From Nautiliaceae bacterium (GTDB lineage Bacteria > Campylobacterota > Campylobacteria > Campylobacterales > Nautiliaceae): 55,057 nucleotides of DNA. Position 1 is the stretch's first letter. Each line of letters opens with the position of its first letter. The stretch covers positions 1 to 55,057 of the forward strand of contig JALWNI010000058.1 in the NCBI GenBank assembly GCA_027083695.1, in the 5' to 3' direction. The notes below the pieces were generated by a model, which ran no database searches, was not told where the DNA came from, and saw only the letters and a list, made by a program, of their open reading frames with translations. Position numbers and translations under genes: made by a program. This document shows positions 1 to 55,057 of this stretch, one piece after another.

Positions 1-22
1 TCGAGTCCCGTCGCCCGCTCCA
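1..22 (+). tRNA. 3' end of a tRNA cut by the window edge; resembles tRNA-Gly
   Basis: TCGAGTCCCGTCGCCCGCTCCA reads as T-loop/T-stem, a 7-nt acceptor 3' strand, discriminator U and an encoded CCA. It is very similar to the 3' end of bacterial tRNA-Gly as I recall it. The anticodon lies outside the window, so identity is tentative. Confidence 0.5.
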
Positions 23-23
23 C

Positions 24-100
24 AGGGCAGTAGCTCCAATTGGTAGAGCGGCGGTCTCCAAAACCGCTTGTTGGGGGTTCGAGTCCCTCCTGCCCTGCCA
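24..100 (+). tRNA. tRNA-Trp (anticodon CCA)
   Basis: 77-nt cloverleaf with acceptor AGGGCAG/CTGCCCT, anticodon loop CTCCAAA, T-loop GGTTCGAGTCC and an encoded CCA. It sits in the canonical position just upstream of secE-nusG. Confidence 0.9.
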
Positions 101-125
101 TTAAAGCCAATTTTTGGAAGAGGTA

Positions 126-317
126 ATGATGAATAAAATAAATGACTTTATTGAATATTTAAAAGAAGCAAAAGCTGAACTTGATAAAGTAATATTTCCA
201 ACAACAACAGAGATTAAGCAATCTTTAATTTCTGTAACAGTTATGGTGACAGCTGTAACATTATTTTTAAGTTTAGTTGATTTAATAATGAATGGAATTT
301 TAAAAGCAGTATTATAA
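126..317 (+). CDS. secE: Preprotein translocase subunit SecE
   Basis: Small protein with one C-terminal TM helix (SLISVTVMVTAVTLFLSLVDLIM), located between tRNA-Trp and nusG. The track ORF starts at TTG 114. ATG 126 or 129, after GGAAGAGG, is the more likely start. Confidence 0.8.
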   Translation: MMNKINDFIEYLKEAKAELDKVIFPTTTEIKQSLISVTVMVTAVTLFLSLVDLIMNGILKAVL

Positions 318-325
318 GGATAAAT

Positions 326-862
326 ATGAGTGATAACAAACAATGGTATGCTCTTCAAGTATATTCAGGTAGCGAATTATCAGTAAAAAAAGCTATTGAA
401 AATTTGAAAAAAGAGATGAAATTAGATGATAAAATCGGAGAAATTGTCGTACCAACAGAACAAGTAATTGAAGTAAAAAATGGAAAGAAAAAAATTTTTG
501 AAAGAAGTATTTATCCTGGATACGTTTTTTTAGAAGCTGATTTAGATACAGCTTTATGGCACAAAATTCAATCTCTTCCAAAAGTTGGTAGATTCATTGG
601 TGAATCTAAAAAGCCAACTCCTCTAAAAAAAGAAGATGTTGAATTGATTTTACAAAAAGCAAAACAAAAATCTGCACCTAAACCAAAAGTTAGCTTTGAA
701 GAAGGTGAAATTGTAAGAATAAATGAAGGACCTTTTGCTAACTTTACAGGTGAAGTTGAAGATTTTGATTATGAAAAAGGTATGCTAAAACTAAATGTTA
801 CTATATTTGGTAGAAGCACACCAGTAGAAATACACTATACAAAAGTTGAAAAAATAGTTTAA
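326..862 (+). CDS. nusG: Transcription termination/antitermination factor NusG
   Basis: NGN-type N-terminus ([11 protein letters not shown]) and a KOW motif ([18 protein letters not shown]). The secE-nusG-rplK order is conserved. Confidence 0.95.
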
Positions 863-872
863 AGGATTAGGG

Positions 873-1298
873 ATGGCAAAAAAAGTAATAGAAGTATTAA
901 AACTTCAAATCCCAGCGGGTAAAGCAAATCCATCACCACCTGTTGGACCAGCACTTGGTCAAAGAGGTATAAATATTATGGAATTTTGTAAAGCATTTAA
1001 TGAAAAAACAAAAGACATGATGGGATATACTATTCCAGTTGAAATTACTGTGTATAGTGATAGAAGTTTTACATTTATAACAAAACAACCGCCTGTTACA
1101 GATTTTTTGAAAAAAGCGGCAGGCATCCAAAAAGGTAGTGATAATCCTCTAAAAAATAAAGTAGGAAAAATTACAAAAGCCCAACTTAGAGAAATTGCAG
1201 AAAAAAAACTACCAGACTTAAACACTAATGATATCGAAGCTGCTATGAGAACGATAGCAGGTAGTGCGAAATCAATGGGTATTGAAATAGTAGATTAA
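873..1298 (+). CDS. rplK: 50S ribosomal protein L11
   Basis: Hallmark [30 protein letters not shown] motif. Confidence 0.97.
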
Positions 1299-1339
1299 GA
1301 CCACTATGGTGGTAGCAAAAATATTGCGTAGGAGTGAAA

Positions 1340-2041
1340 ATGGCAAAAAAACATGGTAAAAGATATTTAGAGCTTCTAAAAAAAATAGATAAAGACGTAT
1401 ATACTCTAACAGAAGCTGCTAAAAAAGTTAAAGATTTAAAATCAGCAAAATTTGATGAGACTGTTGAATTGGCTTTAAAACTTGGTGTGGATCCAAGACA
1501 TGCTGATCAAATGATAAGAGGAAGTGTAGTATTACCTCATGGTACAGGTAAAACAGTAAAAGTAGCAGTACTTGCAAAAGGTGAGAAAGCTGATGAAGCA
1601 AAAGCTGCTGGTGCTGATATTGTCGGTGAAGATGAAGTTTTAGAAATGATACAAAATGGAAATTTAGATTTTGATATTTTAATAGCAACACCTGATATGA
1701 TGGGTAAACTTGGTAAATTTGGTAGAATTTTAGGTCCAAAAGGGCTTATGCCAAATCCAAAAACAGGAACTGTTACTATGGATATAGCACAAGCAGTAAA
1801 AAACGCAAAAGCAGGTCAAGTGAATTTTAGAGTTGACAAAAAAGGTAATATGCATGTAGGGATTGGAAAAGTGAGTTTCAGTCCTGAACAAATTTTTGAA
1901 AATGCAAAAACATTTATAGAAAAAATTAATAAAATGAAACCAGCAAGTGCAAAAGGAAGATATATTCAAAATGCAGCACTCAGTCTTACAATGAGTCCAA
2001 GTTTAAAACTTGACGTAAACGAATTAGCAGAATACAAATAA
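1340..2041 (+). CDS. rplA: 50S ribosomal protein L1
   Basis: L1 family sequence ([29 protein letters not shown]). The ATG at 1340 lies 5 nt after AGGAG and is preferred over the track's GTG at 1334. Confidence 0.95.
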
Positions 2042-2128
2042 AAAAAGGCTTTTGCCTAAGTCCAAAGGACTTAGAAAGCAGGTGGCTTTTGCCTTAATTC
2101 CCTGCCGAGTCTAAGTGAAAGGAGCTTT
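2042..2128 (+). promoter_or_regulatory. Structured rplJ 5' leader (L10-leader-like autoregulatory element, tentative)
   Basis: 87-nt spacer with an 8-bp hairpin CTAAGTCC-AAA-GGACTTAG (2056-2074). A second stem, GCAGG (2078-2082)/CCTGC (2101-2105), encloses GGC-TTTT-GCC. The position matches the L10(L12)4 operator of other bacteria. No covariance model was run. Confidence 0.45.
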
Positions 2129-2608
2129 ATGAAAAAAGAACTTAAAAAACAAATTGTTGATGAACTCAGCAAAGAATTTACAAATGATGTAAGTGTCTTT
2201 TATGCTGATTTTAAAGGTCAAACTGTAAAAGACCTAGAAAAACTTAGAAATGCAGTAAGAGAAGCAGAAGGTAAAGCAAGAGTAATTAAAAATACATTAG
2301 CAAAAATAGCTTTTGCAAATAATGGAATTGAAGTAGAATTTGAAGAAAACAATCTTTTTATTTGGGGTGAAGATCAAATTACTCTTGCAAAAATAATTAC
2401 TAAACACGCAAAAGACTATAAAGACACTTTTAAAATAAAAGGTGCAGTAATAGAAGGTGAAGTTAAAGATGTTGCTTATGTGGAAGAAGTAAGTAAACTT
2501 CCAACAAAAGAAGAGTTACTTGGAATGGTTGCATTTATGATGAAAGCTCCAATTGCAAAATTCGCTTGGGGATTGCAAAAATTAATTGAAAAAAAAGAAC
2601 AAGAATAA
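2129..2608 (+). CDS. rplJ: 50S ribosomal protein L10
   Basis: L10 family sequence located between rplA and rplL. Confidence 0.95.
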   Translation: MKKELKKQIVDELSKEFTNDVSVFYADFKGQTVKDLEKLRNAVREAEGKARVIKNTLAKIAFANNGIEVEFEENNLFIWGEDQITLAKIITKHAKDYKDTFKIKGAVIEGEVKDVAYVEEVSKLPTKEELLGMVAFMMKAPIAKFAWGLQKLIEKKEQE

Positions 2609-2635
2609 TAAAATAAATTAAAAGAAGGAGTCAAA

Positions 2636-3007
2636 ATGGCATGTACTTTTGAACAAATTTTAGAAACTATTGAAAATTTAACTGTAAAAGAATTAAATGA
2701 GCTAGTAAAATTATTTGAAGAAAAATTTGATGTAAGCGCACAACCAACAGTAGTTGCAGGAGCAGGTGCAGCTGGTGGTGAAGCAGGTGAAGAAAAAACT
2801 GAATTTGATGTGATCTTAAAATCACCAGGAGCTAAAAAAATCAATGTAATTAAAGTTGTAAGACAAATCACTGGTGCAGGATTAAAAGAAGCAAAAGAAA
2901 TGGTTGACGGTGCACCTACAACAATTAAAGAAGCTGTAAGCAAAGAAGAAGCTGAAGAAATTAAAAAAGCACTTGAAGAAGCAGGAGCAGAAGTAGAAGT
3001 TAAATAA
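2636..3007 (+). CDS. rplL: 50S ribosomal protein L7/L12
   Basis: Ala/Gly-rich hinge ([15 protein letters not shown]) followed by the C-terminal domain [27 protein letters not shown]. Confidence 0.97.
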
Positions 3008-3057
3008 TTTCTCTTGCTTTTTTTTTATTTTTTTGATATAAAATAAATTTGATTTAA

Positions 3058-11722
<8,665 letters not shown>

Positions 11723-11782
11723 TTTCTTTTCTTTTTTTACTATAAAAATTCTTAATTGTTTGAAAAAATTTTTTAAAATTTC

Positions 11783-11809
11783 TTGATTTTTAGAGAGAGA
11801 GAGTATAAT
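11783..11809 (+). promoter_or_regulatory. Candidate sigma70-type promoter TTGATT-15 nt-TATAAT; 12 of the 15 spacer nt are (AG)6
   Basis: TTGATT at 11783-11788 and TATAAT at 11804-11809, read directly. No transcript data. Confidence 0.35.
11792..11803 (+). repeat. Dinucleotide repeat (AG)6
   Basis: AGAGAGAGAGAG read directly. It abuts the TATAAT hexamer. Confidence 0.9.
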
Positions 11810-11920
11810 AGCCTCCTAAATGATTACAAAAATAAAGCGATGAAAACATTTATTAAAATATTGGTTTGGTATTTTTAAGTGTCGGACTCGCTTTTGCTTC
11901 TAATGTAAAACAAAACCGAA

Positions 11921-12130
11921 ATGAAAAAAATAAAAGATGTCAGTTGGTTTAAACATTTAAGACATTCTATTAAAAAGGCATTTAAAAAAATAAGACATTA
12001 TATTAGAAAAATTCCAAAAGGGGAACGAATTAGACTAGCTTTGCAGTTAGTAGGTGTAGTAGGAGCTATATATGCAGGTGGAGTTATATATCCTACATTT
12101 CAAGGTGTCGGATTTTCTATGGCATGGTAA
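11921..12130 (+). CDS. Small hypothetical protein: very basic N-terminal half plus a glycine-zipper hydrophobic tail. May be the 3' remnant of a longer disrupted ORF.
   Basis: 69 aa. About 15 Lys/Arg in the first 38 residues, then LALQLVGVVGAIYAGGVIYPTFQGVGF. No convincing SD precedes the ATG. Confidence 0.45.
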   Translation: MKKIKDVSWFKHLRHSIKKAFKKIRHYIRKIPKGERIRLALQLVGVVGAIYAGGVIYPTFQGVGFSMAW

Positions 12131-12139
12131 GGAGATAAA

Positions 12140-12616
12140 ATGAAAAAAATTTTTTTCTTTTTTTCTTTTGTTAGTTTAATGTTTGCCTTTTCAACTTATA
12201 ATAAATATGTGGGTGTTGGAATTGGTGGGTGTAAAAGTGATAAATATAGCGGATTTAATTTTTCAACTGACTTTGGATATAAAAATGATACTGATAGATT
12301 TTATTTAAATCTATCAAATATAGGTTATGACACAAATAATAATCTGTGGATTTTTTCTTATTCATTAAATTATGATAGGTTTTTGATTAGTGAAAATAAT
12401 TTGAAACCTTTTATTGGTGCAGGTGTTAACTTTTTTGAAATAGGAGATGATAGTGGAGTTTATGCTCATAGATTTGGTTTTAATATAAAAGCAGGGTTAA
12501 CATACAATATTTCTTTACACTGGGCTGCTAATTTAAAATTAGATTATATGTATGTCAATCATAAAGATATTCAGTATACATATGGAAGCACTCTGAATTT
12601 AGAATATCAGTTTTAA
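12140..12616 (+). CDS. Small outer-membrane beta-barrel protein (8-strand OmpX/OmpW/opacity-like class)
   Basis: Signal peptide MKKIFFFFSFVSLMFAFS, alternating aromatic/hydrophobic strands, and a C-terminal OMP signature ending LNLEYQF. Strong AAGGAG RBS. Confidence 0.7.
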   Translation: MKKIFFFFSFVSLMFAFSTYNKYVGVGIGGCKSDKYSGFNFSTDFGYKNDTDRFYLNLSNIGYDTNNNLWIFSYSLNYDRFLISENNLKPFIGAGVNFFEIGDDSGVYAHRFGFNIKAGLTYNISLHWAANLKLDYMYVNHKDIQYTYGSTLNLEYQF

Positions 12617-13137
12617 AAATGTAAAAATATTTTTCTTCTTTAAATAAAAATAATGTGGTCAAATATGGAATATTGCCAAGCGTCATATTTAAATAAATAC
12701 TTTGATTTCATTTAGTTTCGGAGTTGGTTTATAATATTTTCAAAAGGATAAAATAAATAATAAATTTTATGATAACGATGTTACGGTAATATTACCAAGT
12801 TTTTCACTTATTTATCAAATAGCTATAAATACATGTTTTAGTATTTAATATTCTTGGCAAAAGAGTTTAAACCCTCAAAATACATTATCCTTAGAATACT
12901 CAGTCGATATTAGATGAAAAAATTATAATATTTTTAACTAATTGTCTTTGTTTTGATATGATTTTATTTTCCTTGTATGGTAATAGATCTATTTGATATC
13001 TATCTCCTTACTATTGCAAATCTTACTTTTTTTAAATTTATAAATAATTTTTGTTTCTAAATTCCCCATATTTTCACAGTTTCTTTTCTTTTTTCTCGAA
13101 TAGGCTTAAATAAATTGTAAGAATATAAAAATTTTGC

Positions 13138-13143
13138 TATAAT
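13138..13143 (+). promoter_or_regulatory. Candidate extended -10 (TGCTATAAT) for rpsL
   Basis: TGCTATAAT at 13135-13143, about 32 nt before the rpsL ATG. A near-identical element precedes fusA. Confidence 0.4.
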
Positions 13144-13174
13144 TCCACACTAAAAAAATTTGTAAAGGAAGCAA

Positions 13175-13558
13175 ATGCCTACTATAAACCAATTAGTAAG
13201 AAAAGGTAGAAAAAAGGTAATTAAAAAATCTAAATCACCTGCACTTGTAAGCTGTCCTCAAAGAAGAGGAGTTTGTACAAGAGTATATACAACTACTCCT
13301 AAAAAACCAAACTCAGCTTTGAGAAAAGTAGCAAAAGTTAGACTTACAAGTGGATATGAAGTTATTAGTTATATTCCTGGTGAAGGCCATAATTTACAAG
13401 AACATAGTATTGTACTTGTAAGAGGTGGTAGGGTAAAAGACTTACCGGGGGTTAAATATCATATCGTTAGAGGTGCACTTGATACAGCAGGTGTTAAAGG
13501 TAGAGTTCATAGCAGAAGTAAATATGGTACAAAAAAATCTGAGGCTGGAAAAAAATAA
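13175..13558 (+). CDS. rpsL: 30S ribosomal protein S12
   Basis: [12 protein letters not shown] ... [16 protein letters not shown] hallmark sequence. Confidence 0.98.
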
Positions 13559-13700
13559 TTAATTTTATATAGGTTAGTATTAGGAAAATTGCAAGAGTTG
13601 TTTTTGGTTATAGTAGGAGAGTTTTTTAATGGTATTCCATTGATTAACCTCCTCACTGCCAAAAGGTAGAGTAAGTCCTGTAAATGCAGGAAAAAACTGA

Positions 13701-14186
<486 letters not shown>

Positions 14187-14289
14187 TTCTTTTCTCTTTT
14201 TTTATTTTTTTAAATATAACTCTCTGACACTAAATAATAAGTTTTTTTATTAATTTTTTTATATCATTGGTATATTTTCAAAATTATGT

Positions 14290-14295
14290 TAAAAT
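14290..14295 (+). promoter_or_regulatory. Candidate extended -10 (TGTTAAAAT) for fusA
   Basis: TGTTAAAATTCCACA at 14287-14301 parallels TGCTATAATTCCACA upstream of rpsL. Confidence 0.35.
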
Positions 14296-14322
14296 TCCAC
14301 AAAAATTTTAAAAAGGATAAGT

Positions 14323-16407
14323 ATGCCAAGAAAAACGCCTATTGAAAAGGTTAGAAATATCGGTATTGCAGCTCATATTGATGCTGGTAAAACCACTACT
14401 ACTGAAAGAATTTTATACTATACAGGTGTAAGTCATAAAATTGGTGAGGTGCATGAAGGTGCAGCTACTATGGACTGGATGGAGCAAGAAAAAGAAAGAG
14501 GTATTACAATTACATCTGCTGCAACAACATGTTTTTGGAAAGACCATCAAATAAATATTATTGATACACCGGGTCACGTTGACTTTACTATCGAAGTTGA
14601 AAGAAGTATGAGAGTACTTGATGGTGCAATTGCAGTATTTTGTGCAGTTGGTGGAGTTCAACCTCAAAGTGAAACTGTTTGGAGACAAGCGAATAAATAC
14701 CATGTTCCAAGAATTGCATTTGTTAATAAAATGGATAGAATTGGTGCTGATTTTTATAATGTTGAAAAACAAATTAAAGAAAGATTAAAAGCAAATCCAG
14801 TTCCAATTCAAATTCCAATCGGTGCAGAAGACAACTTCAAAGGTGTTGTTGATTTAGTAAGAATGAAAGCTCTTGTATGGGAAGATGAAGCAGCACTTGG
14901 AAGTAAATATGAAATTGTTGATATTCCAGCAGAACTTCAAGAAAAAGCTGAGGAATATAGAGAAAAATTAATTGAAGCAGTAGCTGAAACTGATGAAGAA
15001 CTAATGGAAAAATATTTTTCTGGTGAAGAATTAACGGAAGAAGAAATTAAACAAGCTATTAAAAAAGCTACATTAAATATTGAAATAGTTCCAATGCTTT
15101 GTGGTACGGCATTTAAAAATAAAGGTGTTCAACCGTTGCTTGATGCTGTAATTGATTATTTACCTGCTCCAACAGAAGTTACTTGGATTAAAGGTATTGA
15201 TCCTAAAACAGGAGAAGAAATTAGCGTAAATCCAGGTGATGATCAGCCATTTAGCGGACTTGCATTTAAAATTATGACTGATCCATTTGTTGGTAAACTT
15301 ACATTTACAAGATTTTATTCAGGAATTATTAAAGCTGGAAGTTATGTGCTAAACTCAACTAAAAATAAAAAAGAAAGAGTTGGTAGACTTCTTAGAATGC
15401 ACGCTAATAAAAGAGAAGAAGTGCAAGAGTTTTATAGTGGAGAGATTGGAGCTATTGTTGGTCTTAAACACACTTTAACAGGAGATACATTATGTGATGA
15501 ATCTAGACCAATCATTTTAGAAAAAATGGAATTTCCTGAGCCTGTTATTAGTGTTGCAGTTGAGCCAAAAACAAAAGCAGACCAAGAAAAAATGGCTATT
15601 GCACTTCAAAAACTTGCAGAAGAGGATCCAAGTTTTAGAGTAACAACTGATGAAGAGTCAGGTCAAACTATTATTTCAGGAATGGGTGAATTACACCTTG
15701 AAATTCTTGTAGACAGATTAAAAAGAGAATTTAAAGTTGAATGTAATACAGGTAAACCACAGGTTGCATATAGAGAAACATTTAAAAATCAGGTAGAGCA
15801 AGAATATAAATACGCTAAACAATCAGGTGGTAGAGGACAATACGGGCATGTATTTTTAAGACTTATTCCACAAGAACCAGGAAAAGGTTATGAGTTTGTT
15901 GATTTAATTAAAGGTGGGGTAATTCCAAGAGAATATATTCCAGCAGTTGATAAAGGTATTCAAGAAGCGGCTCAAGCCGGTGTGCTTGCAGGATTCCCAG
16001 TAGTTGATTTCAAAGCGGAACTTTATGATGGAAGCTACCATGAAGTGGATTCAAGCGAAATGGCATTTAAACTTGCGGGAAGTATGGCATTTAAAGAAGG
16101 AATGAAAAAAGCAAACCCTGTTATCTTAGAGCCTGTTATGAAAGTAGAAATTGAAGTTCCTGAGGAATATATGGGTGATGTAATTGGGGATATCAATAGA
16201 AGAAGAGGTCAAGTTAACTCTATGGAAGATCAACACGGTGTTAAAAAAATTACAGCATTCGTTCCGCTTGCAGAAATGTTTGGATATTCAACTGACCTTA
16301 GAAGTATGACTCAGGGAAGGGGAACATATTCAATGGTATTTGATCATTACGAAGAAGTTCCAAACAATATCGCAGAAGAAATCATAAAAGAAAGACAAGG
16401 AGCTTAA
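14323..16407 (+). CDS. fusA: Elongation factor G
   Basis: 694 aa with GTPase motifs [17 protein letters not shown] and NKMD. It follows rpsL-rpsG. No tuf gene follows it. Confidence 0.98.
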
Positions 16408-16519
16408 TCCTTAGTCTTTTTATTTAATTCATCTTGAATGTAAATACAATTACTGATTAATTAATTTTCTCCTAATATTAATCTTCTAAAATTATAATAT
16501 TTCAATTATAAGGATTGTT

Positions 16520-17347
16520 ATGTATTTTTCATATGAAGATATTGACAGATTAATTAACGAAGATATGACTCTTTTTGACTTAACGGAAGAATTACTTAGT
16601 ATTAAAACAAAAGGTAAAATATCTTTTTTTACAAGAAAAGAAGCAGTTGTAACTTCAAATGATTTAATAGAGATGTTATCGAACAGACTAAATTTGACAG
16701 TTACCTTTAAAGAAAAGAATGGTAAATTTATAAAAGCTGGAAGTAAACTGTTTGAATGTGAGGGAGAGAATGTATTAATTCTTTGGAAAATTGCCCAAAA
16801 TATTTATGAATATGCTTTGAGTGTTTCTACATATACTTATGAGATGGTAAAAAAAGCAAAAAAAATTAATCCAAATATAGAAATTTTAACTACAAGAAAA
16901 GTTATTCCTTTTACTAAAAAAATTGCATTAAGTGCAATAATGGATGGAGGTGCCTTGCCTCATAGAGTAACAACAACGGAAACTATTTTAGTTTTTGATA
17001 ATTATATAAATCTTTATGGAGGATGGGAAAAATTTTTTGAAGAATTTAAAAATTTAAAACATAGAGCCATTGAGAAAAAATGGGTAGTTGAATGTGATAA
17101 TTTAGAAAAAGCAAAAAAATTAATAGATTTAAAAATTGATGTAATACAACTAGATAAAGTAGATGTAGAAACAACAAAAAAAATAGTAGAAATTGCTCAT
17201 AGAAAAGATATAAAAGTTTTAAGTGCAGGTGGAATTAATAAAGAAAATATAACAGATTATGTGAAATGTGGAGTTGATGGAATTGTTACAACAGCTCCTT
17301 ATTTTGCAAAAGGAGCTGATGTTAAAGTAGTTATAAATTCTCTTTAA
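16520..17347 (+). CDS. ModD-like protein (quinolinate/nicotinate-nucleotide phosphoribosyltransferase-fold paralog)
   Basis: 275 aa with type II PRTase-like architecture (TTRKVIPFTKK, ALPHR, SAGGIN), but distinct from the bona fide nadC at 29340-30173. The ModD assignment is from memory of the family and is not verified. Confidence 0.6.
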   Translation: MYFSYEDIDRLINEDMTLFDLTEELLSIKTKGKISFFTRKEAVVTSNDLIEMLSNRLNLTVTFKEKNGKFIKAGSKLFECEGENVLILWKIAQNIYEYALSVSTYTYEMVKKAKKINPNIEILTTRKVIPFTKKIALSAIMDGGALPHRVTTTETILVFDNYINLYGGWEKFFEEFKNLKHRAIEKKWVVECDNLEKAKKLIDLKIDVIQLDKVDVETTKKIVEIAHRKDIKVLSAGGINKENITDYVKCGVDGIVTTAPYFAKGADVKVVINSL

Positions 17348-17723
17348 GTTCTTTTACCCATCCTTCCATAACTTCATTAGCAATTAAAGCCGGTGCTTCT
17401 AAAAATGTAATTTCAAATTTATCTTCATATTCTGTAACACCTATACTTCTTGGTCTTACTGCCGGCATTTTCCCATTTGGAAGTTTATTTCCAAAACAAA
17501 ACATAATAAGTTTGCAGTCTTTTATTTCTGGTGCAATTTCTCCATTGATTGATTTTGTATGTGAAAAATGATCAAATTCACCAATATATCTGCAAGTTGG
17601 ATGAGAGTCTATTTTTTCTTTGAAAAATTTAATTATTTCATCTGCACTTTTATAATGAGTTTCATTTTTGAAAACATCAAGTACAAATACAGGATATTTT
17701 TCTTGTAATATCATTTGTTGCAT
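17331..17723 (-). CDS. Hypothetical cytoplasmic protein
   Basis: 130-aa ORF with no recognisable motif. Its 3' end overlaps the convergent ModD-like gene by 17 nt. Confidence 0.55.
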   Translation of the reverse strand: MQQMILQEKYPVFVLDVFKNETHYKSADEIIKFFKEKIDSHPTCRYIGEFDHFSHTKSINGEIAPEIKDCKLIMFCFGNKLPNGKMPAVRPRSIGVTEYEDKFEITFLEAPALIANEVMEGWVKELKENL

Positions 17724-17828
17724 ATGTGTCCTTTTTTGTGGAAGTTTAAAAAATATAAATTAATCTTATATTAATAATAATTTTATTTTATAGATAAATG
17801 ATGTATAATTATAAAAAAAGGTTTTATT

Positions 17829-18863
17829 TTGGATAGAAGAAAATTTTTAAAGGTTTCATCGATATTTGGCGCTACACCATTATTTGCCAAAAATGATAAC
17901 AGACTTTTTTTTAAATTTCCAAAAAAACCGTTTGAATATTACCATTTAAAATCAAAAAATTCTAAATTTAAAGTTATGCTTATTGGCGGTATACATGGGA
18001 ATGAAATGGGTGCTTATAAAGCGGCTGATTTGTTGATTAATTCAGATATAGAAAAAGGTGAACTTTTAATAATTCCAAGAAGTAATTTTACTTCTATTTT
18101 AGCGGATGTAAGAGGATATAATGGAGATATGAATAGGAAATTTGCTTATATTTCTAAAAAAGACCCGGATTATCATTATGTAGAGCTTTTAAAAAGTGCA
18201 ATTTTAGAATATAGGCCTGATGTTCTTATATCTATGCATGATGGATATGGGTTTAGTATAAGAAATAAAAGAGCATGGGGACAAAGTGTAGTAATTGATG
18301 AATTAAGATATAAAAATTTTAATTTGTTTAGTGAAGCAAATTTTGTAAAAAATCATGCAAATATTTATCTTCCATATAAACTTGGGCTTATTAATACAAA
18401 AACATTTACTTCTCATATTCACGATGAACAAAAAAAAGCATTAACTGGATGGTGTTTGGAACATGGTATAAAAGCATTTTGTATAGAAGCTTCCAAACAA
18501 CTTCCTACTTTAAGTGAAAAAGTAAAAACACATTTAACAATGTTAAGAGAGTTTTTTAAACTTTATGATGTAAAAATAAAAGATATGGATGAAATGATTA
18601 AAAATCCTAAAAAATTTATGGATGATTCAACACCTGTTGTAGAATTAAAAATAAATTCAAGAATTTATAAATATCGTGCTGATAAAAAAATTAAAGTTCC
18701 AAAAGGAAGTGAAATAGTTATAAAATCAATAAATGGACCAAGGGGAAGTTTTGCGGTACCTATTGGTGTGAATTTAAATTGGACAAGTTTTCATGCGAGA
18801 TATTTAACTATTGGTATAAAAAATGATTTTGAAAAAAAATTTAAAATAAAAATTAGGAGTTAA
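17829..18863 (+). CDS. Tat-signal zinc carboxypeptidase, M14-like (AstE/AspA or Csd4/Pgp1 M99-like)
   Basis: TTG start. Twin-arginine motif DRRKFLK, HxxE zinc motif (GGIHGNEMG) and a later His (SMHDGYG). Confidence 0.65.
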   Translation: MDRRKFLKVSSIFGATPLFAKNDNRLFFKFPKKPFEYYHLKSKNSKFKVMLIGGIHGNEMGAYKAADLLINSDIEKGELLIIPRSNFTSILADVRGYNGDMNRKFAYISKKDPDYHYVELLKSAILEYRPDVLISMHDGYGFSIRNKRAWGQSVVIDELRYKNFNLFSEANFVKNHANIYLPYKLGLINTKTFTSHIHDEQKKALTGWCLEHGIKAFCIEASKQLPTLSEKVKTHLTMLREFFKLYDVKIKDMDEMIKNPKKFMDDSTPVVELKINSRIYKYRADKKIKVPKGSEIVIKSINGPRGSFAVPIGVNLNWTSFHARYLTIGIKNDFEKKFKIKIRS

Positions 18864-18864
18864 T

Positions 18865-19143
18865 ATGGGGTATACGGTAATTGTAGATAATGATATAATA
18901 GAAGTTCATTCAGATATGTGTGATAAGCTTTTTGAAAAAAAAGAAGAGATAAGTTTTAAAGATTTAGAGTTTATAGATTTCAATAAATTTGAAGAGCTAG
19001 AAGAGATGATTAAAGATAAAGAAAATATTGTTTTTTGCGAAGAGTGTCATCCTGAGACAAGGGAGTATGACGAAGAGTGGGATGATTTTTATCAAGAATT
19101 TGATGACGAAGATGAAATTGATGATACCAGATGTGAAATATAA
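18865..19143 (+). CDS. Small highly acidic hypothetical protein with four Cys (one CxxC pair)
   Basis: 92 aa. Starts 1 nt after the peptidase stop. Contains CEEC plus two other Cys, and has a D/E-rich tail. Confidence 0.5.
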   Translation: MGYTVIVDNDIIEVHSDMCDKLFEKKEEISFKDLEFIDFNKFEELEEMIKDKENIVFCEECHPETREYDEEWDDFYQEFDDEDEIDDTRCEI

Positions 19144-19182
19144 TAAAATTGTATGTTATAATTAAGAAAAAAAGGAGAAGTT

Positions 19183-19422
19183 ATGTTTAAAGAATGTTGT
19201 CCTGAATTGATTCCTTTAATGGAGGAACTTGCAGCTAAAAATCCTCATATTGATAAACTAATTCAAAGACATAAAGAGTTAAATAAAATAATAGATGATG
19301 TTGAAGCAGGAAGAGAACATATGGATGAACTTGAACTTGAAAAATTAAAAAAAGAGAAACTTCATATAAAAGATGAAGTATATCAAGCGGTACTTCAATA
19401 TAAAAAAGAAAAAGAGGCTTAA
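19183..19422 (+). CDS. DUF465 (YdcH-like) family small protein
   Basis: 79-aa coiled-coil protein with the DKLIQRHKELNKIID ... LKKEKLHIKDE pattern typical of DUF465, from memory. Confidence 0.7.
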   Translation: MFKECCPELIPLMEELAAKNPHIDKLIQRHKELNKIIDDVEAGREHMDELELEKLKKEKLHIKDEVYQAVLQYKKEKEA

Positions 19423-19433
19423 TGCCTCTTTTG
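19411..19433 (+). terminator. Rho-independent terminator overlapping the DUF465 stop codon
   Basis: Stem AGAGGC/GCCTCT with loop TTAAT, followed by TTTTG. Confidence 0.55.
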
Positions 19434-19469
19434 ATAACTAAAAAGTGTCAAAGAAAAAACTCCAAAATA

Positions 19470-19497
19470 TTGACTTAAAATATTTTTTTGTTATAAT
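19470..19497 (+). promoter_or_regulatory. Near-consensus sigma70 promoter TTGACT-16 nt-TATAAT, upstream of the yedF-to-selB cluster
   Basis: TTGACT at 19470-19475 and TATAAT at 19492-19497, read directly. It would give a leader of roughly 135 nt. Confidence 0.55.
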
Positions 19498-19639
19498 AGC
19501 GATATTGATTGCTGTAAGGCCTTAGGTTAAGGTAGACAATGAAGCAGCAAAACTTCCAAAACGCTTCATTGCAAATATAATCAAATATAATCTGTTGTTT
19601 GTTATAAAATGGCTTTTATTTTGTTAGAAGGGGATTACT

Positions 19640-20221
19640 ATGAAAATAGATTGTAGAAATTTGGCTTGTCCTGAGCCTGTTTTAAAGACAAAAAAAGCAC
19701 TTGAAGAGATGGAAGAAGGGATTTTGGAAGTATTGGTAAATTCAATTTCTTCTATTCAAAATGTAAAAAGATTTGCACAAAATCAAGGGCTTGTAGCAGA
19801 AGAAGAAAAATTGGATAACGGAGATACGATTATTAGAATTGTAAAAGGATATGAGTGTAGTATAGTTCAACAAGAAGATAATAAAAAATTTTTGGATAAA
19901 GTGCTTTTTATTAAAGATGATAAAGTGGGTGAAGGCGAGCTTGGTCATATTTTGATGGAAGGATTTTTAAAAACTACTCTTGAATTTGACAAACTTCCTG
20001 AAATTGTTGTTTGTGTTAATAGAGGGGTGTTTTTAACTACTAAAAACGAAAAAACAATTGAGATTTTAAAAGAATTTGAAAAAAGAGGGGTTAAAATTTA
20101 TTCTTGTGGGGTTTGTATGAATCATTTCAAAATTCCACCAGAAGAACTTAAAGTGGGAGAAATAGGTAATGCTTACGATACGATGGATTTTTTACTACAT
20201 AAAAATACTATTTCATTATAA
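19640..20221 (+). CDS. yedF: YedF-like selenium-metabolism protein (TusA/SirA head with a DsrE-like tail)
   Basis: N-terminal CPxP motif (NLACPEPV). The C-terminal half (VVCVNRGVFL ... IYSCGVCMNHF) resembles the YedF family as I recall it. Same strand as selD and 2.3 kb upstream of it. Confidence 0.75.
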   Translation: MKIDCRNLACPEPVLKTKKALEEMEEGILEVLVNSISSIQNVKRFAQNQGLVAEEEKLDNGDTIIRIVKGYECSIVQQEDNKKFLDKVLFIKDDKVGEGELGHILMEGFLKTTLEFDKLPEIVVCVNRGVFLTTKNEKTIEILKEFEKRGVKIYSCGVCMNHFKIPPEELKVGEIGNAYDTMDFLLHKNTISL

Positions 20222-20237
20222 AAAATAAGGAGTTAAA

Positions 20238-21353
20238 ATGAAAAGAAGAGATTTTTTAAAAGCAAGTGCAGCAATTGGAGCGTTAAGCGCAGTGCCTAGT
20301 ATGAGTTTTGCGAATGAAGATGAAGTAAGAAAATTTAGAGTGCAATATTTTTTTAATATTAAATATCCAGAAAAAGAGTATCCAGCAAGACTTTGGAATC
20401 CAATGCCTTACAATGCTGATTATCAACATGTAAGAGTATTAAATTTTAATGGAAATTATAATAAATATGATTTAAATAATAATAATGAATATTCGGCAAA
20501 TACATTTTATGCTGAATGGGATAAGTCTGATATGCCAAAAATTGCTTTAATGGAAATGGTAATTGAAACTAAATACAGAAGTGTTCCAATTGAAAAGATA
20601 GAATGGGCTAGCAAACAAAATTTACCTTATCCAAAAGAAGTAAAAAAATATCTTTTACCAACTGCACATATTCCAACTACTGGAATCATTAAAGAATTGG
20701 CTGATAAAATTGTAGGAAATACAAAAGATAGATTTGAAAGAGTGAAAAAAATTTATTATTGGTGTACTGCACATACATATAGGGACAAAAAAGTTATCGG
20801 ATGTGGAAAAGGTGATGTTAAAAAAATGGTGAAACCGGGTAATGTTGAAGATATTTATAAACATGGTTATTTTGGTGGTAAATGTACGGATTTAAGTTCA
20901 TTATTTACTGCACTTGTTAGAGCTGCTGGAATTCCTGCAAGAGAAGTATTTGGAATCAGACTTGGAAAAAGTCATTTTGATAAAGCACTTGGAAAAAGCG
21001 ACAAACATGGATTTGCAAATATTACTACTTGGCAACATTGTAGAGCTGAATATTATATTCCGGGTGCTGGATGGATTCCAACAGACCCAGCAGATATTAC
21101 AAAACTTGAACTTGTAGAAGGCTTAAAATATGATGATCCAAAAGTTCAAACATTAGTGAAAAAATATCTCCATTCGTGGGAAATGAACTGGATGGCGTTT
21201 AATCATGCAAGAGATTTTGTTTTATATCCAAGACCTGTTCAATATCCTCTTAATATGTTTGGATATCCGTATGCTGAGGTTAACGATGATGTATTGAATT
21301 ATTATGTTCCAAAATCATTTGAATATAAAATTACATCTCAGGAACTCTTTTAA
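20238..21353 (+). CDS. Tat-exported transglutaminase-fold (Cys-His-Asp) protein
   Basis: Twin-arginine signal MKRRDFLKASAAIGALSAVPSMSFA. Transglutaminase-core motifs GKCTDLSSLFTALVRAAGIPAR and HCRAEYYIPGAGWIPTDPAD. Confidence 0.8.
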   Translation: MKRRDFLKASAAIGALSAVPSMSFANEDEVRKFRVQYFFNIKYPEKEYPARLWNPMPYNADYQHVRVLNFNGNYNKYDLNNNNEYSANTFYAEWDKSDMPKIALMEMVIETKYRSVPIEKIEWASKQNLPYPKEVKKYLLPTAHIPTTGIIKELADKIVGNTKDRFERVKKIYYWCTAHTYRDKKVIGCGKGDVKKMVKPGNVEDIYKHGYFGGKCTDLSSLFTALVRAAGIPAREVFGIRLGKSHFDKALGKSDKHGFANITTWQHCRAEYYIPGAGWIPTDPADITKLELVEGLKYDDPKVQTLVKKYLHSWEMNWMAFNHARDFVLYPRPVQYPLNMFGYPYAEVNDDVLNYYVPKSFEYKITSQELF

Positions 21354-21931
21354 TGGTAAAACGCATTGATTGTAAAAATTTAGCCTGTCCTGAACCTGTA
21401 ATTAAAACAAAAGAAGCATTAGAAAGTATGGATGAGGGGATTTTAGAAGTTGAGGTTAATTCCTTTTCATCCGTTCAAAATGTAAAAAAATTTGCACAAT
21501 CGCAAGGGTTATATGTCACTGAGAAAAAAGATGGCAAAAATACAATATTGACTATTGTTAAAGGTTATGAATGTGAATTGCCCCCTCAAAAAGAGGATAA
21601 ATCCTTTTGGGCTTTAATAGCTGGGGCTGTAATTACTGCAATTTTAGCTAGCACCTGTTGTTTGGGCCCTCTTTTATTTTTAGTTTTTGGAATTAGTGTG
21701 GGAAGTTTATCTTTTTTACATATATTTGCTCCTTATCATATATATTTTTCAATTGCGGCAGTTTTGATTATTTTATATCTTTGGGGTAATTACTTTTTTA
21801 AACTTAGAAAAAGACCGGTATGTGAGGGTAGCATTTGCAAAAATTATGTGAAATATTTGAGTATTGGGACTATTTTTGTGGCTATTATGCTAACATACCC
21901 ATATTGGGCTCAATTTTTAATAAAGGATTAA
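21353..21931 (+). CDS. Fusion protein: TusA/SirA-like domain joined to a MerT-like three-helix membrane domain
   Basis: NLACPEPV head. TM1 carries vicinal Cys followed by GP (ASTCCLGPLLF). A basic loop carries a second Cys pair (KRPVCEGSICK). Start overlaps the previous stop (TAATG). Confidence 0.75.
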   Translation: MVKRIDCKNLACPEPVIKTKEALESMDEGILEVEVNSFSSVQNVKKFAQSQGLYVTEKKDGKNTILTIVKGYECELPPQKEDKSFWALIAGAVITAILASTCCLGPLLFLVFGISVGSLSFLHIFAPYHIYFSIAAVLIILYLWGNYFFKLRKRPVCEGSICKNYVKYLSIGTIFVAIMLTYPYWAQFLIKD

Positions 21932-21932
21932 A

Positions 21933-22214
21933 ATGAAAAAATTTTTATTTTTAATAATTTTTATGGTTTTTGCTTTTGGAGCAAAAAAAGAAGCTATTAT
22001 AATTGTTGATGGAATGACTTGTCCGTTATGTACAACGGCTGTAAAAAGTTCTTTAAAACACACACCAGGGGTTATAAGTGCAAAAGTAATTTTGCACAAT
22101 AAAACAGCAACTGTTATTTATGATGATACAAAAACAAATCCTAAAAAATTATTAAAAGCAATTGAGATTGTAGGATATAAAGGAAAAATAAAAGAGATAA
22201 AGGATGTAAAATGA
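21933..22214 (+). CDS. MerP-like periplasmic heavy-metal-associated (HMA) domain protein
   Basis: Signal peptide MKKFLFLIIFMVFAFG followed by GMTCPLC in a ferredoxin-like HMA fold. Lies 1 nt after the TusA-MerT gene. Confidence 0.75.
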   Translation: MKKFLFLIIFMVFAFGAKKEAIIIVDGMTCPLCTTAVKSSLKHTPGVISAKVILHNKTATVIYDDTKTNPKKLLKAIEIVGYKGKIKEIKDVK

Positions 22215-22567
22215 AAATTTTATTTATTTTTAATCATGAGCCATATGATGGAAGTGATGTAACTTGGAATGGACTTAGACTTGCAAAAAATTTATTTGAA
22301 AGAGGAGAAGAAGTTAGAATTTTTCTTATGAATGATTCTGTGGATTTGGCAAGAGAATGTAATAAAAAACCTGATAATTATGATTTTGACTTGGTTGAGA
22401 TGTTAAAAGAAATGTATAAAAACGGAGTAAAACTGAAAGTCTGTGGGACTTGTCAGGCTAGATGTGGGCTTTATAAAAATGAGCCTTATTTTGCACCTGA
22501 GATTAAAGGCACAATGAATGATTTGGCAGATTGGGTTCAAACAAGTGATAAAATTTTGACTTTTTAA
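22211..22567 (+). CDS. DsrE/DsrF-like family protein
   Basis: 118 aa with the MKILFIFNHEPYDG ... VCGTCQARCG pattern typical of DsrE-like proteins. ATGA overlap with the upstream gene. Lies 8 nt before selD. Confidence 0.7.
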   Translation: MKILFIFNHEPYDGSDVTWNGLRLAKNLFERGEEVRIFLMNDSVDLARECNKKPDNYDFDLVEMLKEMYKNGVKLKVCGTCQARCGLYKNEPYFAPEIKGTMNDLADWVQTSDKILTF

Positions 22568-22575
22568 GGGAAAAA

Positions 22576-23610
22576 ATGGAATATAAAAACAAAAAACTTA
22601 CAAAATATGTAAAAGCGGCTGGGTGAGCAGGAAAACTGGCTCCGGGAGAGCTAGAAGGTGTGACCTGTTGTCTAGATAAAAAAGCTGAAAATTTAATTGT
22701 AGGATTTGAAGGTAATGAAGATGCAAGTGTTTATAAATTAAGTGATGATATTGCTTTAATTCAAACAGTGGATTTTATTACACCTGTTGTGGATGATCCT
22801 TATCTTTATGGACAGATTGCAGCTGCTAATTCTTTGAGTGATGTTTTTGCTATGGGGGCAGATGTAAAAACTGCTCTTAATTTGGTAGGTTTTGACAGTT
22901 GTCATCATGATAAAGAGACATTAAATGAAATTTTAAAAGGGGGAGAGAGTAAAGTTAAAGAGTGTGGAGGAGTTTTAGCAGGTGGGCATACAATAGAAAC
23001 GCCTGAGATGCTTTATGGATTAAGTGTAACAGGTATTGCTAATCCTAAAAAAATTATAAGAAATAACACAGTTAAAGAAGGTGATTTAATTATTCTTACA
23101 AAACCTCTTGGAATGGGAATTTTAACAACTGCAATAAAAGCGGATTTAGTTGGAATGGATGTAGTATTGAGAGTTGCTGATATTTTAAGAGAACTTAATT
23201 ACAAAACTTCTATTTTGGCAAGAGAAGTTGCAAATGCAATGACTGATGTTACAGGATTTGGACTTTTGGGGCATTTGTATGAGATGAGTGCGGATAAAAT
23301 GGGCATAAAAGTTTATTTTGAAAAAGTGCCTTATTTAAAAGAAGCAATAGAGATGGCAAGTATGGGAATAATTCCTGCTGGAAGTTACAATAATCAGGAA
23401 TTTTTAAAAGATAAAGTTGAGAAAAAAAGAGAGCTTAGTTTTGAAGAAGAGATGATTTTGTATGATGCTCAAACAAGCGGAGGACTTTTGATAAGTGCAG
23501 AAGAAAAAGAGGCTTTTAATTTAGTGAATAAATTAAAGAATGAAGGAGTAAATGCTTCTATAATCGCGGAAGTTAGCAAACAAGAGGAAAAGCCTTTAAT
23601 TATTTTATAA
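22576..23610 (+). CDS. selD: Selenide, water dikinase (selenophosphate synthetase), a selenoprotein with UGA-encoded Sec17
   Basis: ATG at 22576 after AAGGG. The reading MEYKNKKLTKYVKAAG-U-AGKLAPGELEG aligns with E. coli SelD LTQYSHGAGCGCKISP. The in-frame TGA at 22624-22626 sits at the catalytic Cys17 position, with Lys20 conserved. The ORF track starts only at 22660. Confidence 0.9.
22636..22654 (+). promoter_or_regulatory. Candidate bacterial SECIS hairpin for the selD UGA
   Basis: CTGGCTC-CGGGA-GAGCTAG forms a 7-bp stem (one G-U pair) with a G-rich apical loop. It begins 10 nt after the UGA. A possible lower stem is CAGG (22628-31)/CCTG (22664-67). Confidence 0.6.
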
Positions 23611-23658
23611 TCTTCATTTTTTCTCCTTTTTTGGTAAAATAAGTTAAAAAGGCTTATT

Positions 23659-25005
23659 ATGCAAAATCTTTTTAGGCAGATTCCTAAAGTTGATAAATTA
23701 ATTCAGAAATTTAAAAAGCATGATAAAGATATTATTTCAAAAATAACAAAAGAGATAATTGAAAAATTAAGAGAAGATATAAAAAATAAGAAAATTACTG
23801 AAATTAATGAAAATAAAATTTTAGAGAATATAGAAAAAAAATATAAAGATATATTATCTCCTTCAATTAAAAATGTAATAAATGCCACAGGAGTTATTAT
23901 TCACACAAATCTTGGAAGAAGTTTGATTGATGAAGAGGTTTTTGAAAAAGCAAAAAAAATCAGTACGCATTATTGTAATCTTGAATATGATTTAGATAAA
24001 GGCAAAAGAGGAGATAGATATCATCATACGGCAAAACATTTGAGTTTTCTTTTTGGCAGTGAAGATGCGTTGATTGTAAATAATAACGCTGCGGCAGTGT
24101 TTTTAATTCTTAACACTTTTGCAAAAAACAAAGAAGTTATTGTTTCAAGAGGTGAGCTTGTAGAAATCGGAGGAAGTTTTAGAGTGCCGGAAGTTATGAA
24201 TGCAAGCGGAGCTATTTTAAAAGAAGTTGGAACCACCAATAAAACTCACAGGAAAGATTATATAAATGCAATTAATGAAAATACTGCAATGCTTATGAAA
24301 GTTCATAAATCAAATTATTCTATTGAAGGTTTTAGTGCTGAGGTTTTTTTTGATGAAATTATAAAAATGGCAAGAGAATATAAATTACTTGATTATTATG
24401 ATTTAGGAAGTGCATATGTGCCAAAACTTCCATATTCATTAAGTAATTATGAACCTTCAATTCTTGAAATTATGAAATATAATCCAAGCTTAGTGAGTTT
24501 TAGCGGAGATAAACTGTTTGGAGGAGTTCAAGCTGGAATTATTCTTGGGAAAAAAGATCTTATAGCAAAACTTAAACAAAATCAGATTTTAAGAATGTTT
24601 AGAGTTGATAAAATAACAATATCTCTTATTGAAGAGACTGCAATTGCATATATTAAGAAAAATTACGATAAAATTCCAACATTAAAAATGCTTTTTACTT
24701 CTGTGGATGAACTTGAAAAAAGAGCTGAAAGATTTTTATCTTTTGTTCCATCGCTAAAAGCCAAAATAATAGAAACTTATACATATGTAGGCGGTGGAAC
24801 AATGCCAAATAAAAAAATTCCTAGTATTGCAGTGGCAATTGATGGAAATGCTAAAAAATGGGAAGAAAAGTTTAGAAAAAATCTTGTAATCGGCAGAATT
24901 GAAAATGAAAAATTTTTACTTGATTTTAGGACAATTCAAGAAGATGAAATAGAAAAATTAGCACAAATTACAAATGAATTATTAAGCTGTAAGGTAGAAA
25001 AATGA
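23659..25005 (+). CDS. selA: L-seryl-tRNA(Sec) selenium transferase
   Basis: 448 aa of the SelA family (NATGVIIHTNLGRS, FSGDKLFGGVQAGII with the PLP lysine). Overlaps selB by 4 nt. Confidence 0.95.
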   Translation: MQNLFRQIPKVDKLIQKFKKHDKDIISKITKEIIEKLREDIKNKKITEINENKILENIEKKYKDILSPSIKNVINATGVIIHTNLGRSLIDEEVFEKAKKISTHYCNLEYDLDKGKRGDRYHHTAKHLSFLFGSEDALIVNNNAAAVFLILNTFAKNKEVIVSRGELVEIGGSFRVPEVMNASGAILKEVGTTNKTHRKDYINAINENTAMLMKVHKSNYSIEGFSAEVFFDEIIKMAREYKLLDYYDLGSAYVPKLPYSLSNYEPSILEIMKYNPSLVSFSGDKLFGGVQAGIILGKKDLIAKLKQNQILRMFRVDKITISLIEETAIAYIKKNYDKIPTLKMLFTSVDELEKRAERFLSFVPSLKAKIIETYTYVGGGTMPNKKIPSIAVAIDGNAKKWEEKFRKNLVIGRIENEKFLLDFRTIQEDEIEKLAQITNELLSCKVEK

Positions 25006-26831
25006 GACATATAATTATTGGGACTGCTGGGCATGTAGACCATGGTAAAACATCTTTAATTGAAGCAATGACAGGTTATAATGGAGATGAGTTAAAAGAA
25101 GAAAAAGAAAGAGGTATTACAATTGATTTATCTTTTACAAATATGAAAAGAGATGATGTAAATGTAGCTTTTATAGATGTTCCAGGGCATGAGAAGTTAG
25201 TAAAAAATATGATTAGCGGTGCTTTTGGATTTGATGCTACACTTTTTGCTATTGATGTAAATGAAGGGATTATGCCTCAAACAATTGAGCATTTGGAAGT
25301 TTTGAATATTTTAAAAGTTCAAAATATTATTGTGGCTCTTACAAAATGTGATTTGGCAAGTGAAGAATTAATAGAAAAACGAAAAGAAGAGATAAAAGAA
25401 CTTATTAAAAATTATAAAAATTTAAAATTACTTAATATTATTCCAACTTCAATAAAAGATAAAGAGTCTATTGAAAGGCTTAAAGATTATCTTTTTAATC
25501 TGCCTCCTAGAAAATTAAATACTTCAAAATTTTTTAGATATTACATAGATAGAGTGTTTTCTCTAAAAGGTATAGGAACAGTTGTAACAGGGACGGTTCT
25601 TAGCGGTAATTTGAAAGTAGGAGATAAAGTTTATGTTAATGAGCTTGAAAAAATTATTAATGTAAAAAATCTTCAAGTCCATGGAGAAAATGTAAATGAA
25701 ATATTTACTCATGAAAGAGCAGCAATAAATCTTAATATTCCTCATAAAGAACTTCAAAAAGGATATTTATTAAGTTCAAAAGGCTATCTTAGAGGATTTA
25801 AATTAATTGATGTATATATTGAGCCTGTAAATGGTAAAGAAATAGCACATAATATGGATGTATTGTTTATTAGTGGAGCAAAAAGAATTCCGGGTAAAAT
25901 ATTAATGTTTAATCCAAATGACAAAAAAGGTTATGCTACTATTAAATTAAAAGAAAAAGCATATCTTGTTTATAAAGACCCTTTTGTAGTTCTTCATAAT
26001 GGTAGAGTTGTTGGAGGAGGCGAAATATTAAATCCAATAGCAGATCCTATTAAAAAAAGAAAAAAAATTGAATTATTAAAAGAATTAAAAGAGTCTAATT
26101 TTAAAAAAGCATTTGAAATTTTAGTTGAGAATCATAAAAGAGGATTCGGTCTTTTGCAAAGTTATCAAAGATTTAATTTAACTCCAAAAGAAGCACTAAA
26201 TATTGCAAAAGAGCTTGATAATGTATTTATTGATGAAGAAAATTATAATGTTTTTCACAAAAATGTAAGAGGCGAGATTAAAAAAATCATTAAAGATATT
26301 TATGAAAAAAATGCTTTGGCTTTTCTATCTCCTGCATCTGTGAAACTTAGGATAAAATGGGCAAGTGAAGGTATTATAAAATCTGTTATGGATGAATTGG
26401 TAGAAGAGGAATTTTTGGTAAAAGAAGGCTCAATTTATAAAAAAAGAGATGTGGCAAATGCAAATGTTGAAAAATCAGTAGAAAATAGACTTCTTGCCAT
26501 ATTAGAAAACTCTGGTGCTACACCCGAAGCACCTTATAATATTTATGAAAAACTTAATATTGATAGAAAAGTTGGAGATAATACAATGAAAAAATTGACT
26601 TCTGCCAAAAAAGTAGTAAGACTTGCTCATAATATATTTGTAGCAAGCAATCATTTGAATAATATGATAAATAAAATGAAAGAGATAATTAAAAAAAGAG
26701 GTTATATTGATGTCAAAATTTTCAAAGAAGAGATGCCAATGAGTAGGAAATATATAGTTGCGTATTTGGATTATTTAGATCAAATGGGGGATATAATTAA
26801 GATAGATAATAAAAGATATTTAAAATCTTGA
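25002..26831 (+). CDS. selB: Selenocysteine-specific translation elongation factor
   Basis: 609 aa with GTPase motifs GHVDHGKT, DVPGHEK and TKCD, plus a long C-terminal extension consistent with SECIS-binding winged-helix domains. Confidence 0.95.
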   Translation: MRHIIIGTAGHVDHGKTSLIEAMTGYNGDELKEEKERGITIDLSFTNMKRDDVNVAFIDVPGHEKLVKNMISGAFGFDATLFAIDVNEGIMPQTIEHLEVLNILKVQNIIVALTKCDLASEELIEKRKEEIKELIKNYKNLKLLNIIPTSIKDKESIERLKDYLFNLPPRKLNTSKFFRYYIDRVFSLKGIGTVVTGTVLSGNLKVGDKVYVNELEKIINVKNLQVHGENVNEIFTHERAAINLNIPHKELQKGYLLSSKGYLRGFKLIDVYIEPVNGKEIAHNMDVLFISGAKRIPGKILMFNPNDKKGYATIKLKEKAYLVYKDPFVVLHNGRVVGGGEILNPIADPIKKRKKIELLKELKESNFKKAFEILVENHKRGFGLLQSYQRFNLTPKEALNIAKELDNVFIDEENYNVFHKNVRGEIKKIIKDIYEKNALAFLSPASVKLRIKWASEGIIKSVMDELVEEEFLVKEGSIYKKRDVANANVEKSVENRLLAILENSGATPEAPYNIYEKLNIDRKVGDNTMKKLTSAKKVVRLAHNIFVASNHLNNMINKMKEIIKKRGYIDVKIFKEEMPMSRKYIVAYLDYLDQMGDIIKIDNKRYLKS

Positions 26832-26904
26832 TTTTTCCTTTTTTGTTATTTAAGATAAGGGTCTGAGTAAATTATCTAATATAAAAAAACGCTAAAAATT
26901 GTGA

Positions 26905-26919
26905 GGCTACACCGTAGCC
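26905..26919. terminator. Hairpin between convergent selB and the small periplasmic protein gene (possible bidirectional terminator)
   Basis: GGCTAC-ACC-GTAGCC, flanked by the outer inverted pair AACGCT/AGCGTT and by A/T runs on both sides. Confidence 0.4.
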
Positions 26920-26932
26920 CTAATAAGCGTTA

Positions 26933-27283
26933 TCAGCCAGCAGGTATTTTACCCTCAACAATACCAACTAAAAAGTCTTCTAAATCTTTTAGTTTTCTTT
27001 TGTTGTGGGCAAAATATTTTTCAATAATTTTTGCTGCTTTTTTGTAACCTTTTTTTTCAAGTATTTGAATTAAAGGTTTTGCATCATCTTTAAATAATGC
27101 TTTTAATTGAGATGGTGTCTGAACGCCTAAAATTTGAACCATCTTTGTCGCTTTAATATGCGTTTTGTGAGTGATATATCTTTTGTAATATCTGAAACCT
27201 TTGTTGTAGTCTGCAAACACGGCAGTTGTTCCAACACTCGCAAGTAGCAAACCTGCTACTAAAGCATTTCTGAACAATTTCAT
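26933..27283 (-). CDS. Small secreted/periplasmic hypothetical protein
   Basis: The internal ATG at 27283 has an AGGAG RBS and opens a clean signal peptide, MKLFRNALVAGLLLASVGTTAVFA. The 169-aa track ORF would run through tRNA-Sec, so its upstream part is spurious. Confidence 0.65.
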   Translation of the reverse strand: MKLFRNALVAGLLLASVGTTAVFADYNKGFRYYKRYITHKTHIKATKMVQILGVQTPSQLKALFKDDAKPLIQILEKKGYKKAAKIIEKYFAHNKRKLKDLEDFLVGIVEGKIPAG

Positions 27284-27316
27284 TTGAGTCTCCTTTAAAA
27301 ATTTAACTGCATTTAT

Positions 27317-27345
27317 ATTATAACATTGAATGAGAAAAATTTCAA
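27317..27345 (-). promoter_or_regulatory. Candidate promoter TTGAAA-17 nt-TGTTATAAT for the small periplasmic protein gene
   Basis: Read on the minus strand: TTGAAA at 27345-27340 and TATAAT at 27322-27317, with an upstream TG. Confidence 0.45.
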
Positions 27346-27354
27346 GAATATAAT

Positions 27355-27380
27355 AAAAAGTTATGAATAAAGATTCATAG
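27355..27380 (-). terminator. Hairpin plus T-run immediately after tRNA-Sec
   Basis: TATGAAT-CTTT-ATTCATA on the minus strand, followed by ACTTTTTATT. Confidence 0.45.
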
Positions 27381-27386
27381 GGGTTT

Positions 27387-27485
27387 TGGCGGAAGGGGGT
27401 AGGAATCGAACCTACCGGGCAAGCAGTCACCTGCCGCCCCATCGGGTTTGAAGCCCGAGGTGTCCACCAGGATCACATCCCCTCC
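27387..27485 (-). tRNA. selC: tRNA-Sec (anticodon UCA)
   Basis: 99 nt. The minus strand reads GGAGGGGATGTGATCC...GGGCTTCAAACCC...GGTAGGTTCGATTCCTACCCCCTTCCGCCA. It has anticodon loop CTTCAAA, a long variable arm (GGGGCGGCAGGTGACTGCTTGCCC), an extended acceptor stem and an encoded CCA. Confidence 0.92.
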
Positions 27486-27516
27486 AATGAGGAATATAAT
27501 TATAACAAAAATATTT

Positions 27517-28377
27517 TTATTCCAAAAGTTTTAAAGCAAGTTCTGTAAGTTTGTTTCTATATATATTTTGTAAATCCACCCAAGCGAGTGTTTCGTGTGG
27601 CAGGAGTTGTTGAAGTCTAAAAAGTCCGCTATCTTGTTTTGAGATAGTAGAATATGTTTGATGAATATCTCCAAGTAAAAAAAGTTTGCTTCCTTCACTC
27701 ATTCTTGAAAGTATCATACTCATATATTCTCTTGTCACAAGTTGTACCTCATCAACTATTAAAATTTCTCCTTCAAGAATTGAAACTCCTTGAATCATAT
27801 TAAGAGGGATTATTTCAAATTTTTCGAAAAAAAGTTGGGATTTGATCGAATCGTAATTTTGTCCTTTAATATTTCTATATAAAAAATTTAAGGCACTTAA
27901 AAATCCTCCAGCCCATTCAAGCATTTTTTCATCTTTGCTTCCGGGTAGAAATCCTATATCATAAGCACTGCTTATTCCAATGGGAGGACGGGTAATAAAT
28001 ATTTTTCTGTTTGTAAGAGCAAGAGCGGTAGCAGTAGCAAGCAATGTTTTTCCACTTCCAAAACGCCCTGTAAGAAGAGTAGCAGGAGATTCTTTTAAGG
28101 CATAAATAGCGCATTTTTGATATATATCAAGAGGTGTAAAAATTTGAGCATTTTTTATTCTTAATTTACTTGTCTCAGGAATATTGTCAATTCTTTCAAT
28201 CCCTTTATATGGATTATAACAATACGCTAAATCTCTCATTTCATCATTTGTAATAACAAAATCCCATGGTTTTAATTCATAATTGAATTTTTCTTTAATA
28301 TATTTTTTAAAATCATTAACAGGTTTTATTCCTAAAAAATGTCCAAATTCAAAATTTTTATCTTCTATTAAAATCAT
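27517..28377 (-). CDS. Divergent PhoH-like ATPase
   Basis: Walker A GRFGSGKT. PhoH-type motifs ITRPP...GFLPGSKDEK and VDEVQ...LLGDIHQ. The N-terminal ~95 aa are unassigned. Confidence 0.75.
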   Translation of the reverse strand: MILIEDKNFEFGHFLGIKPVNDFKKYIKEKFNYELKPWDFVITNDEMRDLAYCYNPYKGIERIDNIPETSKLRIKNAQIFTPLDIYQKCAIYALKESPATLLTGRFGSGKTLLATATALALTNRKIFITRPPIGISSAYDIGFLPGSKDEKMLEWAGGFLSALNFLYRNIKGQNYDSIKSQLFFEKFEIIPLNMIQGVSILEGEILIVDEVQLVTREYMSMILSRMSEGSKLFLLGDIHQTYSTISKQDSGLFRLQQLLPHETLAWVDLQNIYRNKLTELALKLLE

Positions 28378-28384
28378 TTCCTCC

Positions 28385-29347
28385 TTAATGAAAAATTTTG
28401 TGATTTATAAAAATTGCCAGCATAAAAATTAAAAGCATAAAAACGCTCATGGCTATTGCATATTTTCTATAAGTTTTTGCTTTTTTTTCTTCCCACCATG
28501 TTTTAGGTTTGATTCCTTGAAATCTAAATGTAATAACACCAGATAAAATAAGACTTACAACATTTATTAAAAATAAAAGCAAAGCCGAAACAGAAAATAT
28601 AATATACCCTCCCCCAAGCAGCATTCCACTTGCTACGAGAGGTGGAAGGAGTGAGATTGCAACCATTACACCTACAAGACTCAAATTATAGCCTGTTGTA
28701 AAAGCTAAAACTCCGGCAATCCCTGAGGATATAGCAATAATAATATCTGAATAGTGAAGATGTATTCTTGAACTTATTTGTGATAGATTAGGAGAGATAT
28801 GAAGTAAAAAACCAAATAAAACAGCTAGCATATAAGCAATAAAACTGCCACTAAAAAGAGCTTTAAATCCTTTTTTGACTAAATTCATATCCCCTAATGT
28901 AATTCCAAAAGATGCCGCAATATTTGGTCCAAGCAGAGGTGCTATTACCATTGCTCCTATAATTACTGCAACGTTATTTGTTGCAAATCCAAATATTGCT
29001 ATTAATGCAGATAAAACAAGCATTATAAAATAGATATAGTTTATTTCTGTTGAATGCAAAATTTTGGCATATAACTCTTCTCTGCTTACTTTTATCCTCT
29101 TTTTAGTCGATGTTTGGGGAGTTGGAAGTGTGGTGATTACATCTAATACGATAATTCTTATATCTTTTATTTTGTTTAATTTATCGATTAAAGTTTGTGA
29201 ATAGGGAGTTTGTATTAAAATTTTGTAGGCAAGTTTGTTTTTATATGACTCTTCTTGCCAATAATCTACAATTCCTTTGGTATTGAATATATTTTTTAAA
29301 TCATCTTTACTTTCTTTTGGTAAAATAATTTCTATTAATCTATACAT
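28385..29347 (-). CDS. DUF389 / TIGR00341-like integral membrane protein
   Basis: Soluble N-terminal domain followed by about 6 TM helices, with IGAMVIAPLLGPN typical of DUF389 (from memory). Confidence 0.7.
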   Translation of the reverse strand: MYRLIEIILPKESKDDLKNIFNTKGIVDYWQEESYKNKLAYKILIQTPYSQTLIDKLNKIKDIRIIVLDVITTLPTPQTSTKKRIKVSREELYAKILHSTEINYIYFIMLVLSALIAIFGFATNNVAVIIGAMVIAPLLGPNIAASFGITLGDMNLVKKGFKALFSGSFIAYMLAVLFGFLLHISPNLSQISSRIHLHYSDIIIAISSGIAGVLAFTTGYNLSLVGVMVAISLLPPLVASGMLLGGGYIIFSVSALLLFLINVVSLILSGVITFRFQGIKPKTWWEEKKAKTYRKYAIAMSVFMLLIFMLAIFINHKIFH

Positions 29348-30173
29348 TTTCTATTTTCATTGAAAAATCTTTAAATGTCGCTTGATGAATAATAGCACCG
29401 CTGCTTACTGCGTCAATACCTAAATTTTCATACTCTTTTATATTTTCAAGTGTAATATTCCCGCTTGCTTCAAGCAGTATTGAGGGATTGTTTTTATTTC
29501 TGTATTCTACTACTTTTTTGATAGTCTCAAAATCCATATTATCACACATTACAATATCTGCACCAGCTGAGATGGCTTCTTTTGCCTGCTGTAAAGTTTC
29601 ACATTCAATTTCTATTTTTGTGGTAAAAGGTATTGAATTTCTTGCAATTTGTATAGCTTGTGTAATTGATTTAAATGTTGCGAGGTGAGTATCTTTTAGC
29701 ATCAAACAATCATCAAGTCCAAGCCTGTGATTTGTAACTCCCCCACATTTACTTGCATATTTTTCAAAAGTCCTAAGAAGTGGTCTGGTTTTTCTAGTAT
29801 CGAGTATTTTTAATTTTTTTGCATGTTTGGTAAATTTGTATGCATTAGAAGCTATTCCGCTTGCATGTTGTAAAATATTTAAAATACTTCTTTCTATACT
29901 TAAAATATCTTTTGCATTTCCGCTGATTATAAAAATAACATCGCCTTCTTTATAAAAATCACCATCATCAAAATTAAAATCAAATTTTACATCGGCTAAG
30001 TAACTGAATTTTTTAATATATTCTATTCCAGCGACAACTCCTTCACTTTTTGCAATAATTTTGGCATTGATTAATCTGTTTGGAATAAGTTCTCTTGCTA
30101 AATCGCCCCTTCCTATATCTTCTTTTAAAACCTCTTTTAAGAAATCTATTATCTGGAAATTCATCAGATTCAT
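29340..30173 (-). CDS. nadC: Nicotinate-nucleotide diphosphorylase (carboxylating)
   Basis: 277 aa of the QPRTase family (DTRKTRPLLR, HRLGLDD, LEASGNI). Overlaps nadA by 4 nt. Confidence 0.93.
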   Translation of the reverse strand: MNLMNFQIIDFLKEVLKEDIGRGDLARELIPNRLINAKIIAKSEGVVAGIEYIKKFSYLADVKFDFNFDDGDFYKEGDVIFIISGNAKDILSIERSILNILQHASGIASNAYKFTKHAKKLKILDTRKTRPLLRTFEKYASKCGGVTNHRLGLDDCLMLKDTHLATFKSITQAIQIARNSIPFTTKIEIECETLQQAKEAISAGADIVMCDNMDFETIKKVVEYRNKNNPSILLEASGNITLENIKEYENLGIDAVSSGAIIHQATFKDFSMKIENV

Positions 30174-31144
30174 TTTACAATCTCCATCATTTGATTTAGA
30201 GCTTTTAGTGCATATTTATAAACTTTTTCATCAACTTTTATTTCATTATAAGGATTTCCTTCATCAATTGCTTTTAAAAGATTATATAACTCTTTTAGAG
30301 TTGTCTCATTCATAGATGGACATTCAGGTTTTGTGGACGAAAGGATATAGATATTTGGATTAATATCTCTTTTCATTCTATTAACGAAATTAAATTCAGT
30401 TCCGATAGCCATTTTTTCATTAGGATGGTTTTTTACATAATTTAAAATTTGAGAAGTAGAACCTACAAAATCTGCCATTTTGCATACTTCTGGGGAACAT
30501 TCGGGATGGACTACTATTTTTATATCAGGATATTTTTCTTTATAAAATTCTACATGTTCTGGCATAAACAATTGATGAACAGAACAATGCCCGTTAAAAC
30601 AGATAATATCAGCATCCTGCCAATTTTGAGTTTCTATTACTTTTGCAATTAATCCAAGTTTATTTGCCATATTTGTTCCTAGATTTTTATCTGGCAGAAA
30701 ATAGATTTTTTTATTCTGTTTTAGAGCCCATTTTATTATTTTATCAGCACTGCTGCTGGTGCAAATGCTCCCGTCAAGTTCTCCAACGATAGCTTTTACA
30801 GCTGCTGATGAATTTACATAACAAATTGGAATAAAATCAATATTCTCTTTTTTTAAAAGTTCTATATCTTTTTTTACTTTATCAATTTCTGCCATTCTTG
30901 CCATTGAGCAGCTTGCTAATTTCGGCATATATACAGGGATTGAAGGATTTAAGATTTTTGCACTCTCTCCCATAAAACTAACACCACAAAAAATTAAAGG
31001 ATTTGTAAGTTTAGCCGTTTTTTTGGCAAGTTCTAAACTATCTCCCGTAATATCTGCAATATCAAATACTTCATCTTTTTCATAATAATGAGCTGCAAGA
31101 GTAATTTTATGCTTTTTAAGTAATTCTTTAACTTCATTAACCAT
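30170..31144 (-). CDS. nadA: Quinolinate synthase A
   Basis: 324 aa of the NadA family, with three-repeat architecture, conserved Cys residues and an HPEC motif. Confidence 0.93.
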   Translation of the reverse strand: MVNEVKELLKKHKITLAAHYYEKDEVFDIADITGDSLELAKKTAKLTNPLIFCGVSFMGESAKILNPSIPVYMPKLASCSMARMAEIDKVKKDIELLKKENIDFIPICYVNSSAAVKAIVGELDGSICTSSSADKIIKWALKQNKKIYFLPDKNLGTNMANKLGLIAKVIETQNWQDADIICFNGHCSVHQLFMPEHVEFYKEKYPDIKIVVHPECSPEVCKMADFVGSTSQILNYVKNHPNEKMAIGTEFNFVNRMKRDINPNIYILSSTKPECPSMNETTLKELYNLLKAIDEGNPYNEIKVDEKVYKYALKALNQMMEIVK

Positions 31145-31191
31145 TTACAGCCTTTTTTCTAAATTATATTATAATTTCACAAAAAAGGAAA

Positions 31192-31803
31192 TTGATGAGT
31201 AATCTTTTATGGTATTTATTTGCATATTTAGCAGGAGGAATTCCGTTTGGATATATAATTGCAAAATATTTTGCGGGAATCAATATAAAAGAGCATGGAA
31301 GCGGAAATATTGGTGCTACAAATGTTTTGAGGGTTTTAAAAGAGATTGACCCCAAAAAGGCTAAAAAATTAGCGGCTTTAACACTATTTTTAGATGCCTT
31401 TAAAGGAGCTTTTGTAATTTTAGTAGCAAAATTTGTAGGTGCTTGTGATGCAACTTTATGGACATTAGCGGTTTTGGTGGTAATTGGGCACTGTTTTACT
31501 CCATTTCTTGGTTTCAAAGGTGGAAAAGGTGTTGCGACAACAGCTGGAGCATTGATTGTTTTAATACCAAAAGCTGTGATAGTTGGATTAATCGTTTGGT
31601 TTATTATGGCAAAAACTGTTAAAATTTCATCTCTCAGTTCGCTTACAGGAATTTTAGTAGGTATTTTTAGCGCTTATATTTTATATCCTCATTTGTCTAT
31701 TCAATCTTATGCGCCATTGTGGATAATTGCTTTTATTATTATTTATAAACATAAAGAAAATATTTATAGGCTTATCACAGGACAAGAAAAAAGGGTGGTC
31801 TGA
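31192..31803 (+). CDS. plsY: Glycerol-3-phosphate acyltransferase PlsY
   Basis: GSGNIGATNVLR and GGKGVAT motifs in a multi-TM protein. Confidence 0.93.
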   Translation: MMSNLLWYLFAYLAGGIPFGYIIAKYFAGINIKEHGSGNIGATNVLRVLKEIDPKKAKKLAALTLFLDAFKGAFVILVAKFVGACDATLWTLAVLVVIGHCFTPFLGFKGGKGVATTAGALIVLIPKAVIVGLIVWFIMAKTVKISSLSSLTGILVGIFSAYILYPHLSIQSYAPLWIIAFIIIYKHKENIYRLITGQEKRVV

Positions 31804-32129
31804 TGTATAGTATTATTATTGAAGATTTGACTTTTAAGGCAATTTTAGGACTTTTAGAAAAAGAGAGACATCAAGAGCAAATTGTAGTAGTTAATGTAAA
31901 AATAGAATATTTAAATAAAAAAGAATATATAGATTACGCAAAAGTATGTGATTTGATACAACAAAAAATAATTAATGGTAAATATCAATTGATTGAAGAT
32001 GCAATTGATGATATTGAAGAAATGTTAAAACAAGAATTTCCTCAGATGAAAAAACTCTATTTATCTGTTAAAAAGCCTGAAATATTAAAAAATGCTTTGG
32101 TTGGAGTTGAAATTTTAAGAAATTATTAA
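31803..32129 (+). CDS. folB: Dihydroneopterin aldolase-family protein
   Basis: 108 aa with the FKAILGLLEKER pattern. The plsY-folB adjacency matches Helicobacter/Campylobacter. Confidence 0.65.
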   Translation: MYSIIIEDLTFKAILGLLEKERHQEQIVVVNVKIEYLNKKEYIDYAKVCDLIQQKIINGKYQLIEDAIDDIEEMLKQEFPQMKKLYLSVKKPEILKNALVGVEILRNY

Positions 32130-32168
32130 AATTTGCTATAATTAGTTAAAGTATATAAAGGAGATATA

Positions 32169-32837
32169 GTGCGTCTTTTAATTGTTGAAAAAGATGAAAC
32201 ATTAAATGAACTTATCAAAAGATCATTAAACGAATCTGGATATAAAACTGATGAAGCGTATACTATTAAAGACGCTAAATATTTTTTGGATATAAGACAT
32301 TATAATTTAGTAATAGTTGATTTGAATTATGGAATAAGTGAAGTTTTTAAGTTTATAGATTATGCTAAAAACATGTTTCCTTTAATAAAAATAATTGTAA
32401 TTTCAGATGATATTTCAGTAGAGAGTGAGATTAAAACATTAAAAATGGGAGCTGATGATTTCATTAAAAAACCACTTAATTTTGATTTACTTATAACCCG
32501 TGTAAATGTAGCACTAAGAAGTGGAAAAGAGTCTCAAATAAAAATTAAAGATTTAATTATTTTAAAAGATGAAGAAAAAATAATTTATAAAGGAAAAGAG
32601 TCATATCTTAAAGGGAAAGCATTTGAAGTTTTTATGCACTTGGCAAGATATCCAAATCAGGTAATTTCAAAAGAGCAGCTTCTTGATGCAATATGGGAAG
32701 AGCCTGAGCTTGTTACTCCAAATGTAATAGAAGTTGCTGTAAATCAAATTCGTCAAAAGGTTGACAAAGTTTTTAAAATTGATACAATAAAAACCATTCG
32801 CCGTAGAGGCTATAAATTTTGTTATCCAAAGGAGTAA
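32169..32837 (+). CDS. hsrA: Orphan OmpR-family response regulator, HsrA (HP1043)/CosR (Cj0355c) ortholog
   Basis: GTG start. The C-terminal half (ISKEQLLDAIWEEPELVTPNVIEVAVNQIRQKVDK ... IRRRGYKFCYPK) closely matches what I recall of HsrA/CosR. No histidine kinase is adjacent. Confidence 0.8.
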   Translation: MRLLIVEKDETLNELIKRSLNESGYKTDEAYTIKDAKYFLDIRHYNLVIVDLNYGISEVFKFIDYAKNMFPLIKIIVISDDISVESEIKTLKMGADDFIKKPLNFDLLITRVNVALRSGKESQIKIKDLIILKDEEKIIYKGKESYLKGKAFEVFMHLARYPNQVISKEQLLDAIWEEPELVTPNVIEVAVNQIRQKVDKVFKIDTIKTIRRRGYKFCYPKE

Positions 32838-32838
32838 T

Positions 32839-33093
32839 ATGTCGCTAAAAATTACAGATGAATGCATTGCATGTGATGCATGCGTGGAAGTTTGTCCAAA
32901 TGGAGCAATTGAGCCAGGAGATCCTATTTATGAAATAGACCCAGATTTATGTACTGAATGCATTGAATATGGTGGTGAGCCTCAATGTGTTCCTGAATGT
33001 CCTGTGGATGCTATTGTTCCAGACCCTGATAATGTAGAAAATGCAAAAGAATTAAAACTTAAAGCAGAACTTATTCATAAAGAAGAAGAGTAA
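32839..33093 (+). CDS. YfhL-type 2x[4Fe-4S] ferredoxin
   Basis: CIACDACVEVCP and CTEC...CVPECP cluster motifs. Confidence 0.85.
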   Translation: MSLKITDECIACDACVEVCPNGAIEPGDPIYEIDPDLCTECIEYGGEPQCVPECPVDAIVPDPDNVENAKELKLKAELIHKEEE

Positions 33094-34550
33094 TGGCAAA
33101 AGTTACTGCCGTTATTGATATCGGTTCAAACTCAGCCAGAATGGCTGTATTTAAAAAGACGAGCCGTTTTGGCTTTTATCTTTTGAGAGAAGAAAAGAGT
33201 AAGGTTAGAATCAGCGAGGGTGCATATGAGCACAATGGAGAACTTCAAGATTTTGCCATTAAAAGAGCTTTAAATGCTTTGAGGGAATTTCTTTTAATTG
33301 CAAAGTCTTTAAAAACCCGTAAAATTTTATGTGTTGCAACATCTGCTGTAAGAGATGCTCCTAATAAATCCCAATTTATAAATTTGGTAAAAAAAGAGCT
33401 TGGAATTAATATAAAAGTAATTGACGGAGATAAAGAAGCGTTTTTTGGAGGAGTTGCGGCTGCAAATCTTTTATATGAAAAAAACGGTGTTACTATTGAT
33501 ATTGGTGGAGGTTCTACTGAATTTGCATATATTTCAAATAAAAAAATAGAAAACACAATTTCTTTAAAACTTGGAACGGTCAGACTTAAAGAGCTTTTTT
33601 TTGATAAAGGTGATATTGAGGGGGCTAGAAAATATATTAAAAAAGAACTTAAAAAATTAGGTGAAGTTTTTAATCATAAAAATATTTTTGGAATAGGTGG
33701 TACAATTAGAGCTTTATCAAAAGTTATTATGCAAAAAATAGAATATCCTCTTGATATTTTGCATGGATTTACATATGAATTTGAAGAGCAAAAAGAGTTT
33801 TTAGAACGTATTTTAAAAATGAAAGACGAAGAGCTTTTGAAAATAGGAGTAAAGCTAGACAGGCTTGATGTAATTAGACCCGGAACACTGATATTTATAG
33901 AAGCTATAAAATACCTTAAAGGTAAGAAAATTATTACAAGCGGCGTAGGTGTTAGAGAAGGAGTGTTTTTAACTGATTTACTGAGAAATAACAATCATCG
34001 CTTTCCAGAAAATTTTAATCCTTCTGTAAGAACTATTATTGATGTTTATCAGATTGATAGAAAAATTGCTTCTTATGAAACAAAAATAGCACTAGAACTT
34101 TTTGATTTGTTAAAGAAAGATTTTAAGCTTGACGATAAATACAAAATGCATCTGACATATGCAATTAAACTCTCAAGAGCAGGAGAGCTTATAGATTTTT
34201 ATGAAGCTCATAAGCATACAGATTATATTTTGTTAAATTCCCTTCATTATGGATTTAGACATTGTGACAGGTTACTAATCTCAAAAATTATAAGATTTCA
34301 CAAAAGAAAAAAAATAAAGAAAAAAGAGATTGAAAAATTTAAATGCCTTTTACCTAAAAAAGATATTGTAGAGAAGTTATGTAATATTTTCTGGGTTGCT
34401 AAACTCATTAATTTAAATCTTTCAATGCCAGATGTTACAATAAAAAAAGAAAATAAAAAAATAATTATTGAGGGTAAAAATCTTTATTTATCAAAAGAGA
34501 GAAGCAAAACAAGAGATTTGTTTTTTAATTTGGAAATTATTTCCACTTAA
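33093..34550 (+). CDS. ppx: Exopolyphosphatase / guanosine pentaphosphate phosphohydrolase (Ppx/GppA family)
   Basis: ASKHA-fold motifs DIGSNSARM and DIGGGSTEF, with an HD-like C-terminal domain. Confidence 0.9.
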   Translation: MAKVTAVIDIGSNSARMAVFKKTSRFGFYLLREEKSKVRISEGAYEHNGELQDFAIKRALNALREFLLIAKSLKTRKILCVATSAVRDAPNKSQFINLVKKELGINIKVIDGDKEAFFGGVAAANLLYEKNGVTIDIGGGSTEFAYISNKKIENTISLKLGTVRLKELFFDKGDIEGARKYIKKELKKLGEVFNHKNIFGIGGTIRALSKVIMQKIEYPLDILHGFTYEFEEQKEFLERILKMKDEELLKIGVKLDRLDVIRPGTLIFIEAIKYLKGKKIITSGVGVREGVFLTDLLRNNNHRFPENFNPSVRTIIDVYQIDRKIASYETKIALELFDLLKKDFKLDDKYKMHLTYAIKLSRAGELIDFYEAHKHTDYILLNSLHYGFRHCDRLLISKIIRFHKRKKIKKKEIEKFKCLLPKKDIVEKLCNIFWVAKLINLNLSMPDVTIKKENKKIIIEGKNLYLSKERSKTRDLFFNLEIIST

Positions 34551-34869
34551 TTTCTATTTTTAAAATAGAGCCTAAAATGCTCCCTAATATATCTGCTTGA
34601 AAATCTTTATGGTCAAAATTGTCATTTTTTTGAGTTTTATCATACATCTCTTTTAAAAAACCAGCAAATATACCACTAGATATTGAAATTAGATATCTTT
34701 TTATTTTTGATGGAAAAGTGTGATATCTGTTTTTATAATAATTAGTGTAAATTTTATCACTCAGTACAGCGGTAAAAGCAGTAGCTAAAAAATGTTTTTG
34801 TTTATCTGATTGATTTAAGTTTAAAGCGAAAATAAAAGAAGTAAAAAAAATTAAGATAATCTTCTTCAT
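34537..34869 (-). CDS. Small signal-peptide protein translationally coupled to bamA (possibly YfiM/DUF2279-like)
   Basis: 110 aa with signal MKKIILIFFTSFIFA and a DKQKHF motif. Its ATG shares one nt with the bamA stop (TAATG). Family assignment is weak. Confidence 0.5.
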   Translation of the reverse strand: MKKIILIFFTSFIFALNLNQSDKQKHFLATAFTAVLSDKIYTNYYKNRYHTFPSKIKRYLISISSGIFAGFLKEMYDKTQKNDNFDHKDFQADILGSILGSILKIEIKWK

Positions 34870-37052
34870 TAAAAAGAAGTTCCTAAGTTAAATTCAAATT
34901 TTTGTAAATCATCTCCTTTTTCGCTTTTGATAGGCCATGCCCAAATTAGGCTAAGTGGTCCCATAGGAGTAACCCAATCTATTTGAATTCCATATGAACT
35001 TCTTGTTATATTTGGTTTATTTTCTCCAACAGCACCATAATCTATAAAGCCGCTTAACCATACTCTATTTTTCAAACTTAAAGGTGTAGAAATTTCTGGT
35101 CCAGCGATAAATTCTACTCTACCACCGATTTTATTTCCACTGCTGTCCTCAGGAGAGATACTATACCAGTTAAATCCTCTAACACTTCTTGGTCCACCTA
35201 AATAAAATTTATCACTTATTGGTAGATAACCTATTTTTTTAATATATCCTACTTTGGTTCTAAATTTTAAAACTGCAAAGGTTTGATAAGTTTTATTTGT
35301 TAAAGGGTAGAAATATTTAAATTCTCCAAGAGTTTTTAAATATCTTTGATCCCCTCCGATTCCTGCATATTCTGCTGAAATTGAAGCAATTTTTCCTGTT
35401 GTTGGAAAGAAATAATTATCTGTATCATTATAATTTAATGATGTCATTATATAGCTTTTTGTTGTGTTTGGTTTTATTAAATAATCAAGTGTAGTGTCAT
35501 AATTACTTAAATTTTCTTTGACATAACCATATGTTATATTAGCAGATAAATTTCTTGAAAGTTTTTTACCTACACCTACGCTAAAACCTCTTTTTTTACT
35601 ATCATATGAAATACCTTCAAATGTATTATTAAAAATAGAAGCATTAAATGAATATAAAGAATCAAAAACCCTTGGATTGAATAAAGAAAGAGAATAATTT
35701 CTAGTTTTTGAATTTATATCTGCATTAATTGAAATGGTTTGACCGCTCCCAAATACATTTTTTTTACTTAGTGCTAAATTAAATCCAAGTTTTGTGTAAC
35801 TTCCATAACTTATACCTGCTCTTAGCGAACCACTAAGCCCTTCTTTTACTTTTATTAAAATATCCATTTTATTTTTGGATACTTTTTTTTGGATTATTTT
35901 TACATTTTGTAAATAACCAGTTCTTTGCAGTGTATATTTTGTATCAATATAATCTTTATATGAATATTTTGAACCAGGTGTTAAATAAACATTTCTTCTT
36001 ATAACTCTGTCAAGTGTTTCATTATTGCCACTAATAATTACATTATTTATATAAACAATTTGACCAGGATAAATTACATATGTCACATATAATTTATTTT
36101 TATGTTTTTGAATATCAGGATAAACTTTTGCATAGGCATATCCTTCATTTTGAAAAGCATGTTTAATATCTTCCAAATCTTTTCTAAGTGCTGAAATGTT
36201 GAAATATTTATTTGTTTTTAATTTAAGCTCAGGAAGTTTTACTTTGATAGTTTTAGGATATTGAAAAGATATTTTCTCTACGATATATCTTGGTCCCTGA
36301 TATATTTGATAATCAATATCAGCAAAATATGAATCAAGGTTTGCTTTTGCAAGAGGAAGAGAAACTTTTGCGTCTAAATATCCTAAGTTCATATAAAAAT
36401 CTTGTAAATTTTTTCTATCTTCTATTAATTTAAAAACTTTTAATGTCCCACTGTTAAAAAAAGGCAAAAAGCTCCAAAATGTTCTTTCTTTATTTTCAAT
36501 TTCACTTTCGAGTTCGCTTTTTGGCAAAGTTGATCCAAAGAAATTTACTTTTCTAATAATTACTTTTTTTCCTTTTTTTATAATAATATTTAAAATAATT
36601 TTTGTTTGTGTAATTGGTTGAATTTTAGTTTTAACTACCGTATTAAAATATCCTTTTGCTAGATAATAGTTTTCAATAAAATTTTTTAATTTTTTTAATT
36701 TTTCATTATTTAAAATTTCTCCTCTTTTAGGAAGAAGATTTTGTTCTTTTAATATTTTTTTAAGATCTTGTGAGAGATTTTCTGTGTTTATTTTTGTTAT
36801 AGTGGGTTTTTCTAAACAAATAAAGGTTAATATTCCATTTGAATAATCAGCTTTTATTGTTTTAAAATAGCCAGTTTTATATAATGATTTTATACTTTCA
36901 TTTACTTTTGTCAAATTTAATTCACTATCAGGTGTTATTTTAATAAGCGTATTTGCAGTTTGAGGCGATAAATGAATGAGTCCTTTATACTTAATCTGTT
37001 TTATGTTTTGTGCTAACATTAAAGCTGGTAATAAAAATATAATTTTTTTCAT
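34869..37052 (-). CDS. bamA: Outer membrane protein assembly factor BamA
   Basis: 727 aa with a signal peptide, POTRA-like repeats, a C-terminal beta-barrel and a terminal F. Confidence 0.92.
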   Translation of the reverse strand: MKKIIFLLPALMLAQNIKQIKYKGLIHLSPQTANTLIKITPDSELNLTKVNESIKSLYKTGYFKTIKADYSNGILTFICLEKPTITKINTENLSQDLKKILKEQNLLPKRGEILNNEKLKKLKNFIENYYLAKGYFNTVVKTKIQPITQTKIILNIIIKKGKKVIIRKVNFFGSTLPKSELESEIENKERTFWSFLPFFNSGTLKVFKLIEDRKNLQDFYMNLGYLDAKVSLPLAKANLDSYFADIDYQIYQGPRYIVEKISFQYPKTIKVKLPELKLKTNKYFNISALRKDLEDIKHAFQNEGYAYAKVYPDIQKHKNKLYVTYVIYPGQIVYINNVIISGNNETLDRVIRRNVYLTPGSKYSYKDYIDTKYTLQRTGYLQNVKIIQKKVSKNKMDILIKVKEGLSGSLRAGISYGSYTKLGFNLALSKKNVFGSGQTISINADINSKTRNYSLSLFNPRVFDSLYSFNASIFNNTFEGISYDSKKRGFSVGVGKKLSRNLSANITYGYVKENLSNYDTTLDYLIKPNTTKSYIMTSLNYNDTDNYFFPTTGKIASISAEYAGIGGDQRYLKTLGEFKYFYPLTNKTYQTFAVLKFRTKVGYIKKIGYLPISDKFYLGGPRSVRGFNWYSISPEDSSGNKIGGRVEFIAGPEISTPLSLKNRVWLSGFIDYGAVGENKPNITRSSYGIQIDWVTPMGPLSLIWAWPIKSEKGDDLQKFEFNLGTSF

Positions 37053-37122
37053 GAGTCCCCTTAGCTTTGTTTGGATAAAATTATATCGTAATTGTGATAT
37101 AATTTTTTAAAAAAGAGGTTAA

Positions 37123-37950
37123 ATGGTTTGTAGTATTGTAGGACTTGGACTTATGGGCGGTAGTTTTGGTCTTGCTATGAGAGATTATTTTGAAAAAATT
37201 ATAGGTATTGACCATAATAAAAATCATTGCAATGAAGCATTAAAACTTGGATTGGTTGATGAAATAGGAAATTTTGAATCAATTGAAGAAAGTGATATTG
37301 TTATTTTAGCTATTCCAGTTAAAGGTATAATTAAAGCGTTAAATGAAATTTCAAAACTTAATTTTAAAGATGATTTAACTATTATTGATTTTGGTTCCAC
37401 CAAAGAAAGTATTATAAAATCTTGTCCTAAACATATAAGAAAAAATTTAGTGGCTTCTCATCCCATGGCGGGAACTGAATATTCAGGTCCTAATGCCGCA
37501 ATAGCAGATTTATATAATAATAAAATAATGGTTGTTTGTAATATTGAAGAGAGTGGTAAAGTACAGAGAAATAGAGCAGTAGATATATTTAATAAATTAA
37601 AAATGCATATCAAATATATGGATGCAAATGAACATGACAGACATGCCGCGTTTATCTCACATATGCCTCATATTGTCTCTTTCTCAATAGCAAACGCAGT
37701 ACTAAAACAAGAAGACAAAGAACATATTGTTACATTGGCTGCCGGAGGTTTTAGAGATATGAGTAGGCTAGCCAAAAGTAACCCCCATATGTGGAGAGAT
37801 ATATTCAGTGAAAATAAAAAAAATTTACTTGATTCCATTGAAGCTTTTAAAAGTGAACTTAAAAAAGCCAAAAAAATGATAGAAAATGAAGAATGGGATA
37901 AACTTGAAGAGTGGATGAAAACAGGGAATAATCTTCATAAAATTATGTAG
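37123..37950 (+). CDS. tyrA: Prephenate dehydrogenase
   Basis: Rossmann GLGLMGGS and the HPMAG catalytic motif. Confidence 0.9.
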   Translation: MVCSIVGLGLMGGSFGLAMRDYFEKIIGIDHNKNHCNEALKLGLVDEIGNFESIEESDIVILAIPVKGIIKALNEISKLNFKDDLTIIDFGSTKESIIKSCPKHIRKNLVASHPMAGTEYSGPNAAIADLYNNKIMVVCNIEESGKVQRNRAVDIFNKLKMHIKYMDANEHDRHAAFISHMPHIVSFSIANAVLKQEDKEHIVTLAAGGFRDMSRLAKSNPHMWRDIFSENKKNLLDSIEAFKSELKKAKKMIENEEWDKLEEWMKTGNNLHKIM

Positions 37951-38476
37951 AATAAAAATATCTTATAGATGCAAAACCAACTGCTTTTGAATTTTTTACT
38001 TTTTCTATTTCTTTATCGTTTATTATTCCTCCAAGAGCAATAACATTTGGATGAATTTCGCATACTTTATTTAAAACTTCTATTCCAAGACCAACTCTTC
38101 CTTTTGAATTAAATATAGGGGAAAAAGTAATATAATCAGAAAGCAAGGACTTTTTAACTTCTTCGATAGAGTGTGTGGATGTTATAAAAATATGATTTGG
38201 ATACTCTTTTTTTAATTCGCTTAGTTTTTCTATAAATTTACTTGGGAAATGTATTCCATCAAAATATTTTATAATTTTTTTATCAGGAATGCTCTCAAAA
38301 TTTATAAAAGTTTTAGAGTATTTTTTTGTATGTTCAATAAATTTAGTTATTTCATCTGTGGAAGGATTATGTTTATTTCTATAACATACAAATGTGGGAG
38401 AAAATTGACGAATTGCATTGAATGTTTGAAAAAGAGAGAAGGAGGGGTCAGTTATAAAGTATTTTATTATAGTGAT
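37943..38476 (-). CDS. Thiamine-phosphate synthase (ThiE/TenI)-like protein; start codon unresolved
   Basis: The family N-terminus KYFITDP begins right at the atpB stop. No ATG, GTG or TTG lies between there and the track's ATG at 38593, which is 127 nt inside atpB. The candidates are ATC 38476 and ATA 38470/38467. The C-terminus (ALGGI ... GFASIRYF) fits the family. Confidence 0.5.
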   Translation of the reverse strand: MTIIKYFITDPSFSLFQTFNAIRQFSPTFVCYRNKHNPSTDEITKFIEHTKKYSKTFINFESIPDKKIIKYFDGIHFPSKFIEKLSELKKEYPNHIFITSTHSIEEVKKSLLSDYITFSPIFNSKGRVGLGIEVLNKVCEIHPNVIALGGIINDKEIEKVKNSKAVGFASIRYFYST

Positions 38477-39150
38477 TCCTCGTGACCAGATACTGCACCA
38501 TAAATATATACATATGTTAATACCATGAAAATAAACGCTTGAAGAACAGCTGAGAAACTCATAAGAGCAAATCCTGCAAGAGGAAATATCCAAGGAGCAA
38601 GCATTAATAGAACTAATACAAATAAATCATCACCTTTGATGTTACCAAATAACCTGAATGCAAGTGAAATAATTCTTGAAAAGTGAGATAATATTTCTAC
38701 TGGGAATATTAAAGGCGATAGCCATTTAACAGGCCCTGCAAAGTGAGCTATATAATGTCCTAATCCTTGTTTTCTTATACCTTCAAAATGATAATAAATA
38801 AACACGATAAGAGCTAATGTAAGAGTGAAATTTACGTTTCCGCTTGGCGGTTCAAAACCTGGGATAATTTCCATTAAGTTTGAAAAGAAAATAAAAATTG
38901 CAAGACTACCTGCAAGAACTAAATATTTTCTTGCCACTTCTTCATTTGCAACATCTTTTCCTACATATAAAATCCCGCTAACTGCTGCTTCCATTACATT
39001 TTGGCATCCGTTTGGGACAATTTGAAGTTTTCTTGTGGCAAGTTTAGCTACTAAAACAGAAAGAAATGCTGCTAGCAATGTATGAACAATTAATTGAACA
39101 TATGGATTATGCCCTAAAAATCCAAAAAATAACCAAATTCTACCTTCCAT
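38467..39150 (-). CDS. atpB: F0F1 ATP synthase subunit a
   Basis: Multi-TM protein with the conserved Arg region (LAFRLFGNI). The ATG at 39150 (MEGRIW) follows AAGGA and is preferred over the track start at 39180. Confidence 0.9.
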   Translation of the reverse strand: MEGRIWLFFGFLGHNPYVQLIVHTLLAAFLSVLVAKLATRKLQIVPNGCQNVMEAAVSGILYVGKDVANEEVARKYLVLAGSLAIFIFFSNLMEIIPGFEPPSGNVNFTLTLALIVFIYYHFEGIRKQGLGHYIAHFAGPVKWLSPLIFPVEILSHFSRIISLAFRLFGNIKGDDLFVLVLLMLAPWIFPLAGFALMSFSAVLQAFIFMVLTYVYIYGAVSGHEESL

Positions 39151-39331
39151 TATATTCCTTTTTTTATGAAATTTTACCATAATAATTAAAAATATATTAA
39201 TGTGAATTGTGAAAAAAATAAAATTTTGAAAAATTTACACAGTAAAGATGAGAAAAAGGTAAATGAGTTGATGAATATAAATGGAGAAAAAGAGGAGGGA
39301 AAAATAAAAATATGATAATGTAAAAAAGAAT

Positions 39332-40048
39332 TTATAAGTTCATTTTAAACTGTCCTATCCGATAAAGTGCAAAATCATATTTTAAAGGGTCATTTTTATC
39401 AAATTTTTTTAAATTTTCTGTTAGCTCAATTGCTGCTTGTAAATCATATGTTTTTCTTTTTAAAAGACCTAAATTTAAAGATACTTTATGAGTGTGAGTA
39501 TCTAATGGAATTATTAAATCTTTTTTATTTACCCCTTCCCATAAACCTAAATCTGGTAAAGAATTTCTGACCATCCATCTTAAAAACATATTCCATCTTT
39601 TATAAGGGCTTATACCTTTTGTTTTATAAGGAGGAATTTTTCCTATTAAAAACTGATACCCTTTTGACGTGTAAGGATTTATTTTATAAATAGTTTGTAT
39701 TATTTCTCTTAATCCGTCGATTACATTACTTTCTTTTTTATAACCTTTTAAAAATAGTTCATTAAGTGAAAATTCTTTTTTCATGATTTTTATTGTTTTT
39801 AAAAACTCCTCAACATCTTTTTTGGTTTGAAATCTATAATAAGTATTATTTGAATTTAAATTTTCTAAATCAATAGAATTTAAAAAATTCATTATTGCTG
39901 TAACATTTCCATATGCAAAAAGAGCGGCAATTAAGGCAATATATTCGTCATTATATTTTTTTGCAATTATTATTGGATCGGGTTTTTTTTCTGAAATTTC
40001 ATAAATGTTTTCACTAATCAACTTATCAAGTTTTTCTTTTATACTCAT
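39332..40048 (-). CDS. Conserved hypothetical protein (TIGR02757/DUF2400-like)
   Basis: 238 aa with LIAALFAYGNV and DTHT motifs, as I recall for DUF2400. Unverified. Confidence 0.55.
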   Translation of the reverse strand: MSIKEKLDKLISENIYEISEKKPDPIIIAKKYNDEYIALIAALFAYGNVTAIMNFLNSIDLENLNSNNTYYRFQTKKDVEEFLKTIKIMKKEFSLNELFLKGYKKESNVIDGLREIIQTIYKINPYTSKGYQFLIGKIPPYKTKGISPYKRWNMFLRWMVRNSLPDLGLWEGVNKKDLIIPLDTHTHKVSLNLGLLKRKTYDLQAAIELTENLKKFDKNDPLKYDFALYRIGQFKMNL

Positions 40049-40101
40049 TTAGCCTGCCTTTATAAAGATTTGTGATATAATTATATAAAAAAGGGGAAAA
40101 T

Positions 40102-40752
40102 ATGATTATAAGAGGTGAAACAAATATTATTAAAGTTTATGATTTGACTCCTTTAATTGCAAAAGATGATTATGATTTGGATAATTTAAAAGAGATTGAA
40201 AAATTTCAAGATACGGTGTTGAGTTATATTGACAGTGGGGAAGCGGAAGCTTTAAGTTTTGAAACGGAGCTTATTGGAACGGTTCCTGAAAATACCGAAA
40301 TTGAAATAGGTGATGAAACATATTTTTTTGAAGATATTCAATATATAAATAAAAATGTTGATAATTTAATTACAAATAGTTTAAATGAAGGAGATGTTGT
40401 CTGTTTAATGCAGGCAAGTGGAGATGGATATTTTGAATATGAAGAAAATCCGGACATAAATCAATTTAAAATAGGATATACAGCATGTGATATTAATACG
40501 CCAGATGAACCTGTGTATGATTTCTTTTGTGATTTATTACTTCCTGATTTAGTTAAGGTAAATGATAAAAAATTAGAAGTTATAGCTAAAAATTTTTATC
40601 CAAAAGACACTATTATTGCAGAAGTTTATGTTGTAAAAAGTGAAAAAAATAAAAAATATTTACAAAAAATTTGTGAAATTGATGTATTGCATTTTGGATG
40701 GGATTTATTTGAAGATATTATTCAAGTTGATTATGATGACCCTATTGCTTGA
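40102..40752 (+). CDS. Acidic hypothetical protein
   Basis: 216-aa ORF with no recognisable domain. Its 3' end overlaps the convergent flgK by 11 nt. Confidence 0.5.
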   Translation: MIIRGETNIIKVYDLTPLIAKDDYDLDNLKEIEKFQDTVLSYIDSGEAEALSFETELIGTVPENTEIEIGDETYFFEDIQYINKNVDNLITNSLNEGDVVCLMQASGDGYFEYEENPDINQFKIGYTACDINTPDEPVYDFFCDLLLPDLVKVNDKKLEVIAKNFYPKDTIIAEVYVVKSEKNKKYLQKICEIDVLHFGWDLFEDIIQVDYDDPIA

Positions 40753-42922
40753 TGCTAAATAAAGCATCAAGCATATTGTTTATTGTAGTTATAACTCTTG
40801 CATTTGCCTGATATCCTCTTTGATATTTTTCAAGATTTATAAGTTCTTCGTCAATATTAACTCCACTTAATGAATAGTATTCATTTGAAATACTTTTGTA
40901 TAATGTTTGTGTTGAATCTTTTTTGCTGCTTACATTATTAATCGTATCAGCAAGATTTGTTGTTGTTTGTCTATAATATTCAAATAGTGTGGCAGAACTT
41001 CCATCATCAAAATTTAGTTTTTTATATTGTAATTGTAAAATGTCATTTGCTACTTCATTATTACCTTGATTTGGAGCTTTATAAGCATGAATTAGGCTTG
41101 GATTATCTTGAAGTTTTTTGGCAAGAGTAATAGTAGAAGCATTATTCCCTTCGAAAAATTGATTAATTCCAAATACTCCTCCAAAATTTGATACATCGTT
41201 ATCAAGCCCTATATAAGTATTTTGATCTGTTTTTTTAGTAAAAATGACTTTTCCGTTTAAAATAGAGGCTTGATAATAGTCATCAACATCATTGTTTGGA
41301 TTATTGTCTTTATTATCATCTATATTTTTTGTATTTATTTGATTTATCGCTCCTTGTATTGTATTGTATCTCGGATCCGTTGAATTTAAATCAATAGTAA
41401 TATGTCTTTGGGCTATTACATTACCATTTTCATCATATACATTTACATCAAATCCTCCATCTTGAAGTTTTAGAGGTAATTGGTCATTAATTTGATTTAT
41501 TGGAAGATATTCATATTCTTTTAAAGCACTAAACATTAAACTTCCATCATCGCTTACTAAAATACTTCCTTTTGGATTAACTTCTCCATCGCCATTTGAG
41601 TCTTTTGGCACAAATTTAATTTCTCCGTTTTGAATTACTGCCTGCACATCAAAATTGCTATCATAAGAATCAATTTTATCATTAATTTTTTTAAGTACTG
41701 TATTTATTGAATCTGTTTTTTTAATACTAACTTGCAAAGTTGTTAAAGGATTACCGCTATTATCCAATACATCTAATTTTAAAATTCCATTTCTTACATC
41801 ATGTGCCAAGATTCCCTCTTGATAAAGAAGAGTTAAAGGAGTACTCTCAATATCAGGAGAAATTGTTATAGGCTTGAATGTTTGAACCCCTACTGCTTCT
41901 TCTTGGGCAGAATAAGAATAAATTGAATTTATGCTTCTTATAAGCGTTGATGATAAATTATTTAATGAATTAACCAATTCTCCAATAGTCCCATTGATGG
42001 GTGTTCCGTCATTATTAAAATCAGTTCCTCTTACTTTTAATAATGCTCCAATTTCAGATTTATCAATACTTGATGTTACATTTGCTACACTGTAATCATC
42101 TTTTACAACACCAATATTTATATTTCCATTTACATCAATTTCTTTTAATTCATGATATGTGGAACCATCTATTAGAGGATATCCTCCAAGGGTCATCTGA
42201 TAATTTTGTGAATAATCAACTGTTACAGCACCTTGGGAGTCTTGGGATGTTATACCGCTTTTAAATACCTGAACATCAATTATTTCTCTAAGTCTTTTTT
42301 CAAGAGCGTCTCTTTTGTCTCTTAGTTCATTTGCATGAGATTTTCCATTTGCTTCATGTGTTGTGATTTCTTTGTTTAATTGGGCAATATTTTGAATAAT
42401 GGAATTTGCTTCTTTAACTCTTGAATCAATCTCTTCATTTATGCTCTCTCTAATATCTTTTAATTTATTTATTAAAGAATGAAAAGTATCTGTTAATTTT
42501 TCTGTGGTATTTGCTAAGGCTACTTTTACACTTCCATCATTAGGATTGCTTGCAAAATTTTGCCAAGCGTTAAAAAAATCTTGCATATCTTTATATAATC
42601 CTTGGTCATTTACATCTGGAAAGTATGTTCCTATTTCTTGTAGATATTCTTCTTGTGTTTTTAATGAATTAAGTGCTGCCGAAGTTTTTGCAAATCTATT
42701 AAAGAGAAATGTGTCAGTAATTCTATTGATTGAGCTTATCTCGACACCTGTTCCTATATCTCCCGGAATGGAATTTATAGGTTTCAAAGTAGAAAATATA
42801 GCTCTTTCTCTTACATAATCGGGATTTGATGCGTTAGATATATTGTTTGATGTTACATCAAGAGCGGTTTGATGAGCTTTTAATCCTGTAAGAGCAATAT
42901 TAAGACCTGATGAAATAGCCAT
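40742..42922 (-). CDS. flgK: Flagellar hook-associated protein 1 (FlgK)
   Basis: N-terminal GLNIALTGLKAHQTALDVTSNNISNA and a C-terminal ... EELINLEKYQRGYQANARVI motif. The long central insert is typical of epsilonproteobacteria. Confidence 0.92.
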   Translation of the reverse strand: MAISSGLNIALTGLKAHQTALDVTSNNISNASNPDYVRERAIFSTLKPINSIPGDIGTGVEISSINRITDTFLFNRFAKTSAALNSLKTQEEYLQEIGTYFPDVNDQGLYKDMQDFFNAWQNFASNPNDGSVKVALANTTEKLTDTFHSLINKLKDIRESINEEIDSRVKEANSIIQNIAQLNKEITTHEANGKSHANELRDKRDALEKRLREIIDVQVFKSGITSQDSQGAVTVDYSQNYQMTLGGYPLIDGSTYHELKEIDVNGNINIGVVKDDYSVANVTSSIDKSEIGALLKVRGTDFNNDGTPINGTIGELVNSLNNLSSTLIRSINSIYSYSAQEEAVGVQTFKPITISPDIESTPLTLLYQEGILAHDVRNGILKLDVLDNSGNPLTTLQVSIKKTDSINTVLKKINDKIDSYDSNFDVQAVIQNGEIKFVPKDSNGDGEVNPKGSILVSDDGSLMFSALKEYEYLPINQINDQLPLKLQDGGFDVNVYDENGNVIAQRHITIDLNSTDPRYNTIQGAINQINTKNIDDNKDNNPNNDVDDYYQASILNGKVIFTKKTDQNTYIGLDNDVSNFGGVFGINQFFEGNNASTITLAKKLQDNPSLIHAYKAPNQGNNEVANDILQLQYKKLNFDDGSSATLFEYYRQTTTNLADTINNVSSKKDSTQTLYKSISNEYYSLSGVNIDEELINLEKYQRGYQANARVITTINNMLDALFSIKQ

Positions 42923-42924
42923 TT

Positions 42925-43335
42925 TTAAGCCTTTACTTTAATAAATGGATTTTGGATGTCATCTTTATCATAAGTTATTTTCTTTTTATTTTTTATTTTT
43001 TCAAGTAAAACATTATAAAAATTTGTAACACTAAAAGAGAGCTTTGAGAATAGTTTATGTTTTTCATAGAAACTATTTAATAATGTTTTAAATTCTTCAA
43101 ATGCAACTTCTTCTTCTTTTGTGAAAATTTTATCAATTGGAAGATTTCTGTTTTTTAAAATATTATCGATTTCGTTTTTAAGTTTTTGAAATTCTTTTGC
43201 TAAATCTTCTTTTAGTTTAATATTATTAAAAATTTTATTGTGATTTGCTTTTTTTATATTTTTTATATCTTCATCAGTAATTTGTATTAAAGATTTTAAA
43301 ACTTTATTTATTTGATTAAGTTTTTGTATGAGCAT
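42925..43335 (-). CDS. FlgN-like flagellar chaperone (assigned by position)
   Basis: 136-aa helical protein between flgM and flgK, the same slot as Cj1465 in C. jejuni as I recall. Confidence 0.5.
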   Translation of the reverse strand: MLIQKLNQINKVLKSLIQITDEDIKNIKKANHNKIFNNIKLKEDLAKEFQKLKNEIDNILKNRNLPIDKIFTKEEEVAFEEFKTLLNSFYEKHKLFSKLSFSVTNFYNVLLEKIKNKKKITYDKDDIQNPFIKVKA

Positions 43336-43367
43336 TGTTCCACCTTTATAACAGATGGAAGAGAAGG

Positions 43368-43550
43368 TTATTTAAGTAGATATTTAATCATCGATTCAGC
43401 GGTTTTATTGATATCTACTTTATAAGTACCATTTTTGATTTGTTGTTTTATCTCTTCCACCCTTGATAATTGTCTATTTTCTTCGGTTTTTTTAGATTTT
43501 TGGGTAGAAAGGTTTTTTACATTCAAAAAATTGTTATTATTAATTCTCAT
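43368..43550 (-). CDS. flgM: Anti-sigma-28 factor FlgM
   Basis: 60 aa. The C-terminal VEEIKQQIKNGTYKVDINKTAESMIKY matches the FlgM sigma-28-binding region. Confidence 0.7.
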   Translation of the reverse strand: MRINNNNFLNVKNLSTQKSKKTEENRQLSRVEEIKQQIKNGTYKVDINKTAESMIKYLLK

Positions 43551-43608
43551 TTAAAACCTTTTATTTTTTTATAATTCTACCCAATAAAATCGGCATTTGA
43601 GAAAAAAA

Positions 43609-43872
43609 CTAAACCTTATTTTTTAAATAATTATATAAAAGTTCTGAATAACCAAAATTTCCACTCAATTCTTTTGATAATTCTTCTTGATACATAGATT
43701 TATAAATCTCTTCTCCCGGACTTTTTGGGAAAAGTGTATTTTTTGAATCAAGTGCTTCTTTTAAATAAAAGTTTAAAATTTCACTCTCAAATTCATCACA
43801 TACTTTTTTTAATTTTTGCAGTTTTAATTCGTGTGATGATTGAGAATGAGTATTTATAAATGATGTTTTCAT
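43609..43872 (-). CDS. flgJ: Rod-binding protein (short FlgJ N-terminal-domain type)
   Basis: 87 aa with CDEFESEILNFYLKEAL, typical of the rod-binding domain. Directly downstream of flgI. Confidence 0.7.
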   Translation of the reverse strand: MKTSFINTHSQSSHELKLQKLKKVCDEFESEILNFYLKEALDSKNTLFPKSPGEEIYKSMYQEELSKELSGNFGYSELLYNYLKNKV

Positions 43873-43882
43873 TTTTTTCTCC

Positions 43883-44878
43883 TTAATTAACGACTATTTT
43901 TGCATTAATGCTATTTGCTGCTCTTAGATTTTCAATTATTGCAATTACATCCTGAGGTGTTGCATTTGATTTTTTTAAATCTTGTGTTAATTCCAAAATA
44001 GATGTTGGCTTTTTAATTTTTATAGTAAAATTACCATAAACTATAACACCCGGATTTACTATTATATTTCCACCAGCTACTACTGTTCCTGTTCTTTCAT
44101 CTATAACAATAACATTTTCATGAGGCACATAAACATTTAAATTTTGAATTTCTGCCAAAAATTCAGGCATTGTTAAATTATTTGGTTTTTTTAAAATGAC
44201 CGTTCTTGGATCAGTTGCAATTGCTACTTTTTTATTAAAGTAACGATTTATTGTATTTTGAACATTTATTGCTAAATCAAAATCGCTTTTTTTTAATGAT
44301 AAAGTAGCTGTTTTTTGGTGATATAAATCCCATACCACTGCTCTTTCTACCGTAGCACCGTTTAGGACTTTAACAGTTGTTGTAAAGTGTTTTTGTTTTT
44401 TACCTCCTCTTAAATTAAATCCTCCCATTGTAATAGGGCCTTGGGCTAGGGCATAAATTTTGCCATTTACACCTTTTAAAGGAGTTAATAATAAAACTCC
44501 TCCTTGAAGTGATTTTGCATCGCCTATTGATGAGACAGTTACATCTATTTTGTCACCCTCCCTTGCAAATGGTGGAAGAGTTGCTGTTACCATTACAGCT
44601 GCTACATTTTTTGATTTTATATCTTTTGGGTCAAGTTTTACATTCACATTTTTTAATAAATTTGAAAGTGTCTGATTTGTGAATTTTGATGATGAATCAC
44701 CAGTTCCGTTAAGTCCTACAACAAGTCCGTATCCTATAAGTTGGTTGCTTCTTACTCCTATAATATTTGAAATGTCTTTTATTTTTTGAGCAAAAAGATT
44801 AGTTGAAATTAATATATAAAGCATACTAAAAAAAAGTAAAGTTAAAAATTTTTCAAATCTGTCCAAAAATGGATTCAT
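43883..44878 (-). CDS. flgI: Flagellar P-ring protein FlgI
   Basis: Signal peptide, then IGVRSNQLIGYGLVVGLNGTGD and the rest of the FlgI family sequence. Confidence 0.95.
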   Translation of the reverse strand: MNPFLDRFEKFLTLLFFSMLYILISTNLFAQKIKDISNIIGVRSNQLIGYGLVVGLNGTGDSSSKFTNQTLSNLLKNVNVKLDPKDIKSKNVAAVMVTATLPPFAREGDKIDVTVSSIGDAKSLQGGVLLLTPLKGVNGKIYALAQGPITMGGFNLRGGKKQKHFTTTVKVLNGATVERAVVWDLYHQKTATLSLKKSDFDLAINVQNTINRYFNKKVAIATDPRTVILKKPNNLTMPEFLAEIQNLNVYVPHENVIVIDERTGTVVAGGNIIVNPGVIVYGNFTIKIKKPTSILELTQDLKKSNATPQDVIAIIENLRAANSINAKIVVN

Positions 44879-44947
44879 TAGAAATCCTTTTTGGATAATT
44901 AAGCAATATCTGTTCCAAAAAAAAGATTAAAATAAAAAAAGAGGAAA

Positions 44948-46195
44948 TTAAGGAATATATCTTACTATAAGTTTGCCGTCTTTTTCATAAAAATCATAAA
45001 CATTTTTTTCTGTTTTAAGCTCTTCAATAAAATCTTTATCAAATTTGTCATATTCAACTATTTTGAATTTTTTAATTTCTTTCATTTTTACAAGGCCTAT
45101 TATCCAAATAATTCCCATAATAACAGCAAGTATTAAAAATTCTTTTAACATTCCTTTATTTAAGAAATATCCTGCAACCGCACCACCTAAGAAAATACCT
45201 AAATATTGAATTGTATTTGAAGTAGAAAGTGCTGTTGCTTTTTGATGAGCATATGCGACTTTACTTACAAAACTTTGAAGCACAGGTTCAAGAAGGTTAA
45301 ATCCAAAAAAGAAGATTAATACAGCACTAAATATTGTAACTTTTGTTCCTATTAAAAATAATACAAGAGATAAAGTAATCGCACTTGAACTTATAATAAA
45401 TATAAGTTTTCCTTTCCCTTTTTTTTCAGCTAAGATAGCTCCAAGAGGAAGGGCAAAAAAACCTACAACAAGAGCTGGAATATATACTTTCCAAAGTTCC
45501 GTTTTATCCCATCCAAGTTTAGTTGTGAAAATTATAGGGATAAGTAGAAAAAATACTGTCATAAGACCTTTTTGCATAAATCCTGAATAGAAAAGTTTTA
45601 AAAGTTCTTTATGAGTTAATATCTCTTTTAGAGAGTTTGAACCTTGCATATGGTGTACGATTCTTGGGGCAGGAGGTATTTTTTTGATTACAAGCCAGAT
45701 AGAAATAATTGCTAGAAGTGCTGTAATTAAAAATAATTTATCTACTCCCCAAGTTGTCCCTATTGTAGGACCTAAAATCATTGATAAAGCAAAAGAAAGA
45801 GCGATGAATTGTCCCATTCTCGCGAATATTTTTGCTCTATTGTTTTCATCTGTCAAATCTGCCATATAAGCCATAATAACTCCACCAATTGCACCAGCTC
45901 CTTGTAAAAGTCTTCCAAAAACTAATACATAAATATTATCTGCAAAGGCACATACCAAACTTCCAAGTGCCAATAGAGAAAGACCTGTAATTAAAATCAT
46001 TTTTTTATCATATTTATCTGCAAGTTTTCCAAAAGGGATTTGTAAAAAAATTTGAGAAAGAGCATAAGCACCAAGTGCAATACCTACACTAAATTCATTT
46101 GCTCCTTTTAAATGCATAGCATAAAGGGCAAGTACAGGCATTACAATAAAAAGTCCTAAAAAACGAATAGCCATTAATAATGATAAATAGAGCAT
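44948..46195 (-). CDS. MFS transporter
   Basis: 415 aa with about 12 TM helices and the motif GKLADKYDKK between TM2 and TM3. A soluble C-terminal tail of about 45 aa follows. Confidence 0.85.
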   Translation of the reverse strand: MLYLSLLMAIRFLGLFIVMPVLALYAMHLKGANEFSVGIALGAYALSQIFLQIPFGKLADKYDKKMILITGLSLLALGSLVCAFADNIYVLVFGRLLQGAGAIGGVIMAYMADLTDENNRAKIFARMGQFIALSFALSMILGPTIGTTWGVDKLFLITALLAIISIWLVIKKIPPAPRIVHHMQGSNSLKEILTHKELLKLFYSGFMQKGLMTVFFLLIPIIFTTKLGWDKTELWKVYIPALVVGFFALPLGAILAEKKGKGKLIFIISSSAITLSLVLFLIGTKVTIFSAVLIFFFGFNLLEPVLQSFVSKVAYAHQKATALSTSNTIQYLGIFLGGAVAGYFLNKGMLKEFLILAVIMGIIWIIGLVKMKEIKKFKIVEYDKFDKDFIEELKTEKNVYDFYEKDGKLIVRYIP

Positions 46196-46236
46196 TTTTA
46201 TCCTTTTTGTAAATTTTGCGAATTATATCCAAAGGT

Positions 46237-47010
46237 TTATAATTTAACTTTAAATTTTTCTCTGTTTTTATAAAAAACTGCTTCATTGAGCCCTAAATTT
46301 TTAAATTTTTGTATAGTTTCATTTAGTTTAAATCCTACTTGTTGAGGTGAGTGTGCATCACTTGAAAAAGTAATGTCAATGTTTTCATTTAAAATAATTT
46401 CAATAAGTTCATCTGATGGGTAGAGCTCTTTTACCGGTTTTCTAAGCCCTGCCGTGTTTATTTCAACTGTCATGTTTGCATTTTTAATTGCTTTTATGGC
46501 ATTTTTTGCCAAATCTTTTATATTGGTTTTTGGTTTGTGTCCGAATACTTTTACAAGGTCAATATGTCCTACAATATCAAAAAGTTTTGAATTTGCCATC
46601 TCTTCAATTTTACTGAAATACTCTTTATAAACATCATCAACATCTCTTCTGTCCCACTCTTTTATAAATTCAGGATTGTCAAATCCCCAGTTGTCAAGAA
46701 AATGAACGCTTCCTATTAAATAATCAACTTTTCTATTCAATACTCTTTTATCTACAAAAGGAGTAAAATCAACTTCATATCCAAGTAAAATTTCTATTTT
46801 GTCTTTATATTTTTCTTTTAAGTTTTTTATCTCTTTTTCATAATTTTCCATATCTTCAAAACCCATTCTGTACTCATAATCAAATTCCATTGGTGCATGG
46901 TCGGCAAATCCATATATTTTTATATTTTTTTTAATTGCCTCTTTTATAAATTCCTCAGGAGAACCTTTTGCATGATTGCATAAAGGAGTGTGATTGTGCA
47001 AATCAATCAT
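46237..47010 (-). CDS. Histidinol-phosphatase, PHP (HisJ/HisK) family
   Basis: DLHNHTPLCNHA N-terminus, plus GSVHF and SDAH metal-ligand motifs. Confidence 0.85.
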   Translation of the reverse strand: MIDLHNHTPLCNHAKGSPEEFIKEAIKKNIKIYGFADHAPMEFDYEYRMGFEDMENYEKEIKNLKEKYKDKIEILLGYEVDFTPFVDKRVLNRKVDYLIGSVHFLDNWGFDNPEFIKEWDRRDVDDVYKEYFSKIEEMANSKLFDIVGHIDLVKVFGHKPKTNIKDLAKNAIKAIKNANMTVEINTAGLRKPVKELYPSDELIEIILNENIDITFSSDAHSPQQVGFKLNETIQKFKNLGLNEAVFYKNREKFKVKL

Positions 47011-47064
47011 ATTTTGCCTTTTTAATTGAAATTATATATAATTAATCAAAAAAAGAGGTGGCCT

Positions 47065-47802
47065 ATGAATCAAGAGGAATTAGATGCATTAATAGGCGAG
47101 GATTTTGAAGAATTGGATGAAGTGGAAGATATTGGTGGGAAAAGTGAAGATATTGATGAGGATATAGTAATTGATGATGAATCAGAGATTGTTGATGATG
47201 AAATTGATGATAATTTTGCTGATGTTTTAGATAATGAGGATATACAAGATGATGAAAATGATGGTGAAGAGATTGTACCTCCTCCTGCCGATAATAAAAA
47301 CAAAGTAGTCGCTCAGCTTGACGAAGTTACAAAAGAGAGTGAAGAAAAAGCCACTCAAATACTTGATATTATGGATGAAGTTTCATCAAATACAGAAAAA
47401 AATCTTGAATCTTTAAAAGAAGTTTTAGAGTTTTTGCAACGACATAAAAGTTTATGTGAAAAACTTCATCAAAAGTTTCCTCATATCAAAACTTTTGAAA
47501 AAGAGTTAAATGAAATAAATGAAATAAATGAAAAAATTAATCAAGCTATTGAAACAAATGAGGCCACTTCTGAAAAACTATTTATGGCTATGGATATAAT
47601 GCAGTATCAGGATATTCATCGTCAGAAAATAGAAAGAGTTATAAATATTATGAGAGCTTTGATTAAATATATGAATAAGCTATTTGAGGGAAGTATAGAA
47701 GATGAAAAAAGAGTTCAAAGTGCAAAACATATTCATGGTGACGAGAATGAAGTGCTCAGTGATGAAGATATAGAAGCATTGCTTGACCAATTTGGAGTAT
47801 AA
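47065..47802 (+). CDS. cheZ: CheZ-type CheY-P phosphatase (epsilonproteobacterial CheZ)
   Basis: Catalytic D-x3-Q in MQYQDIHRQKIERV. The C-terminal DIEALLDQFGV resembles the CheY-binding peptide. Long acidic N-terminus. ATG 47065 follows AGAGGTGG; the track's TTG 47026 is rejected. Confidence 0.7.
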   Translation: MNQEELDALIGEDFEELDEVEDIGGKSEDIDEDIVIDDESEIVDDEIDDNFADVLDNEDIQDDENDGEEIVPPPADNKNKVVAQLDEVTKESEEKATQILDIMDEVSSNTEKNLESLKEVLEFLQRHKSLCEKLHQKFPHIKTFEKELNEINEINEKINQAIETNEATSEKLFMAMDIMQYQDIHRQKIERVINIMRALIKYMNKLFEGSIEDEKRVQSAKHIHGDENEVLSDEDIEALLDQFGV

Positions 47803-49083
47803 ATGAAAAAAGTAGAATTATTGAGTCCAGCAGGGGATTTTGAAAAATTAAAAATTGCTATTAATTATGGAGCAGATGCGGTATATGCGGGAGTTAGTCA
47901 TTTTTCTTTAAGATGTCACAGTGGGAAAGAGTTTGATTATGAAACCTTTAAAGAGGCAGTGGATTATGCACATAAAAGAGGTGTAAAAGTTTATGCGACT
48001 GTTAATTCTTTTCCTTTTGAGTCTCAGCTTGGTTTAGTTGAAAACCATATTAAAAAACTTAAAGAAATCGGTGTTGATGCCATGATTATTTCAACTTTGG
48101 GTGTAATTATGAAAGCAAGAGAAATCGCACCTGAGATTGATATTCATCTCTCAACCCAAGCAAATGCCTTAAATTCATGGGATTATAAAGCATATAGGGA
48201 TTTAGGAGTTAAAAGAATAATTGCCGCAAGAGAAACAACTTTAAAAGATTTAATAAAAATAAAAGAAAAAGTCCCGGATATTGAAATTGAGATTTTTGTT
48301 CATGGTGCTATGTGTTTTGCATATAGCGGAAGATGTCTTTTAAGTGCGGTGCAGTTTGGAAGAAATCCAAATAAAGGAAGCTGTGCGAATGATTGCAGAT
48401 ATCCATATGTACTTTATGCCCAAAATCCAGAGACTGGAACTATGTTTAAATTAGAAGAGTACAGTGATGGTACATATATAATGAATGCAAAAGATTTATG
48501 TCTTATAAATCATATCCCCGAAATTTTAAAAGCAGGGGTTGTAGATAGTTTAAAGATTGAAGGAAGAACAAAAGCTCCATATTATGTAGGTGTTGTAACA
48601 AAAGCTTATAGAAATGCAATAGATGAATGGTATGAAAATGGAAAATGTGAATGTGAGAAGTATTATAAAGAAATTCTTACTACTAAAAATAGAGGTTTAA
48701 CAGATGCTTATATAGTAAAAAGACCGTATGAAAGAGACGACACACAAAACCTAAAAACATCTTTAACATACGGTGAATGGCAAGTTGCTGGAATTGTGAA
48801 TGAAGACGAAGAGACTTTTATGTGTAAATATAAAATTTTTCCGGGAGATATACTTGAAATTTTAGCTCCAAGCGATGATTTAAATGAATGTGAAGGAGAA
48901 ACAGGAAAAATTTATAAAAAAGATGGAAAATGGTATTTAAGACTTGATAAAATTTTAACTAAAAACAATAAAGAGTTAAATGCAGTCCATAGCGGTAATT
49001 TAAATCCGATAAAACTGCCTTGTAAATTGCCTTATTTAACCTTTATTAGAAAAAAAGTAGAATTTAGTCCAAATGGAAAATAA
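47803..49083 (+). CDS. Peptidase U32 family protein
   Basis: 426 aa with the U32 motif E.FVHGAMCFAYSGRCLLS. Adjacent to cheZ, as in H. pylori. Confidence 0.9.
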   Translation: MKKVELLSPAGDFEKLKIAINYGADAVYAGVSHFSLRCHSGKEFDYETFKEAVDYAHKRGVKVYATVNSFPFESQLGLVENHIKKLKEIGVDAMIISTLGVIMKAREIAPEIDIHLSTQANALNSWDYKAYRDLGVKRIIAARETTLKDLIKIKEKVPDIEIEIFVHGAMCFAYSGRCLLSAVQFGRNPNKGSCANDCRYPYVLYAQNPETGTMFKLEEYSDGTYIMNAKDLCLINHIPEILKAGVVDSLKIEGRTKAPYYVGVVTKAYRNAIDEWYENGKCECEKYYKEILTTKNRGLTDAYIVKRPYERDDTQNLKTSLTYGEWQVAGIVNEDEETFMCKYKIFPGDILEILAPSDDLNECEGETGKIYKKDGKWYLRLDKILTKNNKELNAVHSGNLNPIKLPCKLPYLTFIRKKVEFSPNGK

Positions 49084-49092
49084 GGAGAAATT

Positions 49093-49590
49093 ATGAGATT
49101 TGTTAGTATATTAATGGGAAGTAAAAGTGATTATGAAATAATGATAGAAGCTGTAAAAGTTTTGGAAAAGTTTCAAATTCCTTATGAATTGATTATTACA
49201 TCAGCACATAGAACACCTGAGAGAACACATAATTATGTTAAAGAAGCAGAAGCAAAAGGAGCAAAAGTATTTATTTGTGGAGCCGGAATGGCAGCTCATT
49301 TAGCAGGAGTTGTAGCATCTCTTACAACAAGACCTGTAATTGGTGTACCTATGTTAAGTGGAATGATGGATGGGCTTGATGCCTTGCTTAGTACTGTTCA
49401 AATGCCCGGAGGTATGCCTGTTGCAACAGTGGCTGTTGGAAAAGCAGGAGCAAAAAACGCAGCTTATCTTGCTCTACAAATTTTGGCAGATAGTGATGAT
49501 GAGCTAAAAGCTAAACTTGAAGAAGATAGAGTTGCTCAGGCTAAAAAAGTAGAAATGGATTCAAAAGAAGTAGAAGTAAGAATAGATTAA
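49093..49590 (+). CDS. purE: 5-(carboxyamino)imidazole ribonucleotide mutase
   Basis: MGSKSDY, SAHRTPE and GAGMAAHLAG motifs. Confidence 0.95.
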   Translation: MRFVSILMGSKSDYEIMIEAVKVLEKFQIPYELIITSAHRTPERTHNYVKEAEAKGAKVFICGAGMAAHLAGVVASLTTRPVIGVPMLSGMMDGLDALLSTVQMPGGMPVATVAVGKAGAKNAAYLALQILADSDDELKAKLEEDRVAQAKKVEMDSKEVEVRID

Positions 49591-50051
49591 TGCAAACATG
49601 GTTAAATATTGAAGAATTTTTAAAATTAAGCGGTAAAGAAAAAAATGAAATAATAAAATTATGTAAAGAGAAAAAATTAAAATGTAAAAAAAATAAAGAA
49701 GGAATTTTTATAGAAGTGGAATCTATGGCAAGATCGTTAGTTCCACTTCAAGAACTTCAAATAATAGAAAAAGAGCACTCCATCGCTAAAAGAACAATTG
49801 GGATGCTTTTGGCATTACATGAGAAAGTTTTAACAAGTAAAGATGAAACAATAGAAACTTTAAAAGAAGAAAACAGATTTTTAAAAGAGTCGATTTACTC
49901 AATTCAGGAAGTTTATGAAGAGTCAAAAAAAACAATAGAAAGACTTCAAAAACAGCTTGAAATTTGTCAAGAAGAGCTTGAATTTTGTAAGAAAAAATAT
50001 AAACTTATGTGGGGCAGGGTGCTTAAAAAAGAAAATAAAGAAGATGAGTGA
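49590..50051 (+). CDS. Hypothetical protein: possible N-terminal HTH-like segment plus a coiled coil
   Basis: 153 aa. The start overlaps the purE stop (TAATG). The C-terminal two-thirds are heptad-rich. Confidence 0.5.
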   Translation: MQTWLNIEEFLKLSGKEKNEIIKLCKEKKLKCKKNKEGIFIEVESMARSLVPLQELQIIEKEHSIAKRTIGMLLALHEKVLTSKDETIETLKEENRFLKESIYSIQEVYEESKKTIERLQKQLEICQEELEFCKKKYKLMWGRVLKKENKEDE

Positions 50052-50112
50052 ATGGGTAGATGGGTGGATGGGTGAATTGTTACCCATCTACTCTTATGCT
50101 CATTTACCCATA
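50052..50112 (+). repeat. Array of five ATGGGTR motifs (three direct at 8-bp period, two inverted) forming a 10-bp inverted repeat
   Basis: ATGGGTAG, ATGGGTGG and ATGGGTGA occupy 50052-50075. ACCCATCTAC (50082-50091) is the exact complement of GTAGATGGGT (50056-50065). TTTACCCATA lies at 50103-50112. Confidence 0.7.
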
Positions 50113-50136
50113 TACTATAAATAAAAAGGAGGAGAA

Positions 50137-50376
50137 ATGGCTCAAAAAAGAGTGATTTTATTTACGGCTCCGGGATGTGTGTGGTGCACAAGGGCAGAGC
50201 AGTTTTTTAAGAAAAACAAAATTAAATATAGAAAAATAGATATAAGTAAGGATGCAAAAGCGGCAAAAGATTGTGAAAGACACGGATGCAGGGGGGTGCC
50301 TGTAATTCTTGTAGGAAATAGATGGATTTGTGGATTTAATGAACCTGTTATTAAAAGGGAGCTTGGTATCAAATGA
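50137..50376 (+). CDS. Glutaredoxin-like small thiol-disulfide protein (YruB/NrdH-like)
   Basis: 79 aa with a CVWC active site after a beta-strand (VILFTAPG), and a conserved GVPVI. Confidence 0.8.
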   Translation: MAQKRVILFTAPGCVWCTRAEQFFKKNKIKYRKIDISKDAKAAKDCERHGCRGVPVILVGNRWICGFNEPVIKRELGIK

Positions 50377-51233
50377 AAATAAGCAAGGAGTGCTATTTAT
50401 GTATTTTTCAACAGATTTTTAATCTTACAAATAGACTTGATTTAGATGAAGAGACTTCTTCTGTTGTTATTAGAAGAGGGGCAAAGAGATTATCTAAATA
50501 TGACCTCTCTTTTGAACCTCCCATAATTGCAAGCGATGTTTATGGAAGTGTGTCTGAAATAGTACAAAAAGAAGATTTATTTGAAAAAGAGAAAAAAGAA
50601 GCTATTAAAGAGGCTTTGAAATTTAAACCAATTTTAAAAGATAGATTAAATAAATCAAAAGATAAGCTTTTTGATGCATGTAAAATTGCAGTTGCAGGAA
50701 ATGTCATAGATTTAGGGGTTAATCAAGAGTATGACTTAACAAAAGAGATAAAAAAAATATTTGAGATGAGTTTTTATAAAAATAATTATAATGAATTTAA
50801 AGAAAAAGCATTAAATGCTAAAACAATTTGTTATTTGGCTGATAATGCAGGTGAGAATGTATTTGATGAAATTTTGATTGAAATTATTAAAGAATTTAAT
50901 CCGGATGTGAAAATATATTATGTGGTTAGAGGTAAGCCTATTATAAATGATGTAACTGTTTATGACTTAAAAGGTCTTGAAATTTTAGAACTTGCCGAAA
51001 TTGTTGACAGTGGTGTCGATACTCCCGGATTTTGCTTGGAAAAAGCAAATAAAGATTCAAAAGATATTTTTTATAATGCTGATATGGTAATAAGCAAAGG
51101 AATGGGAAATTTTGAATGTTTATTTGATGAAGTAAAAAGAGAAGTTTTTTATCTGTTTAAAGTAAAATGCGATGTGGTTGCAAGAGAGAGCAAAAGTAAA
51201 AAAAGCGAATATATGCTTTTTAAAGGAGAATAA
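50373..51233 (+). CDS. DUF89 (ARMT1-like damage-control phosphatase) family protein
   Basis: 286 aa with an N-terminal CxxC (CYLC) and DNAGE ... SKGMGNFE motifs typical of DUF89 (from memory). ATGA overlap with the glutaredoxin-like gene. Confidence 0.7.
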   Translation: MKISKECYLCIFQQIFNLTNRLDLDEETSSVVIRRGAKRLSKYDLSFEPPIIASDVYGSVSEIVQKEDLFEKEKKEAIKEALKFKPILKDRLNKSKDKLFDACKIAVAGNVIDLGVNQEYDLTKEIKKIFEMSFYKNNYNEFKEKALNAKTICYLADNAGENVFDEILIEIIKEFNPDVKIYYVVRGKPIINDVTVYDLKGLEILELAEIVDSGVDTPGFCLEKANKDSKDIFYNADMVISKGMGNFECLFDEVKREVFYLFKVKCDVVARESKSKKSEYMLFKGE

Positions 51234-52082
51234 ATGTATTTTAGTGATTTACTTTTAAAACTTCAAGAATTTTGGAAAAACAAGGGTTGTAATATTGTAA
51301 TGCCTTATGATTTTCCAAGCGGGGCTGGAACATTTCATCCGGCAACTTTACTTAGAAGCCTTGAAGATAGAGAGTGGAATGTGGCGTATGTGGCTCCAAG
51401 CAGAAGACCAACTGATGGGAGATACGGAGAGAATCCAAATAGGCTTGGGAGTTATTATCAGTTTCAGGTTATTATGAAACCAAGTCCGGATAATATTCAG
51501 GATATGTATCTTGAAAGCCTTGAATATCTTGGACTAAACTTAAAAGAACATGATGTAAGATTTGTAGAAGATAACTGGGAATCTCCAACTCTTGGTGCTT
51601 GGGGACTTGGATGGGAAGTGTGGCTTGATGGTATGGAAGTTACTCAATTTACCTATTTTCAACAAGTTGGAGGTCTTAAAACTTTTCCGGTGCCAGTTGA
51701 GATAACCTACGGGACTGAGAGACTTGCTATGTATCTTCAAGGCGTGGATAATGTTTATGATATCAAATGGAATGAAAATACGACTTATGGGGATATGCAT
51801 AAGCGTTCAGAGTATGAATTTTCTAAATATAATTTTGAAATAGCAAGTGTTGATATGCTTTTTAGATGGTTTGAAGATGCAAGGGAAGAAGCTAAAAAAT
51901 GTATAGAAGCAAAACTTCCGCTTCCGGCATATGATTATACGATTTTTGCAAGTCATATTTTTAATGTACTTGATGCAAGAAAGGCAATATCCCAAACTGA
52001 GAGACAAAATTATATTTTAAAAATCAGAGAACTTGCAAAAGCAGTTGCTGAGACATATACGGAAACAACAAAGGCTAGTTAA
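51234..52082 (+). CDS. glyQ: Glycine--tRNA ligase alpha subunit
   Basis: Highly conserved GlyQ sequence ([42 protein letters not shown]). Confidence 0.97.
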
Positions 52083-52804
52083 TGAAATTAAGAACAATTT
52101 ATGATTATTTAGATGAAATATCTCCTTTTAATCTTCAAGAAGAGTGGGATAATAGCGGTGTTAATGTAGGTGATTTTGAGAGTGATATAAAAAAAATATA
52201 TATTTCTCTTGATTTGGATGAAAAAGTAATTAATGATGCAGAAGAGAATTCATTAATTATTACACATCATCCTTTAATTTTTAAAGGAATAAAAAGAGTA
52301 ATTCCTGATAGGTTTTCAACGAAACTTTTATTTTCAATGATGAAGAAAAATATTTCAAATATTGCAATGCATACAAATTTTGACAAAACACATCTTAATG
52401 AGTATTTTGCCAAAAAAGTATTAGAATTAGATGGTGAAGTTGAAGATTTTATTTTTTATGCAGATGTTGATATGGAGTTTGAAGAATTTGTAAATTATAT
52501 AAAAAGAAAAATGAATTTAGATTATTTAAGAGTTGTCAAAGCAGAAGATAAAGTCAAAAAAGTAGCAATTACCACAGGGGCTGGAATGAGTCTGCTTGAT
52601 TTTGTAAAAGCTGACTGTTTTTTGACAGGAGATATAAAATATCATGAGGCTATGGATGCTAAAATAAGAGGTGTTTCTCTTATTGATATTACTCACTATC
52701 ATAGTGAAAAGTATTTTGTTGATGCTTTATATGATGCTTTGAATAATAAAATTGATATAGAGGTAGTAAAAACAAATTCTGATGACCCTTTTAATTTGAT
52801 ATAA
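52082..52804 (+). CDS. Nif3-like dinuclear metal centre protein
   Basis: WDNSG, ITHHP and HYHSE motifs. Confidence 0.9.
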   Translation: MKLRTIYDYLDEISPFNLQEEWDNSGVNVGDFESDIKKIYISLDLDEKVINDAEENSLIITHHPLIFKGIKRVIPDRFSTKLLFSMMKKNISNIAMHTNFDKTHLNEYFAKKVLELDGEVEDFIFYADVDMEFEEFVNYIKRKMNLDYLRVVKAEDKVKKVAITTGAGMSLLDFVKADCFLTGDIKYHEAMDAKIRGVSLIDITHYHSEKYFVDALYDALNNKIDIEVVKTNSDDPFNLI

Positions 52805-52826
52805 TTTCATTAAAAAAGGCAGCTAA

Positions 52827-53549
52827 ATGAATAAATTTTTAGAAGAATTAATTGAACTAAATAGATTAGAGAGAAAATTAAAAGAATTAGAGCCTGTTGA
52901 AGCTGGAATTAAAGCTCCTCTTAGCAAACTTGAAAATCAAAAAAAATCTCTGGAAGATAGACTTGAAAAACTTGAAGAAGAGATTAAAAATATAAAACTT
53001 AAAAGAAGTAAAAATGAACTTTTAATAGCTGAACTTAAAGAGAAATTAAAAGACCTTGAAGAGAAACAGAATAAAGTTAAAAGTGAAAAAGAGTTTAAAG
53101 CGCTTCAAATAGAAGAAGAGTTAGCACGAGAACAAATAGAAGCTGCAAATGAAGAGATTGAAAGATTTGAAAAGATTTTAGAGCAAAAAGAAGAAGAGAA
53201 AACAGAGCTACAAAAAGAGATTGAAAAATTAGATGCGGAAATCACACTTACAAAAGTAGATGTAGATAAAAAACTTGAAACAGTTGAAAAACAAAAAAAA
53301 GAGATTTATAAAAAAAGAGATGAATTAATTCAAAAAATGAATCCAAATATTTACAGATTTTATGAAAAAATCAAAAAATGGGCCGGAATTACTGCGGTAA
53401 CCCCTATTAAAAAACAAGCATGTAGCGGATGTAATATGAGAATAAATGACAAAATTTTCTCAGAAGTTCTTAAAGGTGAAGAGATTGTAACATGTCCTCA
53501 TTGTGGAAGAGTTTTGTTTGTGGAAGAAGAAGATAAAGAAAAAGAGTAG
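52827..53549 (+). CDS. Coiled-coil plus C4 zinc-ribbon protein (DUF164; HP0958-like)
   Basis: Long coiled coil followed by CSGC...CPHC. Lies immediately downstream of Nif3, as HP0958/HP0959 do in H. pylori (from memory). Confidence 0.7.
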   Translation: MNKFLEELIELNRLERKLKELEPVEAGIKAPLSKLENQKKSLEDRLEKLEEEIKNIKLKRSKNELLIAELKEKLKDLEEKQNKVKSEKEFKALQIEEELAREQIEAANEEIERFEKILEQKEEEKTELQKEIEKLDAEITLTKVDVDKKLETVEKQKKEIYKKRDELIQKMNPNIYRFYEKIKKWAGITAVTPIKKQACSGCNMRINDKIFSEVLKGEEIVTCPHCGRVLFVEEEDKEKE

Positions 53550-53555
53550 ATTTTA

Positions 53556-54686
53556 GTGTTTACTTTGATTTACTGCTTTTTTGCTTTTTTTTTATATCTT
53601 ATTTCTCTTCCTTTTTTGCTCTTTTTGATTTTTAAAGACAAATACAAAAAATCAATTCCTGCAAGATTTTTTCTTTATAATAATCCTCCATTTAAAGAGA
53701 AAACTTACTGGTTTCATGCTTGTTCTCTTGGTGAAACAAGAGCATTAAAACCAATAATAGAAAAATTTGAAAAAGTTAATTTGAGTGTAATTACAAATAC
53801 CGGATATGAAGAGGCTAAAAAATATAAAAATACTGATGTAAGATTTTTGCCATATGAGATATTCTTGCCTTTTTGGATTAAACCTTGTGAAAGTTTGGTT
53901 GTGATGGAGGCTGAGCTTTGGTATTGTCTGTTTTTAATCGCTAAAAAAAAATGTAAAAAAACTATTTTGTTAAATGCCAGAATAAGTGAAAAGAGTTATC
54001 CTAAATATCTTAAATTTAAATGGTTTTATAAAAAAATTTTTAAGAATATTGACATTGTTTTAGCTCAAAGCGAAGAGGATAAAAAAAGACTTTTAAGTCT
54101 TGGGGCAAAAAATGTTGAGGTTGTAGGAAATATTAAAACATATTTCAATCCTAAAATTACGACAAAATATATCAAACAAAAGCCTTTAATTGTAGTAGCA
54201 TCAACACATAAAAATGAAGAGGAGATGATTTTAAAAAATCTTAATTTAAAAAATTATCAAGTGGTGGTTGTTCCAAGGCATCCTGAGAGGTTTGACGAAG
54301 TTTATGAAATTATGAAAAAGTTTGGGGAAGTTAAAAGAATTTCAGATATGAAAAAAGAAAAAGAGATTATCTTAGAGGAAAATTTGATCTTGTGTAATAA
54401 AATGGGAGAGCTTATAAATTTATATAATGTGGCTGATATAGTGATACTTGGAGGCAGTTTTGTAGATAATATCGGTGGTCATAATCCAATTGAGGCGGCT
54501 TTTTTTAATAAACCCATTATTAGCGGTAAATATATTTTTAATCAAAAAGCTCTTTATAGAGAAGTTGAGAATATTGAAATATGTAATTTGGAAGATATAA
54601 TGAAATGTATAAAAAATGCAAAACCTACAAAAATTAAGAATAAAATAGATATTGATTATATTGTAGAAAAGGTAAAAAATGGCTAA
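53556..54686 (+). CDS. waaA: 3-deoxy-D-manno-octulosonic acid (Kdo) transferase
   Basis: GTG start, N-terminal TM anchor, WFHACSLGE motif and a glycosyltransferase C-terminal domain (PRHPERF, GGSF). Confidence 0.88.
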   Translation: MFTLIYCFFAFFLYLISLPFLLFLIFKDKYKKSIPARFFLYNNPPFKEKTYWFHACSLGETRALKPIIEKFEKVNLSVITNTGYEEAKKYKNTDVRFLPYEIFLPFWIKPCESLVVMEAELWYCLFLIAKKKCKKTILLNARISEKSYPKYLKFKWFYKKIFKNIDIVLAQSEEDKKRLLSLGAKNVEVVGNIKTYFNPKITTKYIKQKPLIVVASTHKNEEEMILKNLNLKNYQVVVVPRHPERFDEVYEIMKKFGEVKRISDMKKEKEIILEENLILCNKMGELINLYNVADIVILGGSFVDNIGGHNPIEAAFFNKPIISGKYIFNQKALYREVENIEICNLEDIMKCIKNAKPTKIKNKIDIDYIVEKVKNG

Positions 54687-54969
54687 ATTTTATGAAATAA
54701 AAAATGAAAAAATAATCTTAAACATAAAAGCACAGCCAAATTCAAGTAAAAATAGAATTGCCGGAATTTATGGAGACGCAATAAAAATCAATATAAAAGC
54801 CCCAGCAGTTGAAGGTGCGGCAAATAAAGAATTGATAAAGTTTTTATCTAAAACTTTTAAAGTTCCAAAAAGTGATATTGAGCTAAAAGGTGAAAGCAGT
54901 AAGCAAAAAAGAGTTATTTTACCTATGAATGAAAAAATAAAAGAGTTTATTGAGAGTTTAGAAAAATAG
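54679..54969 (+). CDS. YggU-like DUF167 protein
   Basis: 96 aa with the KAQPNSSKN ... IKAPAVEGAANKELIKFLSK pattern of the YggU family. Confidence 0.85.
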   Translation: MAKFYEIKNEKIILNIKAQPNSSKNRIAGIYGDAIKINIKAPAVEGAANKELIKFLSKTFKVPKSDIELKGESSKQKRVILPMNEKIKEFIESLEK

Positions 54970-54990
54970 TTTTGGAATAACTTTTGCTTG

Positions 54991-55009
54991 AAGCCTTATA
55001 AAAAGGCTT
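54991..55009 (+). terminator. Hairpin after the DUF167 gene (weak terminator candidate)
   Basis: AAGCCTT-ATAAA-AAGGCTT with a 7-bp stem. No clear T-run follows. Confidence 0.3.
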
Positions 55010-55057
55010 ATAATGATTCAGCCTCTTGATATTAACTCTTTATTTGATATTTTGGAT

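What the first reader, a model, noticed from the sequence alone, without database searches (positions are those of the whole stretch)
19640..27485. Complete Sec-decoding island in which selD is the sixth gene of a tight thiol-relay/transport cluster: candidate undescribed selenium acquisition and delivery system
Eight co-directional genes (19640-26831) are packed with spacings of -4 to +48 nt. There are overlaps at 21353 (TAATG), 22211 (ATGA) and 25002, and only 8 nt between the DsrE-like gene and selD. In order they are a YedF-like protein, a Tat-exported transglutaminase-fold protein, a TusA-MerT fusion, a MerP-like periplasmic CxxC protein, a DsrE-like protein, then selD (Sec-containing), selA and selB. 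tRNA-Sec lies about 0.55 kb beyond, on the opposite strand. Only selD/selA/selB/selC have established functions. All five upstream products are cysteine-based carrier or transport folds. The window has no YedE/FdhT-type permease, no merA/merR, and no sulfur-oxidising or sulfur-reducing enzyme. Inference: they form a periplasm-to-SelD selenium relay. The proposed route is MerP-like CxxC, then the MerT-like CC pair, then the cytoplasmic Cys pair, then the fused TusA Cys, then YedF/DsrE-like carriers, then SelD. This would substitute for the YedE/YedF route (FdhT/FdhU in C. jejuni) proposed elsewhere.
Basis: partly seen in the sequence, partly recalled or inferred. Interest (0 to 1): 0.85.

Follow-up and report, generated by a model that had tools for sequence, protein, structure and literature searches.

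The report
Candidate selenium uptake cassette beside selD
A selenocysteine operon in a deep-sea-vent bacterium (family Nautiliaceae) also carries a conserved three-gene set: an exported cysteine enzyme, a mercury-transporter-like membrane protein and a small periplasmic metal-binding-type protein; this set recurs next to selenium genes across the phylum Campylobacterota and is a plausible but untested candidate for the dedicated bacterial selenium importer that has not yet been found.

Summary
Eight co-directional genes (19640-26831) with spacings of -4 to +48 nt encode YedF, a Tat-exported transglutaminase-fold protein (TGase), a TusA-MerT fusion, a MerP-like protein, a YchN/DsrE-like protein, Sec-containing SelD, SelA and SelB. 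tRNA-Sec lies 560 nt beyond on the other strand.

The interpretation needs reshaping. In about 70 related Campylobacterota loci the conserved unit is only TGase + MerT-like + MerP-like. YedF and the DsrE-like gene form a separate module. In Nitratifractor salsuginis that module sits with selA-selB, away from the cassette. The window's operon merges the two modules.

SelD is the commonest neighbour of the cassette. It occurs in 21-26 of about 64 loci, against fewer than one expected, and in at least six gene arrangements. The TusA domain fused to MerT is a YedF-type domain, 64% identical to the operon's own YedF.

About half of the loci show no selenium gene. Several sit beside sox sulfur-oxidation genes. 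No experiment exists. Absence of yedE from the genome could not be tested.

Best reading (about 0.5): a Mer-style thiol relay that imports selenium for SelD. The main rival is zero-valent sulfur import. I found no paper that describes the cassette.

The parts
19470..19497 (+). promoter-like site (TTGACT-16-TATAAT with an extended TG) ahead of yedF
   Evidence: It is one of the two best sigma-70 consensus matches in the scan of 19000-27600, with 11 of 12 positions. It is a consensus match only. The site is conserved in L001.
19520..19532 (+). short inverted repeat CCTTAGGTTAAGG in the yedF leader; a possible operator or RNA hairpin
   Evidence: It occurs upstream of yedF in the window, L001, L004 and L041, with symmetric changes (CCTTA/TAAGG against CCTAA/TTAGG). 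Only 2 other matches were found in 0.93 Mb on both strands. There is no Rfam match. Its function is unknown.
19640..20221 (+). yedF, long form (TusA/SirA-like N-domain plus DsrE-like C-domain)
   Evidence: TIGR03527 scores 197.7 bits against a cut-off of 110. It has the CPEP motif (Cys10) and the CGVC motif (Cys156/159).
20238..21353 (+). Tat-exported transglutaminase-fold protein: an Ig-like N-domain plus a Cys-His-Asp core, with three invariant cysteines
   Evidence: PF01841 scores 73 bits and the TAT signal 24.2 bits. C189, C216, H267, C268 and D283 are invariant in 26 close and 13 distant homologues. The AF2 model has pLDDT 80.8; its best PDB match is 3isr, a putative cysteine protease.
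21353..21931 (+). fusion of a YedF-type TusA domain with a MerT-like three-helix membrane protein
   Evidence: PF01206 scores 65 bits and PF02411 38.8 bits. The best NCBIfam match of the N-domain is YedF (62.9 bits). The N-domain is 64% identical to the operon's own YedF over 84 aa. C12, C102/C103 and C157 are invariant; C74 and C162 are nearly so. Loop charges place the TusA domain and the C157/C162 loop in the cytoplasm.
21933..22214 (+). MerP-like periplasmic HMA protein with a GMTCPLC motif
   Evidence: PF00403 scores 58.6 bits. The MerP equivalog scores 56.7 bits, below its cut-off of 92.55. There is a signal-like hydrophobic segment at residues 4-26. The motif GMTCPLCT is nearly invariant in about 65 loci.
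22211..22567 (+). YchN/DsrE-like small protein with a CGTCxxxC motif, 8 nt upstream of selD
   Evidence: PF02635 scores 68.4 bits. The nearest solved structure is E. coli YchN, 1jx7. The best 120 relatives listed are 69-97% identical. In N. salsuginis it sits in a yedF-dsrE-selA-selB operon.
22576..23610 (+). selD (selenophosphate synthetase) with Sec at codon 17 (UGA at 22624-22626)
   Evidence: Translation. TIGR00476 scores 327.7 bits. The UGA is conserved in 21 loci. A hairpin lies at 22639-22651.
23659..25005 (+). selA
   Evidence: TIGR00474 scores 546 bits.
25002..26831 (+). selB
   Evidence: TIGR00475 scores 319 bits and the SelB winged-helix domain is present.
27391..27485 (-). tRNA-Sec (selC)
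   Evidence: ARAGORN finds anticodon TCA. Rfam RF01852 scores 67.6 bits.

Best explanation
The operon joins two modules to the Sec machinery.

Module 1 is the conserved Campylobacterota cassette: TGase, (TusA-)MerT-like and MerP-like. I propose that it works as a Mer-style thiol-exchange importer for selenium, not mercury:
1. In the periplasm, the exported Cys-His-Asp enzyme mobilises or captures selenium from its environmental form, for example selenium held in polysulfide or thiol adducts.
2. It passes the selenium to the CPLC dithiol of the MerP-like protein, probably as an S-Se-S chelate.
3. The selenium moves by thiol exchange to the CC pair in the first MerT helix.
4. It moves on to the cytoplasmic-loop cysteine(s) C157 (and C162).
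5. It reaches the fused YedF-type TusA domain (C12). This domain plays the part that the N-terminal domain of MerA plays for mercury.

Module 2 is YedF plus the YchN/DsrE-like protein. It is the cytoplasmic carrier set that hands selenium to SelD (Sec17). SelD makes selenophosphate for SelA.

Shown here: gene content, cysteine conservation, topology signals, the modular structure, and the genomic linkage to selD, selAB, mnmH and yedF.

Inferred: the substrate, the direction of transport, every transfer step, and the role of the TGase.
For: 1. Operon integration in the window: overlaps or gaps of 16 nt or less from yedF to selD, and no excess of terminators.
2. Loci were retrieved only through TusA-MerT. 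In an unbiased clustering of their neighbours, SelD is the top non-cassette family, with 19 loci by ORF clustering and 21-26 by tblastn. The flanks total 739 kb, so fewer than one hit is expected for a single-copy gene in a genome of about 2 Mb (the genome size is my assumption).
3. 18 of 33 TGase clusters at 80% identity have a selenium gene in the flank.
4. At least six arrangements keep the linkage: selD downstream on the same strand; selD divergent upstream; selD convergent together with a HAD-like gene; selD upstream on the same strand; mnmH adjacent; selB-selA convergent next to a Sec-type formate dehydrogenase.
5. The fused TusA domain is a YedF paralogue. YedF is statistically tied to SelD (PMC5322559, PMC2432076 and PMC4607533).
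6. The MerT cysteines are conserved, and loop charges place the TusA domain in the cytoplasm.
7. The DsrE-like gene also travels with yedF-selAB in N. salsuginis.
8. TusA/TusD transcripts rise about 4.5 log2-fold under Se starvation in Methanococcus maripaludis (PMC11097638).
9. There is no merA, merR or yedE in the window or in any locus.
Against: - Roughly half of the loci with 8-10 kb flanks show no selenium gene (6-7 of 13 do). One example without any is Campylobacter sp. CCUG 57310.
- In Sulfurospirillaceae the cassette follows soxCDXYZAB, a SoxH-like gene and a periplasmic DsrE-like gene, co-directionally. soxB is divergent from the cassette in L008, and sox genes lie 4 kb away in Aliarcobacter.
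- TusA, DsrE and YedE-type sets are also proposed sulfur-handling clusters, such as the YTD cluster.
- The HMA protein resembles copper and mercury binders equally well.
- The wider TGase family keeps all its cysteines in contexts without MerT or MerP, so its chemistry is not selenium-specific.
- Part of the selD linkage could be inherited synteny and not repeated selection.
- No Sec-containing variant of any cassette protein was seen.
- No expression, binding or mutant data exist.
Confidence: 0.5

Rival explanations
1. The cassette imports zero-valent sulfur (sulfane, polysulfide or thiosulfate-derived sulfur) into the cytoplasm, where TusA/DsrE-type carriers take it up. This would parallel YeeE/TsuA-TsuB, SoxT and the YTD clusters. 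On this view its position next to sel genes in the window is secondary.
For: - TusA and DsrE are sulfur-relay folds.
- In L010, L015, L023 and L025 the cassette sits directly downstream of a complete sox cluster plus a periplasmic DsrE-like gene. soxB is divergent in L008, and sox genes are near in L067.
- A TtrA-like periplasmic molybdoenzyme is inserted in the L001 operon and follows the cassette in L047.
- YedE-TusA-DsrE clusters and YeeE-like SoxT are linked to sulfur disproportionation and sulfur import.
Against: - Selenium genes are far more frequent neighbours than sox genes: 18 of 33 clusters against about 4-5.
- In the window the cassette is embedded between yedF and selD with overlapping genes.
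- The fused domain is of the YedF type, not the TusA or TsuB type.
- From general knowledge, these organisms live in sulfide-rich settings and use periplasmic Sox or sulfur reduction, so they have no obvious need for high-affinity sulfur import.
Confidence: 0.2
2. The cassette handles a soft metal (Hg, Cu, Cd, Ag or a thiometallate) as in canonical Mer or Cop systems. The nearby selenium genes are coincidental, or reflect protection of selenium metabolism from thiophilic metals.
For: - Pfam MerT and HMA matches lie above their gathering scores.
- A GMTCxxC motif and a MerT-type CC pair are present.
- The HMA domain matches Cu-ATPase domains and MerP.
- The organisms come from metal-rich vent habitats (record titles).
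Against: - There is no merA, merR, merB or P-type ATPase in the window or in the conserved neighbourhood. From general knowledge of mer systems, uptake without a reductase would be harmful.
- The NCBIfam MerT and MerP equivalog cut-offs are missed by a wide margin: 46.9 against 150, and 56.7 against 92.55.
- Fusion to a YedF-type TusA domain and recurrent selD adjacency have no metal rationale.
- The cassette lies in core chromosome, not on a mobile element.
Confidence: 0.1
3. The cassette has some other periplasm-to-cytoplasm thiol or redox function centred on the TGase enzyme, such as envelope protein processing or thiol maintenance. Its adjacency to selD is mostly inherited gene order within Campylobacterota.
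For: - The TGase is the most conserved component (57-91% identical among the best 120 relatives listed).
- It belongs to a broad Tat-exported family found without MerT or MerP elsewhere.
- Many cassette loci lie among housekeeping genes.
Against: - Gene order decays quickly in bacteria unless it is functionally maintained. Here the linkage survives at least six rearranged architectures across Nautiliaceae, Sulfurovaceae, Nitratifractor, Arcobacteraceae and others.
- The YedF-type fusion is an independent link to selenium.
Confidence: 0.15

Closest known systems
MerT/MerP mercuric-ion uptake of mer operons (Tn501/Tn21 type)
   Same: - A periplasmic HMA protein with GMTCxxC and a signal peptide.
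- A roughly 110-aa three-helix membrane protein with a CC pair in helix 1 and cysteine(s) in the positively charged loop between helices 2 and 3.
- The two genes are adjacent.
- The expected mechanism is thiol-to-thiol ligand exchange.
   Different: - There is no merA, merR, merB or merD.
- Scores fall far below the NCBIfam MerT and MerP equivalog cut-offs.
- The MerT part is often fused to a cytoplasmic YedF-type TusA domain.
- It is always preceded by a Tat- or Sec-exported transglutaminase-fold gene.
- It is chromosomal and confined to Campylobacterota.
- Its usual neighbours are selD, selAB, mnmH and yedF.
YedE/YedF (FdhT/FdhU in C. jejuni), the candidate selenium transport and carrier pair
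   Same: - A membrane protein with essential cysteines is paired with a TusA-like YedF protein.
- It is genomically tied to SelD and to Se-dependent formate dehydrogenase.
- YedF itself is present here.
   Different: - The membrane partner is MerT-like (3 helices), not a YedE/YeeE-family permease.
- No yedE lies in the window or in any related locus.
- Periplasmic components (TGase and MerP-like) are added.
- YedE's own role in Se transport is still unproven.
YeeE(TsuA)/YeeD(TsuB) thiosulfate uptake, SoxT, and YTD (YedE-TusA-DsrE) clusters of sulfur metabolism
   Same: - The logic is the same: a transporter hands a chalcogen to a cytoplasmic TusA-like cysteine and on to DsrE-type carriers.
- Some cassette loci adjoin sox genes.
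   Different: - The transporter fold differs.
- The TusA domain matches YedF better than it matches TsuB or TusA.
- The dominant neighbours are selenium genes, not sulfur genes.
Bacterial transglutaminase-like cysteine proteases (PDB 3isr from Cytophaga hutchinsonii; TgpA periplasmic domain 6g49)
   Same: - An Ig-like N-domain plus a transglutaminase core with a Cys-His-Asp triad.
- Foldseek E = 6e-15 and TM-score 0.54/0.68 to 3isr.
   Different: - Only 13% identical.
- It has two further invariant cysteines (GCG and QHC).
- It carries a Tat signal and is coupled to MerT/MerP-like genes.
- None of these relatives has a known substrate.

Membership tests
YedF, long form (TIGR03527 selenium_YedF) | Full-length HMM match above the curated cut-off; TusA/SirA N-domain with CPxP and DsrE-like C-domain with CGxC | tested here: met
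   It scores 197.7 bits against a cut-off of 110 and covers 3-190 of 193 residues. CPEP and CGVC are present.
YedF, long form (TIGR03527 selenium_YedF) | Occurrence in SelD-positive genomes, often next to selD | tested here: met
   It lies in the same operon as selD in the window. It also lies next to sel genes in L004, L012, L041, L065 and L078.
MerT mercuric transporter | Pfam PF02411 match above the gathering score | tested here: met
   38.8 bits against 32.9, residues 86-188.
MerT mercuric transporter | NCBIfam MerT equivalog score (orthology to functional MerT) | tested here: not met
   NF010314 scores 46.9 bits against a cut-off of 150; the MerTP fusion model scores 44.7 against 180.
MerT mercuric transporter | CC pair in the first transmembrane helix and a cysteine pair in the cytoplasmic loop | tested here: met
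   C102/C103 are invariant, C157 is invariant, and C162 is present in most loci but is Ser in about 15. The loop at 147-166 has 5 K+R residues.
MerT mercuric transporter | mer operon context (merR, merA) | tested here: not met
   Neither gene is in the window or among the conserved neighbours in 66 loci.
MerP periplasmic mercury-binding protein | HMA fold, signal peptide and GMTCxxC | tested here: met
   PF00403 scores 58.6 bits. A hydrophobic N-terminus spans residues 4-26. GMTCPLC is nearly invariant.
MerP periplasmic mercury-binding protein | NCBIfam MerP equivalog score | tested here: not met
   TIGR02052 scores 56.7 bits against a cut-off of 92.55. CopZ and UxxU models score about the same.
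DsrE/TusD sulfur-relay proteins | PF02635 match; equivalog match to TusD or DsrE | tested here: inconclusive
   The Pfam DsrE match is met (68.4 bits). The TusD equivalog scores 30.1 bits against a cut-off of 89.25, so it is not met. The closest solved relative is YchN, of unknown function.
Transglutaminase-like cysteine protease superfamily | PF01841 core with a Cys-His-Asp triad; fold match | tested here: met
   73 bits. C216, H267 and D283 are invariant. Foldseek matches 3isr at E = 6e-15. Catalytic activity was not tested.
Bacterial Sec-decoding trait (selA, selB, selC, selD) | All four genes present and intact | tested here: met
YedE/YedF (FdhT/FdhU) system | YedE/YeeE-family permease adjacent to yedF | tested here: not met
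   tblastn with E. coli YedE finds nothing better than E = 1.1 in the window or in about 0.9 Mb of related loci. The rest of the genome could not be tested.
Dedicated selenium importer (functional class, none established) | Selenium-dependent phenotype, Se binding or transport | not testable with these tools
   Only genomic association is available. Reviews state that no such system is known.

The most novel reading that the evidence does not exclude
The TGase + MerT-like + MerP-like cassette is the first dedicated, high-affinity selenium importer described in bacteria. It would be a mercury-transporter-type thiol relay repurposed for selenium, fed by a periplasmic Cys-His-Asp enzyme that mobilises selenium from sulfidic or polysulfide-bound forms. 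It would deliver selenium through a fused YedF-type domain and YedF/YchN-like carriers directly to SelD, taking the place proposed for YedE.
Probability: 0.35. Interest if true: 0.85.

Novelty: new variant of a known kind. Interest (0 to 1): 0.62.

Why it matters
How bacteria acquire trace selenium specifically, against a large excess of sulfur, is an open question. A 2024 study and a 2026 review both state that no dedicated selenium transporter is known in any prokaryote. The one candidate, YedE, gave no clear phenotype when deleted in Methanococcus.

This cassette is a concrete, testable alternative in a phylum that depends on Sec-containing formate dehydrogenases and lives in sulfide-rich habitats. 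Genetically tractable relatives (Aliarcobacter, Campylobacter) carry it.

If the proposal is confirmed, it would show three things:
- A Mer-type thiol-exchange channel can carry a metalloid nutrient.
- YedF/TusA and YchN/DsrE-like proteins have a defined place in selenium delivery to SelD.
- A large family of exported transglutaminase-like proteins gains a first function.

It would also correct the routine annotation of these genes as mercury transporters.

Tried and rejected
- Riboswitch in the 217-nt yedF leader: no Rfam match, and the fold energy is not exceptional (z = -0.67). Only a short conserved inverted repeat remains.
- Sec-containing variants of cassette proteins: no in-frame UGA at any conserved cysteine of the TGase, MerT, MerP, DsrE-like or YedF proteins in about 75 loci.
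- Function of the TGase from distant homologues: contexts outside Campylobacterota were uninformative or the contigs were too short. The fold search returned only uncharacterised proteases.
The anti-correlation with yedE therefore remains untested.
- Literature: seven searches found no description of the cassette. That is absence from the held library only.
- Canonical mercury resistance: rejected as a membership claim because the equivalog cut-offs and the operon context are not met.
- The AF2 model of the TusA-MerT fusion: the TusA domain is confident (pLDDT about 86), but the membrane part is weak (49-80) and pTM is 0.38. I used it only for helix boundaries.

Full report
**What is in the window**

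The stretch 19640-26831 holds eight co-directional ORFs with spacings of +16, -1, +1, -4, +8, +48 and -4 nt. Profile searches identify them as follows:
- long-form YedF (TIGR03527, 197.7 bits against a cut-off of 110);
- a protein with a twin-arginine signal and a transglutaminase core;
- a TusA domain fused to a MerT-like membrane domain;
- a small HMA protein with a signal-like N-terminus;
- a DsrE-family protein whose closest solved relative is E. coli YchN;
- SelD, SelA and SelB.

SelD has an in-frame UGA at codon 17. The UGA is conserved in 21 related loci. tRNA-Sec lies at 27391-27485 on the opposite strand. A strong promoter-like site sits at 19470-19497, and terminator-like matches in the scanned region do not exceed the shuffle expectation.

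The rest of the window is core chromosome. The 27.5-55 kb part holds NAD synthesis, flagellar, BamA and glyQ genes. From ORF sizes and position, the first part looks like a ribosomal-protein and RNA-polymerase region; I did not check it with HMMs. There is no merA, merR, yedE or sulfur-respiration gene. The closest relatives are Nautiliaceae and Caminibacter.

**What is conserved**

I used an alignment of TusA-MerT homologues to fetch 66 loci from one genome per species. Except for one weak match in a Deltaproteobacteria MAG (L066), all come from Campylobacterota: Nautiliaceae, Nitratifractor, Sulfurovum, Sulfurimonas, Sulfurospirillum and unclassified vent MAGs.

tblastn with the window's proteins shows that almost every locus has the same three genes in the same order: TGase, MerT-like, MerP-like. 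YedF and the DsrE-like gene accompany them in only a few loci. In Sulfurimonas, Sulfurovum, S. arcachonense, Aliarcobacter and Campylobacter the MerT-like protein lacks the TusA domain.

In Nitratifractor salsuginis the operon is yedF, DsrE-like gene, selA, selB. The cassette lies elsewhere in that genome; in related Nitratifractor loci it sits with selD. The window's eight-gene operon is thus a merger of two modules with the Sec genes.

**Linkage to selenium genes**

I clustered all ORFs of the loci without prior labels. After the cassette itself, the most frequent neighbour family is SelD (19 loci). Next comes a 155-aa HAD-like gene that always sits beside selD (12 loci). Multi-copy signalling families follow, then SelA and SelB (5 loci each) and SoxB (5 loci).

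By tblastn, 21 of 62 cassette loci have selD and 24 have some selenium gene in the DNA available. That DNA totals 739 kb, so fewer than one selD hit is expected by chance for a genome of about 2 Mb (the genome size is my assumption). Two more loci have a selD fragment at the contig edge.

I collapsed the loci into TGase clusters at 80% identity and added three lineages found through a representative search: Aliarcobacter cryaerophilus, an unnamed relative, and Campylobacter sp. CCUG 57310. Of the resulting 33 clusters, 18 show a selenium gene.

The arrangements differ between lineages:
- selD immediately downstream on the same strand;
- selD divergent upstream;
- selD and the HAD-like gene convergent downstream;
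- selD upstream on the same strand;
- mnmH adjacent;
- selB-selA convergent, next to a formate dehydrogenase whose catalytic subunit is split as expected for a UGA codon.

Linkage that survives such rearrangement across families argues for functional coupling. Part of it may still be inherited.

**The fusion domain**

The TusA domain fused to MerT matches the YedF model (62.9 bits) better than the TusA or TsuB models. It is 64% identical over 84 residues to the N-domain of the YedF encoded three genes upstream. YedF (SirA-like) is the accessory protein most consistently associated with SelD in comparative studies. This is a second link to selenium, independent of gene order.

**Sequence features that bear on mechanism**

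- The MerT part keeps the CC pair in helix 1 (invariant), C157 (invariant) and C162 (Ser in about 15 loci). C157 and C162 lie in a loop with five Lys/Arg residues. The loop between helices 1 and 2 has no charged residue. The TusA domain has no signal peptide. Together these features place TusA and the C157 loop in the cytoplasm, as in MerT.
- The MerP-like protein has a nearly invariant GMTCPLCT motif.
- The TGase is the most conserved component: the best 120 relatives listed are 57-91% identical. It has the Cys216-His267-Asp283 triad and two further invariant cysteines (C189 and C268).
- Its model (pLDDT 80.8) matches only uncharacterised transglutaminase-like proteases.
- Some orthologues carry an N-terminus without the twin arginines, which looks like a Sec-type signal. 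Export matters, but a Tat-dependent cofactor is unlikely.
- Homologues at 34-43% identity outside the cassette keep all these residues. The enzyme's chemistry is therefore general and its role here is unknown.

**Proposed mechanism**

The best-supported model is a Mer-style thiol relay for selenium:
1. periplasmic capture by the TGase and the MerP-like CPLC dithiol;
2. exchange onto the MerT CC pair;
3. transfer to the cytoplasmic loop cysteine(s);
4. transfer to the fused YedF-type domain;
5. transfer to YedF and the YchN/DsrE-like carrier;
6. transfer to SelD.

Selenium bound between two thiolates (S-Se-S) is chemically analogous to Hg(SR)2. That makes reuse of a mercury-type relay plausible; this is my inference from general chemistry. 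Only the parts list, the cysteine conservation, the topology signals and the genomic association are shown. Every transfer step, the substrate and the direction of transport are inferred.

Supporting context from the literature:
- TusA/TusD transcripts rise about 4.5 log2-fold under selenium starvation in Methanococcus maripaludis, and deleting yedE gave no clear transport phenotype there.

**Evidence against, and rivals**

- About half of the well-flanked loci show no selenium gene.
- In Sulfurospirillaceae the cassette lies co-directionally after soxCDXYZAB, a SoxH-like hydrolase, a periplasmic DsrE-like protein and a cytochrome c, with a 148-nt gap. soxB is divergent in L008, and sox genes lie 4 kb away in Aliarcobacter.
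- A Tat-exported TtrA-like molybdoenzyme is inserted between yedF and the TGase gene in the window's closest relative (L001), and one follows the cassette in L047.
- Transporter-TusA-DsrE sets are established or proposed sulfur-import devices.

Zero-valent sulfur import is therefore a serious rival (0.2). A generic chalcogen importer specialised by lineage is also possible.

A soft-metal role (0.1) fits the HMA and MerT signatures. It lacks any reductase, regulator or efflux partner, and the scores miss the MerT and MerP equivalog cut-offs.

An unrelated envelope or thiol function with inherited synteny (0.15) cannot be excluded.

**Comparison with known systems and novelty**

The system works like MerT/MerP but is not a member of the functional mer families. 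It contains YedF but no YedE. It resembles YeeE/YeeD and YTD logic with a different membrane fold.

Seven literature searches found no description of the cassette or of its link to sel genes. YedF-selD linkage itself is already known.

I rate the finding as a new variant of a known kind, with interest 0.62. It is a specific, testable candidate for an open problem. It rests on comparative genomics only, and it has a credible sulfur rival.

Noticed in passing
window 19518-19575; L001 3470-3530; L004 about 80-100; L041 about 16830-16855 (-): A conserved block lies in the yedF leader just after the promoter-like site. Its core is the inverted repeat CCTTAGGTTAAGG, which changes symmetrically to CCTAAGG(N)TTAGG in other genera and is followed by AGACA. 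It may be an operator or a small RNA hairpin that controls the selenium operon. There is no Rfam match.
   Followed up: partly
L002 3278-3745; also L003, L008, L009, L011, L021, L027, L032, L041, L045, L051, L052, L060: A 155-aa HAD-like protein with weak similarity to the P-type-ATPase phosphatase domain sits directly beside selD in 12-14 loci. In L052 it sits beside mnmH. It is absent from the window. It is an unstudied candidate partner of SelD in Campylobacterota.
   Followed up: partly
L001 4174-7605; L047 about 11000-13800: A Tat-signal, FeS-fused molybdopterin oxidoreductase related to TtrA (479 bits, far below the TtrA cut-off) is inserted between yedF and the TGase gene in the window's closest relative. 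A similar gene follows the MerP-like gene in a Sulfurimonas MAG. It could be a periplasmic reductase for a sulfur or selenium compound.
   Followed up: partly
L010 86-8740; L015, L023 and L025 likewise; L008 6910-8682 (-); L067 320-4973: A complete sox cluster (soxCDXYZAB), a SoxH-like metallohydrolase, a DsrE-like protein with a signal peptide and a cytochrome c lie immediately upstream of the cassette in Sulfurospirillaceae. sox genes are also nearby in Sulfurovaceae and Aliarcobacter.
   Followed up: partly
L043 6322-7464; L033 and L052: tRNA 2-selenouridine synthase MnmH (484 bits) lies within 1-3.5 kb of the cassette in three loci.
   Followed up: yes
L073 11667-21045: In an Arcobacter-like contig, selB-selA converge on the cassette and are followed by a formate dehydrogenase operon. 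Its catalytic subunit is called as two ORFs (186 and 752 aa), as expected for an in-frame UGA. selD lies 7 kb upstream.
   Followed up: partly
L078 5396-9679 (Nitratifractor salsuginis CP002452): The operon here is yedF, DsrE-like gene, selA, a 51-aa ORF and selB, separate from the cassette. This shows that YedF plus the DsrE-like protein form a module of their own.
   Followed up: yes
window 26933-27283 (-): A gene for a small protein of about 116 aa with a signal peptide and no family match lies between selB and tRNA-Sec. It has its own promoter-like site (27345-27317). The mechanical ORF call (169 aa) overlaps the tRNA-Sec gene and is probably too long.
   Followed up: partly
window 16520-17347 (+) and 29340-30173 (-): There are two quinolinate-phosphoribosyltransferase-family genes in one window. 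The second lies beside nadA and is probably nadC. The first is a divergent paralogue (QRPTase_C, 114 bits) of unknown role.
   Followed up: no
alignment A2 (P0142, P0150, P0166, P0174): Some cassette TGases lack the twin-arginine motif and look like Sec-exported proteins. In about 15 loci the second loop cysteine of the MerT-like protein (C162) is Ser, so only C157 is universal.
   Followed up: partly

What the first reader, a model, noticed from the sequence alone, without database searches (positions are those of the whole stretch)
21353..22214. TusA domain fused to a MerT-like membrane domain and paired with a MerP-like protein, outside any mer operon
The 192-aa product joins a TusA/SirA head, with its CPxP cysteine (NLACPEPV), to a three-helix membrane domain. 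That domain keeps both MerT cysteine pairs in their expected places. The vicinal CC followed by GP sits in helix 1 (ASTCCLGPLLF). A second pair sits in the basic loop between helices 2 and 3 (KLRKRPVCEGSICKNY). One nt downstream is a signal-peptide HMA protein with GMTCPLC, the MerP arrangement. In mer operons MerP and MerT pass Hg(II) between dithiol pairs to MerA. Here MerA, MerR, MerB and MerC are all absent, and the cytoplasmic acceptor is physically fused as a sulfur/selenium carrier domain. The pairing is conceptually parallel to the YeeE/YedE permease with a TusA-like YeeD/YedF partner. I do not know of a characterised TusA-MerT fusion.
Basis: partly seen in the sequence, partly recalled or inferred. 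Interest (0 to 1): 0.8.

Follow-up and report, generated by a model that had tools for sequence, protein, structure and literature searches.

The report
Mercury-type transporter repurposed for selenium supply
A membrane protein built like the bacterial mercury importer MerT, fused to a sulfur/selenium-carrier domain, sits with two periplasmic partners inside the operon that makes selenocysteine, so it is most likely an undescribed route for bringing selenium into the cell.

Summary
ORF 21353-21931 encodes a TusA domain fused to a MerT domain that passes Pfam's cut-off. It is followed by a signal-peptide HMA protein (CxxC) and a DsrE-like protein.

The genes lie in one co-directional block, yedF, transglutaminase-like, tusA-merT, HMA, dsrE, selD (Sec-containing), selA, selB, with tRNA-Sec next door.

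Across about 95 related loci the invariant core has three genes: an exported transglutaminase-like protein, (TusA-)MerT and HMA. The TusA head is sometimes absent, and DsrE is restricted to one clade.

- No mer gene ever accompanies the cassette. The nearest non-cassette MerT sits in a true mer cluster.
- SelD lies within 3 kb in 12 of 16 fused loci with adequate flanks, in at least seven different gene arrangements. These include the most divergent fusion (Sulfuricurvum: selU-selD-TGase-TusA-MerT-HMA).
- All relay cysteines are invariant.

Best reading: a cysteine-pair relay that imports selenium and hands it to SelD, mechanistically parallel to Hg(II) import.

I found no description of this fusion or cassette in the searchable literature. 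The substrate is inferred, not shown. One clade lacks an adjacent SelD, and one locus abuts sox genes, so sulfur trafficking remains a live rival.

The parts
19470..19497 (+). Best sigma-70-like promoter match upstream of yedF; a possible operon promoter
   Evidence: TTGACT-16-TATAAT with an extended TG, 11 of 12 positions matched. The count of such sites in the region is not above shuffled expectation, so this is only suggestive.
19640..20221 (+). yedF, selenium-metabolism type (TusA-like N-domain plus DsrE-like C-domain with CGxC)
   Evidence: TIGR03527 scores 197.7 bits (cut-off 110) over the full length. C10, C156 and C159 are invariant in 25 of 25 sequences.
20238..21353 (+). Exported (TAT-signal) transglutaminase-like protein; the invariant upstream partner of the MerT gene
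   Evidence: Transglut_core 73 bits plus a TAT signal; invariant C216-H267-D283 triad plus invariant C189 and C268; it lies within 300 bp upstream in 31 of 32 fused loci and 12 of 12 unfused loci; confident model (pLDDT 85); nearest structures are uncharacterised cysteine-protease-like proteins (3isr, TgpA).
21353..21931 (+). TusA(YedF-N)-MerT fusion: cytoplasmic carrier head (residues 1-75), linker, then three TM helices with CC in TM1 and Cx4C in the cytoplasmic loop
21933..22214 (+). Periplasmic HMA protein (MerP-like architecture) with a signal peptide and GMTCPLC
   Evidence: HMA 58.6 bits. MerP model 56.7 bits, below its 92.55 cut-off. CxxC present in 67 of 67 sequences; present downstream of the MerT gene wherever the sequence extends far enough.
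22211..22567 (+). Stand-alone DsrE-like protein with a CGTCxxxC motif (clade-specific accessory)
   Evidence: DsrE 68.4 bits. C78, C81 and C85 invariant in 17 of 17 sequences; present in 16 loci.
22577..23610 (+). selD (selenophosphate synthetase), read through an in-frame UGA at 22625-22627 (selenocysteine)
   Evidence: the sequence reads ATG...KAAG-TGA-AGKLAPGE. TIGR00476 scores 327.7 bits, but the match starts at model position 34 in the GTG-started ORF, so the N-terminus lies upstream of the UGA.
23659..25005 (+). selA (selenocysteine synthase)
   Evidence: the orthologous gene in Caminibacter (L087) carries PF03841 SelA; conserved synteny.
25002..26831 (+). selB (Sec-specific elongation factor)
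   Evidence: the orthologue carries GTP_EFTU plus WHD_3rd_SelB..
27391..27485 (-). tRNA-Sec (selC)
   Evidence: ARAGORN, anticodon TCA. Rfam RF01852, 67.6 bits (gathering score 47).

Best explanation
The transglutaminase-like protein, the (TusA-)MerT protein and the HMA protein form a three-gene module that acquires selenium for selenophosphate synthesis. It works by passing the element from cysteine pair to cysteine pair, as the mer system passes Hg(II).

Proposed path:
1. In the periplasm, the exported transglutaminase-like protein (Cys-His-Asp triad plus two further invariant cysteines) captures or releases selenium from an environmental form. The HMA protein holds it on its CxxC pair, most plausibly as a selenotrisulfide (S-Se-S).
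2. The vicinal CC pair in TM1 of the MerT domain takes it over. It then passes to the Cx4C pair in the positively charged cytoplasmic loop.
3. The fused YedF-type TusA head (CPxP cysteine plus two more conserved cysteines) receives it. In unfused versions a free carrier would do this.
4. The DsrE-like protein and/or YedF (CGxC motifs) deliver it to SelD. SelD makes selenophosphate for SelA (Sec-tRNA) and MnmH (selenouridine).

Shown here: domain identities, topology, invariance of every relay cysteine, the invariant three-gene core, absence of mer genes, and repeated linkage to SelD, SelA, SelB, YedF and MnmH.

Inferred: that the substrate is selenium, its chemical form, the direction of transport, the order of hand-offs, and the role of the transglutaminase-like protein.
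For: 1. Operon context in the window. The block yedF, TGase, tusA-merT, HMA, dsrE, selD(U), selA, selB has overlapping or 1-nt-spaced genes, and tRNA-Sec is adjacent.
2. SelD lies within 3 kb in 12 of 16 fused-form loci with adequate flanks. By inference, a 6-kb span of a roughly 2-Mb genome would contain a given gene by chance about 0.3 % of the time.
3. The linkage survives rearrangement. At least seven distinct arrangements occur. They include the most divergent full-length fusion, Sulfuricurvum L096 (selU-selD-TGase-TusA-MerT-HMA), and Nitratifractor L097.
4. MnmH (368 bits, cut-off 241) lies beside unfused cassettes.
5. The head is 64 % identical to the N-domain of the selenium-type YedF in the same operon, and its best NCBIfam hit is TIGR03527.
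6. No mer gene appears in any cassette locus. Just below the score gap, the non-cassette MerT P0274 sits with a MerA-like reductase, HMA, MerB and glutaredoxin.
7. Every proposed relay cysteine is invariant or nearly so in MerT, TusA, HMA, DsrE, YedF and the TGase-like protein.
8. Topology places the head and the Cx4C loop in the cytoplasm.
9. The TusA head superposes on YeeD in the YeeE-YeeD chalcogen-uptake complex.
10. From my own knowledge, not tested here: SelD is reported to accept selenium from protein-bound perselenides, and selenite reacts with dithiols to give selenotrisulfides.
Against: - There is no direct evidence for the substrate. Everything rests on genomic association and motif logic.
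- A whole clade (Sulfurospirillaceae/Arcobacter-like: L032, L038, L041, L088, L090, L091, L095) has no SelD within 8-10 kb. In L088 the cassette follows a sox cluster with DsrE and a thioredoxin.
- TusA and DsrE are classically sulfur carriers.
- I could not test whether the cassette occurs only in SelD-positive genomes, or whether it is anti-correlated with YedE.
- The role assigned to the transglutaminase-like protein is speculative. Its nearest structures are uncharacterised.
- The MerT part of the model has only moderate confidence (pLDDT 53-80).
Confidence: 0.55

Rival explanations
1. Sulfur trafficking. The module imports sulfane sulfur (polysulfide, persulfide or thiosulfate-derived S) and loads it onto TusA and DsrE for sulfur relay or oxidation. 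The proximity to selenium genes would reflect shared chalcogen chemistry, or dual S/Se specificity.
For: - TusA and DsrE are canonical sulfur carriers. Foldseek's top hits are TusA and YeeD of the thiosulfate uptake complex.
- In L088 the cassette directly follows SoxCD, SoxYZ, SoxA, SoxB, DsrE and a thioredoxin.
- Hosts are sulfur-metabolising Campylobacterota.
- Several loci lack an adjacent SelD.
Against: - The sox linkage appears in one lineage only. SelD, SelA, SelB, YedF or MnmH linkage appears in at least seven arrangements across the whole family.
- The head is specifically of the YedF type. Published comparative genomics ties YedF to SelD-containing organisms (PMC5322559, PMC4607533).
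- A trace-element relay through stoichiometric cysteine pairs suits nanomolar selenium better than bulk sulfur flux (inference).
Confidence: 0.17
2. A classical heavy-metal function. MerT and MerP-like proteins import Hg(II) or another thiophilic metal (Cu, Ag, Cd) for detoxification, or to keep it away from the selenium pool.
For: - The membrane domain is MerT-family above Pfam's cut-off, with all four Hg-binding cysteines.
- HMA proteins bind Hg and Cu.
- Vent habitats are metal-rich.
- Databases name the protein 'mercuric transporter MerT family'.
Against: - No MerA, MerB or MerR occurs in the window or in about 95 related loci. Importing Hg(II) without a reductase would be harmful.
- Scores are far below the NCBIfam equivalog cut-offs: MerT 46.9 against 150, MerP 56.7 against 92.55.
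- The cassette clade is separated from mer-context MerT by a score gap of 113 or more bits against 45 or fewer.
- The window is housekeeping chromosome, not a mobile element.
Confidence: 0.07
3. A transmembrane thiol-disulfide (reductant) conduit. The MerT cysteine pairs would shuttle reducing equivalents, not an element, from the cytoplasmic TusA and DsrE proteins to keep the periplasmic transglutaminase-like enzyme and the HMA protein reduced, in the manner of CcdA or DsbD.
For: - Alternating cysteine pairs lie on both sides of the membrane.
- The periplasmic partner has three invariant cysteines.
- Thioredoxin-like or DsbH-like genes neighbour several loci.
Against: - To my knowledge, no MerT-family protein is known to act as an electron or disulfide conduit.
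- TusA is not a known reductant donor.
- This reading does not by itself explain the SelD linkage, unless the periplasmic enzyme processes selenium. In that case it becomes a variant of the main explanation.
Confidence: 0.07
4. Selenium export or detoxification. The relay would run outwards, removing excess reactive selenium from the cytoplasm.
For: - Direction cannot be read from sequence.
- YedE was once proposed as a possible exporter (PMC5322559).
- Some vent fluids may be selenium-rich.
Against: - Co-transcription with the biosynthetic consumers SelD, SelA and SelB fits supply better.
- The architectural parallel is to an importer (MerP to MerT to a cytoplasmic acceptor).
- A dedicated periplasmic capture protein and an enzyme are unnecessary for export (inference).
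Confidence: 0.05

Closest known systems
Mer system Hg(II) relay (MerP, then MerT, then the N-terminal HMA domain of MerA)
   Same: - A periplasmic HMA protein with CxxC.
- A three-helix membrane protein with a vicinal CC in TM1 and a second cysteine pair in the cytoplasmic TM2-TM3 loop.
- A cytoplasmic cysteine-bearing acceptor.
- Pfam MerT matched above its cut-off, and all four cysteines align.
   Different: - No MerA, MerB or MerR.
- The acceptor is a fused TusA/YedF-type domain rather than an HMA domain.
- The loop pair is Cx4C (CxC in Sulfuricurvum) rather than Cx5C.
- Only about 29 % identity to mer-context MerT, and below the NCBIfam equivalog cut-offs.
- An obligatory transglutaminase-like periplasmic partner.
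- Chromosomal selenium-operon context.
YeeE/YeeD (TsuA/TsuB) thiosulfate uptake and the related YedE/YedF (FdhT/FdhU) putative selenium system
   Same: - A membrane chalcogen transporter paired with, or fused to, a TusA-like cytoplasmic carrier.
- The head domain superposes on YeeD in structure 8k1r.
- YedF is encoded in the same operon.
- Linkage to SelD, as reported for YedE and YedF (PMC5322559).
   Different: - The membrane part is MerT family (3 TM, PF02411), not YeeE/YedE (PF04143; about ten TM per PMC5322559).
- There are periplasmic partners (HMA and the transglutaminase-like protein), which that system lacks.
MerTP fusion (NF033556) and the MerT/CopZ fusion-like selenoprotein (NF045683)
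   Same: A MerT domain fused to a small soluble cysteine-bearing domain. Weak hits to both models (44.7 and 35.2 bits).
   Different: - Those fuse an HMA domain at the C-terminus. Here a TusA domain is fused at the N-terminus (cytoplasmic side) and HMA is a separate secreted protein.
- Scores are far below their cut-offs (180 and 375).
- No selenocysteine in this protein.
Selenium-type YedF (TIGR03527)
   Same: The N-domain is 64 % identical over 84 residues. The DCxxxxCPxP and GYxC cysteines are shared.
   Different: [quoted passage not shown] A separate DsrE-like protein is encoded two genes downstream.

Membership tests
MerT (Pfam PF02411) | Match to the family HMM above the curated gathering score, over the full domain | tested here: met
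   38.8 bits against 32.9; profile positions 9-114 of 116.
MerT (Pfam PF02411) | Vicinal Cys-Cys in TM1, plus a second cysteine pair in the cytoplasmic TM2-TM3 loop | tested here: met
   C102 and C103 are invariant. C157 is invariant and C162 is present in at least 90 % of sequences. They align with the cysteines of mer-context MerT. Spacing is Cx4C rather than Cx5C.
MerT (Pfam PF02411) | Three TM helices, N-terminus and TM2-TM3 loop in the cytoplasm | tested here: met
   helices at 85-115, 120-151 and 165-190; loop 2 net charge +4.2, loop 1 has no K or R, the C-tail is acidic.
Mercuric ion transporter MerT, equivalog (NCBIfam NF010314) | Score above the equivalog cut-off | tested here: not met
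   46.9 bits against a cut-off of 150.
mer operon membership | Co-location with merR, merA or merB | tested here: not met
   No such gene in the window or in about 95 related loci. Positive control: P0274 does sit in a mer context.
mer operon membership | Hg(II) transport activity | not testable with these tools
   Requires uptake or sensitivity assays.
MerP (TIGR02052) | Secreted HMA fold with GMTCxxC, and a score above the equivalog cut-off | tested here: inconclusive
   The architecture is met: signal peptide, HMA 58.6 bits, CxxC in 67 of 67 sequences. The MerP model scores 56.7 bits against 92.55, similar to the scores for CopZ models.
TusA/SirA (Pfam PF01206) | HMM match above cut-off, with a conserved CPxP cysteine | tested here: met
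   65.1 bits against 28.6. C12, P13 and P15 invariant; structural match to 3hz7 and TusA.
Selenium-metabolism YedF (TIGR03527) | Two-domain TusA-like plus DsrE-like architecture, scoring above the cut-off | tested here: not met
   62.9 bits against 110; only model positions 1-80 of 194 are matched. The window's true YedF (19640-20221) scores 197.7 bits.
YeeE/YedE-type chalcogen transporter with TusA-like partner | Membrane domain of the Sulf_transp (PF04143) family | tested here: not met
   the membrane domain matches MerT only.
Transglutaminase-like cysteine protease superfamily (PF01841), for the upstream partner | HMM match above cut-off, with an intact Cys-His-Asp triad | tested here: met
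   73 bits against 23. C216, H267 and D283 invariant. Foldseek hit to 3isr at E 3e-14.

The most novel reading that the evidence does not exclude
Campylobacterota of sulfidic and hydrothermal habitats possess a dedicated, previously unrecognised selenium-uptake machine. An exported transglutaminase-like enzyme and a MerP-like protein capture selenium. A MerT-type membrane protein carries it across as a selenotrisulfide on successive cysteine pairs. A fused YedF-type carrier hands it to SelD. On this reading, the mercury-import mechanism is one specialisation of a more general thiol-relay import principle for soft chalcophile elements.
Probability: 0.45. Interest if true: 0.85.

Novelty: new variant of a known kind. 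Interest (0 to 1): 0.7.

Why it matters
How bacteria specifically acquire trace selenium and deliver it safely to selenophosphate synthetase is still largely open. The reviews and comparative-genomics papers I read (PMC5322559, PMC9312934) list YedE only as a predicted selenium-related transporter and YedF as a protein of undefined function.

This cassette offers a concrete, testable alternative route with a chemically explicit mechanism: ligand exchange between cysteine pairs. Every step has an identifiable residue to mutate.

It would also change how 'MerT family' annotations are read in vent and sulfidic metagenomes, where they could otherwise be taken as evidence of mercury cycling. Finally, it assigns a first functional context to a very well conserved family of exported transglutaminase-like proteins (2,263 database hits).

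Tried and rejected
A phyletic test of cassette against selD and yedE across genomes was therefore not possible.
2. I tried to show that the cassette replaces YedE by inspecting YedF-only loci (L075-L086). Their neighbours are SelD and class-V aminotransferases, not YedE. No conclusion was possible and the idea was dropped.
3. PDB sequence search for the transglutaminase-like protein found nothing. For the fusion profile it found only a SirA-like domain.
4. The fold search found no solved structure matching the MerT part.
5. The SECIS-like hairpin after selD's UGA folds at -13.9 kcal/mol but z = -0.7 against shuffles, so it is not used as evidence. The Sec reading rests on the in-frame extension to ATG 22577 and the missing N-terminal model positions.
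6. Promoter and terminator scans are not above shuffled expectation, so they are only suggestive of operon boundaries.
7. I considered a mobile mer element. This was rejected because the surrounding genes are housekeeping: nusG, nadA and nadC, bamA, flagellar genes and glyQ.
8. I considered thiomolybdate or thiotungstate import, because a TtrA-like molybdoenzyme sometimes neighbours the cassette. There is no specific support, and it is less parsimonious than selenium.
Full report
**1.

ORF 21353-21931 (+) encodes 192 aa containing NLACPEPV, ASTCCLGPLLF and KLRKRPVCEGSICKNY. One nucleotide after its TAA stop, ATG 21933 opens a 93-aa ORF with a hydrophobic leader and GMTCPLC. ORF 22211-22567 overlaps that ORF's stop by 4 nt.

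Pfam assigns the domains as follows:
- TusA, residues 3-68: 65.1 bits.
- MerT, residues 86-188: 38.8 bits against a gathering score of 32.9, covering profile positions 9-114 of 116.
- HMA for the second protein: 58.6 bits.
- DsrE for the third: 68.4 bits.

NCBIfam's equivalog models for MerT (46.9 bits against 150) and MerP (56.7 against 92.55) are not reached. The best NCBIfam hit for the head is the N-terminal 80 positions of the selenium-type YedF model TIGR03527.

**2.

- Upstream lies a full-length selenium-type YedF (19640-20221; TIGR03527, 197.7 bits against 110).
- Next comes a TAT-signal transglutaminase-like protein (20238-21353), whose stop overlaps the fusion's start codon.
- Downstream, SelD (TIGR00476, 327.7 bits) matches its model only from position 34 when started at GTG 22660.
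- The frame continues upstream through TGA 22625-22627 to ATG 22577 (...KAAG-U-AGKLAPGE...). SelD here is therefore a selenoprotein.
- SelA and SelB follow.
- tRNA-Sec lies at 27391-27485 on the minus strand (Rfam 67.6 bits).
- The rest of the window is housekeeping chromosome: nusG, nadA and nadC, ppx, bamA, flgK, flgI and glyQ. No mer gene appears among the ORFs scanned.
- The window is about 87 % identical in DNA to a Nautiliaceae MAG (L001).

**3. The fusion is a conserved family**

- A word-indexed search found at least 162 clusters (90 % identity), all carrying PF01206 plus PF02411. Where named, they come from Caminibacter, Lebetimonas, Nautilia, Sulfurospirillaceae, Arcobacter, Nitratifractor and Campylobacteraceae.
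- An exhaustive HMMER scan of 1.84 billion representatives (50 % clusters) found only 8 hits at E ≤ 1e-30. Just four of these cover both domains. The most divergent, P0282, is from Sulfuricurvum. All named members are Campylobacterota.
- In a 33-sequence alignment, C12 (CPxP), C102, C103 and C157 are invariant. C162, C7 and C74 are present in at least 90 % of sequences.
- The head is 64 % identical over 84 residues to the N-domain of the YedF encoded 1.1 kb upstream, including the C7 and C74 equivalents. The protein is best described as a YedF N-domain whose DsrE-like half has been replaced by a MerT membrane domain.

**4. Structure and topology**

- The AlphaFold model (pLDDT 73) shows a TusA α/β fold at residues 1-70, a low-confidence linker, and helices at 85-115, 120-151 and 165-190.
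- Foldseek matches the head to a SirA-like protein (3hz7), to TusA, and to YeeD within the YeeE-YeeD thiosulfate-uptake complex. Nothing in the PDB matches the MerT part.
- Across the family, the TM2-TM3 loop carrying Cx4C has a net charge of +4.2. The TM1-TM2 loop has no K or R, and the C-tail is acidic.
- So the head and the loop cysteine pair are cytoplasmic, as in the accepted MerT topology.
- Aligned with MerT proteins from genuine mer clusters, all four cysteines and the ASTCCLGPL motif coincide. Identity is about 29 %, and the loop spacing is Cx4C rather than Cx5C.

**5. The real conserved unit has three genes**

I collected 86 loci from genome and metagenome scans. Eleven further loci came from exact-protein look-ups. 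Three of those, L092-L094, are the mer-context controls described in section 6.

- The transglutaminase-like gene lies within 300 bp upstream of the MerT gene in 31 of 32 fused loci and 12 of 12 unfused loci with enough sequence.
- An HMA gene follows wherever the sequence extends far enough.
- Unfused versions, with MerT alone (about 110-130 aa) and the same two partners, exist in Sulfurimonas and other organisms (L005, L006, L057-L072, L090). On a rough NJ tree of the MerT domain they are scattered among the fused forms, with about a dozen state changes. The tree is built on a short alignment and some unfused entries may be partial calls. The TusA head appears to have been lost or gained repeatedly.
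- DsrE occurs in only 16 loci.
- The transglutaminase-like family is large (2,263 hits) and strongly conserved; its top 120 hits are at least 57 % identical.
- It keeps the C216-H267-D283 triad, plus invariant C189 and an invariant C268 adjacent to the catalytic His.
- Some members carry Sec-type rather than TAT leaders. Its model is confident (pLDDT 85, pTM 0.85).
- Its nearest structures are uncharacterised: a 'putative cysteine protease' (3isr) and the periplasmic domain of TgpA.
- The partners' cysteines are invariant too: HMA CxxC in 67 of 67, DsrE CGTCxxxC in 17 of 17, YedF CPxP and CGxC in 25 of 25.

**6. Selenium, not mercury**

No cassette locus contains MerA, MerB or MerR.

A search with the MerT domain alone shows a sharp gap. 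Cassette-type proteins score 113 bits or more, and the next hits score 45 or less. One of those lower hits, P0274, sits between a pyridine-nucleotide disulfide reductase (MerA-like), HMA, MerB and glutaredoxin. That is a positive control showing what a mer context looks like.

SelD, by contrast, lies within 3 kb in 12 of 16 fused-form loci with adequate flanks. It does so in at least seven different arrangements:
- yedF-TG-TM-HMA-dsrE-selD-selA-selB
- selA-selB-TG-TM-HMA-selD-HAD
- TG-TM-HMA-selD-HAD
- TG-TM-HMA convergent with HAD-selD
- selD divergent from TG
- TG-TM-HMA-yedF-dsrE-selD
- selU-selD-TG-TM-HMA in Sulfuricurvum, the deepest-branching fusion

MnmH (368 bits against 241) neighbours unfused cassettes in L070 and L072. 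Linkage that persists through this much rearrangement is the classic signature of functional coupling.

**7. Exceptions and the sulfur rival**

A Sulfurospirillaceae/Arcobacter-like clade has no SelD within 8-10 kb (L032, L038, L041, L088, L090, L091, L095).

- In L088 the cassette follows a sox cluster, a DsrE gene and a thioredoxin.
- In L041, L060 (the same sequence as L090 and L091) and L095, and also in the Nautiliales-type L007, the cassette lies 2.3-4.3 kb from a double-cubane-cluster reductase (453 bits against 350) and its ATP-dependent activase. In L007 this pair directly abuts yedF.
- The STRING table of Lin et al. 2015 links those two families (2-hydroxyglutaryl-CoA-dehydratase-like and its activase), and also 'transglutaminase-like enzyme', to YedE, YedF or the LysR-like regulator in Slackia (PMC5322559). 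This is an indirect second thread to selenium and is not decisive.
- Sulfur trafficking, or dual S/Se specificity, therefore remains a live rival.

**8. Mechanism**

I propose a thiol-relay import. The order of hand-offs below is inferred.

1. The periplasmic transglutaminase-like protein and the HMA protein capture selenium.
2. It passes to the CC pair in TM1 of MerT.
3. It passes to the cytoplasmic Cx4C pair.
4. It passes to the TusA head (C12, with C7 and C74).
5. It passes to DsrE and/or YedF (CGxC).
6. It reaches SelD.

Chemically, a selenotrisulfide (RS-Se-SR) is the chalcogen analogue of Hg(SR)2 and can move by the same ligand exchange. That point, and SelD's reported preference for protein-bound selenium donors, come from my own background knowledge and were not tested here. 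The substrate, the direction and the enzyme's role are all inferred.

**9. Literature**

Searches combining MerT, TusA, YedF, transglutaminase-like, SelD, FdhT/FdhU and the relevant genera found no description of this fusion or cassette.

- The selenium comparative-genomics papers do not mention MerT (PMC5322559; PMC4607533).
- Reviews and Haft's preprint know MerT-family selenoproteins only as presumed heavy-metal transporters.
- The search covers only open-access text, so an earlier mention elsewhere cannot be excluded.

**10. Verdict**

The finding is real and richer than stated. It is a new variant of a known kind: a MerT/MerP-type cysteine relay with a new obligatory periplasmic partner and a fused YedF-type acceptor, embedded in selenium-utilisation operons. 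Function is inferred from context, and the experiments are straightforward. Interest 0.7.

Noticed in passing
window 22577-23610: selD is a selenoprotein. Mechanical ORF calling starts it at GTG 22660, but the frame runs from ATG 22577 through TGA 22625-22627. A hairpin follows at 22639-22651, but its folding energy is not distinctive (z = -0.7).
   Followed up: partly
L063:10599-11096 (-), and 13 other loci (e.g. L002, L003, L028, L044, L066, L070): A small HAD-like gene of about 165 aa (weak Hydrolase_3 and HAD-IIB hits) sits immediately next to selD, or directly after the HMA gene, in 14 cassette loci. It is not present in the window. It may be another uncharacterised selenium-linked gene.
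   Followed up: partly
L090:2475-4549 (-); also L007, L041, L060, L091, L095: A double-cubane-cluster anaerobic reductase (NF040772, 453 bits) and its ATP-dependent activase recur 2.3-4.3 kb from the cassette's transglutaminase-like gene; in L007 the pair directly abuts yedF. The same two families appear in STRING links to YedE, YedF or the LysR-like regulator in Slackia (PMC5322559, Table 1). A very low-potential reductase beside selenium genes might reduce Se(0) or a selenotrisulfide to selenide. This is speculative.
   Followed up: partly
L001:4197-7591 and L019:3498-6971: A 1,157-aa TtrA-like molybdopterin oxidoreductase, fused to an N-terminal 4Fe-4S (TtrB-like) module, is inserted between yedF and the transglutaminase-like gene in close relatives. 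It neighbours the cassette in 9 loci and is absent from the window. Its substrate is unknown; tetrathionate, polysulfide or selenite are candidates.
   Followed up: partly
L088:1-8740: In one Sulfurospirillaceae contig the cassette lies directly downstream of a sox cluster (SoxCD, SoxYZ, SoxA, SoxB), a DsrE gene and a cytochrome-c/thioredoxin fusion. This is the main support for a sulfur-related reading.
   Followed up: partly
L090:4860-6569, L091, L060: A SelO-family (PF02696) gene sits immediately upstream of the transglutaminase-like gene in one unfused-MerT lineage.
   Followed up: no
L096:8001-8612 (P0282, Sulfuricurvum): In the most divergent fusion the cytoplasmic loop motif is C-x-C (ECDCEPS) rather than Cx4C, and the called HMA gene is only 61 aa.
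   Followed up: no
window 26933-27388 (-): This ORF is conserved next to tRNA-Sec in L001, L007 and L087. It has a signal-peptide-like segment and matches no Pfam or NCBIfam family. The mechanical ORF call overlaps the tRNA-Sec gene, so the true start must lie further downstream.
   Followed up: partly
window 16520-17347 (+) and 29340-30173 (-): The 275-aa ORF 16520-17347 finds a second match in L001 (16715-17548, -) besides its own syntenic counterpart. The window ORF 29340-30173 is nadC with full QRPTase domains and sits next to nadA. The two window ORFs may therefore be quinolinate-phosphoribosyltransferase-family paralogues, but 16520-17347 was not scanned against any family library and the two were not compared directly.
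   Followed up: no
window 17331-17723 (-) and 17829-18863 (+): A DUF6858 protein (181 bits) and a Peptidase_M99 (helical-cell-shape carboxypeptidase family) gene lie just upstream of the selenium block. There is no evident link to it.
   Followed up: no
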